A stretch of DNA of 64,000 nucleotides from Patescibacteria group bacterium (GTDB lineage: Bacteria > Patescibacteriota > Patescibacteriia > Patescibacteriales > UBA12465): the NCBI GenBank assembly GCA_049317985.1, contig JBMOHF010000004.1, positions 254-64,253 of the forward strand. The letters are read 5' to 3'. Every line of letters starts with the position of its first letter. The stretch's first letter is position 1. Made by a program: the position numbers and the translations under genes. This document shows positions 1 to 64,000 of this stretch, piece after piece. Below the pieces are notes generated by a model. That model made no database searches. It saw only the letters and a program-made list of their open reading frames with translations, and was not told where the DNA came from.

Positions 1-1
1 A

Positions 2-946
2 ACTAATGTTAGTCGCGAAACCGAGCGTTTACAAACTGAATTGAATTCATTAGATGATATCGAAAGGGAGCTTATTGGTACTGACGAAATGATTACGATG
101 TCGGCCTCGGAAGATGATGAAGCGTTAAGAGAAGAGTTAGCAGCAAAAGTCACCGAATTAGAAAAACAGGTTGCTGAATTAGAGTTCTATTCTTTGCTTG
201 GTGACGACCATGATGATTTACCGGCGATCCTCGCTATTCATGCCGGTGTTGGGGGTGTAGATGCTCAGGATTGGGCGATGATGTTGGAGCGGATGTATTT
301 GCGCTTTGCCGAAAGAAAGGGCTTTAAAATCGAAATCATTGATCGCTTATTAGCTAATGAAGCCGGCATTAAGAGTGTATCTTTGAGAATTGTTGGTCCT
401 TATGCTTTTGGCTATTTGAAAAGTGAAAATGGCGTTCATCGCTTGGCGCGCATTTCACCCTTTGATGGAGAAAGCTTGCGCCAAACTTCTTTTGCGCTTG
501 TTGAGGTTATTCCAGAGCTACCAGAAAACGACGAGGTGGTGATTAAAGACGAAGATTTACGTGTCGATTTATTCCGTTCTAGTGGCCCAGGGGGGCAGAA
601 TGTTAACAAAACTGAATCAGCGATTCGCTTAACCCATCTTCCAACGGGAATTGTTGTTGCTTGTCAGAGCGAAAGATCTCAGCATCAAAATCGTGAAAAT
701 GCGATGAAGATTCTGAAAGGAAAAATATTTCAGCTTGAACAAGAAAAAAGAGAAGCATCAGAAAAACAATTGAAAGGCGGAGTAGTAAAAGCAGAATGGG
801 GTCGCCAGATTCGATCATATATTTTATATGGTGCACGTTTAGTGAAAGATCATCGAACAAATTACGAAACTACTGAAGTGGATCGAGTTTTGGATGGTGA
901 TTTATTACCTTTTATGGAGGCCTATTTGAAGTGGAGGAAGATGTAA
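2..946 (+). CDS. prfB: Peptide chain release factor 2, 5' end cut by window edge
   Basis: Frame is open from base 2. SPF motif (RISPFDGES) and GGQ motif (SGPGGQNVNK) are present. Confidence 0.9.
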   Translation, partial: TNVSRETERLQTELNSLDDIERELIGTDEMITMSASEDDEALREELAAKVTELEKQVAELEFYSLLGDDHDDLPAILAIHAGVGGVDAQDWAMMLERMYLRFAERKGFKIEIIDRLLANEAGIKSVSLRIVGPYAFGYLKSENGVHRLARISPFDGESLRQTSFALVEVIPELPENDEVVIKDEDLRVDLFRSSGPGGQNVNKTESAIRLTHLPTGIVVACQSERSQHQNRENAMKILKGKIFQLEQEKREASEKQLKGGVVKAEWGRQIRSYILYGARLVKDHRTNYETTEVDRVLDGDLLPFMEAYLKWRKM

Positions 947-956
947 CTAAATCAAT

Positions 957-1412
957 ATGCAAATTAATCAAGCATTTCTTGAGTACATTGAGCCATACTT
1001 AATAAAACTCCGCGAGAAGATTGGTGATTTTGTTGTGTTTGGGTCAGCTCCGCTTTATTTGTATGGAGTGGTTGAATTTAATGGACAGATCAATGATTTG
1101 GATGTTTACGTGGAAGACGAAAAAATGATTCCGTCCGATGCTCAGAAGGTTACTTTTCACAAAGATAACCAGCAAAATCTGTATAAAATAATTATTGATG
1201 ACCTGGATGTAGATATTGGTGGATATTGGCCTGGATACGGGGGTATATTAACAAGAATAAATAGCGGCCCCTACATCATTAATAGTTTCAAATTTGCTAA
1301 TTTAGATATCGTTGAAGAATGGAAAAAAGAAATGGTGAGAAAGTATGATCGGCAAAAAGATAAGGATTATTTAGAAAAAATTAAGGAGTGGCGACATAAA
1401 AGGAATATTTAA
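957..1412 (+). CDS. Hypothetical protein, possible minimal nucleotidyltransferase fold
   Basis: FGSAPLYLYG...NDLDVYV resembles the hG[GS]...D-x-D nucleotidyltransferase signature. Weak, by eye only. Confidence 0.3.
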   Translation: MQINQAFLEYIEPYLIKLREKIGDFVVFGSAPLYLYGVVEFNGQINDLDVYVEDEKMIPSDAQKVTFHKDNQQNLYKIIIDDLDVDIGGYWPGYGGILTRINSGPYIINSFKFANLDIVEEWKKEMVRKYDRQKDKDYLEKIKEWRHKRNI

Positions 1413-1439
1413 TCCGAATATGATTTTAAAATATCTACT

Positions 1440-2054
1440 ATGAATAATTTTTATAAAGACAATTTGTTTGCAGAAACCCCTGCATCTAACCATATTGAAA
1501 ATATTGTCGAAAGAAATTTTATTAAATCAGGCGTTAATAGAGTATTCGAAGAACATCCTGGGTTAGTGGGTATAGGTAGCCAGGAACAATATTCAAGCTA
1601 TCTTGAAAATATTTTTTCGGATAGTCAAATAAAAGAAATTCTTTATCACGAAGGAAATGAAGGGATAATTGATTTTGATAATACAAAATATAATAAGCAT
1701 TTGGGGCGTGAAGAATTAAAATTCAGATATGGTTTGGGTCATTATTTCGCAGGTGATATTGAATACGCGGAAGGATTCGGTGAACAAATGTATAGTGTGA
1801 TGTTGGATATGAAATCACCTAAATTAATTACCATTGACGGGAGTAGCGAGAACTACCGCAAGATTGCGAACATTGATCAAGCGGCTCTAGATCAATTAAG
1901 GCGAGATGGCTATGATAGCGTTGTCGGGATTGCGGTTGAGGAATTAAAAGAAGCTTATCCTGACGAGTATGTAGTTTTTGAGCCAGAACAAGCCCATATA
2001 TTGGGGTCGCAAAAAGATATTGATGCGTTCCGAAAGTTTGTGGATAATGAATAA
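1440..2054 (+). CDS. Hypothetical protein, possible ART-PolyVal-like (ADP-ribosyltransferase-like) domain
   Basis: The string LYHEG...GLGHYFAGDIEYAEGFG...YSVMLDMKSPKLI...DEYVVFEPEQAHILGS resembles phage/conjugative polyvalent-protein ART-like domains. Unverified. Confidence 0.3.
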   Translation: MNNFYKDNLFAETPASNHIENIVERNFIKSGVNRVFEEHPGLVGIGSQEQYSSYLENIFSDSQIKEILYHEGNEGIIDFDNTKYNKHLGREELKFRYGLGHYFAGDIEYAEGFGEQMYSVMLDMKSPKLITIDGSSENYRKIANIDQAALDQLRRDGYDSVVGIAVEELKEAYPDEYVVFEPEQAHILGSQKDIDAFRKFVDNE

Positions 2055-2104
2055 TTTATTTTATAAGTATCTTTTTTTTACCACTAATATTATAAAATTA
2101 CCCC

Positions 2105-3556
2105 ATGAACAAGGGTAATTTTTTGTTGTTTTTTTGTGGTGGTGCTTTGGGTGCTTTTATTTTAGCGTCGATATTTTTCGTCGGTTATTTGTTACTGTTT
2201 TTTGCCATCCTCATTTTGAGTGCTATCGCATCATTTTTTACTTCTAAAAAAATACAGATATATCGTTATGGTTTTTTAGTCTTTTCTTTTGCTTTTATTT
2301 TGGCGGCAACTCGATATTTAGGAAATCTGCCAGTTCAAGAAAAAATAAATAATTTCGAACCCAACTTCTCAGGAGTAGTCTTTGTCTGTGAAAATTCAGA
2401 AAGAAACGGTGCTTTTCGTAATTTGATTTTATGCAATAATGATGGACGTTATATATCAAAAACTTCTGCCTATCCCGAATATCATTATGGCGACTGCTTG
2501 TTGGCCAAGGGCGTATTGGAGCTACCAGGAGTGATTAAAGATTTTCGCTATGACAGATACCTCGCGAAGCAGGGAATATACTTTATGCTTCGACAAGCTA
2601 GTTTTCAGAGAAGCGATAGCTGCGGAAGCTTGAAAAACTTTGGATCTGCAAAAACTTTATTGATGTCCAAAATTTTTTTATTTAGAGATTATTTAATGAA
2701 TCGGATTAATCAGTTTCTACCAGAACCAGATGCCGGTTTGGCGGTCGCTTTGCTCCTTGGTTACACTAAAACAATTGCCGTTGATCAGCAGGGATGGTTT
2801 TCTCGTGCTGGGCTGAGCCATTTAATTGCCATTTCTGGCTCACACATTACATTAATCGCCGCCTTGCTTTCCCGTCTCGCTTTTTCTCTGCATATCAAAA
2901 GAAAGCAATCATTAATTTTTTCCAGTTCACTCGCAATTTTTTATGTGCTATTTTCCGGGGCTGCCCCATCAGCAATCCGAGCCGGTGTCATGGCTTTTCT
3001 AACTTTTTTGGCCCTATTTTTTGGCAGAGAGAATATGGCTTGGCGAGCCTTATTGTTTTCGGCAACGGCGATGTTATTTGTTAACCCAGCACTGCTCAGA
3101 GATGATATTGGTTTTCAATTATCCTTTGCCGCTTTTGCAGGCTTACTTTTTACGGCACCGTTATTTCAGAAACATTTGTCTTGGTGGAAAGAAGCCTTTT
3201 TAGTCACGCTTGTTTGTCAATTATTTACCTGGCCGATTAGTTCCTATTATTTCGGGGTAGTATCACTAATCGCACCGCTGGCGAATCTTTTTTCAGCCTG
3301 GATTTTTGCACCTTTGTTTATTGCTTTGCCGGTAGCAATAATATTTTCCTACCTTGGAAATTTCATTGGTCTCCTATTTTTTTGGCCGGCTTATTTATTG
3401 ACGAGATATTTATTAACCATGGCCAGGATCTGTGCGAGTCTGCCTTATGCGGCCTTGGATTATAAAATTAATTTGTCTTTTGTTTTTTGTTATTATCTTT
3501 CATTAATTGTTTTATCTGCGTTTATCAATCAGCAAGGGAAACGGTGGGGAAAATAA
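2105..3556 (+). CDS. comEC: ComEC/Rec2 family competence membrane protein
   Basis: Polytopic membrane ORF with ComEC core region GLSHLIAISGSHITLIAALL. Confidence 0.8.
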   Translation: MNKGNFLLFFCGGALGAFILASIFFVGYLLLFFAILILSAIASFFTSKKIQIYRYGFLVFSFAFILAATRYLGNLPVQEKINNFEPNFSGVVFVCENSERNGAFRNLILCNNDGRYISKTSAYPEYHYGDCLLAKGVLELPGVIKDFRYDRYLAKQGIYFMLRQASFQRSDSCGSLKNFGSAKTLLMSKIFLFRDYLMNRINQFLPEPDAGLAVALLLGYTKTIAVDQQGWFSRAGLSHLIAISGSHITLIAALLSRLAFSLHIKRKQSLIFSSSLAIFYVLFSGAAPSAIRAGVMAFLTFLALFFGRENMAWRALLFSATAMLFVNPALLRDDIGFQLSFAAFAGLLFTAPLFQKHLSWWKEAFLVTLVCQLFTWPISSYYFGVVSLIAPLANLFSAWIFAPLFIALPVAIIFSYLGNFIGLLFFWPAYLLTRYLLTMARICASLPYAALDYKINLSFVFCYYLSLIVLSAFINQQGKRWGK

Positions 3557-3587
3557 AAAAAAGGAAGCTTTTTGCTTCCTTTATTTT
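3555..3587. terminator. Bidirectional intrinsic terminator between convergent comEC and the 3589 gene
   Basis: aaaaaaaAGGAAGCtttttGCTTCCTttatttt: 7-bp stem flanked by an A-run and a T-run. Confidence 0.7.
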
Positions 3588-3588
3588 G

Positions 3589-4566
3589 CTATTTACTTTT
3601 TAATTTAGACATAATTTCTCGAACGCTTGTTCGGTCATTATTATCTATGGCATTGTTTAGCAACTCGGAGAGTTGTTTTTTGTCTAGCCCGGGGTATTTG
3701 CAGTAACTCTTCGCAATTGAATAATTGCCATCTTTCATGGCAGTCATAAATATTTCTTGTTTTAGTTCATCGATTTTTTCGGGAAAAGTTGTGCGAATCA
3801 AAGAATAAGCCTCGCTGTAGTTTTTCTCCAAAAGACGTTGTCTAAACAAATTTAAATTTATTTCTTGATTCCAGTTAACTCCGAGTGCAGTGCATACTTG
3901 ATCGATGATCTGGCTCTTTCCACCGTCTTTAACCAATTCCCATAGTTCTTTTAGGAGTTTATCTTTTAATTCTTGGTCATCAGTAATAACCATTGTGACT
4001 TCCAGAGCTTTATAATAGGATTTTTCTTTAATTTCTTTTCTGAAAAATTCTTCCCATTTTGACCCTGTAAATGGCGTAACTCCCAATTGGATGAATAGTG
4101 CTGGAACTTCCTGGTATCGAGCGGCATCTAATGGATGTTGGATGAGTTCGTTCTTTTCCGAGTCATTCAGTGGTCTTTTTAATAGTTTGGCTATTTCTGT
4201 TGCTTTGTTAACCATCCCATCCCTTATTGCCGGTTTGAGTAACTTCTCATAATACACCGGCTTTTCTGCTTCTGGAAATGCTTTAATCAGTGAAAATAAT
4301 TCGAAAACATTATTATTTTTAGAATTAAATCTTATTTCAAAAAGATTTTTTGCTTCTTCTACCGTCAATTTTCGGTTCAAAAGGTGTAATGTGGCGTCGA
4401 TTCTGCTAGTATGAGTAATCAAGGCCCCTCCTTTGATAAACTCTGCTAGCAAATATTCAAGGGCACCTATTCTTTCTGTTCCGGTTAACATATCTGCAAG
4501 AACAATACTGCTTTCTATTCCGTCACGTTCAAATTCCTGGCGAACTTTTTCTAGGCTATTTTTCAT
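3589..4566 (-). CDS. Hypothetical helical protein, tandem paralog A
   Basis: 325 aa. Shares its N-terminus (MKNSLEKVRQEFER) and C-terminus (ELLNNAID.NDR.SV) with the 4695..5678 product. Confidence 0.7.
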   Translation of the reverse strand: MKNSLEKVRQEFERDGIESSIVLADMLTGTERIGALEYLLAEFIKGGALITHTSRIDATLHLLNRKLTVEEAKNLFEIRFNSKNNNVFELFSLIKAFPEAEKPVYYEKLLKPAIRDGMVNKATEIAKLLKRPLNDSEKNELIQHPLDAARYQEVPALFIQLGVTPFTGSKWEEFFRKEIKEKSYYKALEVTMVITDDQELKDKLLKELWELVKDGGKSQIIDQVCTALGVNWNQEINLNLFRQRLLEKNYSEAYSLIRTTFPEKIDELKQEIFMTAMKDGNYSIAKSYCKYPGLDKKQLSELLNNAIDNNDRTSVREIMSKLKSK

Positions 4567-4608
4567 GTTATTAATTTTTTAATGAATACTAATATTTTTT
4601 GCAATGCC

Positions 4609-4637
4609 ATCTTAGAACATTTTACTTATTTAGTCAA
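4609..4637 (-). promoter_or_regulatory. Sigma70-type promoter of paralog A (TTGACT-17-TAAGAT)
   Basis: Plus strand reads atctta-N17-agtcaa. Same architecture as the paralog B promoter. Confidence 0.55.
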
Positions 4638-4646
4638 ATTAATAAT

Positions 4647-4674
4647 AAAAAAAGAAGGATTTTCATCCTCCTTC
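4647..4674 (-). terminator. Intrinsic terminator after paralog B
   Basis: Minus strand GAAGGAGGAU-GAAA-AUCCUUCUUU followed by a U-run. Confidence 0.55.
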
Positions 4675-4694
4675 AGTTTGCTTGTTAGTATTGG

Positions 4695-5678
4695 TTACTG
4701 AATGTCGTAAAAGGTTAACATAATAGAAACATCATCAACACTTTTCCTGTCATTTTTATCAATAGCATTGTTAAGTAGCTCAAACAGTTGTTCTTTAAGT
4801 AGTCTGGATTTGTCGGGGTTAAACATTTTTGCGGCATTATAATTACCATTCTCCATGGCTTTCGCAAATATTTCCTGTTTTAATTCGATATCCCTGCTCG
4901 GTAGATATTTATGGGCAAAGAGATGGGCACTAGTGTATTCGCCCGCAGAAAGAAACTGTCTGAATGTTTTTAGCTGAGCTTCCTCGGTCCAATTAAATCC
5001 AAGGTCGGTAGCGATTAATTCACTGATGCGCTGGTCCTCTTCGTCTTTGGTTAATTGCCAAAGTTCGGTTAGAAGTTGTGTTTTTGTTTCATTATTATCT
5101 ACTAATGTAGTAATGTCTCGGGCACAGTAATAGTTTTGGTCAGCCAACTCTTTTTTGAAAAACCTGCGCCATTTCTCTGTTTCGAATTTTTTTAATCCTA
5201 GGTCTGATAGTATTTTTGGAATTTTTGTATAATCTTTTTTGCTCAAAGATTTCTTAATAATTGTTCCTTTTTCCTGGTTAGTTAATGGCCTGCCAATAAG
5301 AGTAGCAATTTTTATTGACATAGCTACGTCAATCTCAAATGATAGAATTAATAGTTTCTCGCAATAAGAAAGGCGACAATTTTCAGGAAGTACATTGATT
5401 AAATCGAATAACTCATAGACGCTATTATTTTCTGAAGCGAATCTTATGTCAAATATTTTTTTTGCTTCATCTTTGGTTAGGGAGCGGTCTAATGAGTTTA
5501 ATAGAACGGGAATCTCATTGGAATAAAGAATGTTAAAACTTTTTTCTATTAATCCTACTAGCAGAAATTCCAAGGCATTTTGTTTTTCCTCTTCTTCTAA
5601 AATTTCAGCAAGAATAATACTGCTTTTTATTCCGCCACGTTCAAATTCCTGGCGAACTTTTTCTAGGCTATTTTTCAT
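4695..5678 (-). CDS. Hypothetical helical protein, tandem paralog B
   Basis: 327 aa, paralog of 3589..4566. Confidence 0.7.
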   Translation of the reverse strand: MKNSLEKVRQEFERGGIKSSIILAEILEEEEKQNALEFLLVGLIEKSFNILYSNEIPVLLNSLDRSLTKDEAKKIFDIRFASENNSVYELFDLINVLPENCRLSYCEKLLILSFEIDVAMSIKIATLIGRPLTNQEKGTIIKKSLSKKDYTKIPKILSDLGLKKFETEKWRRFFKKELADQNYYCARDITTLVDNNETKTQLLTELWQLTKDEEDQRISELIATDLGFNWTEEAQLKTFRQFLSAGEYTSAHLFAHKYLPSRDIELKQEIFAKAMENGNYNAAKMFNPDKSRLLKEQLFELLNNAIDKNDRKSVDDVSIMLTFYDIQ

Positions 5679-5717
5679 GTTATTAATTTTTTAATGAATA
5701 CTATTTTTTGCATGACT

Positions 5718-5746
5718 ACCTTAGTATATTTGCGTCTTTTAGTCAA
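5718..5746 (-). promoter_or_regulatory. Sigma70-type promoter of paralog B (TTGACT-17-TAAGGT)
   Basis: Plus strand reads acctta-N17-agtcaa. Confidence 0.5.
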
Positions 5747-5763
5747 ATTCAGAGAAGTAAAAC

Positions 5764-5790
5764 AAAAAAACCGCCTCCCGGCAGTTTTTT
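5764..5790 (-). terminator. Intrinsic terminator after rpmB
   Basis: aaaaaaaCCGCCtcccGGCAGtttttt: short GC stem with flanking A/T runs. Confidence 0.5.
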
Positions 5791-5819
5791 CGTATTTTTG
5801 ATACTTTAAAATCTAAGGT

Positions 5820-5996
5820 TTATTTTTCTTCCTTTTTCGAAGTTCTCAAGCAGCTAGTGCAGACTTTTAGTTTCATCTCGCCAATGTTTTTGGTCTGAAG
5901 ATTGATATTCTGTCTTTTGAGGGTTTTTACCTTGGAGTGGGAACGAGTAGCGCCTTTTGTGGAACCGCGTCCGCATAAATCACATTTCTTGGCCAT
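5820..5996 (-). CDS. rpmB: 50S ribosomal protein L28 (Cys-containing form)
   Basis: MAKKCDLCGRGSTKGATRSHSKVKT... Start moved to ATG at 5996. CxxC motifs at both ends. Confidence 0.85.
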   Translation of the reverse strand: MAKKCDLCGRGSTKGATRSHSKVKTLKRQNINLQTKNIGEMKLKVCTSCLRTSKKEEK

Positions 5997-6100
5997 ACAA
6001 TGAAAATAATTATTTTTTACTAGGCTCACTTTATCACGTTTTGAAAAAAGAATCAAGCTGTGTTACAATGGCTCTATATTTTAGAATTTAAACATTATTT

Positions 6101-6703
6101 ATGGAAATTTTATTTCAAATTATTATCTTAATCTTTTCGGCGATTTTACACGAATATTCCCATGGGGCAATGGCATATTCGCTTGGCGACCCAACCGCAA
6201 AGAACGCCGGGAGACTGACTCTCAACCCAATTGCTCATCTGGACTGGTTCGGGTCGGTTCTTTTGCCGGCAATAATGGTGATTAGCCAACTACCTTTTGT
6301 TTTTGGCTGGGCAAAACCAGTTCCATACAACCCATATTTACTCAGAGATCGTCGTTGGGGTGATGCTAAGGTTGCGATTGCTGGCCCAGCAGCTAATTTA
6401 GCAATTGCTATCGCTCTTGGTTTAGTTATTCGCCTTCTCCCGCTATCCGGGGCTTTTGTTAATTTTTTAGCAATTGCTGTTTTGGTCAATATTGTTTTAG
6501 CAGTATTTAATCTTGTGCCACTGCCACCGCTTGATGGTTCTAAGATCTTAGCTTCTTTTTTAAATGAAAAATGGCGAATTAAGTATTTAAGTTTAGAGCG
6601 TTTTGGTTTTGTATTGGTCATTATTTTTGTCATGTTTGGTATTGGGATCATTCAACCTTTAGTTTTTGGTCTATTTTCATTGATCACGGGAATGAGTTTT
6701 TAG
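6101..6703 (+). CDS. Site-2 protease family (M50) membrane metalloprotease
   Basis: HEYSHG (HExxH) in a TM helix and NLVPLPPLDGSK (NxxPxxxLDG). Confidence 0.8.
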   Translation: MEILFQIIILIFSAILHEYSHGAMAYSLGDPTAKNAGRLTLNPIAHLDWFGSVLLPAIMVISQLPFVFGWAKPVPYNPYLLRDRRWGDAKVAIAGPAANLAIAIALGLVIRLLPLSGAFVNFLAIAVLVNIVLAVFNLVPLPPLDGSKILASFLNEKWRIKYLSLERFGFVLVIIFVMFGIGIIQPLVFGLFSLITGMSF

Positions 6704-6785
6704 TTTAAATAACAAATTTTTTTCCATTCGCGGGACGTATCAGTTATAACAATAGGAAAATTAATAAAAATTACTCGACTGTACT

Positions 6786-7880
6786 ATGCTAGAATATAAG
6801 TATTATATTAAAAAAATATCTCAACCATCTCCCGATTTGGTGGTTTTTGAAGTCGGCGACAAACGAGGTTTGCCAGTTTTTTCATTTCGTCCGGGGCAAT
6901 ATGCGATGATCTCCTATAAAAACTCTCGAGGTGAAATCGAAGACAAGCACGCCTTTTCGATGGCTAGTTCGCCGACTGAAAGAGATTTGATTCGTTTTGG
7001 TGTAAGGATTCAGGGTGGTTTCACTCAGGGTCTAACTAATCTGCGGGAGAACGACGAAATAATCGTTTCTGGTCCATACGGAAAATTTATTTATGATGAA
7101 AAAAAATATTCCGATATCGTTTTGATTGCCGGTGGTATTGGTATTACTCCATTTTTTAGTGCCTTAATTTATGCCACAGACAATAATTTGCCAAATAAAT
7201 TATCTTTGATTTATAGCGCAAGAACGGCTGGCGGAGCAACTTTTTATAACGAGATCAAGAATTTGGAAAAAAATAATTCAAATATTTCCACTTTGTTTTC
7301 ATTTACCGATGAGCCAGGGATTCCGATTAGTAATAACGTCATCCATCAGCGATTAGATGCCAATATTATTAATAATTTTTTAGGGAATATTCTTGGAAAA
7401 ACATTTTTTATTTGCGGACCCGCTCCTTTCATGACCGCAATGGTTACTAATTTAACTAGTCTTGGTGTCGCTAAAAATCAAATTCAGATGGAAGAATTTT
7501 CCATGCTAACCGACCAAAAATTTCGCTCACGGGTGAAAAATTTTTCTTATGCCCTGGGGTTTGCAGTAATAATGTTTGCTCTAGTCTTTAGTTTACTTGG
7601 AAGGCCAGCCGCCAGTATTTCTACGAGTAAAAATACTTATAACCAAACCTTACTGAATAAAATAAATAACGCGGCATCGAGTCGAGTATCAGCAATTCTT
7701 GGCGCCAAGAACAAGGCGATCACGAGTTCAAGCCAGCAGCAGGCAACGTCTGGGAATGCTCAGATTGCTCCTTCAGCCTCAACCGTGACAAATCAACCAT
7801 CAGTGAGTTCCACCCCATCACCGATTATTTACACCCCAGTTCCAGCCCCAGCGCCAACACCGACAACACGGGTTTCTTAA
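6786..7880 (+). CDS. FNR-like FAD/NAD(P)-binding oxidoreductase with C-terminal TM helix and S/T/P-rich tail
   Basis: RPGQYAMISY and HAFSMASSP (FAD site), GGIGITPF (NAD(P) site), FICGPAPFM. Then a hydrophobic helix and a Pro/Ser/Thr-rich end. Confidence 0.75.
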   Translation: MLEYKYYIKKISQPSPDLVVFEVGDKRGLPVFSFRPGQYAMISYKNSRGEIEDKHAFSMASSPTERDLIRFGVRIQGGFTQGLTNLRENDEIIVSGPYGKFIYDEKKYSDIVLIAGGIGITPFFSALIYATDNNLPNKLSLIYSARTAGGATFYNEIKNLEKNNSNISTLFSFTDEPGIPISNNVIHQRLDANIINNFLGNILGKTFFICGPAPFMTAMVTNLTSLGVAKNQIQMEEFSMLTDQKFRSRVKNFSYALGFAVIMFALVFSLLGRPAASISTSKNTYNQTLLNKINNAASSRVSAILGAKNKAITSSSQQQATSGNAQIAPSASTVTNQPSVSSTPSPIIYTPVPAPAPTPTTRVS

Positions 7881-7895
7881 TTTAAAAAAATTAAT

Positions 7896-8273
7896 ATGAA
7901 AAATATTTCCCCAGAGAAGCGAGCCATTACTATTTTTTTAATAATTTTTGTTTTTTCATTTATCGCGATTTCTTATGTTCGAGCTGAGAATGACAATGAG
8001 GATGAATACGAGAATGAGGGTCGTCGACCGGCAGTTCCGGTTTATCAAGTTCCAGCACCAGTTGTTTCGTTGACGCAAGTCGAGCCAGCAAAAGTTGTTA
8101 GTCCTTCAAGTAGTGGTGTTAAGACCATAACAAAAACATCACTGATTGATTCAGATCAAGACGGTATTTTGGACAAGTTTGATAAATTTCCCGGAGAGGA
8201 TGACTTCGCGTTTTATTTAAAAGATAGTAATACTAATGGTATCGCGGATGACCTGGAGGAATTATTTAAATAA
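7896..8273 (+). CDS. Small secreted/anchored protein with calcium-binding (thrombospondin type 3-like) Asp-rich motif
   Basis: N-terminal hydrophobic signal/anchor. DSDQDGILDKFDKFPGEDD motif. Confidence 0.5.
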   Translation: MKNISPEKRAITIFLIIFVFSFIAISYVRAENDNEDEYENEGRRPAVPVYQVPAPVVSLTQVEPAKVVSPSSSGVKTITKTSLIDSDQDGILDKFDKFPGEDDFAFYLKDSNTNGIADDLEELFK

Positions 8274-8277
8274 TTTT

Positions 8278-9216
8278 ATGATTTGGCGCGAATTCAAAGC
8301 AATGGGAACGGAAATAGTTATTTGTGCTGACCTTGAGCCAGAGAAAAATAATTTATTAATTGAAATGGAGAATGAAATAGTTGATTTCGAAAGTAGATTT
8401 AGTCGCTTCATTGAGGGGAATGAGTTATCAACGTTTAATAATTCTACGTTGGAAAAAAAAGAAATCAGCAAAACAATGCAGGCCTTACTACGAGAGAGTG
8501 AGCACTACTATGAAAGTACCAAAGGAGTCTTTGATCTAACAATTATCAGTAACCTCGAGGCTTTCGGATATGACAAAACTTTTGAAAAGGCAAGAGAAGA
8601 AAATTCAGAAGAAATAAACCTCGAGAAAGTGCAAGGGACGTTCAATAATCGCCCCAAGATGGACGATATAAAAATTTCTAATAATGAGATTACTTCGCCG
8701 CTTGGCTTAAAAATTGATTTTGGCGGTATTGGCAAGGGGTTTGTTATTGATTATTTAAGTCAACAAAATCTTTCTCACGTTGAAAATTATTGGATTTCAG
8801 CCGGTGGTGATATCATTGTCTCGGGAAATCAAAAACATGCTATTGGCTGGGATATTGGCGTGCAAAATCCAAATGAGCCAGACAAAAACGTTTTCTCAAT
8901 TAATACTCAAGGTGAAAAGATTGGTATCGCGACCTCGGGAATAATTAAAAGAGCGGGGAAGAAGGGCGATTTTGATTGGCATCATATTATTGATCCAAGA
9001 AGTGGCTTACCAGTGAAAAATAATATTTTATCCGTTACCGCAATTTCTTCAAGCGCTTTGCGTGCCGATATTTTCGCCAAGACGGTTTTGATTTTAGGTG
9101 AAAAAGCAGGTATCGAGTTTATTGAACAAGAATTAGATTCAGCATGTATAATTTTTTTGAAAGACAAAGAACCAATTTTTTCTCAGCGTGCCGGGTTATA
9201 TTTAAAAAATATATGA
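8278..9216 (+). CDS. apbE: ApbE-family FAD:protein FMN transferase
   Basis: AMGT near the N-terminus, DFGGIGKGF, IATSG, HHIIDPRSG. Start moved to ATG 8278. Confidence 0.8.
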   Translation: MIWREFKAMGTEIVICADLEPEKNNLLIEMENEIVDFESRFSRFIEGNELSTFNNSTLEKKEISKTMQALLRESEHYYESTKGVFDLTIISNLEAFGYDKTFEKAREENSEEINLEKVQGTFNNRPKMDDIKISNNEITSPLGLKIDFGGIGKGFVIDYLSQQNLSHVENYWISAGGDIIVSGNQKHAIGWDIGVQNPNEPDKNVFSINTQGEKIGIATSGIIKRAGKKGDFDWHHIIDPRSGLPVKNNILSVTAISSSALRADIFAKTVLILGEKAGIEFIEQELDSACIIFLKDKEPIFSQRAGLYLKNI

Positions 9217-10064
9217 ATAAAATAAATAATAAATTAAAATCACTTTCCGTTTTAGTACCAATGTTACTAGTTTTTGGACTAATTTATTTTGGCTTAAATC
9301 TAGGATCAAAATTTTTCACGGTTTCAGCGGCAACCTCCACAAGTTTTCAAAAGGATAGTGACTACGATGGTTTGTCTGATCAAGTAGAAATAAATGTCTA
9401 TCACACCAACCCCTTGAAAACCGATACCGATGGTGATAGTTATCTCGATTCAGCCGAAGTCTTGGCTGGAAGTAATCCCCTTGACGCGAAGGACCCAGCC
9501 AGTAAGTTAACTGCGAATTCCTTGGTTAAACCGGTAATAAGTAGTACTCCTTGGTATATTGCTAGGGCGTCTGGTTTGGTGGCCTATGTATTAATGTTCC
9601 TAGTCGTGATTCTGGGGATTGGGATGACTACCGCATATATCTATAAATATATTAACCCAGTTAAAGCTTGGGTGATTCACAAATATTTGTCTTTGGTGCT
9701 TGGTGTTGCCCTAATTACTCATCTCACCGGGCTGTTCTTTGATAAATTTATCAATTTTAACTTAAAAGATATACTGATTCCTTTCGTCTCTGATTTTAAA
9801 CCGATATTTCTGAATTTTGGCATTTTTGCTTTCTACGTTTTATTAATTATCATTTTTACCTCTCTCTGGTTTAGATTGAAATACAAAAGAGTTTGGCGGG
9901 GGGTACATTATTTTGTTTATCTCTTATTCATTTTTTCTTTAATCCACGGCTTCTTTATCGGTAGTGATTCCAACACGGTTTTAGCGGCTGCGGTCTATTT
10001 GGTTACCGGTTTAATATTTTTTGGCTTGATGGGGTATCGTCTAGTTACTTATTTCAAGAGATAG
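9213..10064 (+). CDS. Ferric-reductase-like (NOX/FRE/MsrQ-type) bis-heme transmembrane protein with N-terminal Asp-rich repeats
   Basis: His pairs HKYLSLVLGVALITH (13 between) and HYFVYLLFIFSLIH (12 between) in TM helices. DSDYDGLSD/DTDGDSYLD repeats. ATGA overlap with the apbE stop. Confidence 0.7.
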   Translation: MNKINNKLKSLSVLVPMLLVFGLIYFGLNLGSKFFTVSAATSTSFQKDSDYDGLSDQVEINVYHTNPLKTDTDGDSYLDSAEVLAGSNPLDAKDPASKLTANSLVKPVISSTPWYIARASGLVAYVLMFLVVILGIGMTTAYIYKYINPVKAWVIHKYLSLVLGVALITHLTGLFFDKFINFNLKDILIPFVSDFKPIFLNFGIFAFYVLLIIIFTSLWFRLKYKRVWRGVHYFVYLLFIFSLIHGFFIGSDSNTVLAAAVYLVTGLIFFGLMGYRLVTYFKR

Positions 10065-10084
10065 ACCTTTTACCGAAAATATTA

Positions 10085-10113
10085 TTGACATATGTTAATT
10101 TATATTGTAAGTT
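10085..10113 (+). promoter_or_regulatory. Sigma70-type promoter (TTGACA-17-TAAGTT)
   Basis: The ORF-track TTG start at 10085 is the -35 hexamer itself. Confidence 0.6.
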
Positions 10114-10162
10114 AAAGCCTTCAAATATAGATGTGCTTATTAACAACCAAATACAATTAATC

Positions 10163-10654
10163 ATGGAACTAATTAGTGAAAAAGAACAAAATCAAAGAAT
10201 TTTAAAAATTGCTGCTCTTGACGGGAGCAAAACAATTTCGAAGTCTCCAAACATTTTTAGTGGACGGGTCGCTTTAAGCGTAAAAAATCATGGGCTTGTC
10301 CGAAGCATCATAACTGGTAGTACTATTTTGCGTGCTCACGCGTTACCTCTAGAAAAAAGTCTTTCGGCGGGCTTTATTGGCATAGATGCTAAAAAGAGTT
10401 TGGAAAAAAAATGGGTGACCCAAAATCAAATTGTTGAATTTTTCGAAAATCTGCCTTCCTGGGCAAGTGGTCGCGATATTCTATTAGGTTTTCTTTGTAA
10501 AAGAAAGGAAACTATGTTTGTGGATGAAAAATACCCAAGCGCCAATTATTTTATTATATATATTGACCCCGGGTCTCCCGGATTCCCGGTTTATGACTGC
10601 GAATTCACCTCAAGAGTCACTTGGAGCAAAATGCTGCTTATTATCCCTGATTAA
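10163..10654 (+). CDS. Hypothetical protein
   Basis: First ATG downstream of the predicted promoter (MELISEKEQ...). No recognisable motif. Confidence 0.5.
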   Translation: MELISEKEQNQRILKIAALDGSKTISKSPNIFSGRVALSVKNHGLVRSIITGSTILRAHALPLEKSLSAGFIGIDAKKSLEKKWVTQNQIVEFFENLPSWASGRDILLGFLCKRKETMFVDEKYPSANYFIIYIDPGSPGFPVYDCEFTSRVTWSKMLLIIPD

Positions 10655-10678
10655 CGAACTATTTTTAGACCATTATTC

Positions 10679-10725
10679 GCCCTCCTGGTAAATGAACAAT
10701 CATTTATATCCTGGAGGGCTTTTTT
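10679..10725 (+). terminator. Intrinsic terminator
   Basis: GCCCTCCTGG...CCTGGAGGGC stem (one mismatch) followed by TTTTTT. Confidence 0.75.
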
Positions 10726-10762
10726 ATTGTCGAAACGTTCAGTGAAAATTAGCGCCCCGGTA

Positions 10763-10791
10763 TTGACTTCTTTTTTCTATTTTGTTAAAGT
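10763..10791 (+). promoter_or_regulatory. Candidate str-operon promoter (TTGACT-17-TAAAGT)
   Basis: Hexamers with 17-nt spacing, about 110 nt upstream of rpsL. Confidence 0.5.
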
Positions 10792-10904
10792 AACAACAAA
10801 GAATAAAAAATATCCCTGAAATCAGAGGATTATTTTAAGATTAAATTATGAAAACGAATTTTTTTTAGAGTTCGTAATTTGTAGTTTGCTATCGGAATTT
10901 ATTT

Positions 10905-11342
10905 ATGCCAACAATCAACCAACTGGTCAAAAAAGGCCGCACTCCGAAAACTGGGCGAAAAAAATCACTGGCTCTTCATGTTAGCCTTGATTCTTTACAT
11001 CGCAAAAAGAAAGACGTTGCCAAAGGCGCTCCTTTTAAGCAAGGCGTTTGTTTGAAGGTAACCACTACTACCCCAAAAAAACCAAACTCCGCCCTTCGAA
11101 AGATTGCCAGAGTTCGTTTGTCTAACGGGATGGAAGTAACCGCTTATATTCCAGGAATGGGGCATAACTTGCAAGAACACTCCATCGTTTTAATTAAAGG
11201 TGGAAAAACCAAAGATCTTCCTGGTGTTCGCTACAAAATCGTTCGTGGTGTTTTTGACGCTTCTGGTGTTGAAGCTCGCCGTCAAGGTCGTAGTTGTTAT
11301 GGTGCCAAGCGTCCAAAAGCTGGTGCTGCCGCAAAAAAATAA
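10905..11342 (+). CDS. rpsL: 30S ribosomal protein S12
   Basis: [12 protein letters not shown]...[10 protein letters not shown]...VRYKIVRG. Confidence 0.97.
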
Positions 11343-11416
11343 TCATTTCGTTTTAATTTAGAATTTCTATATTAGCAGTGGATTGTGAAATAGCTGATAA
11401 TCCATAGCTCACATTT

Positions 11417-11884
11417 ATGAGAGGTAAACAAGCTCCAAAAAGAGATATCGAAGGTGACGCAAAATACAATGACAAAACAATTGCCAAGTTTATTAACTAT
11501 GTTATGGAACGTGGCAAGAAGAGTGTTGCTGAATCAATCGTTTACGACGCTTTCGAAATTATTAAACAAAAAACCAAACAAGACCCTCGCCATATTTTCA
11601 ACAAGGCTGTGAAAAAAGTTTCTCCTTTGGTTGAAGTGCGCGGTAAACGCGTTGGTGGTGCAAACTACCAAGTTCCATTTCAAGTTCGCGGCGAACGCCG
11701 TTATTTCTTGGGCTGTAACTGGGTGATTAATGCTGCACTGTCCCGCAAGGGGGCTGCAATGGCTGAAAAATTAGCTACTGAAATTCTTGATGCTAGCAAC
11801 GGCGAAGGAGCGGCAGTTAGAAAGCGTGAGGCAGTCCATAAAATGGCTGAATCCAATAAGGCTTTCGCCCATTTCTCCCGCTAG
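11417..11884 (+). CDS. rpsG: 30S ribosomal protein S7
   Basis: Typical S7 sequence (VEVRGKRVGGANYQVP). Confidence 0.95.
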   Translation: MRGKQAPKRDIEGDAKYNDKTIAKFINYVMERGKKSVAESIVYDAFEIIKQKTKQDPRHIFNKAVKKVSPLVEVRGKRVGGANYQVPFQVRGERRYFLGCNWVINAALSRKGAAMAEKLATEILDASNGEGAAVRKREAVHKMAESNKAFAHFSR

Positions 11885-12102
11885 TAAAAGGCTTCCATTT
11901 TTGGCGAAGTCCATCGTCAGAATCTGGTCGTGTGCGCTCACCGTATGTTTCATACGGCTCGCTTCACAACCAAATTCTTCCTCGACCTTCATCCAAAAAT
12001 GCAACCCTTATTTATTGGAAGGTTACATTTTCACCTCAAAATAAAATCCTAATTTTTTTAGGTTCTCATTTTTCACAATAATTTATTTTCTAATACATAT
12101 TT

Positions 12103-14184
12103 ATGCCTCGAGATTATTCTTTAGACAAGATCAGAAACATTGGTATCATGGCTCACATTGATGCCGGAAAAACTACTTTTACCGAACGTGTTTTATTTTA
12201 CACAGGTAAAAAGCATAAAATTGGTGAAGTGCACGAAGGTGCTGCCGAAATGGACTGGATGGAACAGGAAAAAGAACGTGGTATCACTATCACTTCTGCT
12301 GCCACCACATGTTTCTGGAAGGGAAATAAAATCAATATTATCGATACTCCTGGTCACGTAGACTTTACTGTTGAAGTAGAGCGTTCTTTGCGTGTTCTTG
12401 ATGGTGCGGTTGCTGTTTTCGATGGCCAAGCTGGCGTTGAACCACAATCTGAAACTGTTTGGCGTCAAGCTGATAAATATCATGTTCCACGCCTTTGTTT
12501 TGTAAACAAGATGGACAAGATGGGTGCTGATTTCTACATGAGCCTTGCTTCTATTCGTGATCGCTTGAGCCCAAAAGCAGTAGCTGCTCAGTTACCAATT
12601 GGCGCTGAAGATCATTTATTTGGTGTCGTTGATTTATTGGAACAAAAAGCCTACGAGTTCAAAGGTAATAATGGTGAAAATATCATTGAAATCCCTATTC
12701 CTGATGATTTGAAAGCTAATGTTGAAAAATATCGAGCCGAATTAGTTGAAAGAGCGGTTGAATGTGATGAGGAAGTCATGGAAAAATATTTGAACGGCGA
12801 AGAAATTGGTGTAGCCGAATTGAAGAAGGCTATTCACAAAGGAGTTATCGGCAACCATATTTACCCAGTTTTCTGTGGAACCGCCCTTCAAAATATCGGC
12901 GTTCAGTTGATGCTCGATGCGGTAAATGATTATTTACCATCACCACTTGAAACTCCGGAAATTGAAGGAATTGATGTCGATGATCCAGAAAAAACTTATA
13001 AAATTTTAGCTAACGACAATGAACCTTTTGCCGGTCTAGCCTTCAAAATCGCTACCGACCCATTCGTTGGAAAACTTTGTTTCGTTCGCGTTTACAGCGG
13101 CGTTTTGGCAGCTGGTTCCTACATTGTTAATTCAAAGACTGGGAATAAAGAACGTGTTGGTCGCTTAGTTCGTATGCATGCTAATCACCGTGAAGAAGTT
13201 AAGGAAGTTTACGCTGGTGATATCGCAGCCGTTATTGGTTTAAAGAACACAACGACTGGTAACACTTTGTGTGATGAATCACGCCAGATGTTTTTAGAAA
13301 ATATTGTCTTCCCAGAACCGGTTATCAAAATTGCTGTTGAACCAAAAACTAAGGCTGATCAAGAAAAAATGGGTGTTGCTTTGCAACGCTTAGCTGAAGA
13401 AGACCCAACTTTCCGCGTTGAAACTGACGAGGAAACAAATCAAGTTTTGATCTCTGGAATGGGCGAACTTCATCTTGATATCATCGTTGATCGTATGAAG
13501 CGTGAATTTGGTGTTGAAGCTAACGTTGGTAACCCTCAGGTTTCGTACCGTGAAACTATCACAAAAATTGCTGAAGCTGAACACAAATATATTAAACAAT
13601 CCGGTGGTAAAGGCCAGTATGGACATTGTTCCTTACGAGTTGAACCGCGGGAAACTGGTGAAGGGTATTTGTTCGTTGATGAAGTTAAGGGCGGAGTTAT
13701 TCCAAAAGAATATATTCCAGCGATTGAAAAAGGTGTTCGCGAAGCTCTTCAGAGCGGTGTGGTTGCCGGTTATCCAATCGTCGACGTGAAGGTTGCGGTT
13801 TACTATGGTTCCTATCACGAAGTTGACTCTTCCGAGCTCGCCTTTAAAATGGCCGGTATCTTTGCTTTCAAAGATGCTTGTCAGAAAGCTGGCGCTGTTC
13901 TCCTTGAACCAGTAATGAAAGTTGAAGTCTCAACCCCAGAAGATTACATGGGAAATATTATCGGTGATTTGAACTCCAAACGTGGACAGATTGAGGAGAT
14001 GAGCGACCGCCCTAACAAGATCAAGTTGATTCATGCTAAAGTGCCGCTTGCCGAAATGTTTGGTTATGCCACTTCACTTCGCTCAATGTCTCAGGGACGT
14101 GCTAATTATTCCATGGAATTTGCTAATTATAGTGAAGTGCCAAGAAATATCTTAGAAACGATTAAGACTAAAACCTCTAGATAA
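12103..14184 (+). CDS. fusA: Elongation factor G
   Basis: [21 protein letters not shown] GTPase motifs. 693 aa. Confidence 0.97.
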
Positions 14185-14224
14185 GCTAACAAAGAAAACG
14201 CCATATTAACGAATTTTCAAATAT

Positions 14225-14599
14225 ATGGACGAGAATTTTCAGCGGATTATCCGCTTAATCAAAAAAACTGGCGATAAAATGGTATTTTTTGACAGTCAGC
14301 AACCAGAAAATTCTTTTGTGGTGTTATCGCTTGAGGCTTACGAAAGGGAATTAAATGGCGATAACCTAAAAAGCGAAACGCCGGTTAAACCCCTAGGTTT
14401 GACAGAAGGTGGCTTAACTGATAAAATAAATCGTGATTTGGCTGAATGGAAAAATCAGGAAAACACCCCCTATCTAGACGAAGAAACTGAAATTGGTAGT
14501 CAATTTTTTTCCCAAAGTCCGCCAAAATCGTCTGAAAAAGCAAAGAATTGGCAAATTCCTGGGGCCATTAAGCAGGCGGCCGAGGAAATAATTGAGTAG
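14225..14599 (+). CDS. Hypothetical protein inserted between fusA and tuf
   Basis: 124-aa ORF. The N-terminal VFFDSQQPENSFVVLSLEAYEREL weakly resembles a Phd/YefM-type fold. Confidence 0.5.
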   Translation: MDENFQRIIRLIKKTGDKMVFFDSQQPENSFVVLSLEAYERELNGDNLKSETPVKPLGLTEGGLTDKINRDLAEWKNQENTPYLDEETEIGSQFFSQSPPKSSEKAKNWQIPGAIKQAAEEIIE

Positions 14600-14688
14600 A
14601 GTTTTAAAATTTATAAATAATTAATTACTACGACTGGTTTCCTTAAGGAAAGAAACCTCATTAAGTTGGGGGTCGTAAAAATAAACAA

Positions 14689-15876
14689 ATGGCAGAAAAA
14701 TTTGACCGTTCGAAACCTCACGTTAACATTGGTACTATTGGCCACGTTGACCACGGGAAAACTACCTTGACCGCCGCAATGTTGGCAGTTTTTGGTGCTA
14801 ATGGAATGAGCGCTTCGAAAAAAGGCGTTAACGAAATTGACTCCGCTCCAGAAGAAAAAGCTCGTGGTATTACCATTGCTACTGCTCATGTTGAGTATGA
14901 ATCAGCAACTCGCCACTATGCCCACGTTGATTGTCCAGGACACGCTGACTATGTTAAGAACATGATCACTGGTGCTGCTCAAATGGATGGTGCTATTTTA
15001 GTAGTTTCTGCAACTGACGGCCCTATGCCACAGACTCGTGAACATATCTTACTTGCTAAACAAGTTGGTGTTCCTTACATCGTTGTTTTCTTGAACAAGT
15101 GTGATATGGTTGAGGACTTAGAACTTATTGACCTTGTTGAAGAAGAAGTTCGTGACCTCTTAAAGAAATGGGATTTCCCAGGAGACACTACTCCTATCAT
15201 TCGTGGTAGTGCTTTGAAGGCTTTAGAAAATCCAACTGGCCCTGATGCTGAACCAATCATGAAGTTGATGGAGGCTATTGATTCTTACATCCCAACTCCA
15301 GCTCGTGACGTTGATCATCCTTTCTTGATGCCAGTTGAAGATATTTTCTCAATTGAAGGTCGTGGTACTGTTGTTACTGGTAGAATTGAACGTGGTATTA
15401 TTAAAGTTGGTGAAGAAGTTGAAATCGTTGGTTTGATGGATACAAAGAAAACAACCGTTACTGGTGTTGAAATGTTCAATAAACAATTAGACCAAGGCCA
15501 AGCTGGCGATAACGCTGGTTTACTCCTTCGTGGTACTAAGAAAAATGAAATTGAACGTGGACAAGTTCTTTGCAAACCAGGAACAATCACTCCTCACTCT
15601 GAATTTGAAGCTGAAGTTTATATCTTAGGTAAAGATGAAGGTGGTCGTCACAAACCTTTCTTTAAGGGTTACAAACCACAATTCTATATCCGTACAACTG
15701 ATGTTACTGGTGAAATTGAATTGCCAGCAGGTGTAGAAATGGTGATGCCAGGAGATACAGCTAATTTGAAGATCAAATTGATCTCTCCGGTAGCCTTGGA
15801 AGAAAAACAGAGATTTGCTATTCGTGAAGGTGGTCGCACTGTCGGCGCCGGCGTGGTAACAAAAATCCAAAAGTAA
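14689..15876 (+). CDS. tuf: Elongation factor Tu
   Basis: [22 protein letters not shown]. 395 aa. Confidence 0.98.
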
Positions 15877-15882
15877 TCACTT

Positions 15883-15931
15883 TAGCCCGCTTTCCGCTGA
15901 AAGTGTAAGGCGGGCTAGCTGTGTTTGTTTT
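15883..15931 (+). terminator. Hairpin plus T-rich tract after tuf (probably a partial terminator)
   Basis: TAGCCCGC...GCGGGCTA perfect 8-bp stem with inner CTTTC/GAAAG, then gctgtgtttgtttt. Confidence 0.55.
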
Positions 15932-15967
15932 AAATAAATAATATTTATAAACTAGTTCATTATTTCT

Positions 15968-16303
15968 ATGCCAGAGAAAAAAGAAGACAAAGAATTTAAG
16001 CAGAGAATCCGAATCAAAATCAAAGCTTTTGATCATAAAATCATTGATCAATCCACAAAGACTATCGTTGACACAATTGAAAGAAGCGATGCTCAGTTTT
16101 TTGGTCCAATCCCTTTGCCAACTGAAAAGAGAAAGTATACTGTTAATCGATCAACTTTTGTTCACAAAGACTCCCGTGACCAGTTCGAAATGCGTGTTCA
16201 CAAGAGGATTATTGACATCGTAGACCCATCCGCGAAGACTATTGAAGATTTAACTAATTTGAATCTTCCAGCAGGGGTTGACTTAGAGATTAAAATGCAG
16301 TAA
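15968..16303 (+). CDS. rpsJ: 30S ribosomal protein S10
   Basis: [16 protein letters not shown]...[12 protein letters not shown]. Confidence 0.95.
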
Positions 16304-16486
16304 AATAGTATTGTTAGATTAAAATTTTTAAGCGTCCGGAAATGACTCGCATAACTCCCCTAATATTACAGGAGAAAGTGTGCAAGTAGGATTCGTTTAC
16401 GCAATCGGAGGTAAAACCGCCAAACAATAAGAACTAAAAAATAAAGTATCCTGTTAGTATTCATTTTTTGATTTTTGTTTTTAAGG

Positions 16487-16507
16487 CTGGTTTCCGACCA
16501 GTTTTTT
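16487..16507 (+). promoter_or_regulatory. Terminator/attenuator-like hairpin plus U-tract, 6 nt upstream of the rplC start
   Basis: CTGGTttccgACCAG followed by TTTTTT. Flanking aagg/tttt could extend the stem. Confidence 0.4.
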
Positions 16508-16513
16508 ATTTAT

Positions 16514-17317
16514 ATGAAGTTTATCTTAGGAAAAAAGTTAACCATGACACAGATTTGGGAAGGTGACCGCGTAATTGCTGTGACTCCAGTTTCTGCTGGT
16601 CCATGTGTTGTTACTCAGGTCAAAAACGAAAAAAGCGACGGCTACACTGCCTTGCAAATTGGTTTTGGTTGGAGAAAGAATAAGAATATTGCCAAACCAC
16701 AGCTTGGTCATTTGAAAAATGCTAACGCTTTAGCCCCAGAAAAGCACAGTGTCAGAAATTTGAAAGAATTCAGGACCACCGATGTTTCTGCTGAAGTCGG
16801 AGATTTGATTCTCGCTAATATTTTTGAAAAGGGTGAAAAAATCAAAGTCACTGCTACTTCCAAGGGTAAAGGTTTTCAGGGCGTCGTCAAACGTCATCAC
16901 TTCCAAGGTGGAAGAAAGAGCCATGGTAACAAAGACCAACTTCGTATGCCTGGATCGATCGGTCCAAAAGGCCCAGCCCACGTTTTTAAAGGAACTAGAA
17001 TGGCTGGTCAAATGGGAAATGAACAAGTAACGATCACTAATTTATCCATTGCCGCTATCGATGAAGAGAAAGGAATTATCTATATTAAAGGTGCTATTCC
17101 CGGTCCAATTTCTGGTTTGATTTCAATCAAAGCTGAAGGTGAACTAAAATTGGTAAAAGAATTGCCAAAACCAGAAGAAGAAGTGAAGGTAATTGAAACC
17201 GAAGCTCCGGAAGTGGTTGAAGTAGTTGAAAATCCAATTGAAGAAACAGTTATTGAAGAAGTTGTCGCTATCGAGACCGAGGTCCCAGCTCCAGCTGATG
17301 AAGCGAAACAAGAATAA
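16514..17317 (+). CDS. rplC: 50S ribosomal protein L3 with acidic C-terminal extension
   Basis: MKFILGKKLTMTQIWE... Start moved to ATG 16514. E/V-rich tail. Confidence 0.93.
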   Translation: MKFILGKKLTMTQIWEGDRVIAVTPVSAGPCVVTQVKNEKSDGYTALQIGFGWRKNKNIAKPQLGHLKNANALAPEKHSVRNLKEFRTTDVSAEVGDLILANIFEKGEKIKVTATSKGKGFQGVVKRHHFQGGRKSHGNKDQLRMPGSIGPKGPAHVFKGTRMAGQMGNEQVTITNLSIAAIDEEKGIIYIKGAIPGPISGLISIKAEGELKLVKELPKPEEEVKVIETEAPEVVEVVENPIEETVIEEVVAIETEVPAPADEAKQE

Positions 17318-17374
17318 TATAAGACAGGCCCTGCCGTTTCAATGAAAATTGTCGGTTGCGCCATTACCTATAAG

Positions 17375-18019
17375 ATGAAAATCAAAGTCTATAATCAAAG
17401 TGCAAAAGAAGTCAGCGAATTAGAAGTTTCTGATAAGGTTTTTGGTTTGAAAGCCAATCCTGAATTGATTCACCAAGCGGTGATTGCTCAGATGTCTAAC
17501 GAAAGACAAGTTCTTGCTGACACAAAAGACCGCAGCGAAGTTCGTGGTGGTGGTAAAAAGCCTTGGAAACAAAAAGGAACTGGTCGCGCTCGCGTTGGTT
17601 CTAGCCGTTCTCCTTTGTGGCGTGGTGGTGGTGTTATTTTTGGACCAACCAGCGATCGCAACTTCAGCGTCAAGATTAACAAAAAAATGAAGCAAAAGGC
17701 TTTGTTAATGTCCATCTCAGACAAAGTCGCTAACGCTAGTTTCGTCGTTTTAGACAAAATTGAATTTCCAGAATTTAAAACAAAAGATTTTAATACTTTC
17801 TTAAGTGCCGTTGAAAAAGATGTTTTAGCTGTTGATCGTCGAAGTGTATTATTTGTTAATTCAAATAAAGACGAAAAAGTAAAATACTCTGGACGAAACC
17901 TAAAGGGCGTAGAAATCATCAATTTAGAAAACTTGAACATTCTCGACATCTTAAAATATCGCAATCTGATTATGACTGAAGACGCGGTAAGCAAGATTTC
18001 TGAGCAATACAGTAAATAA
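17375..18019 (+). CDS. rplD: 50S ribosomal protein L4
   Basis: RGGGKKPWKQKGTGRARVGSSRSPLWRGGG. Start moved to ATG 17375. Confidence 0.93.
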   Translation: MKIKVYNQSAKEVSELEVSDKVFGLKANPELIHQAVIAQMSNERQVLADTKDRSEVRGGGKKPWKQKGTGRARVGSSRSPLWRGGGVIFGPTSDRNFSVKINKKMKQKALLMSISDKVANASFVVLDKIEFPEFKTKDFNTFLSAVEKDVLAVDRRSVLFVNSNKDEKVKYSGRNLKGVEIINLENLNILDILKYRNLIMTEDAVSKISEQYSK

Positions 18020-18044
18020 TTATTGAAGCAGCATTATTAAACAT

Positions 18045-18461
18045 ATGGCTATAACTACCGAAAAGAAACCGGTCAAAAAACCGGTGGTAAAAAAAGAAGA
18101 GCAAGGTATGAAGGATTTGTATTCCGAAACCACTCCCGGAGCGAAAGCATCCAAAGTGAAAACCGGAGCAAAATCCCTAACTGCCTATCGGGTTTTAGTA
18201 AAACCGATGATTACTGAAAAGGCTGCTCATCTTGGCACTGAAAACAAATATGTTTTTATGGTTAGCCTCGATGCCAATAAAATTGAAGTTGCAAAAGCAG
18301 TTAACTCAGTCTATGGCGTAAAAGTTGAAAAAGTAAACTTGATCCGCTGTGAAGGAAAGGCTGTTGTTCGCGGTCGCGTTAAGGGGAAGAAAAAAGACTT
18401 CAAAAAAGCGATTGTTACTTTAGCAAAAGGTAGTAGTATCAGCATTTACGAAGGAGTCTAA
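18045..18461 (+). CDS. rplW: 50S ribosomal protein L23 with Lys-rich N-terminal extension
   Basis: Core is AYRVLVKPMITEKA... An alternative start at 18108 is possible. Confidence 0.85.
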   Translation: MAITTEKKPVKKPVVKKEEQGMKDLYSETTPGAKASKVKTGAKSLTAYRVLVKPMITEKAAHLGTENKYVFMVSLDANKIEVAKAVNSVYGVKVEKVNLIRCEGKAVVRGRVKGKKKDFKKAIVTLAKGSSISIYEGV

Positions 18462-18487
18462 TTGAAAATATTTTTTATTGAATACAT

Positions 18488-19324
18488 ATGGGAATTAAAA
18501 AAGTAAAACCGAATACCCCAGGACGACGCGAAGCTACTTTTGACGATTTCGCGGACGTGACTAGCCGTACTCCGGAAAAAAGCTTGCTGATTATCAAAAA
18601 GAAAACTGGTGGGCGCAATGCTCAGGGTAAAATTACAGTTCGTCACATTGGTGGCGGTGCCAAACAATTTATCCGAACAATTGATTTTAAACGTGAAAAA
18701 TTTGGTGTTCCAGCCAAAGTTGCAACGATTGAATATGATCCAGGTCGCGGTTCAAGAATTTGTTTATTGCATTATGCTGATGGCGAAAAACGCTATATCA
18801 TTATGCCTTTAGGGCTTAAAGTCGGTGATACGATTGTCAGTTCCAAAGAATTAATCGAAATCAAGACCGGTAATGCCATGCCTGTTCAATTTATTCCAGC
18901 TGGTATGCCAATCCACAATGTTGAATTAGAACCAGGTAAGGGAGCTCAAATCTGTCGTGGCGCTGGTAATGTAGTATTTGTGATGGGTGTTGAGGAAAAA
19001 TATGCTCAATTAAAAATGCCAAGTGGAGAAATTCGCTTAGTACGAAAAGAATGTTTGTGTACTGTTGGTCAGGTTAGTAATCCAGAAAAACGTCATATCA
19101 TTTTAGGAAAAGCCGGTCGCAGTCGTTTGATGGGTATTCGCCCAACCGTTCGTGGTACAGCGATGAATCCTGTTGATCACCCACATGGTGGTGGTGAAGG
19201 TAACCAATCTATTGGTTTACGTCATCCAAAAACTAAATGGGGTAAGCCAGCTTTGGGTGTTAAAACTCGAAAGAAACGCCGCTCCAATAAAATGATTGTT
19301 AAACGTCGCACTAAGAGAAAATAA
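18488..19324 (+). CDS. rplB: 50S ribosomal protein L2
   Basis: [16 protein letters not shown]...[13 protein letters not shown]. Confidence 0.97.
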
Positions 19325-19350
19325 TTAATAAAATTCTCTCAAATAAATTT

Positions 19351-19638
19351 ATGTCAAGAAGTTTGAAAAAGGGACCATACGTAAATCCCCGCATCATCAA
19401 AAAAATCCAAGACGCCAAGCCAGGCGATAAAGCGGTCATCAAAGTTTGGGATCGGGCCTGTGCAATTACTCCTGCTATGGTTGGTTTCACTTTTGGTGTG
19501 CACAACGGGAAAATCCATATTCCAGTCTACGTTGTTGAAAATATGGTCGGTCATCGTTTGGGTGAATTTGCCGCTACCAAGAAATTTGTTACTCATGGTG
19601 GTAAAATGGCAAAAACTCAAGCTCAGGCCAAAAAGTAA
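19351..19638 (+). CDS. rpsS: 30S ribosomal protein S19
   Basis: [11 protein letters not shown]...[11 protein letters not shown]. Confidence 0.96.
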
Positions 19639-19665
19639 TCCCTTCTTATATTAATCAAGAATTCT

Positions 19666-20190
19666 ATGGAAATAAAAGCTAGTTTAAACCAATTAAGAAT
19701 GTCACCGCGTAAAATGCGCTTAGTGACTGACTTAATTCGGAAGATGCCAATTGATAAGGCAATTAACCAACTTCGTTTTGCTAACAAGCTTGCGGCTGGT
19801 CCATTGCAAAAATTAATTGAATCAGCAATTGCTAATGCCGATAATCTTTACAGTATTGGTCAAGACAATCTAATGATTAAAGAGGTGAAGGTTGATGAAG
19901 GCCAAACTCTAAAACGTTGGATGCCTCGTGCCCATGGAAGAGCAACGACAATTCGCAAACGATCTTGTCATGTTCATTTGACCTTGAGTGAGATCCGCGA
20001 AAGTGGTGCCATCAAAAAGAAGGAAGTCAAAACCGATGCACCAATCAAACTAGAAGCAATTGCCGAAGAGGCAAAAAAATCCATCAAGAAATCTGATTCT
20101 GAAAAATCTGAAAAAGATACTTCCAAAAAAGGAGAATCAAAGAGTGGTGGAGGTTTCGCTAAGAAAGTTTTTAACCGTAAAGTCGGTTAA
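19666..20190 (+). CDS. rplV: 50S ribosomal protein L22 with Lys/Glu/Ser-rich C-terminal extension
   Basis: LRMSPRKMRLVTDLIR...RAHGRATTIRKRSCHV. Confidence 0.93.
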   Translation: MEIKASLNQLRMSPRKMRLVTDLIRKMPIDKAINQLRFANKLAAGPLQKLIESAIANADNLYSIGQDNLMIKEVKVDEGQTLKRWMPRAHGRATTIRKRSCHVHLTLSEIRESGAIKKKEVKTDAPIKLEAIAEEAKKSIKKSDSEKSEKDTSKKGESKSGGGFAKKVFNRKVG

Positions 20191-20230
20191 GTCTAAGATA
20201 TAATATTGACTCAAATTAATTACACGATCT

Positions 20231-20911
20231 ATGGGCAGAAAAGTAAATCCAAAAATATTCCGCATGGGGATCACCAAGACTTGGCCTTCAATTTGGTTCA
20301 AGACTGGCGAGAGCTACATCAAAGCGATCCAGCAAGACATTGCTGTTCGTAAGTACATGATTAAGGAATTCAAGGAAGCCGGAATTGATAGAGTGGAAAT
20401 TGTCCGCACTAGCAATAAAATTGAACTCGATATTTGGACTGGGAAACCGGGATTAATTATCGGTCGCGGTGGAAACGGTGTTGAAGAACTCAAAAAGAAG
20501 CTTCACACAAAATTCTTGAAGACTTTCCGAATGGGTGAAATCAATTTGAATATTAAGGAAGTTGCTCGTCCAAATTTGAGTTCTCAGATTTTGATTCAGT
20601 CAATGATCCTCGAAATTGAAAAACGTGCTCCTTTCCGTAAAGTAATGAAACAAGCAATTGGTCGCGTTGAACGCGCTGGTGCACAAGGAGTTAAAGTTGT
20701 TGTTTCCGGTCGTTTGAATGGTGCTGAAATTGCCCGTACTGAAAAGTTAGTTTTTGGAAAAGTACCGCTTCACACTTTGCGTGCCGACATTGATTACGCT
20801 CGCGGTGCCGCTCACACTACTTATGGTGCGATTGGTATCAAAGCCTGGATCTATCGCGGTGAAATTTTTGAAAAAGATAAAGAAACAAAAGGAGAAGTGC
20901 TTCAGAGCTAA
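20231..20911 (+). CDS. rpsC: 30S ribosomal protein S3
   Basis: MGRKVNPKIFRMG...KH domain, GRLNGAEIAR. Confidence 0.96.
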   Translation: MGRKVNPKIFRMGITKTWPSIWFKTGESYIKAIQQDIAVRKYMIKEFKEAGIDRVEIVRTSNKIELDIWTGKPGLIIGRGGNGVEELKKKLHTKFLKTFRMGEINLNIKEVARPNLSSQILIQSMILEIEKRAPFRKVMKQAIGRVERAGAQGVKVVVSGRLNGAEIARTEKLVFGKVPLHTLRADIDYARGAAHTTYGAIGIKAWIYRGEIFEKDKETKGEVLQS

Positions 20912-20938
20912 TTAGCTTTTTAATCTCAGACAAGAAAT

Positions 20939-21346
20939 ATGTTAATGCCAAAGAAAACAAAATATCGAAAGGATCACAAGCGCCGCAAAGGTGGCACTGC
21001 GACCCGTATGATCAAAGTCAGTTTCGGTGATTTTGGGCTCAAAACTCTTGATGCTCACTGGATCACTGCTCGTCAGATCGAATCCGCTCGTCGTGTTTTG
21101 ACTAGATATGTAAAGAAAACTGGAAAAGTTTGGATCAGAATTTTCCCTGATAAACCGGTAACCGTTAAAGGAGGAGAAATCCCGATGGGTAAAGGCAAGG
21201 GTGCAGTTGATCATTATGTAGCATGTGTCAAACCGGGAACAGTCATGTTTGAAATGAATGGAGTGGAAGATAGTGTTGCCAAAGAAGCTTTGGAACTTGC
21301 TAGCCACAAATTGCCGGTCAAATGTGCTGTCATTTCTAAAGAGTAA
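20939..21346 (+). CDS. rplP: 50S ribosomal protein L16
   Basis: MLMPKKTKYRKDHKRRKGG. Confidence 0.96.
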   Translation: MLMPKKTKYRKDHKRRKGGTATRMIKVSFGDFGLKTLDAHWITARQIESARRVLTRYVKKTGKVWIRIFPDKPVTVKGGEIPMGKGKGAVDHYVACVKPGTVMFEMNGVEDSVAKEALELASHKLPVKCAVISKE

Positions 21347-21368
21347 AACACGATAATATTCAAGTAAT

Positions 21369-21554
21369 ATGGAATTTAAAGAAATACAACAAAAAAGTGT
21401 CAGTGAGCTGCATAAGCTTTTGGCCGATTCCCGTGATAAACTGCGTGAACTTCGTTTTAAGGATTCGAATAAGCAGTTAAAGAATATTCGGGAAATCAGG
21501 GGAGTCAGAGCGGTAATTGCTCGGATTTTCACTATGTTAAATAAACAAAAATAA
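21369..21554 (+). CDS. rpmC: 50S ribosomal protein L29
   Basis: 61 aa, ELRFKDSNKQLKNIREIR, in the conserved position. Confidence 0.9.
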   Translation: MEFKEIQQKSVSELHKLLADSRDKLRELRFKDSNKQLKNIREIRGVRAVIARIFTMLNKQK

Positions 21555-21562
21555 TCAATCAT

Positions 21563-21904
21563 ATGGCCGAGAAAAAAATCGCCAAGACAACTGTTAAAAC
21601 AAGAACCCCCAAAGAAACTGTAAAAAAGAGTGCAGAACCAAAACGTTTTGCGCCAGTAGCGACCCCAGAAAGGGAAGCAATCCACAAAAAGTTCAGCGGA
21701 GTGGTGGTTAGCGACAAAAATGACAAAACTGTTGTTGTTTTAGTTGAACGCGTTAAGCTTGACCCAAAATATAAAAAAAGATTTACCGTCAGCAGCCGTT
21801 ATAAAGTTCATGATGAAAAGAACGAATTTAAAACTGGCGATAAAGTTACTTTCGTAGAATGCCGACCAATGAGTCGTGATAAACGTTGGAGGGTAATCAA
21901 ATAA
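21563..21904 (+). CDS. rpsQ: 30S ribosomal protein S17 with N-terminal extension
   Basis: [30 protein letters not shown]...[18 protein letters not shown]. Confidence 0.93.
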
Positions 21905-21914
21905 CTGTAAAGAT

Positions 21915-22289
21915 ATGATTCAAGTTCAAACTGTATTAAAAGTAGCCGACAACTCTGGCGCCAAAGCAGTGATGTGTATCAGAGTTTCTGGTGGTTTCAA
22001 AAAACGCTATGCACGTGTTGGCGATATTATTGTCTGTGCTGTTCGCACAGCCGTGCCACACGCTGCGATCAAAAAAGGCGATATCGTTAAAGCGGTAGTA
22101 GTTCGCACCAAGAAGGAAGTTCGTCGTCAGGATGGTTCTTACTTGCGCTTTGATGACAATGCCTGCGTTGTAATTACCGACAAAGAAAAGAAGGATCCAA
22201 AGGGAACAAGAATCTTTGGTCCAGTTGCCAGAGAAGTTCGCCGTGCTGGTTTTGTTAAAATCGCATCGCTTGCCCCAGAAGTATTATAA
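21915..22289 (+). CDS. rplN: 50S ribosomal protein L14
   Basis: [17 protein letters not shown]. Confidence 0.97.
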
Positions 22290-22319
22290 TTCTTACGGAG
22301 CTTTAAAGTTTTCAAAAAT

Positions 22320-22646
22320 ATGCCAATCAAAAAAGGAGATAAAGTAAAAATTCTAGCCGGTAAGGATAACGGCAAGACCGGTAAGGTTTTGCAGGTGATG
22401 CCTGATGCTGGTCGGGTGAGCGTTGAGGGTTTAAACCTTTTGGTTAAACACCTTCGCCCACGTCGTGCTGGTGAAAAAGGTCAGCGCATTGAATTTCCAT
22501 CTTTTATTAATTCATCAAACGTCGCTATCGTCTGCCCAAAATGCGGTAAACAAACAAGATTAGCTTCAAAATTAATTAAAGGTGAAGCAGGGAAGAAAGA
22601 TCAGAAATTCCGCATCTGCAAAAAATGCGGTGAAACTATCGAATAA
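22320..22646 (+). CDS. rplX: 50S ribosomal protein L24 with Cys4 C-terminal ribbon
   Basis: KOW motif KKGDKVKILAGKDNGKTGKV. CPKCG...CKKCG near the C-terminus. Confidence 0.93.
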   Translation: MPIKKGDKVKILAGKDNGKTGKVLQVMPDAGRVSVEGLNLLVKHLRPRRAGEKGQRIEFPSFINSSNVAIVCPKCGKQTRLASKLIKGEAGKKDQKFRICKKCGETIE

Positions 22647-22647
22647 T

Positions 22648-23193
22648 ATGATTAATATCAAAGAACAATATAAAAACGTCGCTGTTCCGAGTCTCAAGGA
22701 AAAATTTGGTTTCAAAAATTTAGTTTTGGTGCCAAAGATTTCTAAGGTAGTTTTGAATGTCGGTTTCGGTAAGCATACCAAAGAAAAGGAATTGATTAGC
22801 AACATTGAAAAAAGCTTGGAAAAAATTGCTGGTCAAAAACCAATGATGTCCAAAGCGAAGAAATCAATTTCCGCTTTCAAAATCAGAGAAGGAATGGTTA
22901 TCGGTTCAACCGTAACTCTCCGCGGGCAAAGAATGAATGATTTTCTGAATAAGCTTGTCAATGTAACTTTTCCACGCGTTCGTGATTTTCGCGGTATTAG
23001 CGACACTTCAATTGATAACCGCGGTAATATTACTATCGGTTTCAAGGATCAGAGTTGTTTTCCGGAAATTAGAGCAGAGGATGCTGATAATCTCTTCGGT
23101 TTAGAAGTATGCATCGCTACTAGCGCTCGAAACAGGGAGGAAGGTCTTGAATTATTCAAGCTTCTCGGTTTCCCTTTCAAAAAGAACCAATAA
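22648..23193 (+). CDS. rplE: 50S ribosomal protein L5
   Basis: Start moved to ATG 22648 (MINIKEQYKN). FPRVRDFRGIS. Confidence 0.93.
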   Translation: MINIKEQYKNVAVPSLKEKFGFKNLVLVPKISKVVLNVGFGKHTKEKELISNIEKSLEKIAGQKPMMSKAKKSISAFKIREGMVIGSTVTLRGQRMNDFLNKLVNVTFPRVRDFRGISDTSIDNRGNITIGFKDQSCFPEIRAEDADNLFGLEVCIATSARNREEGLELFKLLGFPFKKNQ

Positions 23194-23205
23194 TCATTAA
23201 TTGAT

Positions 23206-23391
23206 ATGGCAAGAACTGCATTAATTGTAAAAGCAAAAAGAAAACCAAAGTTTTCCACGAGAAAAATTAATCGTTGTTGGCGCTGCGGCCGCAACCACGG
23301 CTACATGCGCGACTTCGGTCTTTGCCGTATTTGTTTTCGTGAATTAGCGACTAACGGTGACTTACCGGGCATCACAAAATCTAGCTGGTAA
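23206..23391 (+). CDS. rpsZ: 30S ribosomal protein S14, type Z (zinc form)
   Basis: 61 aa. CWRCGR...CRICFRE. Confidence 0.95.
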
Positions 23392-23436
23392 TTCCAGTCC
23401 AGATTTTAAAAATAAAAATATTATTATTGTAAAAAT

Positions 23437-23847
23437 ATGACAGATCCAATCGCAGACATGTTCACAAGAATCAGAAACGCTTCAGCCGTCAAAAAGGTTG
23501 AAATCGTTCTGCCTTTGAGCAAGCTCAAGCTTGAAATCGCCAAAATTATGGAGCGAGAAGGCTGGGTTAAAAAGGCAGAAGTGCTTTCTCCAACAGTAGT
23601 TGGCAAGAAGGCCGGTTTTGAGGAACTGCGAATCGTTTTGAAATATCAGAAGAGTGGTCATTCAAGTATCAGCTCTATCAAGCGCATTAGTAAACCAGGC
23701 TTGAGAGTTTATGTTGATAAAGACCATGTCCCAACTGTTTTAAATAATTTCGGAATCGCGATTTTATCAACTTCCAAAGGATTGATGACTAATCGTGAAG
23801 CTCGTAAAGAAAAAGTCGGCGGCGAAGTACTCGGCGAAATCTTCTAA
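23437..23847 (+). CDS. rpsH: 30S ribosomal protein S8
   Basis: MTDPIADMFTRIRNA. Confidence 0.96.
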   Translation: MTDPIADMFTRIRNASAVKKVEIVLPLSKLKLEIAKIMEREGWVKKAEVLSPTVVGKKAGFEELRIVLKYQKSGHSSISSIKRISKPGLRVYVDKDHVPTVLNNFGIAILSTSKGLMTNREARKEKVGGEVLGEIF

Positions 23848-23869
23848 TTACTAAAAGAATTTTAAATAT

Positions 23870-24415
23870 ATGTCACGATTAGGAAAATTAGCAATTATTC
23901 TGCCCGCTGGAGTCACCGTCTCTTTTGATAACAATATCTTGACGGTTAAAGGCCCAAAAGGTGAATTAAAACGCGAAATAAAAAAACCAGTTTTACTTAC
24001 GATTAACGAAAAAGAAATTTTAGTTTCCGTCGAAGATACTACTGCACCAAAGCAACGCGCTTTCTGGGGATTATTCCGCGGTTTGATTAATAATATGGTA
24101 ACTGGCGTTAGCGTTGGTTTTTCAAAAAAATTAGAAATTAATGGTGTCGGTTATCGCGCCAGTATTACCGGACGAACTTTGAACTTGAGCTTAGGATATT
24201 CTCATCCAATTATTTTCCCTTTACCGGAGGGTATCGAAGGTATCGTGGAAGGAAACTCAATCACTGTCAGCGGTATTAGTAATGAATTAGTTGGAAATAC
24301 TGCATATAAAATTCGAAAATTCCGCAAACCAGAACCGTACAAAGGAAAGGGTGTTAAATACTCTACTGAAGTTATTAGACGTAAGGCCGGCAAATCAGCC
24401 GCTAAAGGTAAATAA
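23870..24415 (+). CDS. rplF: 50S ribosomal protein L6
   Basis: MSRLGKLAIILPAGV...KGPKGEL. Confidence 0.95.
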   Translation: MSRLGKLAIILPAGVTVSFDNNILTVKGPKGELKREIKKPVLLTINEKEILVSVEDTTAPKQRAFWGLFRGLINNMVTGVSVGFSKKLEINGVGYRASITGRTLNLSLGYSHPIIFPLPEGIEGIVEGNSITVSGISNELVGNTAYKIRKFRKPEPYKGKGVKYSTEVIRRKAGKSAAKGK

Positions 24416-24434
24416 TTAGCATTTGTGAAATAAT

Positions 24435-24788
24435 ATGAACACCCAAAAAGAAACACAAGAAAAAAAAGCTAGACTCCATCGCAAGATCAGAGCCAAAATT
24501 AGCGGAACAGCGGAACGTCCTCGTTTGAGCGTTTTTCGTTCTTTGCGTGGCATGAATCTTCAGTTGATCGACGATGTTGCTGGTACAACTATTGTTAGTG
24601 TTAATACGCGCGAAATTAAAACAAAAGGAACAAAGACGGAAATTTCCAGGGAAGCCGGAAAGCTAATCGCCGAAAAAGCGAAAGCTAAAGGAGTTTCAGT
24701 GGTTGTTTTTGATCGCGGTGCTAATCGTTATCATGGTCGTGTTCAAGCGGTTGCTGACGCTTTGCGTGAGTCCGGTATTGTGTGTTAA
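24435..24788 (+). CDS. rplR: 50S ribosomal protein L18
   Basis: [20 protein letters not shown]...[14 protein letters not shown]. Confidence 0.95.
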
Positions 24789-24812
24789 TCTTAAAGCCTT
24801 AAATTTATATTT

Positions 24813-25433
24813 ATGTCTGACGAAAAGAAAATTCAAACTATTGAAAATAAACCAGCAGGCCCTGCTGGCTCTGCCCAACAAGGTGGCGACAAACGTCGCG
24901 GCGGCGGTGCCGGAGGTGCACGTGGACCAAGACGGAATAATGATCGAGATAAACCTCGTGATGAGTTTGAACAACGCATCTTGGATGTTGCCCGTGTTAC
25001 TCGTGTGATGGCCGGTGGTAAAAGAATGAACTTCCGCACCTGCGTTGCAATTGGTGATCGTAAAGGAAAAATTGGTGTTGGCGTTGGTAAAGGTGCCGAC
25101 GTTACAATGGCAGTGAATAAAGCAGTGAATCGCGCCAAGAGAGATATGATTACTGTTGCTATGGTTAATGAAACAATCCCACACGAAGTTCTTGGTCATA
25201 TTGGTGCTTCCAGAATTATTTTTAAGCCAGCAAAGAAAGGTAAAGGTGTTATTGCCGGTGGCGTCGCCCGAGTTATTTTGGAATTAGCTGGTGTAAATAA
25301 TGTTACAAGTAAAACCTTGGGTGGAAATAATAAGCTAAACAATGCTCGTTGTACTATTAAGGCTCTTTCTGGACTTCGAACAAAAAATGTTCCGGTTGTC
25401 GAAAAAGTTGTTGTAGCCGCCGAAAAAGAATAA
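24813..25433 (+). CDS. rpsE: 30S ribosomal protein S5 with Gly/Arg-rich N-terminal extension
   Basis: VARVTRVMAGGKRMNFR...GVGVGKG. Confidence 0.95.
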   Translation: MSDEKKIQTIENKPAGPAGSAQQGGDKRRGGGAGGARGPRRNNDRDKPRDEFEQRILDVARVTRVMAGGKRMNFRTCVAIGDRKGKIGVGVGKGADVTMAVNKAVNRAKRDMITVAMVNETIPHEVLGHIGASRIIFKPAKKGKGVIAGGVARVILELAGVNNVTSKTLGGNNKLNNARCTIKALSGLRTKNVPVVEKVVVAAEKE

Positions 25434-25462
25434 TTATAAAAATTAAATTCATCATAAATTGT

Positions 25463-25870
25463 ATGTTGTCATTAAACTCCATACCCGCTTCAAGCGGCAA
25501 AAAGGATCGCAAAAGAGTCGGTCGCGGTAACGCTTCTGGTCATGGTACTTATAGTACTCGAGGTCAAAAGGGTCAAAAATCCCGCTCTGGCGTCAGCAAT
25601 CTGAAACGATTGGGTATGAAGCAGCAATTACTGCAAACTCCAAAGTCTCGTGGTTTCAAATCCCTACAGCCAAAGAATCAAGTTGTTAATGTTAAAGTTA
25701 TTAATCTTAACTACAAAGATGGCGAAACCGTTAGCGTTGCCACGCTATTTGAAAGAAACATAGTTTCTCGAACTTCTTTACCTGTAAAAATTCTTGGTAA
25801 AGAAAAGTTGACCGTTAAAGTAAGATTTGAAGGAGTCAAAATGAGCGAAACTGTAAAAACTCAATTATAA
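25463..25870 (+). CDS. rplO: 50S ribosomal protein L15
   Basis: KRVGRGNASGHGTYSTRGQKGQKSRSG. Follows rpsE directly, with no L30 gene. Confidence 0.95.
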   Translation: MLSLNSIPASSGKKDRKRVGRGNASGHGTYSTRGQKGQKSRSGVSNLKRLGMKQQLLQTPKSRGFKSLQPKNQVVNVKVINLNYKDGETVSVATLFERNIVSRTSLPVKILGKEKLTVKVRFEGVKMSETVKTQL

Positions 25871-25913
25871 TCAAAACTGTCGCGTTTTTACGCGACGGCT
25901 TTGTATTCCTTAT

Positions 25914-27185
25914 ATGTTTGAAAAATTACATCAAATTTGGAAAGCGAAAGACCTGCGTACCAGTATTTTATTTGTGCTAGCGATGCTTGTTATTTTCCGT
26001 TTAGCTGCTCACATCCCAATTCCAGGAGTTAACGCCGTTGCTTTGAAAAATTTATTTGCCAACAACCAAATCTTAGGAATGATGAATTTATTCTCCGGCG
26101 GTGGTATGGAAAACTTTTCAATCGTCATGATGGGTATCGCGCCATATATTACTTCATCAATTATTTTTCAACTTTTAGGAATGATTGTTCCAAAGATTGA
26201 AGAGATGCAGAAGGAAGAATCTGGACGACAAAAAATTAATATGTGGACACGTTGGGCAACCGTTCCTTTGGCTGCTATGCAAGCCTATGGGATGATTACT
26301 TTGCTACAACGTTCTGCTAGTGGAATCCTTGGAAATATTTCTTCTTTTGATCTAATTAGTATTATTATCACAATCACCGCAGGCACCATTTTATTAATGT
26401 GGATTGGTGAGTTAATTTCCGAAAAGAAAATTGGTAACGGTATTTCTTTATTGATTTTTGCTGGTATCGTTGCTGTTATCCCACAAAAAATTCAACAAAT
26501 TTCTCAGACCTTTGATTTCAGTCAATTGTTTATGATTCTTGGTTTCGCAATTGTTGGCTTAATCACTGTCATCGGCGTTGTTATCATCAATGAAGGTCAA
26601 AGAAATATTCCAGTACAATATGCACGTCAGATTCGTGGCAATCGTGCTTTTGGTGGCTCTTCTAGTCACTTGCCATTGCGTGTCAACATGGCTGGGGTTA
26701 TTCCAATCATCTTCGCAATCTCCGTTGTGCTGTTCCCATCAATGATTGCTCAGTTCACAATCCATGCCCGGAGCGTTTGGTTGGCCCGTTTTTCCCAGCA
26801 AGTAATTGATTTGTTTGCTAATCAGCTTTTCTACGGAGTAATCTATTTTATTTTAGTTTTTGCTTTCACTTATTTTTATACCGAAATTGTTTTTCACCCA
26901 GATCAAATCGCGGAAAACTTACAGAAGCAAGGAGGATTTATTCCTGGAATTAGACCAGGGAAACACACTGCAGACTACCTCGCTTACACCACTCACAAAA
27001 TTATTTTCGTCGGCGCTCTATTTTTAGGTTTAATTGCTATTTTACCTTTAATCGCCAAGTATTTCACGGGTGTTCAAGCTTTCGCTATCGGTGGTACTAG
27101 CTTACTAATCGTCGTTTCGGTGGTTATTGAAACGGTAAAGCAAATTGAAGCCCAGATGACGATGAGAGAATACGACGGGATTTAA
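25914..27185 (+). CDS. secY: Preprotein translocase subunit SecY
   Basis: 10-TM ORF, 423 aa. GIMNLFSGG, and its position after rplO. Confidence 0.96.
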   Translation: MFEKLHQIWKAKDLRTSILFVLAMLVIFRLAAHIPIPGVNAVALKNLFANNQILGMMNLFSGGGMENFSIVMMGIAPYITSSIIFQLLGMIVPKIEEMQKEESGRQKINMWTRWATVPLAAMQAYGMITLLQRSASGILGNISSFDLISIIITITAGTILLMWIGELISEKKIGNGISLLIFAGIVAVIPQKIQQISQTFDFSQLFMILGFAIVGLITVIGVVIINEGQRNIPVQYARQIRGNRAFGGSSSHLPLRVNMAGVIPIIFAISVVLFPSMIAQFTIHARSVWLARFSQQVIDLFANQLFYGVIYFILVFAFTYFYTEIVFHPDQIAENLQKQGGFIPGIRPGKHTADYLAYTTHKIIFVGALFLGLIAILPLIAKYFTGVQAFAIGGTSLLIVVSVVIETVKQIEAQMTMREYDGI

Positions 27186-27210
27186 GCCAATATTACACAA
27201 AGTATACCTA

Positions 27211-27239
27211 AAAGCCAGCCATAAAAAAGCTGGTTTTTT
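27211..27239 (+). terminator. Intrinsic terminator after secY
   Basis: aaagCCAGCcataaaaaaGCTGGtttttt. Confidence 0.65.
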
Positions 27240-27247
27240 GTATAAAA

Positions 27248-27276
27248 TTGACAAATAGACATATTAGTGATATAGT
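27248..27276 (+). promoter_or_regulatory. Near-consensus sigma70 promoter (TTGACA-17-TATAGT)
   Basis: The ORF-track TTG start at 27248 is the -35 hexamer. Confidence 0.7.
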
Positions 27277-27367
27277 ATGTGTATATCTTTTAGTGATAGA
27301 TAGAACCCGATTTTCACCCGGAAGCGTGAAAAGTTATTTAAAATTTGTAAAAAATGGAGGCTATAAA

Positions 27368-28045
27368 ATGGCTACAGAACAACAAATTCCCATAATAGCA
27401 GGAAGAATAGTAGAATATCAGAAATATTTTTCTGATTTGCCAAATGATGACGCTCAATGGTTTATGAATCACACAAAAGAAGGTATCGCTCTTTGCGTTG
27501 CCGCTATCAGTAACCGTGTCAAAGAATTCACTAAGACTGAAAAAATCTTAAGCCGTCTTGTTCTGGTAAGTAGTTGCGTACAAACCGTCAAAAGATTTAT
27601 CACCCGAGATAAATTTGTAGTCAACACCGGTTGTGATTCTAAGCTAAAAATTTCTTGTCTAGACAATAATTTTCGGAGTTGGTTCCTTGATAAAGTAGAG
27701 GATGTCTTTCTTGGTAGTACAATACAGGGGGTAACGCTCATGAGCAACTCTGTTAATAGTCAAATTATCAACGAATTAGGCGGCGAAGAAAGAGTTGAAA
27801 CTTCATTGACTGAATTGTACTCCCTGATGGAGGCTCAACCCAATGGAAAAATGGGGGATTTAGTTATTAAATGGGACCAGGCAAATATTTTCTATGTAAG
27901 AGATATTAATGGCACGTTACGCGCAATACGTTTGGTATGGTTCGGAGATGGGTGGGACGTTGAGGCTCGGCCTATTTCTAGTCCTAATCCGTGGATATCT
28001 GGTATACGCATTTTTTCTCGTCATCCTTCATCATTAACCTCATAA
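27368..28045 (+). CDS. Hypothetical protein (orphan unit after secY)
   Basis: ATG 27368 is preceded by GGAGG 8 nt upstream. Has its own promoter and terminator. Confidence 0.6.
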   Translation: MATEQQIPIIAGRIVEYQKYFSDLPNDDAQWFMNHTKEGIALCVAAISNRVKEFTKTEKILSRLVLVSSCVQTVKRFITRDKFVVNTGCDSKLKISCLDNNFRSWFLDKVEDVFLGSTIQGVTLMSNSVNSQIINELGGEERVETSLTELYSLMEAQPNGKMGDLVIKWDQANIFYVRDINGTLRAIRLVWFGDGWDVEARPISSPNPWISGIRIFSRHPSSLTS

Positions 28046-28119
28046 AATATTTTGTTCACCTGACTTTTTATTATTAAATAGTCAGCGCTAAAATTGAACA
28101 AATTTATACAAATTTGAAA

Positions 28120-28144
28120 GGCTATCTGCATAGGTAGCCTTTTT
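28120..28144 (+). terminator. Intrinsic terminator
   Basis: GGCTATCT-gcat-AGGTAGCC followed by TTTTT. Confidence 0.7.
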
Positions 28145-28404
28145 CATTTTACTAATTGATTGATAAGCCAAACCCCTGGCAATAGCTAAGAATCGCGCTT
28201 ATTAATCAATCGATGCTGTCAATAAACATTATGGGTTAACTACACCATTATACTATTATTTGGTCAACGAAAGGGCTGCTCTTTAGATATTACTATCTTA
28301 AATAAGCTTAAATTTATTAATTTTAAGTAATCATCTTTCTCTTTAGGGTTTTTAGTGTTATAATACTAGGGTTTTATAAAGGTTTTTCAATATTCCTATA
28401 ACTT

Positions 28405-29328
28405 ATGTGGACGATCATTATCACCATTTTTGGGCTTTGCTTGTTTGAAATTATTAGCAGCGTTGACAACGCTATTGTTAATGCGCATATTCTTAAAACA
28501 ATGCCTGAGAAATATCGAAAGATTTTCTTGTTTTGGGGCCTGCTTTTTGCGGTAGTTCTGGTTCGCGGACTTTTACCATTTGTTATCGTTTGGGCGGTTA
28601 ATCCGAGTCTTTCTTTGCCACAAGTTTGGACAGCCACTTTTTCAGGCAGCGATTTAGTGAAGGCTTCCATGGAGGCATCTAAACCGTTATTACTTCTCGG
28701 GGGTGGAATTTACCTATTGTATGTTGCTCTTGCTTGGTTGTTTCTGGAAGAAAAGAAATACGCTTTTTTAGTCGAAGGATTTATTCATCGTCAAGGTGCT
28801 TGGTTTTATGCAATCACTTCAGTCTTAACCACTGGAATTGTCTATCTAGCGTTGAAACAAAATCCGATGCTCGCGCTTGCTGCGACAATCGGTGTGTCGG
28901 CATTCTTTATTACTGACGGATTCAAAAAAAATGCCGAAGAAAAAGAAAAACAATTAATGAAAGGATCTGCGATGAGCGCCTGGAGCAAAATCTTTTACCT
29001 GGAAGCTTTAGATGCTTCATTTTCAATTGATGGAGTGATTGGTGCCTTCGCGTTTACAATGAGTGTGCCTTTGATTCTTATTGGTAATGGCTTGGGTGCG
29101 CTTGTTGTTCGGGAGTTTACAGTTCGTGGAGTGGATCTAATAGCGAGATTTGCCTATCTTAAGAATGGTGCCATGTACTCAATTGGGTTTTTAGGTTCTA
29201 TTATGATTATTGAAAGCTTTGGTCATGAATTTCCATTTTGGGTAGCCCCACTTAATACCGTTCTTCTTTTGGCAGTATTTCTCACCCTTTCCATTCGCGA
29301 GAGTCGCTTGGCTCTGAAAAGAAAATAA
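28405..29328 (+). CDS. DUF475/TerC-family integral membrane protein
   Basis: EIISSVDNAIVNA and YLEALDASFSIDGVIGAFA repeats typical of the TerC/DUF475 family. Confidence 0.7.
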   Translation: MWTIIITIFGLCLFEIISSVDNAIVNAHILKTMPEKYRKIFLFWGLLFAVVLVRGLLPFVIVWAVNPSLSLPQVWTATFSGSDLVKASMEASKPLLLLGGGIYLLYVALAWLFLEEKKYAFLVEGFIHRQGAWFYAITSVLTTGIVYLALKQNPMLALAATIGVSAFFITDGFKKNAEEKEKQLMKGSAMSAWSKIFYLEALDASFSIDGVIGAFAFTMSVPLILIGNGLGALVVREFTVRGVDLIARFAYLKNGAMYSIGFLGSIMIIESFGHEFPFWVAPLNTVLLLAVFLTLSIRESRLALKRK

Positions 29329-29332
29329 AAAT

Positions 29333-30250
29333 ATGAAAATTGTTAGTCACAATCTAGAATTTTTATTTGAAGAAGGAGTTCATTCTCACTCAAGAAAAAA
29401 TTGGGTTTATTCTAAAGAGTTTGCTAACGCACGGGTTAACCATTTTGCAAAACTATTTTCTGAACTTGACGCCGATGTTGTTTTACTCCAAGAGGTAGCG
29501 TCAAAAATAATGATTGAAAGAATAATCGAGAAATCAGGGATTCATTATCATTATTTTATCGCGACGCCAGATAGTAACGGAGTTGGGAACGCTATTCTGT
29601 ATAAAGATAGTAATGCAGAATGCCAGTCCGTGCCTGCTGTGGCGGGATTGCCTGTTTTCATTGATGGCGACATCGATGTGATCGGTCCAAGAATTTATCC
29701 AAGGAGAGACTTTGCTCAGCTAACGACAACCTATCACGGTAAAAAATTACACTTGATCAGCATTCATATTAAAGCTAATTTTTTGATGCCTAAAAAAAAT
29801 GACACCGGTGATGAAATGCCAATGGATACTCAAATTTCGGCGGCCGACGGACGCATTCGGTCAGAATTTTTCCGGATGTCGCAAGCCAAAAAAGTACGAG
29901 AGATGGTAGATGATTTTTTCGTTAATGATCCAGATGCCCTAGTTTTAGTTGGTGGTGATTTTAATGCCGAAGAACATAGCCCAATTTTAAGGATTATTGG
30001 TGGAGAAATAACTGAAGCGTCAGATCATTTATTTTCCGCTTGTCAGAAAGTTGAATTGGAAAAAAGATATTCATCAATCACAAAAAACAGAACAAGGCTA
30101 TTGGATCATTTTTTAATCTCAAAAGCCTTGGTAGAAAATATTATTAAGATAAATATTCTCAATGATAATCTTTCAGACTACGAAGTGATCGAACCAAATC
30201 CAACGGCAGTAATGAGCGATCACGCACCGATCGTTATCGAATTTATTTAG
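29333..30250 (+). CDS. Endonuclease/exonuclease/phosphatase (EEP) family protein
   Basis: VVLLQEV, GGDFNAEE, SDHAPIVIEF. Confidence 0.75.
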   Translation: MKIVSHNLEFLFEEGVHSHSRKNWVYSKEFANARVNHFAKLFSELDADVVLLQEVASKIMIERIIEKSGIHYHYFIATPDSNGVGNAILYKDSNAECQSVPAVAGLPVFIDGDIDVIGPRIYPRRDFAQLTTTYHGKKLHLISIHIKANFLMPKKNDTGDEMPMDTQISAADGRIRSEFFRMSQAKKVREMVDDFFVNDPDALVLVGGDFNAEEHSPILRIIGGEITEASDHLFSACQKVELEKRYSSITKNRTRLLDHFLISKALVENIIKINILNDNLSDYEVIEPNPTAVMSDHAPIVIEFI

Positions 30251-30271
30251 TTCCAACAAAAAAATATCTAT

Positions 30272-31111
30272 ATGTCTAATCTAATAAAAAATAAAGAAGA
30301 AATCCGAGCCATTCGTGAAGGAGGAAAAATTCTTAATGCTATTCTGAAAGCAGTTGGCAAAGAGATAAAACCAGGCGTAAGTACTGCCGACTTGGAGGCT
30401 TTGGCTTGTAAAATGGCTGACGAAGCTGGTGCCAGGCCCGCCTTCAAAAATTATCCGATGGGTGGCGGAATATTTTTTCCGGACATGCTTTGTATCTCAA
30501 TTAACGATGAAGTGGTTCATGGCGTCGCAACCCCGGGGAGAATATTAAATTCCGGCGATATCGTGGATATCGATTTGGGCATGGAATGGCCGACCGAAGA
30601 AAGAACTCGCCAAAAACTTGGTTTGCCAAAAAATCCGCACTCCCTTCTTGGTGGTTTTTATACAGACATGTCTGCCACCTTTCCAGTTGGTAAAATCAGC
30701 GTCGAGGCTAGAAGACTTTTGCAAATTACTCGTGAATGTTTAGAAAAAGGAATTAGAGCTATTAAGCCGGGATTAAAAATGGGAACGCTCGGGAAAATTA
30801 TTCAGGAACACGCCGAAACTCATGGTTATGGGGTTGTTCGTGACTTAGTTGGACATGGTGTCGGTTATCTCGCGCACGAAGATCCCGCGGTTTTTAATTA
30901 TGAAATACCACAACGTGACCCAGAAAATATTGCCCTTGAAGTTGGAATGGTTTTGGCAGTTGAGCCGATGATAAATACAGGAACGTGGAAAATAAAGATT
31001 GACCAAGGAAATAAATTCACGATCAAAACTTTGGATGGTGGGCTTAGTGCTCACTTTGAACACACAGTAGTCGTCACCGAAAATGGCTGTGAAATTTTAA
31101 CCCTAGAATAG
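30272..31111 (+). CDS. map: Type I methionine aminopeptidase
   Basis: VHGV...DIVDIDLG...GHGVG...LAVEPM...EHTV metal ligand pattern. Confidence 0.93.
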   Translation: MSNLIKNKEEIRAIREGGKILNAILKAVGKEIKPGVSTADLEALACKMADEAGARPAFKNYPMGGGIFFPDMLCISINDEVVHGVATPGRILNSGDIVDIDLGMEWPTEERTRQKLGLPKNPHSLLGGFYTDMSATFPVGKISVEARRLLQITRECLEKGIRAIKPGLKMGTLGKIIQEHAETHGYGVVRDLVGHGVGYLAHEDPAVFNYEIPQRDPENIALEVGMVLAVEPMINTGTWKIKIDQGNKFTIKTLDGGLSAHFEHTVVVTENGCEILTLE

Positions 31112-31112
31112 T

Positions 31113-31511
31113 ATGAGTGAATTAAAAAAATACTTAGGAATTGATTGGGGGAGTAAAAGATTGGGCTTGGCGCTTGCTGATAGTGAAACTTTAATGGCCT
31201 TGCCATTTCAAACCGCCGCTTCTTTGGGCGAGGTCTTAATATTAATTGACGAAGAAGAAATTAATGAGGTGATAATTGGTCGTCCAGAAAAACTTTCAGG
31301 AAACCTTGACGAGCCTTTGACTGCTGAATATCTTAGTTTTTTGGCGGCGCTAAAAAAATCACTAAATATCCCAATCATTGAATTCGACGAACGTCTCTCT
31401 AGTAAAGCAGCTGACGCTCTTGGCGGTTCAAAAAAAATGCGTGCTGGCCGCGACGAGATTGCGGCCGCCATAATTTTGCAAAATTACTTAGATGCTTACA
31501 CCGGAAACTAA
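31113..31511 (+). CDS. ruvX: YqgF/RuvX putative pre-16S rRNA nuclease / Holliday junction resolvase-like
   Basis: YLGIDWGSKRLGLALAD...DERLSS. Confidence 0.88.
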   Translation: MSELKKYLGIDWGSKRLGLALADSETLMALPFQTAASLGEVLILIDEEEINEVIIGRPEKLSGNLDEPLTAEYLSFLAALKKSLNIPIIEFDERLSSKAADALGGSKKMRAGRDEIAAAIILQNYLDAYTGN

Positions 31512-32238
31512 AAATACTCTTGGAATAGTTATTAAACGCCGCCCGCTCAAAGAATATGATCGCGCGGTTGTTGTTTATACGCGTGATTTTGGAAAACTAA
31601 ATTTAGCTGTTCGGGGCGCGGAACGTCCAAACTCAAAATTATCTGGGCACATCGAACCCTTCTCTTTAATTGAAGCAATGATCATTAAAGGAAAGCATCG
31701 TGATTATTTGGGCGCGGCTCGCTCAATTGATTCGCGGATAGAAGTGCGGCAAGATTTGAATCGCTTGTTTTATGCTGGCGCGGCTTTAGCGACTCTTGAT
31801 CGATTAACTAAAGAAGCCGAACCTGATAAGGAAGTATTTTTTTTGACTGAAAGTTTTTTAGAATATCTTGATCAACGCACCCCTGATTTAGTAAAAGAAA
31901 AGGGTGAAGTTTTGTTAGTGTCATATATATGGAAATTACTTGCAAATCTTGGCTATCTGCCTCGTCTCGACAATTGTTTAATTTGCGGGGCGGAAATAAA
32001 AGAAAACGATAACCGTTTTGATGCCTTAAAAGGTGGTTTAGTGTGCCCTGTATGTGCCGACCGGAGATTTAAAGAGTGCAACGAGGTCTTGCCAGTAATT
32101 TCCTGGGAAGCAATTAAGGTTTTGCGATTTTTGCTTGAGCAAGATTTTTATCAAATTGCGCGTTTAGCACTAACAAAAGAATTGGTCCATGAAATTAATG
32201 TTCTAACTGAACGATTTAAATTAACTATTTCGGAATAA
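31492..32238 (+). CDS. recO: DNA repair protein RecO
   Basis: N-terminal OB region and zinc motif CLICG...CPVCA. Overlaps ruvX by 20 nt. Confidence 0.85.
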   Translation: MLTPETKNTLGIVIKRRPLKEYDRAVVVYTRDFGKLNLAVRGAERPNSKLSGHIEPFSLIEAMIIKGKHRDYLGAARSIDSRIEVRQDLNRLFYAGAALATLDRLTKEAEPDKEVFFLTESFLEYLDQRTPDLVKEKGEVLLVSYIWKLLANLGYLPRLDNCLICGAEIKENDNRFDALKGGLVCPVCADRRFKECNEVLPVISWEAIKVLRFLLEQDFYQIARLALTKELVHEINVLTERFKLTISE

Positions 32239-32239
32239 T

Positions 32240-32944
32240 ATGCTAGATAAATTTAAGGAAATAATTTTTGGAATGTCCGAAAAGAAAGATGGGCCGATGA
32301 ATCTCCTCAATGATAATAATGGACAGACAATAATAAATCGTCGTCATTTTTTTGCCAAACAAGGGATTGACGACCAAAAAGTTGTTTCTGCCGTGTTTGC
32401 TAATGCTTTGGAGGTTGTGATCGTCAAGAGTGGCGATGAAGGGAAGATCATTTCTGGCGCCGCCGCCCTGGTTACTAGCAAGAAAAATTTATTTTTAACG
32501 ATTACGGTTGCCGATTGTGCGCAAATTTACATATATGATCCTATCCAAAAAGTAATTGGCTTGGTCCATGCGGATTGGCGGGGAATTGTTGGAAATATTA
32601 GCGCTAAAACAATTAACACTTTAAAAAACAGCTTTAAGAGTAAGCCGCAGGATTTGCAGGTCTTTGTTGGGCCGCACATTAGAAGTTGTCACTTTGAAGT
32701 TCAAGAAGATGTGGCCATAATGTTTAAACAATATACAAAATATATAATTCGTCGCGAAGAAAAGATTTATATTGATTTGGCTTCAATTATCAGAAGTCAA
32801 TTATTGACCGTCGGAGTTTTAGGAGATAATATTAGTTTTAGCAAGGAGTGCACCTATTGCGAGGATAAAAAGTATTTTTCCTGGCGAAGAGACAAGCCCC
32901 AGGAAGTTGAAGTGGTTGTTGCATTTATGGGATTAATTGGCTAA
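32240..32944 (+). CDS. pgeF: YfiH/PgeF (DUF152, laccase-domain) family protein
   Basis: TVADC...VHADWRG...SCHFEV...C.YC pattern. Confidence 0.8.
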   Translation: MLDKFKEIIFGMSEKKDGPMNLLNDNNGQTIINRRHFFAKQGIDDQKVVSAVFANALEVVIVKSGDEGKIISGAAALVTSKKNLFLTITVADCAQIYIYDPIQKVIGLVHADWRGIVGNISAKTINTLKNSFKSKPQDLQVFVGPHIRSCHFEVQEDVAIMFKQYTKYIIRREEKIYIDLASIIRSQLLTVGVLGDNISFSKECTYCEDKKYFSWRRDKPQEVEVVVAFMGLIG

Positions 32945-32979
32945 TGTTTAGTAAAGAATGTCGTAAATTGAAATAATAA

Positions 32980-33008
32980 TTGACAAATAATATATATTAT
33001 TTTAGAAT
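32980..33008 (+). promoter_or_regulatory. Near-consensus sigma70 promoter (TTGACA-17-TAGAAT)
   Basis: Hexamers about 50 nt upstream of the 33061 ORF. Confidence 0.65.
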
Positions 33009-33060
33009 TAAGTACTAAAATATATTCCTTAAAAATAATGTTTAACTAAAAATAGAAATA

Positions 33061-33420
33061 ATGAATGGTTTTATTGATGCTTGCAAAATTTTTGAATTTC
33101 ATGATCCAGCTGCCCTAGAAAAAGAAGTGAATGCTTTCTTAGAAAATCATGATAATAAAATTAGTATTCTAAAAAGGGAGGTAATTTTATCCTCAATAAA
33201 TCGGATAGCAATTATGATTTGCTATGAAAATGTTGAAACCGAAGCGCGTGAAAGAGTTAAGGTGCTTTCACATGATAATATTGATGAAGTTACCAACGAT
33301 TCAATAAACTCGACTATCGATGACGGAAAATTAAAAGTGGTCAATATTTTATTAGACTGCCACAGTCCGTCCGATGCCCGTTTTGATGTAGACGTAGCAA
33401 TGATTTTTTATATTTTATAA
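33061..33420 (+). CDS. Hypothetical protein (orphan unit)
   Basis: 119-aa ORF bracketed by its own promoter and terminator. Confidence 0.55.
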   Translation: MNGFIDACKIFEFHDPAALEKEVNAFLENHDNKISILKREVILSSINRIAIMICYENVETEARERVKVLSHDNIDEVTNDSINSTIDDGKLKVVNILLDCHSPSDARFDVDVAMIFYIL

Positions 33421-33437
33421 CTTCTTACTGCTCACTG

Positions 33438-33465
33438 AAGACTGCCCAAAAAAGCAGTCTTTTTT
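33438..33465 (+). terminator. Intrinsic terminator
   Basis: AAGACTGCccaaaaaaGCAGTCTTtttt. Confidence 0.8.
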
Positions 33466-33477
33466 ATTTTCATCTCC

Positions 33478-33506
33478 TTGCTCAAACCGTTAAAATGCGA
33501 TAAAAT
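33478..33506 (+). promoter_or_regulatory. Candidate aspS promoter (TTGCTC-17-TAAAAT)
   Basis: Hexamer spacing of 17 nt. Confidence 0.45.
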
Positions 33507-33565
33507 TTAAGGGTAAATACAAAAAACAATAAAAAGCCGCCAAATTCGGCTGAAATTTTTATTTT

Positions 33566-34879
33566 ATGTCAATTATCTCAATTTCTGAAGCTAAGAAACA
33601 AGAACAAGGATCGGTCCACATCGCCGGGTTTGTTCATAATTTACGTCTCAAAAAAGAGCTCGCCTTTGTTGACTTGCGTGATGCGAGTGGGATAATGCAA
33701 TTAGTTTTTGAGGCTTCGCTTACTCCAGACGCTTTTTTAGTCGCAGAAAACCTAAATATTGAAAGCTACTTAGAAGTAGTTGGTGAATTAAAGGAAAAAC
33801 CAGCAAGAAAAGGTCAGGAAGATGCACCGAAGGACTATGAACTTTCCATCACTGAGGCAACCTTGATTACAAAATCTCTTGAGCAATTACCAATCCCAGT
33901 GATGCAAAAAATTGAAAATGAAGCGAGTCTCGATTTGCGTCTTGATAATCGTTGGTTAGATTTACGAAAACCGGAGCACCGTTTAATTTTTCAGGTCTGG
34001 ACTATTTTTGAAGCTGGCTGTCGAGATTATTTTCTGAACAATAATTTTATTCAAATTTATACTCCCGCTTTAATGGGGACTGCTAGTGAAACTGGTTCCG
34101 AAGTTTTCGAAGTAAAATATTTTGATCGCAAAGCTTTTCTTGCTCAATCTCCACAATTCTACAAGCAAATGGCAATGGCTTCCGGTTTCGAAAAGGTGTT
34201 TACCGTCGGTACGGTTTTTCGTGCTGAGCCATCTTTTACTACTCGTCATGTTACCGAATTTACTGGCTGGGATTTTGAAATCGCCAACATTGTTTCTCAC
34301 GAAGACATTATGGCTGCCGAGGAGAAAATGCTTGTGTCTGGCTTTGAACGTCTAAAGAAAGCTAATCTGCCTTTAGAAATCGAAGTTCCTGCCGCACCTT
34401 TTCCTCGCTGGAGTCTCAAGTTAGTCAAAGAAAAATTGGCAGCAATCGGAATCAAAAGTGAAAAAGATCACGATTTGTCACCAGAAGAAGAACGAGAAAT
34501 TTGTCGCTTAGCCAAAGAAGAAACTGCTAGTGATTTTGTTTTTGTGACTGACTACCCAGTTGAGGCACGGCCTTTTTATCATATGCGCCACTCTGATGAT
34601 AATAATCTCACGATGAGCTTTGATTTGCTTTATCGTGGGCTTGAAATCACAACCGGTGCTCAGCGTGAACACAGAATTGAAGTTCTAGAAAAACAGGCCA
34701 TTGAAAAGGGAATGAACCTCGAAGAACTTCATGATTATTTGAATTTTTTCCGCTTCGGTTGCCCAGCCCATGGTGGAGTTGGTATTGGCCCAGCCCGTAT
34801 TATTATGAAATTGCTTGACCTCGGTAGCGTCAAAGAGGCATGTTTTCTACCTCGCGACGTCAAGAGACTAAACCCATAA
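33566..34879 (+). CDS. aspS: Aspartyl-tRNA synthetase, archaeal/type-2 form (probably non-discriminating)
   Basis: 437 aa class IIb enzyme. LAQSPQFYKQ, FRAEPSFTTRHVTEF, GGVGIGPARI. Confidence 0.85.
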   Translation: MSIISISEAKKQEQGSVHIAGFVHNLRLKKELAFVDLRDASGIMQLVFEASLTPDAFLVAENLNIESYLEVVGELKEKPARKGQEDAPKDYELSITEATLITKSLEQLPIPVMQKIENEASLDLRLDNRWLDLRKPEHRLIFQVWTIFEAGCRDYFLNNNFIQIYTPALMGTASETGSEVFEVKYFDRKAFLAQSPQFYKQMAMASGFEKVFTVGTVFRAEPSFTTRHVTEFTGWDFEIANIVSHEDIMAAEEKMLVSGFERLKKANLPLEIEVPAAPFPRWSLKLVKEKLAAIGIKSEKDHDLSPEEEREICRLAKEETASDFVFVTDYPVEARPFYHMRHSDDNNLTMSFDLLYRGLEITTGAQREHRIEVLEKQAIEKGMNLEELHDYLNFFRFGCPAHGGVGIGPARIIMKLLDLGSVKEACFLPRDVKRLNP

Positions 34880-34896
34880 ATTAACTATTTAATTTT

Positions 34897-35844
34897 ATGA
34901 CTAACCACACAAATGCCAAGTACGCTTTTTATTATCTTTTGTCGCTTGCTGCTTTGTTTTTTATGTCCCTCTCAGTGGGAATGATTGCTTTTAGCATTAT
35001 CGATAAGAGTATTCTCGACGTGCTCACGACCTCTTACTATAATAATGACGGTCAATTAAAATTTGCTATCTCCGCTTTGATTATCGCGACGCCAATTTTT
35101 TATGTCGTTTCCAATCTAATCAATAAAGGCCTGAAAAAAGGAGAGTTGGATAAAGAGTCGGGAATCCGCCGCTGGCTTACTTACTTTATTTTATTAGTTT
35201 CCTCTCTTGTTCTCTTGGGTGTATTTATTAGTGTTATTAATAATTTTTTGTCCGGAGAATTAACAGGTCGTTCAATTTTGAAGGCTCTTTCGATGTTTGT
35301 TATTACTGGGGTAATTTTTTCCTATTATCTTTATGAAAATAAACGAGAAAATTTTTCCGGTAAAGTAATAGCGATGAAAGCTTTTTTCTTTGGATCATTA
35401 GCTTTAGTTATCGCTGCGTTTATTTCAGCTTGGTTTTTCGTTGAATCACCAGCCATGGCAAGAAATCGTCGTCTGGATCAGAATCTAATTAATAATATTG
35501 CAAATATTGAAAGTGCGGTGAACTCCTATCTCTCAAGCCAAAATAAATTGCCAGAAAATTTGGACCAGCTAAAAGCAGAAGCCAGTAGTTATCTAAATAG
35601 CGCCAGTTTAGTTGATCCGGAAACAAAAAAACCAATCGAATACAAAAAAATATCGGTTAGTGAATTTCAACTTTGTGCAAATTTTCGAACCGATAACCGA
35701 GAACAAGGTTCTGAGGTGATGTATTCCTCACCAAGCGACAAACTTCACTCGACTGGTTATCAGTGTTTGAAAGGTGTTATTTTTGACGGTGTTAAACTCC
35801 AAGGTCTAAAATCCCCAGCAGTTATCGCTCAACCTGTTAAATAA
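34897..35844 (+). CDS. Membrane protein (multi-TM N-terminus, soluble C-terminal domain)
   Basis: Several hydrophobic helices followed by a polar domain. DUF5671-like by eye only. Confidence 0.5.
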   Translation: MTNHTNAKYAFYYLLSLAALFFMSLSVGMIAFSIIDKSILDVLTTSYYNNDGQLKFAISALIIATPIFYVVSNLINKGLKKGELDKESGIRRWLTYFILLVSSLVLLGVFISVINNFLSGELTGRSILKALSMFVITGVIFSYYLYENKRENFSGKVIAMKAFFFGSLALVIAAFISAWFFVESPAMARNRRLDQNLINNIANIESAVNSYLSSQNKLPENLDQLKAEASSYLNSASLVDPETKKPIEYKKISVSEFQLCANFRTDNREQGSEVMYSSPSDKLHSTGYQCLKGVIFDGVKLQGLKSPAVIAQPVK

Positions 35845-35849
35845 TATCT

Positions 35850-36578
35850 ATGGTTGCTTTTAAGACCGAAAAATTTGAAGGACCACTTGGTATTCTACTG
35901 CAATTAATCGAGGCAGAAAAAATGGATATCACTGAAATTGCCTTAGCAAGAATTGCTGATCAATTTTTGGCCTACTTAGAACAGGCGGTTGATATTGACT
36001 CCGACGAATTGGCTGATTTTTTAGTAATTGCGGCAAAGCTACTGTATATAAAATCAAAGGCACTTTTGCCGTATTTGGTGATTGAGGAAGAAGAGAAGGG
36101 GGCATTTGATTTGGAGAGGCAGTTGAAGATGTACAAAGAATTCATCGATGCCAGCCAAAAAATAAAGGGAATAATCGCCAACGGTCGACCGCTGTTTACA
36201 CCGGCGATGCCAAGTAAAAATCGCTCAGCTCTTAACCCGGGTTTTTATCCGCCCGCCAAATTAACTGGCGATATTCTTGCTGAATGTTTTCCAAAAATTA
36301 TTGCCAAACTGAAGCCAGTAGTTAAAAAATTAGAGGAAAGATTTTTAGAGCCAAAAATAAGTATTGAGGAACGAATTGATAGCATCCGTCTTCTGGTCAA
36401 AAATAGAGCGCGTGTAAATTTTTCGCAATTGCTTAAAAGTTTTAAAACCCGAACTGAATTAATAGTAAATTTTTTGGCCGTCCTTGAACTAGCAAAACAA
36501 AGAGAAATATTTTTTGAACAAGATGAGCTTTTTGGCGAAATAAATTTAGTCCAGGAAGAAAATATTATTAATACATAA
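35850..36578 (+). CDS. scpA: Segregation and condensation protein A
   Basis: FEGPLGILLQLIEAEKMDITEIALARIADQFL. Confidence 0.9.
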   Translation: MVAFKTEKFEGPLGILLQLIEAEKMDITEIALARIADQFLAYLEQAVDIDSDELADFLVIAAKLLYIKSKALLPYLVIEEEEKGAFDLERQLKMYKEFIDASQKIKGIIANGRPLFTPAMPSKNRSALNPGFYPPAKLTGDILAECFPKIIAKLKPVVKKLEERFLEPKISIEERIDSIRLLVKNRARVNFSQLLKSFKTRTELIVNFLAVLELAKQREIFFEQDELFGEINLVQEENIINT

Positions 36579-36583
36579 AACCA

Positions 36584-37132
36584 ATGAATCTTAAGTCACA
36601 ATTAGAATCACTATTACTGGTTGCTGCCAAACCGCTTAGCTTGAAAGAGTTAAATCTTTTGCTTTCCGTTGAAGCAAAAGAGATTGAAACCTCTTTAAGA
36701 GAATTAGCCGATGAGTACGAGCGAGGCGATAGAGGAATCAGAGTAATTTCTCAAGCTGATAAATATCAACTAGCAAGTGCTCCAGATAGCGCAGAAGTAA
36801 TTAAGAAATTCCTACAAAATGAAACTGCCGGCGAATTAAGTCAGCCCAGCTTAGAAGCCTTAACAATTATTGCTTATCGCGGTCCGATTTCTAAATTTGA
36901 TTTAGAAAGAATTCGCGGTGTGAATTGCAGTTTAATTGTCAGAAATTTGATGCTGCGAGGTTTGATTGAGGAAAAGTTTGAAAAAAATCGTAACGAGAAT
37001 CTTTATTCTGCCAGTTTAGAATTCGTAAAATTTTTAGGTCTTAGTCGTCTAGAAGATTTACCAGACTATGAATCTTTAAAAAACAATCCAGCTTTAAGTG
37101 AATTTTTAGCTATCGAGGAGGAAGGTCGCTAA
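36584..37132 (+). CDS. scpB: Segregation and condensation protein B
   Basis: LSQPSLEALTIIAYRGPISKFDLERIRGV. Confidence 0.9.
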   Translation: MNLKSQLESLLLVAAKPLSLKELNLLLSVEAKEIETSLRELADEYERGDRGIRVISQADKYQLASAPDSAEVIKKFLQNETAGELSQPSLEALTIIAYRGPISKFDLERIRGVNCSLIVRNLMLRGLIEEKFEKNRNENLYSASLEFVKFLGLSRLEDLPDYESLKNNPALSEFLAIEEEGR

Positions 37133-37146
37133 CCCATATTTTTTCA

Positions 37147-38079
37147 ATGTTATATTCAATATTTTTTAATCTATTTGTTTCTTTTTTATTTGCCCGTTTT
37201 GATATTTCTAACCCCATTGCTTTTTGTCCACCAAAAATTCTTTGTGAGATGAATCGAAGTCAAACCGCATATTTGCCAAAAATCTCTGAGACACCAATCT
37301 TTGTTCGGCAGTCTGGGGTGTCCGATCCAGATATATTTGTGAATAGAGCAGCTGTTTTAGCGGCCGAACCAAATGTATTTTTATGGGGAAAGGATGCGGA
37401 AACGGCGCAATCTATCGCGAGTATTTCCAAATTAATGACTGCCTTGGTTTTTCTAGATAATAACAAGGGGTGGGATACAACTTATAAAATTACCAGTAAT
37501 GACTCGATTGGTGGCGGAAAAAATAATTTATTTCTTGGTGACACCATTAAAATCCGAGACCTTTTTTATACTAGTTTAGTTTCTTCGGATAATGGCGCCA
37601 CTCTCGCCCTGGTTCATTCTACCGGCTTAAGTGACACAGAATTTGTGAAGTTAATGAATGAGAAGTCTAAGGAACTCGGCATGTTTAGCGCATCATTCGT
37701 TGAACCAACTGGACTGAGTGACAGAAATAAGGCAAGTGCTCGCGATGTGGCGCGTTTAGCAAGAGAAGCTCTTAGACACGATGAATTGAAAAAAGCTGTA
37801 ACAACAAAATTTTATAATTTTAAAACATTAGAAGATCGAGAAAAAAAACTCAGTAATACCGATGAGCTTTTATCAGATAATTGGCCGGAAGTTTTAATTC
37901 TTGGTGGGAAGACGGGCTACACGGAATCGGCTGGCTATTGCTTTGTTGGCCAATTTAAAAATAAGGACGGAAAGGAAATTATTTCGGTTGTTCTTGGAGC
38001 ACCGAGTAAAGAAGCTCGTTTCTCAGAAACTAAAAAACTTGTAACTTGGATATTTAATTCCTATGCTATTAATCGATAA
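37147..38079 (+). CDS. D-alanyl-D-alanine carboxypeptidase (S11 family)
   Basis: SISKLMT (SxxK), SSDN (SxN), KTGYT (KTG). Confidence 0.85.
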   Translation: MLYSIFFNLFVSFLFARFDISNPIAFCPPKILCEMNRSQTAYLPKISETPIFVRQSGVSDPDIFVNRAAVLAAEPNVFLWGKDAETAQSIASISKLMTALVFLDNNKGWDTTYKITSNDSIGGGKNNLFLGDTIKIRDLFYTSLVSSDNGATLALVHSTGLSDTEFVKLMNEKSKELGMFSASFVEPTGLSDRNKASARDVARLAREALRHDELKKAVTTKFYNFKTLEDREKKLSNTDELLSDNWPEVLILGGKTGYTESAGYCFVGQFKNKDGKEIISVVLGAPSKEARFSETKKLVTWIFNSYAINR

Positions 38080-38539
38080 TTTATATTTTAGAATAAAACG
38101 ATATTTCTTGGCCCATTTTCCCAATTTAATGGCCTATCTTCACCGTAATAAATCTGCTGCAAAATTTGTCTTGAGCGGCTGCTTAACTGGTGGGCTAGAT
38201 CTATTTTTTCTTTACATTTTTCACGGGATAATGCATATCGGAATTATTAAGGCGACTTCAATGTCCTTTGTCATATGTTTTTTGTTGTCATTCTTTCTTC
38301 AGAAAATTTGGACTTTTCGTAATCGTAGTAATGATCGCGTGTTACGTCAAATGTTAATGTATTTTGCGGTTGGGTTTATGAATTTGAATTTTAATGGTTT
38401 CTTGATGCATATTTTGGTAATTCGTTTTGGTGTCTGGTATTTACTTTCCCAGCTCTTAGTAAATTTTACTCTTGGAGCAGGGAATTATATTTTTTCTAAA
38501 TTTATTATTTTCCGTAAAAAAAATGAAATTCGAGGTTAA
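38063..38539 (+). CDS. GtrA-family membrane protein
   Basis: Four hydrophobic helices. KFVLSGCLTGGLDLFFLY start region typical of GtrA. The start may be ATG 38129. Confidence 0.65.
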   Translation: MLLIDNLYFRIKRYFLAHFPNLMAYLHRNKSAAKFVLSGCLTGGLDLFFLYIFHGIMHIGIIKATSMSFVICFLLSFFLQKIWTFRNRSNDRVLRQMLMYFAVGFMNLNFNGFLMHILVIRFGVWYLLSQLLVNFTLGAGNYIFSKFIIFRKKNEIRG

Positions 38540-38852
38540 ACAAAAATATTTATCTCTTAGGCCCGATCAGTTTGTTCAAAGACATTGTGGTTATGCGCGC
38601 ATCGTTGATCATGAAACTAATCAAGAAAGCTTTGCGAATCGTTTAACACGGGATTTTTATCCTCGTTTTCATTTATATTTAGATAGCAGAGTTGATGATG
38701 GTGATGAGATAATTATTTTTAGTTTACATCTAGATCAAAAAAAATCTGGTCAAAGTGAAACTCGCCATAGCGCCGAATATGATGGCGAGCTTGTTGAAGG
38801 AGAAGTAGCGCGCTTAAAATCCTTAGTTATCGATAATTACCGAAATGGTTAA
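38523..38852 (+). CDS. Hypothetical protein
   Basis: Start moved to ATG 38523 (MKFEVKQKY). No motif recognised. Confidence 0.5.
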   Translation: MKFEVKQKYLSLRPDQFVQRHCGYARIVDHETNQESFANRLTRDFYPRFHLYLDSRVDDGDEIIIFSLHLDQKKSGQSETRHSAEYDGELVEGEVARLKSLVIDNYRNG

Positions 38853-38923
38853 TATATTTTTAAAAGTCTGTTGCAAAAGCCTGCTAGAACAGGTACTATA
38901 CTTAGTTACTACTAACTAGAAAA

Positions 38924-40750
38924 ATGAGTCAATCTGATGAAATAAAGAGTCGATTGGATATTGTGGAGGTTATTCGTTCCTATGTCCAAGTAAAGGCCGT
39001 TGGTGCCAATTTTCAGGCCCTTTGTCCCTTTCACCGGGAAAAGAGCCCGTCTTTTGTAATTTCACCAGAAAAGAACATTTGGCACTGTTTTGGCTGTGGC
39101 AAAGGTGGCGACGTCTTTTCTTTTGTTCAGGAGATGGAGGGGGTTGGCTTCGTTGAAGCAATGCGTCTCTTAGCTCCAAAAGCGGGGATCACTTTAACAA
39201 CTTTTGAAAAAAATGATTTTTCAAAACGTAATCGTCTTCTCGATATTTTAGAATCCACCACTCGTTATTTTGAAAAACACTTAGAAGGTGAAGCCGGCGC
39301 TTATTTTCGAGAATACTTAGCCGAGCGTGGTTTAAAAGAAGAGACCATCAAAGAGTGGCGAATTGGTTTTGCTCCAGACAGTTGGGATAACTTAATTTTA
39401 CGTCTGAAAGAATTACCAAAAAACGAACGTCTGCATTTTAGTGATCAGGAAATTTTTGCTGCCGGCCTATCAATCAGAAAAGAAGGTGCTAATCGTTATT
39501 ATAATCGTTTTCGTGACCGAATCATTTTTCCAATCACGGATATTAACAGTAATGTGATTGCTTTCACTGCTCGAGTTAATCCAAAAATTGAACATAATGA
39601 AAAAGTTGGCGGGAAATATATTAACAGTCCACAGACGGAACTTTACGATAAGAGTCGAGTTGTTTTTGGTCTAGATAAAGCAAAGTCATTTATCAAAAGC
39701 GAAGACTTGGCAATCGTTGTCGAAGGCCAGATGGACGTGATTATGGCCCATCAGCATGGGTTTAAAAACGTTGTCGCTTCTTCAGGAACCGCTTTAACAG
39801 CTGAGCAGTTAACAATAATCAAAAGATTTACTAATAATTTGGCTTTAGCTTTTGATATGGACGCCGCCGGACAGATGGCAGCTGATCGGGGCATCAAGGA
39901 GGCAATGGCTCTGGACTTCAATATCAATGTCATTGTTCTGAGGGACGGGAAGGACGCAGCTGAGTGTCTTAAAAAACATCCTGAAGAATGGAAGCAAGCA
40001 GTCCTGGAAGCTCGGCCGATGATGGAATATTATCTCGATAAGTTAAGTGTTGATTTCGATCCGAAAACAGCAACCGGTAGCAAGGAATTATCTAAGCGTT
40101 CGATAGAAATGATTTCAAAATTTTCAAGCAAGATTGAGCAGGATTTTTGGTTACGTCGGGTGGCGGAAGTAATTGGTGTTCCGGAACAATCAATGAGAGA
40201 CGAATTGAAAAAAAATGGTACAAATCTAACAAGCGCGCCAGTTGTAGTCCCTGAGGAAAAATATATCTCGAATGGCTCAACCGATCGTCACGAGCTAATG
40301 AGTGAACTGACCCTTGCCTTGGTTTTGCGCTCACCAAGCTTAGTACCTTACTTGAGCACCAAACTAGAACCAGAATTTCTCAAAGGTAACGGAAAAATTT
40401 CATTTTACAAGGAATTGATTATCTATTATAATAAAAACGGAAGCTTTGATTACGGAGATTTCCATAATTTTTTGCTTGCCAAAGGAGATAAAAGTGAAAA
40501 TTTCCTTGATTTGTTGGTTCTTTTAGGTGAAAAAGACTTTTATTCGCTCGGAGAATTGGAGCTTAAAAATGAAATTGCCAAAAGTGTTTTAGAATTAAAA
40601 AAATATTATTATCAGGAGCGTATCAAGAGTATCCAGCGCGAATTGCCAGAAGCAGAGAAAGGTGGGCAAGAAGAACTGGTCCAGAGACTGATGAATGATC
40701 TGAAAGATTTCACCGATCGTTTGCGTGAAATTGGAACGGCTAGTAATTAA
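38924..40750 (+). CDS. dnaG: DNA primase
   Basis: CHC2 zinc finger [11 protein letters not shown]...[24 protein letters not shown]. Confidence 0.95.
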
Positions 40751-40790
40751 CGGACTATGGTTGATTGATTTGTCAATAAATTATCAATAT

Positions 40791-42347
40791 ATGGCGTTAA
40801 AAAAACAAAAAATCTCTTCTGTAAATGGAAAAGGTAAATTAGTTAAAAAGGTTATTAAACCCGTATTGAAGTCGGCCAAAAAAAAATTAAAGCCAGTGAA
40901 AAAGATAACCAAAAAAGTTTCAATTTTACTAGCGAAGCGTGGAAAATTTGTCAAAAATACAAAAAAAATAGTGAAGAAAAATTCTGCGAAGAAGCCAATT
41001 TTATTAAAGAAAAAAGCAAGTAAGCCTGTTAAAAAAAGTCCGGTAAAATCTGTCAAAAAAATGATCAAAAAATCTGTTAACGTCAAAGCAAAAGTAATTA
41101 AAAAACCTTTAGCTAATTCAGCAAAGAAACCAGCCCCACTCGCAAAGAAAGGGAAGCCGGTTGTTAAGGTTGTTTCGAAAAAGGTAGCACCAATAACAAA
41201 ACCAAAGGCTCCTGTAAAAATTACCCAAAAAAGTCCCAAAACCCCGGAAGTAAAAAAGGAAATTAAATATCCTGCCGAAGAAAAGCTTCAAAAGCTTCTT
41301 GATAAAGGAAGAGTTCGCGGTTTTGTGATGGAGACTGAATTACTTTATGCTTTTCCGGAAGTAGAAGATTACGTTTATGAATATGATGTGTTTTTAGGTG
41401 ACCTGCAAAAAAATGGAATTAGAATTATTGAAGATACTGGTCATATTTTGGGTGCCACCGAAACCATCGCGAGAAATGAAAAGGAACGGAAAGCGCAATT
41501 GTCTATTGATTTATCAAAACTTTCAGCGGATTCGATTCAGATGTATTTGAAAGAAATTGGTAAAGTGCCATTGCTTAACGGCGAAGAAGAAGTTGAACTG
41601 GCCAAACGAAAAGAGAAGGGCGATAAAGAGGCAGAAAACAGAATCATCGAAGCCAATCTTCGCTTAGTGGTTTCAATTGCCAAAAAATTTGCTGGAGCAA
41701 AAGGTTTGAGCTTATTAGATTTAATCCAAGAAGGAAATATCGGTTTGTTCCGTGCCGTTGAAAAGTTTGAATATCGCAAAGGCTATAAATTTTCTACTTA
41801 TGCCACTTGGTGGATTCGTCAGGCCATCACTCGTGCCCTCGCTGACCAGTCCCGCACTATTCGTATTCCAGTTCACATGGTAGAAACTATTAATAAATTT
41901 CAACAGGTTCAACGAACTTTGATTCAGGAATTGAGTCGTGAACCATTACCGGAAGAAATTGCTGCTGAAATGGGAGAAGAACTGGAGAAGATTCGTTATA
42001 TTATAAAAATTTCTCAAGACACTATTTCACTGGAGACAACTATTGGTGACGACGAGGAAGATTCCACTCTGGAAGATTTCATTGAGGATGTGAAGAATGT
42101 CACTCCAGATCGTGCGGCCGCCCTTCAATTATTAAGAGATTATGTAAAAAATATTGTCGCTCAGCTTTCGCCACGTGAACAGAAAATTCTTGAGATGCGC
42201 TTTGGTCTGATTGACGGCGTCGCCCACACATTGGAAGAAGTTGGCCAGGAATTTGAGGTTACTCGCGAACGTATTCGTCAGATTGAATCGAAAGCTCTTG
42301 AAAAGATCCGGAAACTAAAAGGCTTAGAGAAATTAAGGGATTATTAG
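40791..42347 (+). CDS. rpoD: RNA polymerase sigma-70 factor with ~170-aa Lys-rich N-terminal extension
   Basis: Region 2 ([18 protein letters not shown]) and region 4 ([20 protein letters not shown]). Start moved to ATG 40791. Confidence 0.93.
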
Positions 42348-42355
42348 ATCTCTTT

Positions 42356-42940
42356 ATGAAGAAGGTTTTAAAATATTTTTTGATTGTCCTCGTTTCTGCG
42401 CTTGCTTTGGTGGTGATATTTTTTGTTTATCGCAAAAGTAGCGGCTATTTTGATAATTATCGTCTAGGCTACTCTTTGAAAACTTTTGATTTGAGTAATG
42501 TCAGTGGTCAGTATTTTTTTGGTGTACCCTGTGCTACTGATGGTCGCTGCGTCTTTTTACAAAAATCAGGTTTTGGGGAGGTAATTATAAAATCAGACAA
42601 GCTTTCCGACTTTGGCTTCAGTGAATACCGCAACACTAATGCGCCAAACATCGACTTATCAAAAATATTAACAACTGAGGAGCAGGAAAAATTTTTATCT
42701 CTGGTTTCTAGGAATAAAGAAATGTGGTATCCGAATGCGTTTAACCCAAATCCAGTTTGGGTGCGATATTTCTTGAAAGGCAAAAAAATTATTGAATCCC
42801 AACAGGTTGTCACTGACGTTATGTCAAATGATCGTTCTATGTCTTATACAGGCAAGGGTTTAAGAATAGAGCACGGGATAGCATTTTTAGTGCTTCAAGA
42901 AGCTGAAGTGGCGCCATTTATTACTAATTCGCACGCGTAA
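42356..42940 (+). CDS. Hypothetical membrane-anchored protein
   Basis: N-terminal TM helix, then a polar domain. Confidence 0.5.
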   Translation: MKKVLKYFLIVLVSALALVVIFFVYRKSSGYFDNYRLGYSLKTFDLSNVSGQYFFGVPCATDGRCVFLQKSGFGEVIIKSDKLSDFGFSEYRNTNAPNIDLSKILTTEEQEKFLSLVSRNKEMWYPNAFNPNPVWVRYFLKGKKIIESQQVVTDVMSNDRSMSYTGKGLRIEHGIAFLVLQEAEVAPFITNSHA

Positions 42941-43299
42941 CTTTCTACAAGTTTTTAAAGGAAGACACAGTTAATGAAAAACAATATTTATATTGCGCTG
43001 TTAATTCAAAAATTTACGCATGTTTTGAGCCAAGATTGAGGCAAGTCTATGACGTGCGCTTTCCTGAAGAAGAATTATCCAAGGTGCTAGAAAGTTTTCG
43101 ATTTCACCAGAAATAGGATTATATTGCGGGATTATGATTAATTAAAGTATTTTATCTCTGTTTACAAAATATCATTTTTGTCGAAAACGGCTTTTAACAG
43201 AAGTCGTTTTTTTAATACCAAAACCTCGTGTAGCTGTTTTTTTAGATAATAATGTTATAATAATAAGCGAAGTATTTACTTAAACTTTATATCCAATAT

Positions 43300-45768
43300 A
43301 TGCAGAACGATTGTCCAAAATTTCCCGGTCTTAGTGCTGAGGAAGCCTCTAGGCTACTTGCCTCATACGGTCCAAATTCTCTGCAAGAGCATAAAAAAAT
43401 TAATATCTTTCGGAAGATATTTTCCTATTTTACTGATCCGATGATCGTGATTCTTCTGATTGCGGCCACGATTTCTGGGGCAACCGGTCAGTTCCGCGGC
43501 GCAACAATTATCATCTCCATGGTTCTCTTAAGTGTGGTCTTAAATTTTTATCAGGAGCATAAATCAGATAAAGCTGCTGAAAAAATTTACTCTCGCTTAG
43601 CGATAATCGTCAAAGTCCGTCGCGGAGGGAAAGAACTTGAAATTGACTCAAAACTAATTGTTCCTGGTGATCTTGTTATTTTGATGGCTGGTGATATTAT
43701 TCCAGCCGATGGTATTATTCTAGTTTCCGACGATCTTTTCATCAACGAATCTGCTTTAACTGGTGAAAGTTTGCCCGTTGAAAAAGATAGTATTGAAAAT
43801 AAAAAAGCGTTTGCTGGTACATATATTGTTTCTGGCTTTGGTGAGTTGCTAGTAGAGGCTACTGGCCAAAAAACGGAATTTGGAAAAATTGCTGCCAGTT
43901 TGGAAAAAGAAACTCAGCCTGATGCCTTTTCTGAGGGCGTCAAAAAGTTTGGGATTTTATTGATGAAGGTAATAATCTCAATCGTTTCAATCATATTCTT
44001 GATTAATCTGATAATGCACAAGAATTTTTTTGATTCGCTGGTTTTTGCGATTGCCGTGGCCGTTGGAGTAACTCCTGAGCTATTACCGATGATTATGAGC
44101 GTTAATATGTCCAAAGGGGCGATGCGCATGATGAAGAAGGGCGTCTTAGTAAAGAAATTAACCTCAATCCCTGACTTTGGTTCAATGGACGTTCTTTGTA
44201 CGGACAAGACTGGTACTTTAACCCAGGACAAAATCACCCTTGTCCACAATTACAATATTCTGGGCGGTGAATCAATGAGAATTGTTAACTCTTCAATCAT
44301 CAACGCCAGCCTAGAATCGGGAATTAAAAGTGTTTTAGACCAAGCGATTATTCAATTCAATCATGATAAAGCTGAAAAGCAAGTAGATCTTCACAAAATT
44401 GCAGAAATACCTTACGATTTTCAGCGCAAACGCTCATCAGTAGTGGCAAGTCTCACGGGCGTGACCAAAATTGTCACCAAAGGGGCACCGGAGGAGATCT
44501 TTAAAATTTGCAATTTTTATGATAGTGAAGGTAACGATGAGAAGTTTGGTTTGGAAAGTTTAAAGAAAGTAAAAGAATTATATGATAAATTGAGTGCCGA
44601 AGGTTTTCGGGTTTTGGCATTGGCGGAAAAATTAGTCGAAAATACTGGTGAAAAAACAGATTGGCGCAAAGAAGAACAAGGGTTAACCCTCCTCGGCCTA
44701 ATGGCTTTTTATGATCCACCAAAAGAGGGCGTAAAAGAGGTTCTGGATTTTATGTTTGCCCATGGAATTAAAATTAAAATTTTAACGGGCGATTCTTTAT
44801 TGGTAACCAAAAAAATCTGTAACGATATCGGATTTAAAATCAATGGAGCAATTAGCGGAGAGGATCTCGATTTTAATTCAATGAATGACGACGAAATATA
44901 TTTTCACATCAAGGATGCCGAGATATGTGCTCGTCTCGCACCTGCGCAAAAAGAAAAAATAATTTCACTTCTTCGGCAAAATGGTTTAGTCGTTGCATAT
45001 CTTGGTGATGGAATTAATGATGCGCCATCCCTAAAGATGGCTGACGTTGGAATTAGTGTTGAAAATGCGGTTGATATCGCTCGCGAAGCAGCTGATATTA
45101 TTTTGCTCAAAAAAGGATTACAAGAATTAATGGATGGAGTGCTAGAGGGAAGACGCACATTTGGGAATACGATGAAGTATCTCTTAATGGGTCTTAGCTC
45201 AAACTTTGGTAACATGCTTTCGATGATTGTTGCTAGTATTTTTTTGCCATTTTTCCCAATGACCGCTGGCCAGATTTTATTGAATAATTTTATTTACGAC
45301 ACCTCACAATTAGCAATCCCGACTGATAACGTTGATCCAGAATATTTAAAAAAACCGCGCCATTGGAATATGGGTTTATTGAAAAAATTCATGTTGGTAT
45401 TCGGGCCGATTAGTTCCATCTTTGATGTTTTGACTTTTTTTGTTTTATATAAAATATTTTCTCTTTCTGGCCCCGCTTTTCAGGCCGGTTGGTTCGTTGA
45501 GTCACTAGCGACTCAGGTTTTTGTTATTCATATTATTAGAACAAGAAAAATTCCTTTTTTCCAATCGAGAGCTAGTTGGCAAATGACGGCGCTTACAAGT
45601 TTTGCAGTATTAGTGGGGGCAGCTTTGACTTTCCGTCCCTTGGCAGCTTTAGTTGGCTTTGAACCGTTGCCGTGGTTGGTATTCCCAATAATTATTTTGA
45701 TTGTTTTGGTTTATTTAGTTATGATGGAGGTTGTTAAAAGAATTTTTTATCATTTTGTTAAAGACTAA
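43300..45768 (+). CDS. mgtA: Magnesium-translocating P-type ATPase (MgtA-like)
   Basis: CTDKTGTLTQDKI, LTGD, GDGINDAPSL. 822 aa. Confidence 0.8.
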   Translation: MQNDCPKFPGLSAEEASRLLASYGPNSLQEHKKINIFRKIFSYFTDPMIVILLIAATISGATGQFRGATIIISMVLLSVVLNFYQEHKSDKAAEKIYSRLAIIVKVRRGGKELEIDSKLIVPGDLVILMAGDIIPADGIILVSDDLFINESALTGESLPVEKDSIENKKAFAGTYIVSGFGELLVEATGQKTEFGKIAASLEKETQPDAFSEGVKKFGILLMKVIISIVSIIFLINLIMHKNFFDSLVFAIAVAVGVTPELLPMIMSVNMSKGAMRMMKKGVLVKKLTSIPDFGSMDVLCTDKTGTLTQDKITLVHNYNILGGESMRIVNSSIINASLESGIKSVLDQAIIQFNHDKAEKQVDLHKIAEIPYDFQRKRSSVVASLTGVTKIVTKGAPEEIFKICNFYDSEGNDEKFGLESLKKVKELYDKLSAEGFRVLALAEKLVENTGEKTDWRKEEQGLTLLGLMAFYDPPKEGVKEVLDFMFAHGIKIKILTGDSLLVTKKICNDIGFKINGAISGEDLDFNSMNDDEIYFHIKDAEICARLAPAQKEKIISLLRQNGLVVAYLGDGINDAPSLKMADVGISVENAVDIAREAADIILLKKGLQELMDGVLEGRRTFGNTMKYLLMGLSSNFGNMLSMIVASIFLPFFPMTAGQILLNNFIYDTSQLAIPTDNVDPEYLKKPRHWNMGLLKKFMLVFGPISSIFDVLTFFVLYKIFSLSGPAFQAGWFVESLATQVFVIHIIRTRKIPFFQSRASWQMTALTSFAVLVGAALTFRPLAALVGFEPLPWLVFPIIILIVLVYLVMMEVVKRIFYHFVKD

Positions 45769-45775
45769 TTATCGT

Positions 45776-46489
45776 ATGAAAAAAACTCGCAAAAAAATTT
45801 CCAGATATCTTTTAAAAAAAAGGCTGGCACGTGATAATTTCTTTGGTCTCACTCTGACAATCTTGGTGGTAATTTTAATTTATATCTTTGTGCTTTTTGG
45901 CGCGGTTATCGGAAATTATTTACCATTAGAAAGTTTAATGATTTTTGATCAGAAGGTAAATAATTTTATTTTGGCTTCTCGTGTACCAAGTTTGGTTAAT
46001 TTATTTTTCTTAATTACTGCTTTCGCCTTACCACAGTTTGCGATTGGCATGAGCATTGCGTTCACGGCCTTTCTATCTTTGAAAAAGAAAAGAGTCTACC
46101 TCATGCCGTTCTTGGTTTCTTTTCTTGGTGGTGTATTAACTAATTTTTTAAGTAAAATTAGTTTACAGCGCGGAAGACCGATTAACGCAATTTATACTGA
46201 GAGCACCTATTCTTTTCCGAGTGGGCACTCGACCTTGGCAGTTGTTCTTTATGGCTTTGTCATTTATTATTTTTGGAAGAGAACTAAATCACGAGCAATG
46301 AAAAGTGTAATCTTAGCGATCGGTATTCTTTTTATCTTGGCGATTGGTTTCTCGAGAATTTATTTGGGAGTGCATTTCTTTAGTGATATTTTAGGTGGTT
46401 ATCTCTTGGGGTTAATCTGGCTGTGCACGGGAATCGGGCTAGCAGAATGGCGACTAGAAAAAAGAAGTATAAAGTTAATTGTTGGGTAA
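45776..46489 (+). CDS. PAP2-family phosphatase
   Basis: KISLQRGRP, PSGHS, SRIYLGVHFFSD. Start moved to ATG 45776. Confidence 0.8.
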   Translation: MKKTRKKISRYLLKKRLARDNFFGLTLTILVVILIYIFVLFGAVIGNYLPLESLMIFDQKVNNFILASRVPSLVNLFFLITAFALPQFAIGMSIAFTAFLSLKKKRVYLMPFLVSFLGGVLTNFLSKISLQRGRPINAIYTESTYSFPSGHSTLAVVLYGFVIYYFWKRTKSRAMKSVILAIGILFILAIGFSRIYLGVHFFSDILGGYLLGLIWLCTGIGLAEWRLEKRSIKLIVG

Positions 46490-46547
46490 TTACCAACTAC
46501 ATGTAAAATAAAAAACCCCACTTTAGAGCGGGGTTTTTCGTTAATAT

Positions 46548-47240
46548 TTACTTCTTGGTGATTATTGCTAACCAGTATTTTCTTTTATAGGTCACGCCCT
46601 TTATTTGTGGATATCCAACATCCTTTACTAGTTTTTCAAAGTTAAAATAGCGACCATATAAATTTTTGATATCAACTTCAGAAAAAACTCTTTCGGTTAT
46701 TTTTAATTCTTTTAAGAAATAGGTGTCTAATTCGCCGCCTGGGGAAGATTCTAAAAGATTTTTAGCATTTTGATCACCATCTTTACATAAGGCACGAAGT
46801 ATCATAAAACCACAAGGCTTTAATACTCGGCTGCTTTCTTTGAGGTAGACCTCTCTTTCGCTGCTTTTGATTGAATTTGAGGCTGTTATATCTAAAATTA
46901 GGTCAAAATGATTGTCTGGAAAGGGAAGTTTGGCGCCAATACTTTGGCGTAGGTATTTTGTTTGTTCGCCAAGCCCAGCTTTTATTGCTCTCTCTGAGGC
47001 CATTTGCAGGGCATTAGCGGCGAGATCGATGCCAATGACAAAGTTGCCCCGTTCGGCAAGGTAATTGCTGTTACGACCCGTTCCGCAGCCCAAATCAAGC
47101 ACCGCTAAATCGCTCATCGGCAGGCGTTTTTCTTTCTTGAGATATTTAAGAAATTGAACGATAAAATTTTGTGGTCCCTCTTTTTTGGTGACCAGCAAAG
47201 GTTTCTCATATTCTTTCTCCCAGGCTGAGTTTTTTCTCAT
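46548..47240 (-). CDS. Class I SAM-dependent methyltransferase
   Basis: VLDLGCGTGRNS motif I. Confidence 0.8.
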   Translation of the reverse strand: MRKNSAWEKEYEKPLLVTKKEGPQNFIVQFLKYLKKEKRLPMSDLAVLDLGCGTGRNSNYLAERGNFVIGIDLAANALQMASERAIKAGLGEQTKYLRQSIGAKLPFPDNHFDLILDITASNSIKSSEREVYLKESSRVLKPCGFMILRALCKDGDQNAKNLLESSPGGELDTYFLKELKITERVFSEVDIKNLYGRYFNFEKLVKDVGYPQIKGVTYKRKYWLAIITKK

Positions 47241-47259
47241 ATATTTAAATTAATTAAGT

Positions 47260-48750
47260 TTATTTTTGAAACAATTCTTTCTGAGCTTGATTGTATTTAA
47301 GCACATCTAAATTGTAGGCGTCAATTTTTGCTTGGTAGCTAGATAGTTGGCTATTGTATTTTACAACTGAGGTATTGTAAACAGGAACGAAATCATTGTA
47401 GTTTTTAAAATCATTACTATTTTTGTAATTATCAAGTTGTTGTTTGAGATTAAGCATCGCATTTTTTGCAACATCAAGTGCGCTTTTTAGCGTGGCCAAC
47501 TCTTCTTTTTTCGAGTCGATTGTATTTTCGAGAGATTGAATAGCAAATACCTGAGTTTTAACGGTATTTGCACCACTATAAATTTTGCCAGTAGTTTTTT
47601 GATAATACTCTACACGCCCCAAATTGTTAGTATTAAAAACTTGGCTGATTTGGTTGCTACTGCTAGCCACGCCGGCATTTATTGATTGAGGCAAGATACT
47701 GATTGGTAAGAAGTTTGTTGTTTCAACGAAGCAATAGCCAGAGCCATAAGTAGAGTCATTAACTGGGCACTGAATACCAACAGCACTGTGATTAGCATCC
47801 GGAAAATCAAATATTACTGAGCCATAACCAAGGTGTCTTAAAAGAAGGTTTGCTAAAAAACTTTTGTCAGAGCAAATCCCCGATTTCTGGTAAAGAGTTT
47901 CATAAGGATAGTTGGCTTGTAAGTTATTCGAATTAGCGCGAGCCTGATCGTAAGGAATATATTGGACAAAAGCAAGAACAAATTCTGCTAACTGATCGCT
48001 TTGGTAATTATCGCCGAGTGCCAAGCTTTTCAAATCACTTAGTATTTTATCGATTGAATTGTCATTACTTTTTGGAGTAATAAACATCTTATAAAAGCTG
48101 TCACGTGGGTTAGCCGGCGGGTTATTACTGGAGTAGATGAATGATTTTGGGGAATCGGAATATCGTTTGTATAAATTAGTGTTAAGAGTCTCTGTTAAAG
48201 AGTAACTTTTATTTTTGTATTTCCAAGTATAAGTAACACTCTTTTCGCCAACTAGATTACTGCTTGTTGTTGCGGTTGTTGAGCTTGGAGCTTTGACTGT
48301 CGCTGGGCTAGTATTATTTTTTGCAATTACTATTTTTGCTAAATTTGCATTATTGATTCCTAGTCCGCGGCTTTTAATGAGATTTACAACATCGCCAGGT
48401 TTTTCTAGCGGGTACATTTTTTTGTTTGTTGGATCAATGTAATATGCCTTTCCTCTGTCTTCAACTTTTATTAATATCCGGCCCAAAAGGCGAGTGGGAA
48501 CAGATTTTAAAATTGCTTTAAAGTCATAGTTTGAAATACCAAGTCCGAGTTTTGTGAGAATTTTTAAGGATTCCGCTGAATTTCCCAAAAAATAACGTTG
48601 TTTATTGATTGGTGAAATATACCAAGCTTGTCCATGGTCCTGGACCTGCAGAACGATTTTTCCTGAAAGATTTGTTGCCGCTTGAGTGTTAGGTCCAATT
48701 ATTAAAAGGGATAAGATAATAAGGATAAAACTAAATTTTTTGTAATTCAT
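47260..48750 (-). CDS. Secreted protein with duplicated N-terminal domain and transglutaminase-like Cys-protease core
   Basis: Signal peptide. Two copies of G+I.L.V.D.G.AWY..P.N...Y.L. GICSDKS...NHSAVGI. C-terminal coiled coil. Confidence 0.55.
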   Translation of the reverse strand: MNYKKFSFILIILSLLIIGPNTQAATNLSGKIVLQVQDHGQAWYISPINKQRYFLGNSAESLKILTKLGLGISNYDFKAILKSVPTRLLGRILIKVEDRGKAYYIDPTNKKMYPLEKPGDVVNLIKSRGLGINNANLAKIVIAKNNTSPATVKAPSSTTATTSSNLVGEKSVTYTWKYKNKSYSLTETLNTNLYKRYSDSPKSFIYSSNNPPANPRDSFYKMFITPKSNDNSIDKILSDLKSLALGDNYQSDQLAEFVLAFVQYIPYDQARANSNNLQANYPYETLYQKSGICSDKSFLANLLLRHLGYGSVIFDFPDANHSAVGIQCPVNDSTYGSGYCFVETTNFLPISILPQSINAGVASSSNQISQVFNTNNLGRVEYYQKTTGKIYSGANTVKTQVFAIQSLENTIDSKKEELATLKSALDVAKNAMLNLKQQLDNYKNSNDFKNYNDFVPVYNTSVVKYNSQLSSYQAKIDAYNLDVLKYNQAQKELFQK

Positions 48751-48761
48751 AAATTATCTAG

Positions 48762-51314
48762 TTAAGCAGATTTTTTTTGATATTTATCATTTTGAAACCA
48801 TTTTAATACTTCGAACCAAAATAAACTGGCGAAGGTGGTTAACAAAACTAGCAGTATGTCAATAAAATTTAAGGGGGCTAAGTGAAATAGTGTGGCGAAG
48901 AAAGGGATGTAAAGAACGGCAGCTAAACAAACTAAAGCTCCAAGAAAAACGGAGATAAATATTTTATTTGCCGAACGAATAATTTGGTAAAAATGCTTTT
49001 TCCAAGATAAATTAATGACAATTAAAAATAAGTTAGAAATAACCAGGGATGCAAACGCTAATGACCTAGCATCACTCTCGCTACGGCCAGATTTTATCAC
49101 ATGAAAGAATAGGAGAAATGTGCCGATTAAAATGGCAAATCCCTGAGCCAAATTAATTAAAATTGTTCTTGAATCAAACATTTTTTGTCGCAGATTTCTT
49201 GGTGGTCTTTTCATGATATTTTTATCTGGTTTTTCCGCCTCAAAAACCGTGGAACAGGCCGGATCAATAATTAATTCCATAAATGCAATGTGAGCAGGGA
49301 ATAAAACCACGGGTAGACCAAAAGCTAGCGGAAGAACGGACATTCCCGCAATAGGCACATGAACTGCTAAAATGTAACCCATTGCTCTTTTGAGGTTATC
49401 ATAAATCCTTCTGCCAAGGCGGACAGCGGAAACGATTGAAGAGAAATCATCATTAAGTAGAATCAGGGCTGACGCTTCTCTGGCAACGTCCGTACCCCTT
49501 TCTCCCATTGCGACGCCGATGTGAGCGGCTTTCAGCGCTGGCGCATCATTAACTCCGTCGCCGGTCATTGTGACAATTTCGTCATTAGCCTTGAGGGCAT
49601 TCACAATTAAAAGTTTTTGTTCAGGGATTACTCGGGCAAAAACATTTATGGTTTTGATTTGCTCGCGTAGTTCAAGGTGGCTCAATTTTTCGAGATCCTC
49701 TCCAGTGAGATATTTTTCAGGGTTACTAATGCCAATATTTTTAGCAATAAATTTTGCTGTGCCTGGATAATCTCCGGTGATCATAATAACCCGCATACCG
49801 GCCTCGTGTGCCTCACGAATGGCATCAGGAACACTAGCTCTGATTGGATCAATAAAACCAAGGAGGCCAACGAATTTAAAGATAAAGTCATGTTGGTCTT
49901 CTGGTAAGTTTCCGTTAGAATAAACTGCTTCAGCGATACCCAAAACCCGCAAGCCTTTTTCAGCCATTTCTTTTACTATTTCCAAAATTTCTTTTTGTTT
50001 ATTTTGATCAATATGGCAAAGGTCGAGAATCGCTTCTGGGGCGCCCTTTGAGGCAATAACTATTTTATTTTGTTTTTTTGATTGCCAAACGTGGGAAAGA
50101 GCAAGTAATTTTTTTGATAATGAATACTCTTTTTTTAATTCAAAATCTTGATATTTATTTTCGAAATTTTTCAAATAAAGACCGCCCATCTTATTAATTT
50201 CTTTTTCAATCGGATCATAGGCATCTTTCTGACTTGCTAAAACACTGAATTCTAAAAGTTTCTCAAATTTTTCCGGTAAATTTGTTGTGGCAAAATCACT
50301 GACTTCATAAAATGAGTTTTCAAAATATAAGCTACTCAACTCCATTTTATTGAGAGTGATTGTTCCAGTTTTGTCAGTACAAAGAACGGTCGCGGCACCC
50401 AAGGTTTCAATAGCAGCCGAATGTCTGGTGAGAACTTTTCTTCTGGAAATTCTCCAGGCACCTAAAGTTAAAAAGATTAAAAGGACCACCGGAAATTCTT
50501 CTGGGAGAATGGCCATACTCAAGGTAATGCCAGCGAGCAATCCAGCTACGAAATTTCCTTTTAAAATTGTGTAAAATAATACTACTAAAACACAAAGGAT
50601 GAGCCCAATCAGCGCGACCCAACGAACTATTCTGGTTGTCTCTTTGCGTAATAAAGTATCTTCATCTTTAATATTTTCTAAACTTTTACCGATTTTACCA
50701 ATTTCTGTTAATGCCCCGATAAAGTTAACCCGAGCCACTCCATGCCCGCTGGTAATTAGCGTGCCCGAATATATAAAAGGTAAATCGTCTCCTCCGGGTC
50801 TTTGGTTTGCTAATTTTCCGTCCCATTCTAATTTTCTAACTGGGTTGGATTCTCCGGTCAGGAGCGACTCATCGGCTGATAAATTTTCACAAGATAAAAT
50901 CGTGGAGTCGGCTGGGACGCGGTCTCCTTCGCGAATAATTATTATGTCGCCTCTAACGACCTGTTTGCTGTCAATTAATTTCTGTTCGCCATCTCTAATT
51001 ACTAGCGCTTTCGGGCTTGATAAGTCTTTTAGAGCATCAAGGGTTTTTTCAGTTTTTCTTTCTTGGTAGAAAGTAATGCCAATCACAACAAAAACCGCGA
51101 AAAGAAGCATCATTGAGTCCGATACTTCTCCCAGGAAAAGATAGATTACTCCGGCAGCAATAAGTAGTAACAACATCGGTTCAGTGAGAACCTTAAAAAG
51201 GGCAAAAAAGATATTTTTTTTCTTTTGGGTGGATAATTCATTTAATCCTTCCACTTTTAAAATTTCAGCGGTGTTTTTCTGGGAGAGACCAGAAAACTCT
51301 AGGTTGTTTTTCAT
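48762..51314 (-). CDS. Cation-transporting P-type ATPase (Ca2+/P2-type-like)
   Basis: CTDKTGTITLN, ITGD, TGDGVNDAPAL. Start moved to ATG 51314 because the TTG at 51368 is the -35 box. Confidence 0.85.
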   Translation of the reverse strand: MKNNLEFSGLSQKNTAEILKVEGLNELSTQKKKNIFFALFKVLTEPMLLLLIAAGVIYLFLGEVSDSMMLLFAVFVVIGITFYQERKTEKTLDALKDLSSPKALVIRDGEQKLIDSKQVVRGDIIIIREGDRVPADSTILSCENLSADESLLTGESNPVRKLEWDGKLANQRPGGDDLPFIYSGTLITSGHGVARVNFIGALTEIGKIGKSLENIKDEDTLLRKETTRIVRWVALIGLILCVLVVLFYTILKGNFVAGLLAGITLSMAILPEEFPVVLLIFLTLGAWRISRRKVLTRHSAAIETLGAATVLCTDKTGTITLNKMELSSLYFENSFYEVSDFATTNLPEKFEKLLEFSVLASQKDAYDPIEKEINKMGGLYLKNFENKYQDFELKKEYSLSKKLLALSHVWQSKKQNKIVIASKGAPEAILDLCHIDQNKQKEILEIVKEMAEKGLRVLGIAEAVYSNGNLPEDQHDFIFKFVGLLGFIDPIRASVPDAIREAHEAGMRVIMITGDYPGTAKFIAKNIGISNPEKYLTGEDLEKLSHLELREQIKTINVFARVIPEQKLLIVNALKANDEIVTMTGDGVNDAPALKAAHIGVAMGERGTDVAREASALILLNDDFSSIVSAVRLGRRIYDNLKRAMGYILAVHVPIAGMSVLPLAFGLPVVLFPAHIAFMELIIDPACSTVFEAEKPDKNIMKRPPRNLRQKMFDSRTILINLAQGFAILIGTFLLFFHVIKSGRSESDARSLAFASLVISNLFLIVINLSWKKHFYQIIRSANKIFISVFLGALVCLAAVLYIPFFATLFHLAPLNFIDILLVLLTTFASLFWFEVLKWFQNDKYQKKSA

Positions 51315-51339
51315 AGTTTGATAGTTACTTGTTGGGAAA

Positions 51340-51368
51340 ATTATAGCAATTTTTGAAGATTTAGACAA
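51340..51368 (-). promoter_or_regulatory. Sigma70 promoter of the P-type ATPase operon (TTGTCT-17-TATAAT)
   Basis: Plus strand reads attata-N17-agacaa. Confidence 0.65.
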
Positions 51369-51401
51369 AAAAATGGATAATTGGGAATATCTAAAATATA
51401 C

Positions 51402-51428
51402 AAAAAAAAGAACCCAAAATCGGATTCT
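51402..51428 (-). terminator. Intrinsic terminator after the 51446 gene
   Basis: Minus strand AGAAUCC-GAUUUU-GGGUUCU followed by U8. Confidence 0.65.
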
Positions 51429-51445
51429 TTAGAAATGTAAATGCT

Positions 51446-51718
51446 TTAAACTTTTAAACCTTTTGGTCCTACTATTTTTAAAGCAGTTTTAAAACAATAT
51501 TTAAGCATTTGTAGCCATAGTATAATTAAAATTAATACTGCCTGCATTAACTTGATTAGAAATTTTTTTGCCCAGGGATTGTTATCAAAGATTTCTATCC
51601 CCCAGGAAACAATCGGATTTAACTTTGCCCATTTTGGCAACTTTACTATTGCTACCTTCAGAAAAGCGAATCCAAGGTAGCCAAGAACTGCTATTAATAT
51701 TAAGACGGAAATTGCCAT
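51446..51718 (-). CDS. Small membrane protein
   Basis: 90 aa with hydrophobic helices. Confidence 0.5.
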   Translation of the reverse strand: MAISVLILIAVLGYLGFAFLKVAIVKLPKWAKLNPIVSWGIEIFDNNPWAKKFLIKLMQAVLILIILWLQMLKYCFKTALKIVGPKGLKV

Positions 51719-51765
51719 TTTGCCCCCAGTTTATTTATTGGTTGTTAATGATTACTTACGCATTA

Positions 51766-51794
51766 AGTATATCACAATAATATATATTTGTCAA
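51766..51794 (-). promoter_or_regulatory. Consensus promoter (TTGACA-17-TATACT, with TGn extended -10)
   Basis: Plus strand reads agtatatca...tgtcaa. Same promoter type as the array promoters at 58.8, 60.5 and 62.5 kb. Confidence 0.7.
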
Positions 51795-51864
51795 CAGAAG
51801 TTCGAATTGTTTTTTTGGATTTAAAAAGCAGCAAACGGGTGTTTGCTGCTAGTTTCTCGTACCT

Positions 51865-53160
51865 CTATTTTACCAAAATTTTTGGAATATCAGGAGTTGT
51901 ATCGTTTATGATTTTCGTTATTTGATCGAACCCGTTGTAATTACTGTAGCTACTAAGGAATTCGGAAAGCTCTTTAAGTCTGGTAACTATCAGTTCTAGA
52001 TCTTTATCAACGAAATTCCTTTTATAAATAGTGTTGTAAAATTCCAATACATTCTTAAATGAATCGGGCCACACTATTTGTTTTTTAACCGTAGATGGTG
52101 TGAAATAGTTTTTTAGTTCGATTGAGGTTAATAATTGCACAGTAAATCTTTCATAAGCGCCTTCCTCTTTAATGGCTAAAATTAATTTAATATAATCTTC
52201 ACCATCGATCTCGATAGTGGAAATCATTTTCTCAATGAAAGCCCTTCTTTCTTCGACTTTTTTTACCGCCAGATCGTTTCTTTTTGTGTTTTCAGTTTCA
52301 CGTTCTGCCTTTTCTTTGATAGCTTTCTCTTCTTTTTCTTTTTTAACTTTTAAAGCTTCTGCTTTTCTATTTTGTATTCTGGTGTAACCGCGAATCAATA
52401 AATACATGCCAATTAATATAGTTAAAGTCAATAATATCAACCAAATTGATAGAGCAGGGGCTAATTCAAAAGTCCCAACCCGAACAATAAACTTCCATAT
52501 TATGGCAAAAAAATTACCGATACCATTCCAAAATTGAATCGCAGTGCTTGTTATTGCAGTTAGTAGTAATAATATCGGCATAATCACCGAAACGATATGC
52601 TCTTTATTATCAATATCGTTGAAACCCCCAAACAGAAGCCCAAAAATTATTGATAAAACAAAAGGAATCCAGATTAATTGGGTCCCGAAAACGAGATAGG
52701 TAAAAATAATTATTGAAAGACCAACAACTATTCCCAAATACAGTCTTAATTTCTCGTACGGCCCAAAGTTTCTGCTAAAAGAAAGAAGGATAATCAATAT
52801 TAACGTCACAGAAATACTAATTGAAATCCCTAGACTTCCGAACGGATTAAATAATGCTGAAAAATTTAGGTAAATTAAACGCAAGACGCCTAACGATATG
52901 GCAATTTTAATTAGATTGTAAATAATGTTTTTGGCTTTTAAAATCTTTCCATCAAAGGTGTAATTATCAAAAGATAAACTACTGTATTCACTCCAAGTAT
53001 AATATTTTTTCGATTTTAAACATATTATTCCGAGAATAATTAACGACGCGAAAAGCATCGTTAACCCAATTGCAAAGGTTTGATACAATGCATTAAACAA
53101 CACAGCAGAATATACTGCCGGCCAAAAAAGGCTTAAAATAATTCTTAATTTGTTTTCCAT
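51865..53160 (-). CDS. Polytopic membrane protein with K/E-rich linker and C-terminal soluble domain
   Basis: 431 aa. About 8 hydrophobic segments, then a charged coiled region. Confidence 0.55.
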   Translation of the reverse strand: MENKLRIILSLFWPAVYSAVLFNALYQTFAIGLTMLFASLIILGIICLKSKKYYTWSEYSSLSFDNYTFDGKILKAKNIIYNLIKIAISLGVLRLIYLNFSALFNPFGSLGISISISVTLILIILLSFSRNFGPYEKLRLYLGIVVGLSIIIFTYLVFGTQLIWIPFVLSIIFGLLFGGFNDIDNKEHIVSVIMPILLLLTAITSTAIQFWNGIGNFFAIIWKFIVRVGTFELAPALSIWLILLTLTILIGMYLLIRGYTRIQNRKAEALKVKKEKEEKAIKEKAERETENTKRNDLAVKKVEERRAFIEKMISTIEIDGEDYIKLILAIKEEGAYERFTVQLLTSIELKNYFTPSTVKKQIVWPDSFKNVLEFYNTIYKRNFVDKDLELIVTRLKELSEFLSSYSNYNGFDQITKIINDTTPDIPKILVK

Positions 53161-53266
53161 GTTTTATAAAATTTTTAATATACATTTTTGGATGCATTCC
53201 TGAGCTTTGACGGCCCATGACTACTTTCGTAGTTTTATCGTGCCACCCTTTTACACGAAGGCTTAT

Positions 53267-53295
53267 ACGTTATCATAAATAGTATATAATGTCAA
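53267..53295 (-). promoter_or_regulatory. Candidate promoter (TTGACA-17-TAACGT)
   Basis: Plus strand reads acgtta-N17-tgtcaa. Leaves a ~100-nt GC-richer leader. Confidence 0.45.
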
Positions 53296-53383
53296 GAGAT
53301 TGGGTTAAGAACGGATTTATGCTCTTTCTAAAAAAGTAAGCACCGGCAGTGCTTACTTTTTTGGCAATCGTAACTGGTAATTA

Positions 53384-54121
53384 CTATCGGATAGTTTCGG
53401 TTAAAGTTTCTCCATCTTCAATCTTTATCTCAATGGTTGGTGATTGGTTGTTGCTAGTCGAGATTTTTTCTCCTTGGAGAGGTAGGCAAGCTTTGAATTC
53501 ATCTTGTTGGACTTTCTGGATTCCTGCTTTTTCTTTGTTCATTGCTTCGTTATTTTCCTTAATTTCATTTTGAAATTTAATAACGCATGTTTTGTTGGCT
53601 TCGACTTGTTCCTTGGCATTAGTTTTATCAAGCGCTGTTTTTTGACAAACATTGCGACCATCAATAGAACTTAAGATTTTTTCATTGTGGGTAGTATTGC
53701 TGACCTTTAAGGCAGCATCTTTTTTATCAATAGCTGTTTTAATGCATTGCGCAATCTCGGGTTTGATAAAGGCTGGCTCTACTTTCTTTTCGACATTTTT
53801 TCTCATCCCCCAAAGTTCAGCTCCTTTTTTAATAATTTTATTAAATAGGGAAATTTCTGATGGGCTTGAAATTTTTTCCATCGGAGTTGTGCTGGTAGCT
53901 TCAATTTTTATATTTTCTGGTTTGTTTGTCTCTACTTTTTTTTGTTCGTTTACCTTTGGTGCTTTTCGAACGCCAAATAGAGAAGCCCCTTCTTTTTTAA
54001 TTCCCTGGAAAAATTTAATTTGATCCGGTGAAGAGATTTTTTCCCGCTCTTGCGCTGAGGTCACGTTAGCAAAAGCAAAAATTAAAGAAAAAATAGACAT
54101 ACTTAACAATATTTTTTTCAT
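53384..54121 (-). CDS. Secreted protein with two internal repeats
   Basis: Signal peptide MKKILLSMSIFSLIFAFANVTSA. Repeats EKISSP.+I.(F)F..I.K.GA.L.G.RK occur twice. Confidence 0.6.
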   Translation of the reverse strand: MKKILLSMSIFSLIFAFANVTSAQEREKISSPDQIKFFQGIKKEGASLFGVRKAPKVNEQKKVETNKPENIKIEATSTTPMEKISSPSEISLFNKIIKKGAELWGMRKNVEKKVEPAFIKPEIAQCIKTAIDKKDAALKVSNTTHNEKILSSIDGRNVCQKTALDKTNAKEQVEANKTCVIKFQNEIKENNEAMNKEKAGIQKVQQDEFKACLPLQGEKISTSNNQSPTIEIKIEDGETLTETIR

Positions 54122-54153
54122 AGTTTTTAGAAGTTAAATTAATAAGTTTCTAT

Positions 54154-54182
54154 ATTTTACCATTTTAGGTGGTTTTCGTAAA
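54154..54182 (-). promoter_or_regulatory. Candidate promoter (TTTACG-17-TAAAAT)
   Basis: Plus strand reads atttta-N17-cgtaaa. Confidence 0.4.
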
Positions 54183-54209
54183 TAATACAGAGAAATAATA
54201 TTCTTGTAT

Positions 54210-54235
54210 AAAAAAGCTACATGTTTCAAGTAGCT
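54210..54235 (-). terminator. Orphan minus-strand intrinsic terminator with no annotated upstream gene
   Basis: Minus strand AGCUAC-UUGAAACAU-GUAGCU followed by UUUUU. Confidence 0.5.
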
Positions 54236-54383
54236 TTCTTGCAACTAAAATTAATTTTGTTTGGTAAATAAAATTAAGCAATCTTCGTTTTACCCAAAAA
54301 TTGTTTCAGAAATGTTTTGATTGAATCGATAGTTATTGTCTGGGTTTCATTTTTGAAAACCAAGAATTGAGAAGTTATCAGGG

Positions 54384-54485
54384 ATGACAACCGGGGATTT
54401 TGCTATTTTAATAGTTTTATTGCTCATTATTCAGATTGTTAAGTGGTTTCTTTGCGGTGTTTATCAATATTTCAATGGTCGATAA
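54384..54485 (+). CDS. Possible 33-aa hydrophobic micro-ORF
   Basis: MTTGDFAILIVLLLIIQIVKWFLCGVYQYFNGR, below the ORF-track length cutoff. No clear promoter. Confidence 0.2.
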   Translation: MTTGDFAILIVLLLIIQIVKWFLCGVYQYFNGR

Positions 54486-54645
54486 TTCCAAAAATTTTAC
54501 TTTTAAATGACCATATTGTCTAGAAAATTGTAAAATGCCGATATTTAAAATCATCATTATTAATCATTTATTTAAATAATTCTCAATAATAATTATCATA
54601 TATTAGCCAAAAATATGCCTTTTTGTCATTTATCGTTAGTGCCTA

Positions 54646-54674
54646 TTGACTTTATTTTAATATCATGTTATTAT
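54646..54674 (+). promoter_or_regulatory. Sigma70 promoter (TTGACT-17-TATTAT)
   Basis: Hexamers just upstream of the 54693 ORF. Confidence 0.55.
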
Positions 54675-54692
54675 TAAAGACTAGTAAGATTA

Positions 54693-55199
54693 TTGTTGGA
54701 CCTTAAAAATTTAGAAACCATGACCCCGGAAAAAATAGCTATAGTATTGGTAAAAATTCGCTGGAGTGTGGCCAATAAGGTCATCCGGCAATACGCTTTT
54801 TTTATTAAAATGATGCCGCTCGCGGGACCATTAATGTTTATGTCGTTGGTAATGATTTACGAAAAGTCATTATTGGCAGCGACGTTATTTCTGGTTATTT
54901 CAATTTTTTTCCATTCTGCACCCAGGATTGTTATAATCGTAGCAAAATGGATAAGAATTCGTGCACAACGTGATATTAAATTTTCTATAAATTATAAAAA
55001 TTTTCAAGAAAATTTAAGACTCTCAGAGTCGCCCCAAGAAAGGGCGGAAATAAAAAAGAAAATGCGTGAAAATAGAGCAAAAGATACAGACTTAAGAAAT
55101 GGAAAGATAATTTACTTCATCTTAATTTTTCTGTGGTTCAGTGCTTGTTTCACAATAATAAACTACCTTTTGGAGTATCTCTTAAAAAATATGAAATAA
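54693..55199 (+). CDS. Membrane protein
   Basis: 168 aa with TM helices. The start could be ATG 54720. Confidence 0.5.
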   Translation: MLDLKNLETMTPEKIAIVLVKIRWSVANKVIRQYAFFIKMMPLAGPLMFMSLVMIYEKSLLAATLFLVISIFFHSAPRIVIIVAKWIRIRAQRDIKFSINYKNFQENLRLSESPQERAEIKKKMRENRAKDTDLRNGKIIYFILIFLWFSACFTIINYLLEYLLKNMK

Positions 55200-55218
55200 T
55201 TTCCAAAAAATTACTCAC

Positions 55219-55249
55219 AAAGAGGACAATTTAGTTTTGTCCTCTTTTT
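55219..55249 (+). terminator. Intrinsic terminator
   Basis: AAAGAGGACAatttagtttTGTCCTCTTTtt. Confidence 0.8.
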
Positions 55250-55267
55250 GCTACCTATAAAATATTA

Positions 55268-55296
55268 TTGACATTATTATCGATTAGTGTTAATAT
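55268..55296 (+). promoter_or_regulatory. Consensus promoter (TTGACA-17-TAATAT)
   Basis: The ORF-track TTG start at 55268 is the -35 hexamer. Confidence 0.65.
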
Positions 55297-55336
55297 TAGT
55301 TTATTGAAATGTTTGTTAACAATAAAATTATCAGAA

Positions 55337-56140
55337 ATGAAAAAAATAGGTGTCTGGTTTATGTTCTTATTCTGTACTAACTTGTCATTCGGACAAGAAA
55401 TAGACAGTAATCAAATTTTCCCGAAATTACCTCAATTGGCATTAATGATTGCCAATAATGGTTCCGGGATTAATGTCCGATATGTAAATAAGTTAATTTC
55501 GGTTGAGGTCTCAAGTTACCTGTTAGAAGAAAATGGCGAGCAGGTTAAAAATCGTGAATTTTCTTTTGGCTTAATCTATGTTAATGCTAAAGAGGACCAT
55601 GATAATCATGTTCATAATTTTCGGATTGGTTATGTGGACAGAAAAATGGTAAATGCTCTCTGGAGTTTTGATGAGCAACTGATCATTGCTCCCGTAACTG
55701 CTAGATTAAATGGACTTTTTCTGGCTTATCAATATAGATTTCTGGCTATGGCGGAAAAACCATATTCAATGTTTAGAGAAATAAATCTGAACCCGAGAAT
55801 TCTATATTTAAAGGAAGAAGGAAAAGCCAATGTTACTACGGTGAACTTTATAAGCAATTTTCTTTTATGTGGTGTTCGTCTAGGCGCTGGGGGAATGGAA
55901 ATTAACCCATCCGTTCATTTTGGTCTTGATAGCCGTGAAATAAACCGATTTCAAATGGGAATGTCTTACGGTATTGGTTTACACCTAAGGGGATATGATT
56001 ATCAAAAATATTATGCATCCGATATTATCTCTTTGGAGTATATCAGTGGAAACCAGGCAAGTCGCTCTGTTAGTTCTTATCGCTTGACGATCAATATTTT
56101 TGGGGTAATCGATTTTTTTAAGAGAAGGTCACTCAATTAA
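55337..56140 (+). CDS. Secreted beta-rich protein
   Basis: Start moved to ATG 55337. Signal-like MKKIGVWFMFLFCTNLSFGQE. Alternating-pattern sequence. Confidence 0.5.
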   Translation: MKKIGVWFMFLFCTNLSFGQEIDSNQIFPKLPQLALMIANNGSGINVRYVNKLISVEVSSYLLEENGEQVKNREFSFGLIYVNAKEDHDNHVHNFRIGYVDRKMVNALWSFDEQLIIAPVTARLNGLFLAYQYRFLAMAEKPYSMFREINLNPRILYLKEEGKANVTTVNFISNFLLCGVRLGAGGMEINPSVHFGLDSREINRFQMGMSYGIGLHLRGYDYQKYYASDIISLEYISGNQASRSVSSYRLTINIFGVIDFFKRRSLN

Positions 56141-56160
56141 TTAGTTAATTAGAAATTTTT

Positions 56161-56188
56161 AGCTCACTATATATAGTGAGCTTTTTTA
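56161..56188 (+). terminator. Intrinsic terminator
   Basis: AGCTCACTATATATAGTGAGCT palindrome followed by TTTTT. Confidence 0.8.
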
Positions 56189-56264
56189 ATATCTGAATAT
56201 AATACGAATATTTTTTATTTATTATTCTTGAATCTATAATATTTTCTTTAGTGTTTTTAGAAAT

Positions 56265-56294
56265 AAAAAAGGAGACGAATTCTTCGTCTCCTTT
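56265..56294 (-). terminator. Intrinsic terminator after the 56314 gene (bidirectional shape)
   Basis: aaaaaaGGAGACGAAttcTTCGTCTCCttt. Confidence 0.75.
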
Positions 56295-56313
56295 GAGGAA
56301 AATGATTTTTGAC

Positions 56314-56571
56314 TTAATTTTTGCTGCTACGTCGTGAGATCATATCGCTTGCTTTATTGTATTTAATAGTAAAAATAATAAAAATTACGATAAAAAATAC
56401 AAGTGGTCCAAAATAATACAAGTCCGAAAACTCAAATTTCGGTCCGCCGAAGAAAAAAAGATAAATATACGAAAGTAAAGCCGTTAATAAACCCGCACTC
56501 CCCGAAAAAATAGTGATTAAGAAAAGTGTTTTTTGTTTTCTTAATAATTTCTGATTATTTTCTTTATCCAT
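56314..56571 (-). CDS. Small two-TM membrane protein
   Basis: 85 aa with two hydrophobic helices. Confidence 0.5.
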   Translation of the reverse strand: MDKENNQKLLRKQKTLFLITIFSGSAGLLTALLSYIYLFFFGGPKFEFSDLYYFGPLVFFIVIFIIFTIKYNKASDMISRRSSKN

Positions 56572-56610
56572 GTTTTGGTGTTTTTAATGATTCTAAGATT
56601 AACTGAGATA

Positions 56611-57105
56611 TTACTTGATACTCTTCAATTTTTTGAGCAATCTTCTTTGAGCGAGAAGAATTTCAATATAAAATTTCTCAGGCAAAGAAGTATTAGGATT
56701 TTCAACGCCAACGTCATGATAAATAAAGGCGCCATGAGTCATCGATAAGGCTTTTTGAACTTTAATATTTTGCCTGATTTTCTCGGAAATAAACATAGCG
56801 ATCAGTAATCGATGTTCAATGGAATTGTATTCAATCATTTTATTGTTCCAGAAAACATAATGTGTAGAGCCGGGAATAATGGATTTGGTAACTTTTCGTC
56901 CCGCTTTTAAGGCGTCAAGACCATTCATTTTAAAAACTTCCTCTCTTTCTTTTTGATCGAAAAATTTGATACCCTGCAAGGCACTTTCTACTGATTTGAA
57001 AGAATAATCTCCGATCGTAAAGGGTATGTTGGCAAGATTTGAAAGAATCGCTCCTCGCCAATCTTCGGAATCAGATCTGATATTAATAATTTCATTTTTT
57101 GGCAT
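56611..57105 (-). CDS. Possible NADAR (DUF1768/YbiA-like) family protein
   Basis: WRGAILSNLANIPFTIGDYSFKSVESALQGIKF resembles the NADAR LSNF...F.S.E...Q..KF core. By eye only. Confidence 0.4.
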   Translation of the reverse strand: MPKNEIINIRSDSEDWRGAILSNLANIPFTIGDYSFKSVESALQGIKFFDQKEREEVFKMNGLDALKAGRKVTKSIIPGSTHYVFWNNKMIEYNSIEHRLLIAMFISEKIRQNIKVQKALSMTHGAFIYHDVGVENPNTSLPEKFYIEILLAQRRLLKKLKSIK

Positions 57106-57141
57106 GATTATTACATTTTTAATTTACAATATTAACAAAAT

Positions 57142-57171
57142 AATTTACCATTATTTACCCAAGTTCGTCAA
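57142..57171 (-). promoter_or_regulatory. Candidate promoter (TTGACG-18-TAAATT)
   Basis: Plus strand reads aattta-N18-cgtcaa. Confidence 0.4.
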
Positions 57172-57227
57172 TAGCGACATCCTGATAGCGGGTAAGCTGC
57201 ATGGTCATGACGAACATTGAAAAATCT

Positions 57228-58157
57228 TTAGTTCACCACCAATAAGAAAACGCCGCCAAGAATGATAATCGTCGCGAGAATCTTTTTTAAAATATCGTCT
57301 TCGCCGAAAAACTTTTTTCCGATAAAAACGTTAAAAAGAGATGATAGTTTATAAACAGCAACAACCAAGCCAATACTGGCGGTAATTTTAATTGCCGAAA
57401 TATATAAATAGCGATGAATAACCGCAAGAAAAGAAATTAATAAAATTACTTTCCAAAATTTATATAAATCAAGTTTAAAATTTGGAAATAGATTAGGTTT
57501 AACGCTAATAAAAATTAAATAATTAAAGGCGATAAAAATTTGGATAATCGCTAAATATGCTAGAGAGTTAATATTTAGACCCGAAAGAATGGCTTTATCA
57601 AATATAGAACAAATAGCTCCCAAAACCAGGCAAAGAGCAATATAAAGAAGATATCTTTTTCTGCCTTTTTTGAAAATACCACTGCTATGTTCAAAATTTT
57701 TAAATTCGAGAAACATTATTCCAAGCACCATTAAAATCAAGCCAGATAGTTGAAAAATATTAATCTTTTCTCCTAAAATAAAAAAGGCAAATAAAGAAAC
57801 AACCAGCGGTAAGAGGGCTAAAATTGGTGCAACCTCACTAATTGCACTATGTTTCATTGCTTTAAAAATAAGCAGGGAAGTAACGGTTGAGAATAAAGAA
57901 GCAATATAGATGACAATTAATATGTGCCAGTTAATATTTGAAAAATTAGCGACAAGCAAGAAGGGAATTGAAATAATTGCATTCCCAAAAGCAAACATTG
58001 CTGCGAAACCAAAAGTTCGCGCCTCACTCAAAGTTCTTTTTTCTAAAATTGTTTCAAAAACAATGAAAAAAACCGCCGTAATCACTAATAGAAACCAAAT
58101 CATAATATAAAAGTTAGTATACAAAAAAAATAGCATAAAAAAAGCTATCTCGTCCAA
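57228..58157 (-). CDS. EamA/DMT-family transporter
   Basis: 10-TM pattern in two EamA-like halves. The start is uncertain (TTG 58157 or ATG 58103). Confidence 0.7.
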   Translation of the reverse strand: MDEIAFFMLFFLYTNFYIMIWFLLVITAVFFIVFETILEKRTLSEARTFGFAAMFAFGNAIISIPFLLVANFSNINWHILIVIYIASLFSTVTSLLIFKAMKHSAISEVAPILALLPLVVSLFAFFILGEKINIFQLSGLILMVLGIMFLEFKNFEHSSGIFKKGRKRYLLYIALCLVLGAICSIFDKAILSGLNINSLAYLAIIQIFIAFNYLIFISVKPNLFPNFKLDLYKFWKVILLISFLAVIHRYLYISAIKITASIGLVVAVYKLSSLFNVFIGKKFFGEDDILKKILATIIILGGVFLLVVN

Positions 58158-58242
58158 TTTTGACTCGTCTGAGACTAAGTGTCCGCTGTAAAATCAGAGA
58201 ACAGATTAGAGAAGATTCTTAGGCAAACTGATTTTTTAAAAT

Positions 58243-58274
58243 AAAAAAGGAAGCTTGTGAGGCTTCCATTTTTT
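58243..58274 (-). terminator. Intrinsic terminator after cassette 58282
   Basis: aaaaaaGGAAGCttgtgagGCTTCCatttttt. Confidence 0.7.
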
Positions 58275-58281
58275 CGATTTT

Positions 58282-58773
58282 TTAATATTTTCTTTTGTTT
58301 AGGTAATGATAATAAAGATTAGCAACATTATCTCCAAATAAATCACTCATTTGAATTAATACTTGTCTACCTTCTTGAGAGAAAGATAGTGAATTTATCA
58401 CTTCCTTTTCCGAATGAAAACTATTTTCTTTACTTTTCTTGTAACTGAAAATTCTTATAAATATATTATAATCTTTAAATGGTTCAACGAATTCTTCCTT
58501 GAGATCCAATAGTTTTAATATCTCAGTTGTGTCCTCGTTGGTTACAAGCCCCTTCCCGGTGCACATTATTGAACTGGATGATAACAGATATTGACTAGAT
58601 TCTTTGTCAAACCCCAATGTAGAAAGAAATTTCTCAAAATCATCACCAGATTTTTTTCTTTTTTCAACTTCAGCAATTACTTCCATAACTATAAGTATAG
58701 TCTTAATAACTGGGTGCCCATGCCCCTGCCTATTTAACCAAATGGCATAATCTTTTGTCATTTCTCCTATCAT
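58282..58773 (-). CDS. Cassette protein, hypothetical
   Basis: ORF with ATG at 58773 (the track uses TTG 58779). No motif recognised. Confidence 0.55.
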   Translation of the reverse strand: MIGEMTKDYAIWLNRQGHGHPVIKTILIVMEVIAEVEKRKKSGDDFEKFLSTLGFDKESSQYLLSSSSIMCTGKGLVTNEDTTEILKLLDLKEEFVEPFKDYNIFIRIFSYKKSKENSFHSEKEVINSLSFSQEGRQVLIQMSDLFGDNVANLYYHYLNKRKY

Positions 58774-58813
58774 GATCAATTTTTAATGAATATAAACTAA
58801 TTTTATTAAAAAA

Positions 58814-58842
58814 AGTATATCATATGATATACTTTTTGTCAA
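58814..58842 (-). promoter_or_regulatory. Cassette promoter (TTGACA-17-TATACT, TGn extended -10)
   Basis: Plus strand reads agtatatcatatgatatactttttgtcaa. Confidence 0.75.
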
Positions 58843-58860
58843 TATCTCGCTTTTGCGCGC

Positions 58861-58905
58861 GAATTTAGATCTGTGAATTAGAAAATGAAAAGGGCAGAGA
58901 CGCAA
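58861..58905. repeat. Junction repeat copy R0 (degenerate)
   Basis: gaatttagatctgtgaaTTAGAAAAtgaaaagggcagagacg aligns to the R4 core around TTAGAAAA and GGGnAGAGA. Confidence 0.45.
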
Positions 58906-58925
58906 GTCTTGACGGTTTTTTGGTG

Positions 58926-59381
58926 TTAATCGAAAAAGATCGTGTATCCGTATTCCTTTATTTTCTTCTTAATGGAATTTGATTTGTTATCCAATACACA
59001 AACTTCGAATGGTTTTTGTTCGTCTCTGACAGCAAGTCTAAAACGCGTACCATCTTTAAACTCTAAAATTACTGAAAGCTCGCCACATATTATTGCAGCA
59101 GGTATTAAAATTTTCTCTTTGAATGGTATGACCGTGTCACCAATAATAAAATTACTCTCTTCAATGCGGCATTTCAACCACCATTGAAAATCGGCAAAGC
59201 CAACTGAGGGATTTTCGTTCCAGCCGCATAACATAGGGTGGCAATCATCATTTACGTTTGATTTTTGGTTTTCCAAGGTTAATGCTCCAATAGCTATTCG
59301 TAATACTTTTCCTTTTGGTAATTCAGGATAAATGTACTTTACGTTACTAATGATTATCGTAGTTTCAATAATTTTGCTCAT
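58926..59381 (-). CDS. Cassette protein, hypothetical
   Basis: 151-aa ORF with an ATG start. Confidence 0.6.
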   Translation of the reverse strand: MSKIIETTIIISNVKYIYPELPKGKVLRIAIGALTLENQKSNVNDDCHPMLCGWNENPSVGFADFQWWLKCRIEESNFIIGDTVIPFKEKILIPAAIICGELSVILEFKDGTRFRLAVRDEQKPFEVCVLDNKSNSIKKKIKEYGYTIFFD

Positions 59382-59403
59382 TCTTCTTGATATTTAATTG
59401 TTT

Positions 59404-59460
59404 AATATTTAGTGAATTGTCTCAACTCTCCAGTAAGAACTGAGGTAATTCACTAAATGT
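59404..59460 (-). promoter_or_regulatory. Long 5'-UTR hairpin of cassette 58926
   Basis: TTTAGTGAATT (59408-59418) pairs with AATTCACTAAA (59447-59457). Additional inner pairs CTCA/TGAG. Confidence 0.55.
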
Positions 59461-59509
59461 AAATAAATATATAAAAGTGTCATTGTAAAAGTTCATTGCA
59501 TTAAAATGA

Positions 59510-59538
59510 ATTGTATCATATAAGCATTTTATTGTCAA
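59510..59538 (-). promoter_or_regulatory. Cassette promoter (TTGACA-17-TACAAT)
   Basis: Plus strand reads attgta-N17-tgtcaa. Leaves a ~120-nt leader. Confidence 0.7.
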
Positions 59539-59547
59539 CAATATAAC

Positions 59548-59578
59548 AAAAAAAAGGCTAAAATTAGCCTACTTTTTT
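59548..59578 (-). terminator. Intrinsic terminator after the 41-aa basic ORF
   Basis: aaaaaaaAGGCTAaaatTAGCCTactttttt: perfect 6-bp stem with a U-run on the minus strand. Confidence 0.7.
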
Positions 59579-59617
59579 CTTGCTCGGGGTTTGGAATGTG
59601 GTTGATGTCGTTTTTGC

Positions 59618-59743
59618 TTATTTATTTCCTACTTTCTTTTTAGCTTTATCTTCCAACATAACACGCTTAGCTTCAACGCGTTTCGCTGTTTTGTGAGACT
59701 TACTTGCTTTTCTTCTGCCAACTCTATGTGGTTTAAGGGCCAT
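59618..59743 (-). CDS. 41-aa Lys/Arg-rich peptide (below ORF-track cutoff)
   Basis: MALKPHRVGRRKASKSHKTAKRVEAKRVMLEDKAKKKVGNK. ATG start and a terminator directly downstream. Confidence 0.4.
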   Translation of the reverse strand: MALKPHRVGRRKASKSHKTAKRVEAKRVMLEDKAKKKVGNK

Positions 59744-59748
59744 ATTTT

Positions 59749-59829
59749 TTATATTAATTTAAATTTAACAAGATTTATGATAACACAAGACGTGATAATA
59801 AGCAAAAATATAGTTTTTAGGATAATCAT
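59749..59829 (-). CDS. Possible 26-aa hydrophobic micro-ORF
   Basis: MIILKTIFLLIITSCVIINLVKFKLI. Its stop lies 5 nt before the ATG of the basic peptide. Confidence 0.2.
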   Translation of the reverse strand: MIILKTIFLLIITSCVIINLVKFKLI

Positions 59830-59861
59830 TCCAAATATGACTAAAAGTTTAGAACTACTTT

Positions 59862-59888
59862 AAGTTTAGATATCTCTAATATGGAAAT
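59862..59888. repeat. Junction repeat copy R1 (degenerate, lacks G-rich arm)
   Basis: aAGTTTAGAtatctctaatatggaaa. AAGTTTAGA is also duplicated at 59844-59852. Confidence 0.3.
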
Positions 59889-59922
59889 AAAAAAGCCTGA
59901 AACTGTTTTGAGGTTTCAGGCT
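59889..59922 (-). terminator. Intrinsic terminator after cassette 60006
   Basis: AGCCTGAAAC-tgttttgag-GTTTCAGGCT, a perfect 10-bp stem with a U-run on the minus strand. Confidence 0.8.
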
Positions 59923-60005
59923 GTGTTGCCTTGCTTTTGATCGATATCTAGATCGGATTTTAAATATTTATTAAATTATCAATAAATGTTTAAATAATAA
60001 TCATA

Positions 60006-60335
60006 TTAAATATATTTTCCTGCTGCACGAAAGGTATCGTGAAAATGTCGCATTTCTGAGGGATCTAATGGCCCCAGAAACATCATACCGCTGTCGCTCT
60101 CGACAATCATCATTTCTGATGACAAATTACTTACGATAAATGCCGTCTCATTTGTAGATGTTCCTGTTTGAACTTTAAGAAAGAATTTATTTAACTCAGT
60201 GCAGATTGTTTTAAGTGAATCGCCTCCCTGTAATTTACCAAATGATTCTCGTAGTATCCCATCGCCCGAATCTTCAAGAAGCGAAAACACTCCTTTTTGG
60301 TCGATATATTTTCCAATAAATAATTTTTTTGCCAT
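60006..60335 (-). CDS. Cassette protein, hypothetical
   Basis: 109-aa ORF with an ATG start. Confidence 0.6.
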   Translation of the reverse strand: MAKKLFIGKYIDQKGVFSLLEDSGDGILRESFGKLQGGDSLKTICTELNKFFLKVQTGTSTNETAFIVSNLSSEMMIVESDSGMMFLGPLDPSEMRHFHDTFRAAGKYI

Positions 60336-60364
60336 TTCTTTAAATATTAAGTGTGAGTATTAAG

Positions 60365-60411
60365 GTTAATTGTTTAATTCATTTAATACAAAAATGAACT
60401 TAACAATTAAC
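60365..60411 (-). promoter_or_regulatory. Long 5'-UTR hairpin of cassette 60006
   Basis: GTTAATTGTT...TCAT pairs with ATGA...AACAATTAAC (10 + 4 bp with an internal loop). Confidence 0.55.
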
Positions 60412-60452
60412 TCTATTTAACATGGTTTTTTAATGAACATATTTAACAAAAA

Positions 60453-60482
60453 AGTATACTATAAATGTATACATATTGTCAA
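60453..60482 (-). promoter_or_regulatory. Cassette promoter (TTGACA-18-TATACT)
   Basis: Plus strand reads agtata-N18-tgtcaa. Confidence 0.65.
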
Positions 60483-60484
60483 TA

Positions 60485-60542
60485 CTAACTATCTACCGAT
60501 CAAGAATCAAAAATTAGGAAAAGGTTAGGGAAGGGATGGTGG
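60485..60542. repeat. Junction repeat copy R2
   Basis: ...caAGAATCAAAAATTAGGAAAAGGTTAGGGAAGGGATGG. Confidence 0.8.
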
Positions 60543-60564
60543 AATTAGTTGGGTTTAGAGTAAT

Positions 60565-60593
60565 AAAAAACCGTATCGCTAGGCGCAATACGG
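60565..60593 (-). terminator. Intrinsic terminator after cassette 60621
   Basis: aaaaaaCCGTATcgctaggcgcaATACGG. Confidence 0.65.
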
Positions 60594-60620
60594 AAGAATC
60601 ATTTTACTTTGGAGGGATAG

Positions 60621-60959
60621 CTATATTGCTGATTCCAAAGACTTGGCAATAAATCCTTTCAGGCGTTCATTTTTTGGATCTTCTTGGAAGCTGGTCATTA
60701 GGTTTTGATGTTTGGCGGCCAAATCATCGCAACAGGATAAGTAGCAGAAAGCCAGTGCCCTTTCCCCATCATCTTTGCTTTCTAAAAGGGTGAGCATCTT
60801 CTTCTCACCAATTTCATTTTCATCATTTTTGCTAATTAGAATTGAGCCCAATTCATTGATAATGAAACATCGTGGATATCCATTATTTATTTTGCCGTCT
60901 AGGATATCAATAATTTTTTGCAAACTGTAGTCAGTTTTTCGTTCAAACTTTTTTTTCAT
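60621..60959 (-). CDS. Cassette protein, hypothetical
   Basis: ATG at 60959 (the track uses GTG 60962). 112 aa. Confidence 0.6.
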   Translation of the reverse strand: MKKKFERKTDYSLQKIIDILDGKINNGYPRCFIINELGSILISKNDENEIGEKKMLTLLESKDDGERALAFCYLSCCDDLAAKHQNLMTSFQEDPKNERLKGFIAKSLESAI

Positions 60960-60999
60960 CACTATTATATTACGTTGTTAATGATATTTTTACCTGATA

Positions 61000-61028
61000 A
61001 CCATAGTATAATGCGATGTTATTGTCAA
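61000..61028 (-). promoter_or_regulatory. Cassette promoter (TTGACA-17-TATGGT)
   Basis: Plus strand reads accata-N17-tgtcaa. Confidence 0.55.
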
Positions 61029-61029
61029 G

Positions 61030-61086
61030 CTCATCTTTGTATAACAATTTAGAACCAAAAACTGATAAAAGGTGAGGGAAGAGATA
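61030..61086. repeat. Junction repeat copy R3
   Basis: CTCATCTTTGTATAACAATTTAGAACCAAAAACTGATAAAAGGTGAGGGAAGAGATA. Confidence 0.85.
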
Positions 61087-61112
61087 AACGTATTGGTTGG
61101 TGGTGGCAAATT

Positions 61113-61143
61113 AAAAAGCCTTTCGTTTTTTAGAAAGGCTTTT
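61113..61143 (-). terminator. Intrinsic terminator after cassette 61167 (bidirectional shape)
   Basis: aaaaAGCCTTTCgttttttaGAAAGGCTttt. Confidence 0.8.
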
Positions 61144-61166
61144 AAAAGGCGGTTAGTAAATGTTTT

Positions 61167-61415
61167 TTAAAATAACTTAGTTTCTCTTTTTCCATAGCTA
61201 TCGATAACTATCGCAACTAGATCTTTTCTTTCAATTTTTTCTCCCTGTGGGCTGAGTTCGTAAATTTCTAAATTCTCAGTGCTGTCCATTCCTGGCATAT
61301 GAGAAGTGTTAGGAAACATTTTACTCGGAAGTTCCTCTTCTGATTCAAAAATTACACCAGAAATAAATAATACCTCAAGATGAGTTATTAAACTATAGTA
61401 AAACCATTTTTTCAT
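61167..61415 (-). CDS. Cassette protein, hypothetical
   Basis: 82 aa. GGGAG lies 8 nt upstream of the ATG. Probably co-transcribed with 61598..61984. Confidence 0.55.
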   Translation of the reverse strand: MKKWFYYSLITHLEVLFISGVIFESEEELPSKMFPNTSHMPGMDSTENLEIYELSPQGEKIERKDLVAIVIDSYGKRETKLF

Positions 61416-61597
61416 GTTTTATTCTCCCGTATTAATTTGTTGATGAAATATTTATTTTTTGAGCAATCTACCGGTGTATCGCAATTTTTATAGCGTTTAT
61501 ACTTGGCTGCGCTGACTTCTAATGTTACTAGACCGGCTCCGTCGACGTTTTTAAAGGATTGATTTTATTCTCTGCCTTCTTGCTAAATCTCATTTGT

Positions 61598-61984
61598 TTA
61601 TCTCGGTAACCAGTTTAATTGATGAACCCAACCTTCTCCTAAACTTTTCAAGGTTTGTTTTATCAAAATAATTATTTCAAGAAGTTCAGCAGAAGGTGAT
61701 TCAGGGTAATAGAAATTAATCATATTTCCAATCTTGGTGTTCCCTAATATTTGAAGAGCAGCTAGGGGAGCTTGATAATCATCCAAACGACTTGGATTTG
61801 TTACGTATAAAATATCTATCTCATTGTGGTCGCCTGTTCTACTGGTGAGGGCGGCAATCCCCGGGGACAGGATTCTCCCCGTTGTTCCATTGATAAACAC
61901 GAAGCTCAAAACATTGTTTTCAGGATCGTATTTTCTGATAATTGCGTCTAAAACGCATTGCAAAGTTTGTGATGAATTTATCAT
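61598..61984 (-). CDS. Cassette protein, hypothetical
   Basis: 128-aa ORF with an ATG start. Confidence 0.6.
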   Translation of the reverse strand: MINSSQTLQCVLDAIIRKYDPENNVLSFVFINGTTGRILSPGIAALTSRTGDHNEIDILYVTNPSRLDDYQAPLAALQILGNTKIGNMINFYYPESPSAELLEIIILIKQTLKSLGEGWVHQLNWLPR

Positions 61985-62028
61985 TTTCCATTAAGTTTTT
62001 AATATACAATGTATTTTTCAATGAAATA

Positions 62029-62057
62029 ACAATATCATAACATTAAATATTTGTCAA
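62029..62057 (-). promoter_or_regulatory. Cassette promoter (TTGACA-17-TATTGT)
   Basis: Plus strand reads acaata-N17-tgtcaa. Confidence 0.6.
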
Positions 62058-62066
62058 TCTTTATAC

Positions 62067-62104
62067 AAAAAAAGGCAAAATCCGCCAACTGGTGGAAGCC
62101 TTTT
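62067..62104 (-). terminator. Second terminator-like hairpin between repeat R4 and the next promoter
   Basis: aaaaaaAGGCaaaatCCGCCAacTGGTGGaaGCCTttt. A U-run follows on the minus strand. Confidence 0.6.
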
Positions 62105-62113
62105 CTATGAATA

Positions 62114-62173
62114 GCCCCGCCTTTGTACGCGAGTTCAGAATCAAAAACTTAGAAAAGGTGAGGGAAGAGATGG
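62114..62173. repeat. Junction repeat copy R4 (best copy)
   Basis: GCCCCGCCTTTGTACGCGAGTTCAGAATCAAAAACTTAGAAAAGGTGAGGGAAGAGATGG. Confidence 0.9.
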
Positions 62174-62196
62174 AGGAGGGCAGGGTTTTGGAAAAT

Positions 62197-62230
62197 AAAA
62201 AATCCCGGGACTGTTTTGTCTCAGGATTTT
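62197..62230 (-). terminator. Intrinsic terminator after cassette 62256
   Basis: aaaaaATCCCGGGACtgttttGTCTCAGGATtttt (one mismatch). Confidence 0.7.
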
Positions 62231-62255
62231 AACTTTACATTTTTTCTAAATTAAT

Positions 62256-62474
62256 TTAAAAATTTATTATTTCGTCTTTGTAATAGGCCATTCCCATTTT
62301 CATCACGTAACCGGCCTTATTAGGCTTACTAAACGTAACGAATGGCGTCGTAAGTCCTATCCCTGTTAATTTTTCTTCAGCTTCTTTTTCAGTAGAAGCA
62401 TCATTCAAAACCTTCTTGGCTTTTTCTTTTATATCATCCAGGTTGCTCATATGAAATATTTTAATGTTCAACAA
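62256..62474 (-). CDS. Cassette protein, hypothetical
   Basis: 72 aa from TTG 62474. ATG at 62450 (MSNLDDIKEK, 64 aa) is equally plausible. Confidence 0.55.
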   Translation of the reverse strand: MLNIKIFHMSNLDDIKEKAKKVLNDASTEKEAEEKLTGIGLTTPFVTFSKPNKAGYVMKMGMAYYKDEIINF

Positions 62475-62495
62475 TACAACTTTAACTATCTAATA

Positions 62496-62524
62496 AGTAT
62501 ATCATAGATATGTATATTTGTCAA
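62496..62524 (-). promoter_or_regulatory. Cassette promoter (TTGACA-17-TATACT, TGn extended -10)
   Basis: Plus strand reads agtatatcatagatatgtatatttgtcaa. Confidence 0.75.
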
Positions 62525-62533
62525 TATAGATAT

Positions 62534-62588
62534 CTTTCGTATATATATTCAGAATCCAGAACCTGGAAAAGGTGAGGGGGTATTGGTG
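62534..62588. repeat. Junction repeat copy R5
   Basis: CTTTCGTATATATATTCAGAATCCAGAACCTGGAAAAGGTGAGGGGGTATTGGTG. Confidence 0.85.
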
Positions 62589-62607
62589 TTAAATGGTTTT
62601 TGTTTTT

Positions 62608-62642
62608 AAAAAAAACGGAAATACCAGCTGGTCTTCCGTTTT
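62608..62642 (-). terminator. Intrinsic terminator after cassette 62658
   Basis: aaaaaaaACGGAAatACCAGCTGGTcTTCCGTttt. Confidence 0.8.
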
Positions 62643-62657
62643 CAGAGAATTGTTTCC

Positions 62658-62933
62658 CTATTCCTCGACTATTAGCATATTAGATCCATGCTCTCTTGCG
62701 TTATATTCGTTGGCGCTAATTTCGATTTGGTTAACAATATAAGTATTTCTGTTTAGTTCTTCAAGCCCGCATGAGCTTGCGATTACTTTGACTCTGTTTA
62801 AGGAATCAGAAAGGGGAAAGAATCTGTCATTACTTAGTGCATACAGTTGAATGCTCATTTTGCTGTAATGTTTTTTGTCTGGTGTGGAATTATTAACTAT
62901 TAATTCCGCTACAAAATACCAATATGTTTTCAT
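62658..62933 (-). CDS. Cassette protein, hypothetical
   Basis: 91-aa ORF with an ATG start. Confidence 0.6.
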   Translation of the reverse strand: MKTYWYFVAELIVNNSTPDKKHYSKMSIQLYALSNDRFFPLSDSLNRVKVIASSCGLEELNRNTYIVNQIEISANEYNAREHGSNMLIVEE

Positions 62934-62976
62934 TTTGTATTCAGTTTTAAATTAGACGGATTATTTTAATGATAAT

Positions 62977-63005
62977 ATTTTATCATATAAACATATAATT
63001 GTCAA
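62977..63005 (-). promoter_or_regulatory. Cassette promoter (TTGACA-17-TAAAAT)
   Basis: Plus strand reads atttta-N17-tgtcaa. Confidence 0.7.
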
Positions 63006-63049
63006 ATATATAACAAAAAATAGGCTCAAATTAGCCAATAAAATGTTTA

Positions 63050-63109
63050 GCCCCCCTTGTATATGAATTCAGGATCCAGAAGCGGGAAAAGGTTAGGGAA
63101 GAGATGGGG
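63050..63109. repeat. Junction repeat copy R6
   Basis: GCCCCCCTTGTATATGAATTCAGGATCCAGAAGCGGGAAAAGGTTAGGGAAGAGATGGGG. Confidence 0.9.
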
Positions 63110-63113
63110 AAAT

Positions 63114-63142
63114 AAAAAAAGGTGATTATTGTAATCACCTTT
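63114..63142 (-). terminator. Intrinsic terminator of the ORF-less unit
   Basis: aaaaaaAGGTGATTAttgTAATCACCTtt: perfect 9-bp stem with U7 on the minus strand. Confidence 0.8.
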
Positions 63143-63295
63143 AGATTATTTTTTTATTTTGCTTAATAGATCTTCGTCCGGGTTGGCGCGTTATCGGTTT
63201 GTTTCATCTAGAACTGATGCCCGAAGCTTTTTTGGCTCTATTTAATTCTAACGCACGGCCAGCATATTTTGCCTTCAGCACGAAAAAATAATCGT
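63143..63295 (-). ncRNA. Candidate structured sRNA (or decayed cassette): promoter and terminator but no ORF over 14 codons
   Basis: Bracketed by promoter 63302-63330 and terminator 63114-63142. An 11-bp inverted repeat (63144-63154 / 63283-63293) would pair the 5' and 3' ends. Confidence 0.35.
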
Positions 63296-63301
63296 AAGCA
63301 G

Positions 63302-63330
63302 AATATAGCTTATAATATATATTCTGTCAA
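63302..63330 (-). promoter_or_regulatory. Consensus promoter (TTGACA-17-TATATT) with no protein gene downstream
   Basis: Plus strand reads aatata-N17-tgtcaa. Confidence 0.65.
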
Positions 63331-63403
63331 TAGGTAGTGCTGTCAGCTCCACCTAACATGTATGGCATGCAAAAAGAACTCAAAAATATGGATATTTAAA
63401 TTG

Positions 63404-63463
63404 GCCCCCTTCGTAAATGAATCTAGAATCGCAACCTGTAAAAAGGGAGGGGGAGGAATTGGG
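63404..63463. repeat. Junction repeat copy R7
   Basis: GCCCCCTTCGTAAATGAATCTAGAATCGCAACCTGTAAAAAGGGAGGGGGAGGAATTGGG. Confidence 0.8.
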
Positions 63464-63526
63464 TGAATTGCCCCTTTAACGAAGTTTCTTTGGAGAAAAA
63501 TGATCAAATAGCAATACCAGACTTCC

Positions 63527-63976
63527 TTAATATTCTGTCTTCACATTGTACTTAGCGAAATCATTCCTTTGCTCTTCCCAGGTTTTCCAGACAATATAAA
63601 CTGTTTGTAACAATGGATTATCCGGTGCACCCTCGACCGAAAAACTGCACTCAACTCCAAGCATTTTCATGTTCTCACCGAAATGCGCTATAAAGTTTTT
63701 GCGATTTTTACCAAAACCCTTGATAGAATCGAGGTTGATCAGTTTTGCGTCCAACGCTTCGGCGAGCGAGTTTAGCTTAACCGACTTGATAAACCACTCG
63801 TTTTTGCTCTCCGGCTCATATAGGTCGAATTCTTTAAAGGCAATTTCCGGGTGAGTAAAAGTAGATATTTCTCTGCGCAATTCATCTGAGAAAGGACTCC
63901 CAAATCGTGCAAAAAGTTCTTGCACTTTGAGAACGGAATCCGTTTCCGTGACAATGAATGTTTCTTTGCCATTCAC
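63527..63976 (-). CDS. Cassette protein, hypothetical; may extend past the window edge
   Basis: 149 aa from GTG 63976. The frame stays open to base 64000, so the true start may be off-window. Confidence 0.55.
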   Translation of the reverse strand: MNGKETFIVTETDSVLKVQELFARFGSPFSDELRREISTFTHPEIAFKEFDLYEPESKNEWFIKSVKLNSLAEALDAKLINLDSIKGFGKNRKNFIAHFGENMKMLGVECSFSVEGAPDNPLLQTVYIVWKTWEEQRNDFAKYNVKTEY

Positions 63977-64000
63977 TTTGGCGTAGGCAGCATTATTTCC

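What the first reader, a model, noticed from the sequence alone, without database searches (positions are those of the whole stretch)
6786..10064. Split NOX/FRE-like transmembrane electron-transfer module plus ApbE flavin transferase in a reduced genome
Four adjacent co-directional genes make up the cluster.
- An FNR-type FAD/NAD(P)H module, tethered by one TM helix with an S/T/P-rich tail.
- A small exported Asp-rich (TSP3-like) protein.
- ApbE.
- A 6-TM protein with two His pairs spaced 13 and 12 residues apart, the classic bis-heme spacing of the ferric reductase/NADPH oxidase family. It carries exported TSP3-like repeats.

In NOX/FRE enzymes the heme and FNR domains are fused, but here they are separate genes bracketing ApbE. 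This would give an organism that otherwise looks fermentative a route to move electrons from NAD(P)H to an extracytoplasmic acceptor. I could not find an obvious FMN-acceptor (Dxx[ST]GA[ST]) motif in the neighbouring proteins, so the ApbE substrate is unknown.
Basis: partly seen in the sequence, partly recalled or inferred. Interest (0 to 1): 0.6.

Follow-up and report, generated by a model that had tools for sequence, protein, structure and literature searches.

The report
Split NOX-like membrane reductase with ApbE
A tightly packed four-gene operon in a Patescibacteria genome encodes an NADPH-oxidase-like haem/flavin electron conduit across the membrane, split over two proteins. It also encodes a flavin-attaching enzyme whose likeliest target is a conserved Thr-x-x-Ser tag at the tip of a floppy extracellular tail, which would give these minimal bacteria an outlet for electrons.

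Summary
Window 6786-10064 holds four co-directional genes separated by 15 nt, 4 nt and an ATGA overlap:
- an FNR-type reductase with a TM helix and a disordered tail;
- a small exported acidic Ca-loop protein;
- ApbE;
- a ferric-reductase-domain protein with TSP3 repeats and four invariant His inside two helices.

The cassette recurs in at least 15 other Patescibacteria loci. Relatives exist as single-chain fusions in both domain orders, so the split-NOX reading holds.

- The haem protein contributes helices 2-6. Helix 1 most likely comes from the FNR/tail anchor, so this looks like a circularly permuted NOX cut after TM1.
- ApbE has an intact catalytic triad but no signal peptide; the same is true of its 120 closest homologues.
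- No FMN_bind domain is present. The only element lost together with ApbE is the tail.
- The tail's last residues (PTPTTRVS) are invariant at Thr361 and Ser364. In sister clades they read TGVS, TSAS or C..SGVT..C, which are near-canonical ApbE motifs.

I propose the tail tip as the FMN acceptor. This is inferred and untested.

It is a new variant of the "MsrQ-like" flavinylation-associated systems and of two-component NOX-like systems. Interest is moderate to high.

The parts
6786..7880 (+). Gene 1: FNR-type FAD/NAD(P)H reductase fused to a TM helix and an extracellular tail (364 aa).
   Evidence: ORF. Pfam NAD_binding_1 and FAD_binding_6. AF2 mean pLDDT 85.8. 809 homologues, most of them with tails.
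6786..7505 (+). FNR core, residues 1-240; cytosolic.
   Evidence: AF2 pLDDT >93 with a beta-barrel plus Rossmann layout. Foldseek hits to flavohaemoglobin, b5 reductase, NqrF and the SpNOX dehydrogenase domain, E 1e-17 to 1e-20.
6948..6962 (+). FAD motif HAFSM (residues 55-59), which fits the NOX filter H[PSA]F[TS][LIMV].
   Evidence: Regex test. 77 of 119 homologues keep it.
7134..7151 (+). [quoted passage not shown]
   Evidence: 119 of 119 homologues keep it.
7515..7598 (+). TM helix (residues 244-271); proposed helix 1 of the six-helix ferric-reductase bundle.
   Evidence: AF2 helix, pLDDT about 93. In fusion P0064 this helix is followed directly by helices 2-6. In L007, L101 and L102 the haem protein has only five helices.
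7644..7751 (+). Extracellular helix (residues 287-322), conserved KN.Y....N.AA..R...I...KNKA.
7752..7853 (+). Disordered S/T/P/Q-rich linker (residues 323-356).
   Evidence: pLDDT <50 for residues 324-345. Length and sequence vary between homologues.
7854..7877 (+). C-terminal end motif PTPTTRVS (residues 357-364). Thr361 and Ser364 are the proposed ApbE recognition and FMN-acceptor residues.
   Evidence: T361 and S364 are invariant, and P357 and P359 nearly invariant, in 44 sequences down to 32% identity. They are the only invariant columns across fused and free-standing tails. Sister classes read TGVS, TSAS or C..SGVT..C.
7896..8273 (+). Gene 2: small exported acidic protein (125 aa). It has a signal peptide (residues 1-30, ...VRA|E), an acidic stretch, a P/V/T linker and a C-terminal double Ca-loop domain (residues 83-125, 8142-8270).
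   Evidence: It is present exactly when the haem protein carries TSP3 repeats.
8278..9216 (+). Gene 3: ApbE FAD:protein FMN transferase (312 aa) without a signal peptide.
   Evidence: PF02424 at 4.4e-52. Aligns to FmnB (7esa) and V. cholerae ApbE (6nxi) at 6e-24, with Ser (ATSG), His (WHHIIDP) and Asp (RAD) conserved. Start confirmed by orthologues. 0 of 120 homologues have an N-terminal hydrophobic segment.
9213..10064 (+). Gene 4: ferric-reductase-domain dihaem protein (283 aa).
   Evidence: PF01794 and PF18884. AF2 pLDDT 85.6. Foldseek top hits are NOX5, DUOX, SpNOX and STEAP transmembrane domains.
9213..9314 (+). N-terminal signal peptide or signal anchor (residues 1-34; possible cleavage at VSA|A).
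   Evidence: Sequence. In relatives it is a short classical leader ending ASA|Q. Cleavage was not tested.
9348..9497 (+). Two exported TSP3-type Ca-binding repeats (residues 46-95).
   Evidence: TSP3_bac 2.6e-11. Aligns to TSP3 repeats of a solved biofilm surface protein, 7c7u.
9546..10058 (+). Five TM helices (residues 112-140, 149-175, 198-223, 225-248, 256-282), corresponding to NOX helices 2-6.
   Evidence: The His-bearing helices are the 2nd and 4th of the five, matching NOX TM3 and TM5 (PMC5676040).
9678..9722 (+). His156 (9678-9680) and His170 (9720-9722): bis-His H-x13-H.
9906..9947 (+). His232 (9906-9908) and His245 (9945-9947): bis-His H-x12-H, followed by the conserved outer-loop motif G-[ST]-D-[ST].

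Best explanation
The operon encodes a NOX/FRE-type transmembrane electron conduit assembled from two polypeptides.

Shown by homology:
- A cytosolic FNR module that binds FAD and NAD(P)H.
- A membrane protein with two bis-His haem sites on helices equivalent to NOX TM3 and TM5.

Inferred path: NAD(P)H -> FAD -> inner haem (H156/H232) -> outer haem (H170/H245) -> outside.

Inferred from natural fusions and minimal variants: the TM helix behind the FNR core serves as helix 1 of the six-helix bundle. The enzyme is therefore a circularly permuted NOX (DH-TM1 | TM2-6) cut after TM1.

Inferred, and my preferred reading: the ApbE encoded between them transfers FMN from FAD onto the conserved Thr-x-x-Ser tip (T361/S364) of the disordered tail that emerges from helix 1. 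This would create a tethered extracellular flavin that accepts electrons from the outer haem and passes them to an external acceptor, which could be Fe(III), O2 or another oxidant. Because ApbE has no export signal, the modification would have to occur in the cytosol before the tail is translocated.

The small acidic protein and the TSP3 repeats always occur together. They probably form a Ca2+- or cation-binding exterior accessory.

My separate estimates are about 0.85 for the conduit itself and about 0.45 for the tail tip as FMN acceptor.
For: Domains, motifs and fold.

Operon structure: gaps of 15 nt and 4 nt and an ATGA overlap.

Conserved cassette with varying flanks in at least 15 loci.

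Natural fusions:
- P0069, P0441, P0415 and P0442 are SP-TSP3-5TM-FNR.
- P0064 is FNR-TM-5TM.

Helix-1 argument: the minimal pairs L007, L101 and L102 have a five-helix haem protein plus an FNR that ends right after its TM helix.

ApbE: catalytic Ser/His/Asp conserved.

Tail as acceptor:
- T361 and S364 are invariant in 44 sequences within an otherwise unconserved tail, and across free-standing tail genes.
- Sister classes end in TGVS-RAR, TSAS-PVR or C-TTQ-SGVT-T-C, and long tails carry 2-5 PAPVTSASAP units about 30-39 residues apart.
- Tail and ApbE are both present in 23 distinct loci and both absent in 3, with 1 discordant locus.
- ApbE is retained where FNR is absent (L020, L021, L103).

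Precedents:
- 7-residue tags at protein termini are flavinylated. G->A and A->V changes keep about 50% activity, and Asp->Ala has only a minor effect (PMC12052999).
- FMN_red proteins are flavinylated on an unstructured C-terminal extension (PMC11334425).
- Orphan apbE genomes imply that some substrates remain unidentified (PMC8238504).

Iron hint: tail-less pairs sit next to ArsP_2 and VIT1 genes.
Against: - No biochemical data exist for any member of this family.
- The window's own tip, T-R-V-S, has Arg where every proven ApbE substrate has Gly.
- The strict [ST]GA[ST] motif is not enriched in the tails: 7 observed against 3.8 expected.
- ApbE lacks any signal peptide here and in all 120 closest homologues. 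Yet by the positive-inside rule, the fusion topologies and the Cys pair of class-2 tips, the tail is extracytoplasmic. I know of no precedent for Sec export of a pre-flavinylated peptide.
- L006 has tail, small protein and haem protein but no adjacent ApbE.
- The three tail-less, ApbE-less loci are close relatives, so the co-loss may represent only one or two evolutionary events.
- P0064, the permuted fusion, is a single cluster on a 2.2-kb contig and could be a merged gene call.
- Patescibacteria are generally thought to lack haem and flavin synthesis (my own knowledge), so the cofactors would have to be scavenged.
- The FNR core is not specifically NOX-like.
Confidence: 0.6

Rival explanations
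1. The conduit is as described, but ApbE attaches FMN on the cytosolic face, either to a loop of the haem protein or to the FNR protein. This would give a covalent version of the cytosolic FMN/FAD site of MsrQ and STEAP. The tail would then have another role, such as a wall-spanning spacer, an adhesion element or an O-glycosylated mucin-like stalk.
For: - ApbE is cytosolic by sequence.
- Cytosolic ApbEs with cytosolic targets are known (PMC12052999).
- E. coli MsrQ carries FMN on the cytosolic side, mediating transfer from an NADH oxidoreductase to haem (PMC12525009).
- Ser217 at the cytosolic end of a helix is invariant, and the cytosolic loop G-M-T-T is conserved.
- The ApbE-haem gene adjacency with ATGA overlap is the most conserved pair.
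Against: - All four His are kept, so the inner position is occupied by haem, unlike in MsrQ and STEAP.
- The cytosolic Ser and Thr residues are equally conserved in haem proteins that have no ApbE, such as P0062.
- No [ST]-x-x-[ST] motif resembling the ApbE motif is seen there.
- This reading does not explain why the tail tip is invariant and is lost together with ApbE.
Confidence: 0.2
2. This is an ordinary 'MsrQ-like' flavinylation system whose real ApbE substrate is an FMN_bind, DUF2271 or DUF3570 protein encoded elsewhere in the genome. The cluster merely lacks it.
For: PF01794 plus ApbE clusters typically include an FMN_bind gene (PMC8238504). Only 64 kb of this genome could be inspected.
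Against: - No FMN_bind gene appears in about 30 cassettes examined with 4-6 kb flanks.
- No canonical motif occurs in any plausible exported protein of the window.
- ApbE lacks the export signal needed to reach such substrates.
- CPR genomes were reported as depleted in extracytosolic flavinylation components.
Confidence: 0.1
3. The ApbE homologue is not a protein flavin transferase here. It acts as an FAD-binding or FAD-pyrophosphatase (Ftp-like) flavin-trafficking protein that loads or supplies flavin to the FNR/haem complex.
For: Some ApbE/Ftp proteins hydrolyse FAD instead of transferring FMN (PMC4767422 abstract). There is no canonical acceptor motif in the cluster.
Against: The transferase catalytic Ser/His/Asp triad is intact. 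This reading also leaves the invariant tail tip and its co-loss with ApbE unexplained.
Confidence: 0.07
4. The four genes are neighbours without a shared function.
For: None beyond the absence of experiments.
Against: The gene order is conserved with variable flanks, the genes show translational coupling, and gene fusions exist in both domain orders.
Confidence: 0.02

Closest known systems
Bacterial and eukaryotic NOX/FRE enzymes (SpNOX, CsNOX5, NOX2, DUOX, yeast FRE)
   Same: - Bis-His H-x13-H and H-x12-H on the helices equivalent to TM3 and TM5.
- HAFSM and GIGITP motifs, and an FNR-type dehydrogenase module.
- The best fold matches of the haem protein.
- Relatives exist as single chains in NOX order, ending at the C-terminal aromatic residue.
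   Different: - In the window the dehydrogenase is a separate protein placed before a TM helix, i.e. permuted and split.
- There are exported TSP3 repeats, an ApbE gene, and a long tail.
- The acceptor (O2 or Fe3+) is unknown.
E. coli MsrQ plus Fre, the 'two-component NOX-like system' (PMC5676040 discussion; PMC12525009)
   Same: The ferric-reductase-domain membrane protein and a separate cytosolic FNR-family flavin reductase are encoded as two proteins.
   Different: - MsrQ has one haem plus non-covalent FMN and feeds the Mo enzyme MsrP.
- Fre is soluble and unlinked.
- Here there are two His pairs, no MsrP, a membrane-anchored FNR encoded in the same operon, and ApbE.
'MsrQ-like' flavinylation-associated gene clusters (Meheust et al. 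2021, PMC8238504)
   Same: A PF01794 protein sits next to apbE with an NAD-binding module. The proposed flow is from NAD(P)H to an extracytosolic flavin, with a VIT1 association in some members.
   Different: - Those clusters are mainly actinobacterial, with the NAD-binding domain fused C-terminally, a secreted or lipidated ApbE, and an FMN_bind protein.
- The study's filter required a signal peptide on ApbE or the substrate, so this CPR cassette would have been excluded.
- Here there is no FMN_bind, ApbE has no signal peptide, and the candidate acceptor is a peptide tip.
Flavinylated C-terminal extensions of FMN_red proteins (PMC11334425) and the synthetic 'flavin-tag' (PMC12052999)
   Same: An ApbE target lies in an unstructured terminal segment rather than in a dedicated fold. 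Terminal position favours modification.
   Different: Those carry canonical [ST]GA[ST] motifs, and the flavin folds back into a flavin-binding domain. Here the motif is T-x-x-S (TRVS) at the end of a 60-350 residue tail, with no obvious docking domain.
Listeria extracellular electron transfer (Ndh2, EetAB, FmnB, PplA)
   Same: In a monoderm, an ApbE-type enzyme equips a surface-tethered carrier with FMN so that NADH-derived electrons can leave the cell.
   Different: The Listeria route uses a quinone and EetAB, FmnB is an exported lipoprotein, FAD is exported by an ECF transporter, and PplA has folded FMN_bind domains.

Membership tests
NOX/FRE family (filters of Hajjar et al. 2017, PMC5676040) | FAD motif H[PSA]F[TS][LIMV] | tested here: met
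   HAFSM at residue 55 of the FNR protein. 77 of 119 homologues keep it.
NOX/FRE family (filters of Hajjar et al. 2017, PMC5676040) | [quoted passage not shown] | tested here: met
   GIGITP at residue 117. 119 of 119 homologues keep it.
NOX/FRE family (filters of Hajjar et al. 2017, PMC5676040) | Two His-x12/14-His motifs at least 20 residues apart, in TM helices | tested here: met
   H156/H170 and H232/H245 are invariant in 41 sequences, lie inside AF2 helices, and both motifs are found in 79 of 80 homologues.
NOX/FRE family (filters of Hajjar et al. 2017, PMC5676040) | Six TM helices with the His pairs on the 3rd and 5th | tested here: inconclusive
   The precursor has 1+5 predicted helices. 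If the leader is cleaved, helix 1 must come from the FNR anchor, as suggested by P0064 and the five-helix minimal forms. No complex model could be built.
NOX/FRE family (filters of Hajjar et al. 2017, PMC5676040) | FRD and C-terminal dehydrogenase region on one polypeptide | tested here: not met
   They are separate genes in the window. The feature is met in relatives P0069, P0415, P0441 and P0442.
NOX/FRE family (filters of Hajjar et al. 2017, PMC5676040) | NAD(P)H-dependent reduction of O2 or Fe(III) | not testable with these tools
   Needs an enzyme assay.
'MsrQ-like' flavinylation system (Meheust 2021, PMC8238504) | PF01794 gene within five genes of apbE | tested here: met
   The genes are adjacent and overlap.
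'MsrQ-like' flavinylation system (Meheust 2021, PMC8238504) | Signal peptide or lipobox on ApbE or on an FMN_bind/DUF2271/DUF3570 protein of the cluster | tested here: not met
   ApbE starts 7-10 residues before the first conserved motif in 0 of 120 cases with a hydrophobic leader. No such substrate domain is present.
'MsrQ-like' flavinylation system (Meheust 2021, PMC8238504) | FMN_bind-domain gene in the cluster (typical, not obligatory) | tested here: not met
   No Pfam hit in the window genes. No FMN_bind family was listed for any called gene in the loci fetched.
ApbE FAD:protein FMN transferase | PF02424 domain above the gathering score | tested here: met
   177.7 bits against a cut-off of 25.6.
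ApbE FAD:protein FMN transferase | Catalytic Ser241/His257/Asp285 (V. cholerae numbering) | tested here: met
   ATSG, WHHIIDP and RAD align to the 6nxi residues. The H257G mutant 6nxj pinpoints the His.
ApbE FAD:protein FMN transferase | N-terminal lipoprotein or secretion signal (typical of the family) | tested here: not met
ApbE FAD:protein FMN transferase | Substrate with D-x-x-[ST]-G-A-[ST] nearby | tested here: not met
   No such motif in the four proteins. The closest candidate is the tail tip TRVS, and near-canonical TGVS, SGVT and TSAS occur at the same position in relatives.
ApbE FAD:protein FMN transferase | FMN transfer to Thr or Ser demonstrated | not testable with these tools
   Needs co-expression and mass spectrometry.
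MsrPQ methionine sulfoxide reductase system | Periplasmic molybdoenzyme MsrP partner encoded alongside | tested here: not met
   No molybdopterin oxidoreductase family was listed among neighbours in any locus.
MsrPQ methionine sulfoxide reductase system | One haem plus non-covalent FMN (PMC12525009) | tested here: not met
   Two conserved His pairs imply two haems. Cofactor content itself was not testable.
Bacterial TSP3 repeat proteins (PF18884) | TSP3_bac repeats above threshold | tested here: met
   The haem protein scores 43.6 bits against a cut-off of 25, with two repeats. The small protein has no Pfam hit and only a weak hhalign match: E 1e-3, probability 22%.

The most novel reading that the evidence does not exclude
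A signal-peptide-less ApbE clade in Patescibacteria flavinylates, in the cytosol, a bare Thr-x-x-Ser tag at the C-terminal tip of a disordered tail. In some relatives several PAPVTSASAP units along the tail would be modified. The tail is rooted in helix 1 of a split, circularly permuted NOX. It would then be exported, producing a tethered extracellular FMN 'fishing line' or multi-flavin wire that carries NAD(P)H-derived electrons beyond the cell wall. That would amount to a new class of ApbE substrate with no folded domain and no Gly-Ala core. It would also be a new way to achieve extracytosolic flavinylation without exporting FAD or ApbE.
Probability: 0.27. Interest if true: 0.85.

Novelty: new variant of a known kind. 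Interest (0 to 1): 0.66.

Why it matters
Patescibacteria (CPR) are regarded as fermentative, host-dependent cells without electron-transport chains. A large survey found extracytosolic flavinylation 'strikingly underrepresented' in them (PMC8238504). This cassette is widespread in Falkowbacteria, Parcubacteria, Saccharibacteria and relatives. If it works as proposed, these cells have a compact route to dispose of NAD(P)H electrons outside the cell or to reduce iron for uptake.

It would also:
- offer a testable candidate for one of the remaining 'orphan' ApbE substrates;
- show that the NOX architecture tolerates circular permutation and splitting after TM1;
- raise the question of how a cytosolic ApbE serves an exported acceptor.

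A short natural terminal acceptor tag that differs from the canonical motif could also be useful for orthogonal flavin-tagging.

Tried and rejected
- A genome-collection scan with the single haem protein found nothing, and the 41-sequence alignment was too diverse to seed a scan. A 16-sequence alignment worked, but most of its 80 loci were TSP3-only matches, leaving 14 true relatives. The metagenome scan yielded only 10 loci.
- The all-representatives HMM search was swamped by giant TSP3-repeat proteins because I left the TSP3 region in the profile. It was useful only for three extra NOX-order fusions.
- I tried to model the natural fusion P0064 as a stand-in for a multimer. MAFFT misaligned the FNR group onto the haem region, both with full-length ids and with trimmed sequences, so I abandoned this. 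No complex model exists.
- I rejected P0088 (ApbE plus Ferric_reduct, 467 aa) as Rosetta-stone evidence. Its Arg-rich linker looks like a frameshift or merged gene call.
- Promoter and terminator scans were at or below chance.
- The canonical [ST]GA[ST] search in the window gave only a hit in a large ORF at 43474 and two in unlikely frames. The strict motif is not enriched in tails.
- I considered the SMAS/SIAS stretch of the FNR FAD motif as an ApbE site and rejected it, because it is the ordinary FNR RxYS-type motif.
- I considered the haem protein's outer G-[ST]-D-[ST] loop and its cytosolic Ser217 and GMTT. Neither distinguishes ApbE-linked from ApbE-free members.
- Sequence and fold searches could not place the FNR core closer to NOX dehydrogenase domains than to flavohaemoglobin, NqrF or b5 reductase.

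Full report
OBSERVATION

Window 6786-10064 carries four co-directional ORFs.

Gene 1 (6786-7880, 364 aa) hits NAD_binding_1 (1.6e-8) and FAD_binding_6 (1.5e-6). It also gives sub-threshold hits to the ferric-reductase-type FAD_binding_8 and NAD_binding_6 families. An AlphaFold2 model built from 44 homologues has mean pLDDT 85.8. It shows:
- an FNR core at residues 1-238 (pLDDT >93);
- a TM helix at 244-271;
- a further helix at 287-322;
- a disordered stretch at 324-345 (pLDDT <50);
- a slight rise in confidence over the last 14 residues.

Gene 2 (7896-8273, 125 aa) has no Pfam or NCBIfam hit. Its layout is conserved across 17 orthologues: a signal-like N-terminus ending A|EDD, an acidic stretch, a P/V/T linker, and a C-terminal DSDxDGIxDxxDKYPGEDDFAY..DxNxNGIADDLE domain.

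Gene 3 is ApbE (PF02424, 4.4e-52). Its real start is ATG 8278. This start lies 4 nt after the gene 2 stop, and orthologues begin at the equivalent Met.

Gene 4 starts at 9213, overlapping the ApbE stop as ATGA. It hits Ferric_reduct (1.6e-8) and TSP3_bac (2.6e-11).
- Its four His residues (156, 170, 232, 245; spacings 13 and 12) are invariant in 41 homologues.
- They lie inside helices 149-175 and 225-248 of a pLDDT 85.6 model.
- The best structural neighbours of that model are the transmembrane domains of NOX5, DUOX1, SpNOX and STEAP. The E-values are modest (0.06-1), the probability is about 1.0, and the ranking is consistent.

The organism is a Patescibacteria MAG.

IS IT A UNIT?

Yes. The order FNR-tail / small protein / ApbE / haem protein recurs in at least 15 distinct Patescibacteria loci whose flanking genes differ.

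Relatives are fused in both domain orders.
- P0069, P0441, P0415 and P0442 are SP-TSP3-5TM-FNR. They end at the aromatic residue that closes FNR and NOX dehydrogenase domains.
- P0064 is FNR-TM-5TM. Its residues 1-288 match the window FNR at 55% identity, and residues 297-461 match the window haem protein at 61%.

Taken together, the two window proteins pass the three sequence filters that Hajjar et al. used to define bacterial NOX (PMC5676040): HAFSM, GIGITP and two bis-His motifs. By sequence and fold, however, the FNR core is generic FNR superfamily. Flavohaemoglobin, NqrF and b5 reductase score as well as the SpNOX dehydrogenase domain.

1. Where the enzyme is split.
- The His-bearing helices are the 2nd and 4th of the five helices that follow the exported TSP3 region, so these five correspond to NOX TM2-TM6.
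- In the minimal two-gene variants (L007, L101, L102) the haem protein begins directly at helix 2 (184-220 aa), and the FNR protein ends right after its TM helix (272-274 aa).
- In the NOX-order fusions the N-terminus is a short classical leader, and a separate TM-plus-tail gene lies upstream (L019).
- The simplest reading is that the TM helix behind the FNR core, or at the head of a free-standing tail gene, is helix 1 of the bundle. The window enzyme is then a circularly permuted NOX cut after TM1. This is inference, because I could not build a complex model.

2. A fifth module.
- The tail consists of a TM anchor, a helix, a low-complexity linker and a conserved tip. It is fused to FNR in the window.
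- It is a separate 125-148 aa gene in L019, L020, L006, L021 and L103.

3. Accessory pair.
- The small protein is present exactly when the haem protein has TSP3 repeats: 23 loci have both, 9 have neither, and none is discordant.
- Its C-terminal domain aligns weakly to the TSP3 pair (hhalign E 1e-3, probability 22%).

4. ApbE is cytosolic by sequence.
- The catalytic Ser/His/Asp align to V. cholerae ApbE and Listeria FmnB.
- None of the 120 closest homologues (34-100% identity, 297-340 aa) has a hydrophobic N-terminal segment. The first conserved motif starts at residue 7-10. The same holds in all cassette types.

WHAT DOES ApbE MODIFY?

No FMN_bind, DUF2271 or DUF3570 domain occurs in the cassette, and no canonical D-x-x-[ST]-G-A-[ST] motif either.

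The tail tip stands out.
- In 44 FNR-tail proteins down to 32% identity, Thr361 and Ser364 are invariant and Pro357 and Pro359 nearly so. This sits in a tail with no other conservation.
- They are also the only invariant columns when fused and free-standing tails are aligned.

Among 119 homologues the ends fall into classes:

| End class | Count |
|---|---|
| T-x-V-S end (TRVS, TTVS, TAVS, TKVS) | 54 |
| T-[GS]-[VAS]-S-x-x-R (TGVSRAR, TSASPVR) | 10 |
| C-TT[TS]Q-SG[VA]T-TC | 23 |
| Long tails with acidic ends and 2-5 PAPVTSASAP units at 30-39 residue spacing | 22 |
| Other | 6 |
| No tail | 4 |

The spacing of the two hydroxyl residues (i, i+3) matches the canonical [ST]-G-A-[ST] motif. TGVS, SGVT and TSAS are each one conservative step from it.

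The ApbE literature reports the following:
- G->A and A->V substitutions retain about half of flavinylation, and the upstream Asp is dispensable.
- 7-residue tags work best at protein termini (PMC12052999).
- Natural FMN_red proteins are flavinylated on an unstructured C-terminal extension (PMC11334425).
- About 4% of apbE genomes still lack a known substrate (PMC8238504).

Co-occurrence supports the link.
- Tail and ApbE are both present in 23 distinct loci, including three with no FNR gene nearby.
- Both are absent in the three tail-less FNR-haem pairs.
- Only L006 has a tail without an adjacent ApbE.
- A naive Fisher test that I worked out by hand from these counts gives p of about 0.001, but the tail-less loci are related, so the number of independent events is small.

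Caveats:
- The window's own tip, TRVS, carries Arg at the Gly position.
- Strict [ST]GA[ST] is not enriched in tails: 7 observed against 3.8 expected.
- The enrichment figures for the looser motifs reflect shared ancestry as much as selection.

THE TOPOLOGY PARADOX

Four lines of evidence place the tail outside the cell:
- the positive-inside rule applied to the free-standing tail genes;
- both fusion topologies;
- the Ca-binding TSP3 context;
- the Cys pair flanking class-2 tips.

ApbE, by contrast, has no export signal. Three resolutions are possible:
- the tip is flavinylated in the cytosol before the C-terminal tail is translocated, which is my preferred resolution because truncated ApbE and its substrates do react in the E. 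coli cytosol;
- the real target is cytosolic, the rival supported by MsrQ's cytosolic-side FMN (PMC12525009);
- ApbE reaches the outside by an unknown route.

I cannot decide between these with the available tools.

FUNCTION

The inferred path is NAD(P)H -> FAD -> inner haem (H156/H232) -> outer haem (H170/H245) -> tethered FMN, or directly to an acceptor. The acceptor is unknown.

There are hints towards iron:
- the family name;
- the acidic and Ca-loop accessories;
- tail-less pairs followed by an ArsP_2 permease (3e-21) and a VIT1-family protein (2e-6, just at Pfam's cut-off), echoing the VIT1 association reported for MsrQ-like clusters.

O2 reduction (NOX-like), or use as a general electron sink for NAD+ regeneration, are equally open.

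COMPARISON AND NOVELTY

The idea of a two-protein NOX (MsrQ plus Fre) and of PF01794-ApbE 'MsrQ-like' clusters is published, so the finding is not categorically new. It differs from the described systems in five ways:
- the permuted and split architecture, with the FNR membrane-anchored and encoded in the same operon;
- two haem sites and no MsrP;
- no FMN_bind protein;
- a whole clade of signal-peptide-less ApbE;
- a conserved terminal T-x-x-S tag on a disordered tail, plus the TSP3 and small-protein accessory.

The published survey required a signal peptide on ApbE or its substrate and reported CPR as depleted, so this cassette fell outside it. Full-text searches found no paper linking Patescibacteria with ferric reductase. 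The only papers pairing 'candidate phyla radiation' with ApbE were that survey and one unrelated study.

VERDICT

It is a new variant of a known kind, with interest about 0.66. The tail-tip acceptor hypothesis (about 0.45) and the flavinylate-then-export scenario (about 0.27) are the parts that would make it notable, and both are directly testable by co-expression and mass spectrometry.

Noticed in passing
window 3589-4566 (-) and 4695-5678 (-): Two tandem paralogous genes of about 325 aa with near-identical N-termini (MKNSLEKVRQEFER...). There is no convincing family assignment, only a sub-threshold ELYS hit for one of them.
   Followed up: partly
window about 52000-60000: GC content drops to 0.30-0.33, against 0.37-0.40 in the rest of the window. 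This may be a foreign or island-like segment.
   Followed up: no
window 10085-10654 (+): A 189-aa ORF with a TTG start lies directly downstream of the cassette, before rpsL. It has no Pfam or NCBIfam hit and is not found beside the cassette in other loci.
   Followed up: partly
window 5820-5990 (-) and 6101-6703 (+): A ribosomal protein L28 gene and a small M50-family intramembrane metalloprotease lie just upstream. Neither is conserved next to the cassette elsewhere.
   Followed up: partly
L101 2651-4065; L102 2880-3797: The tail-less, ApbE-less FNR-haem pairs are followed by an ArsP_2 permease (3e-21) and, in L101, a VIT1-family protein (28.2 bits against a cut-off of 28.1). Both are preceded by a Gmad2/Germane protein. 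This hints at iron or metal handling.
   Followed up: partly
L001 8623-12834; L005 1-2548 and 6893-11875; L006 289-5061; L007 11706-12555: MacB/FtsX-type ABC transporters with YknX-like adaptors, and P2-type cation ATPases, recur within 6 kb of the cassette in several genomes.
   Followed up: no
L021 3947-4606: In an Anaerolineaceae MAG, a PepSY-domain membrane protein (2.9e-12) precedes tail-ApbE-haem. This joins two transmembrane cytochrome themes that are both associated with flavinylation in the literature.
   Followed up: partly
L090 11187-11783 (-): A VKOR-family gene lies near a class-2 cassette whose tail tip is flanked by two Cys. This is consistent with extracytoplasmic disulfide formation.
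   Followed up: no
P0088 / L004 6001-7404: An apparent ApbE-Ferric_reduct fusion from a high-GC contig has an Arg-rich nonsense-like linker. It is probably a frameshift or merged gene call, but it still shows ApbE-haem adjacency outside CPR.
   Followed up: partly
L015 2743-4427: One cassette has an FNR tail that ends aberrantly (...DAADENVVG), followed by a 520-nt gap before the small-protein gene. This may be a frameshifted or decaying tail.
   Followed up: no
P0157, P0161, P0164, P0183 (FNR homologues 506-552 aa): Long tails carry 3-8 TSAS-type units at a period of about 30-39 residues and end in poly-Asp/Glu. No small-protein gene is present in the one such locus examined (L089). The acidic end may substitute for the small acidic protein.
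   Followed up: partly
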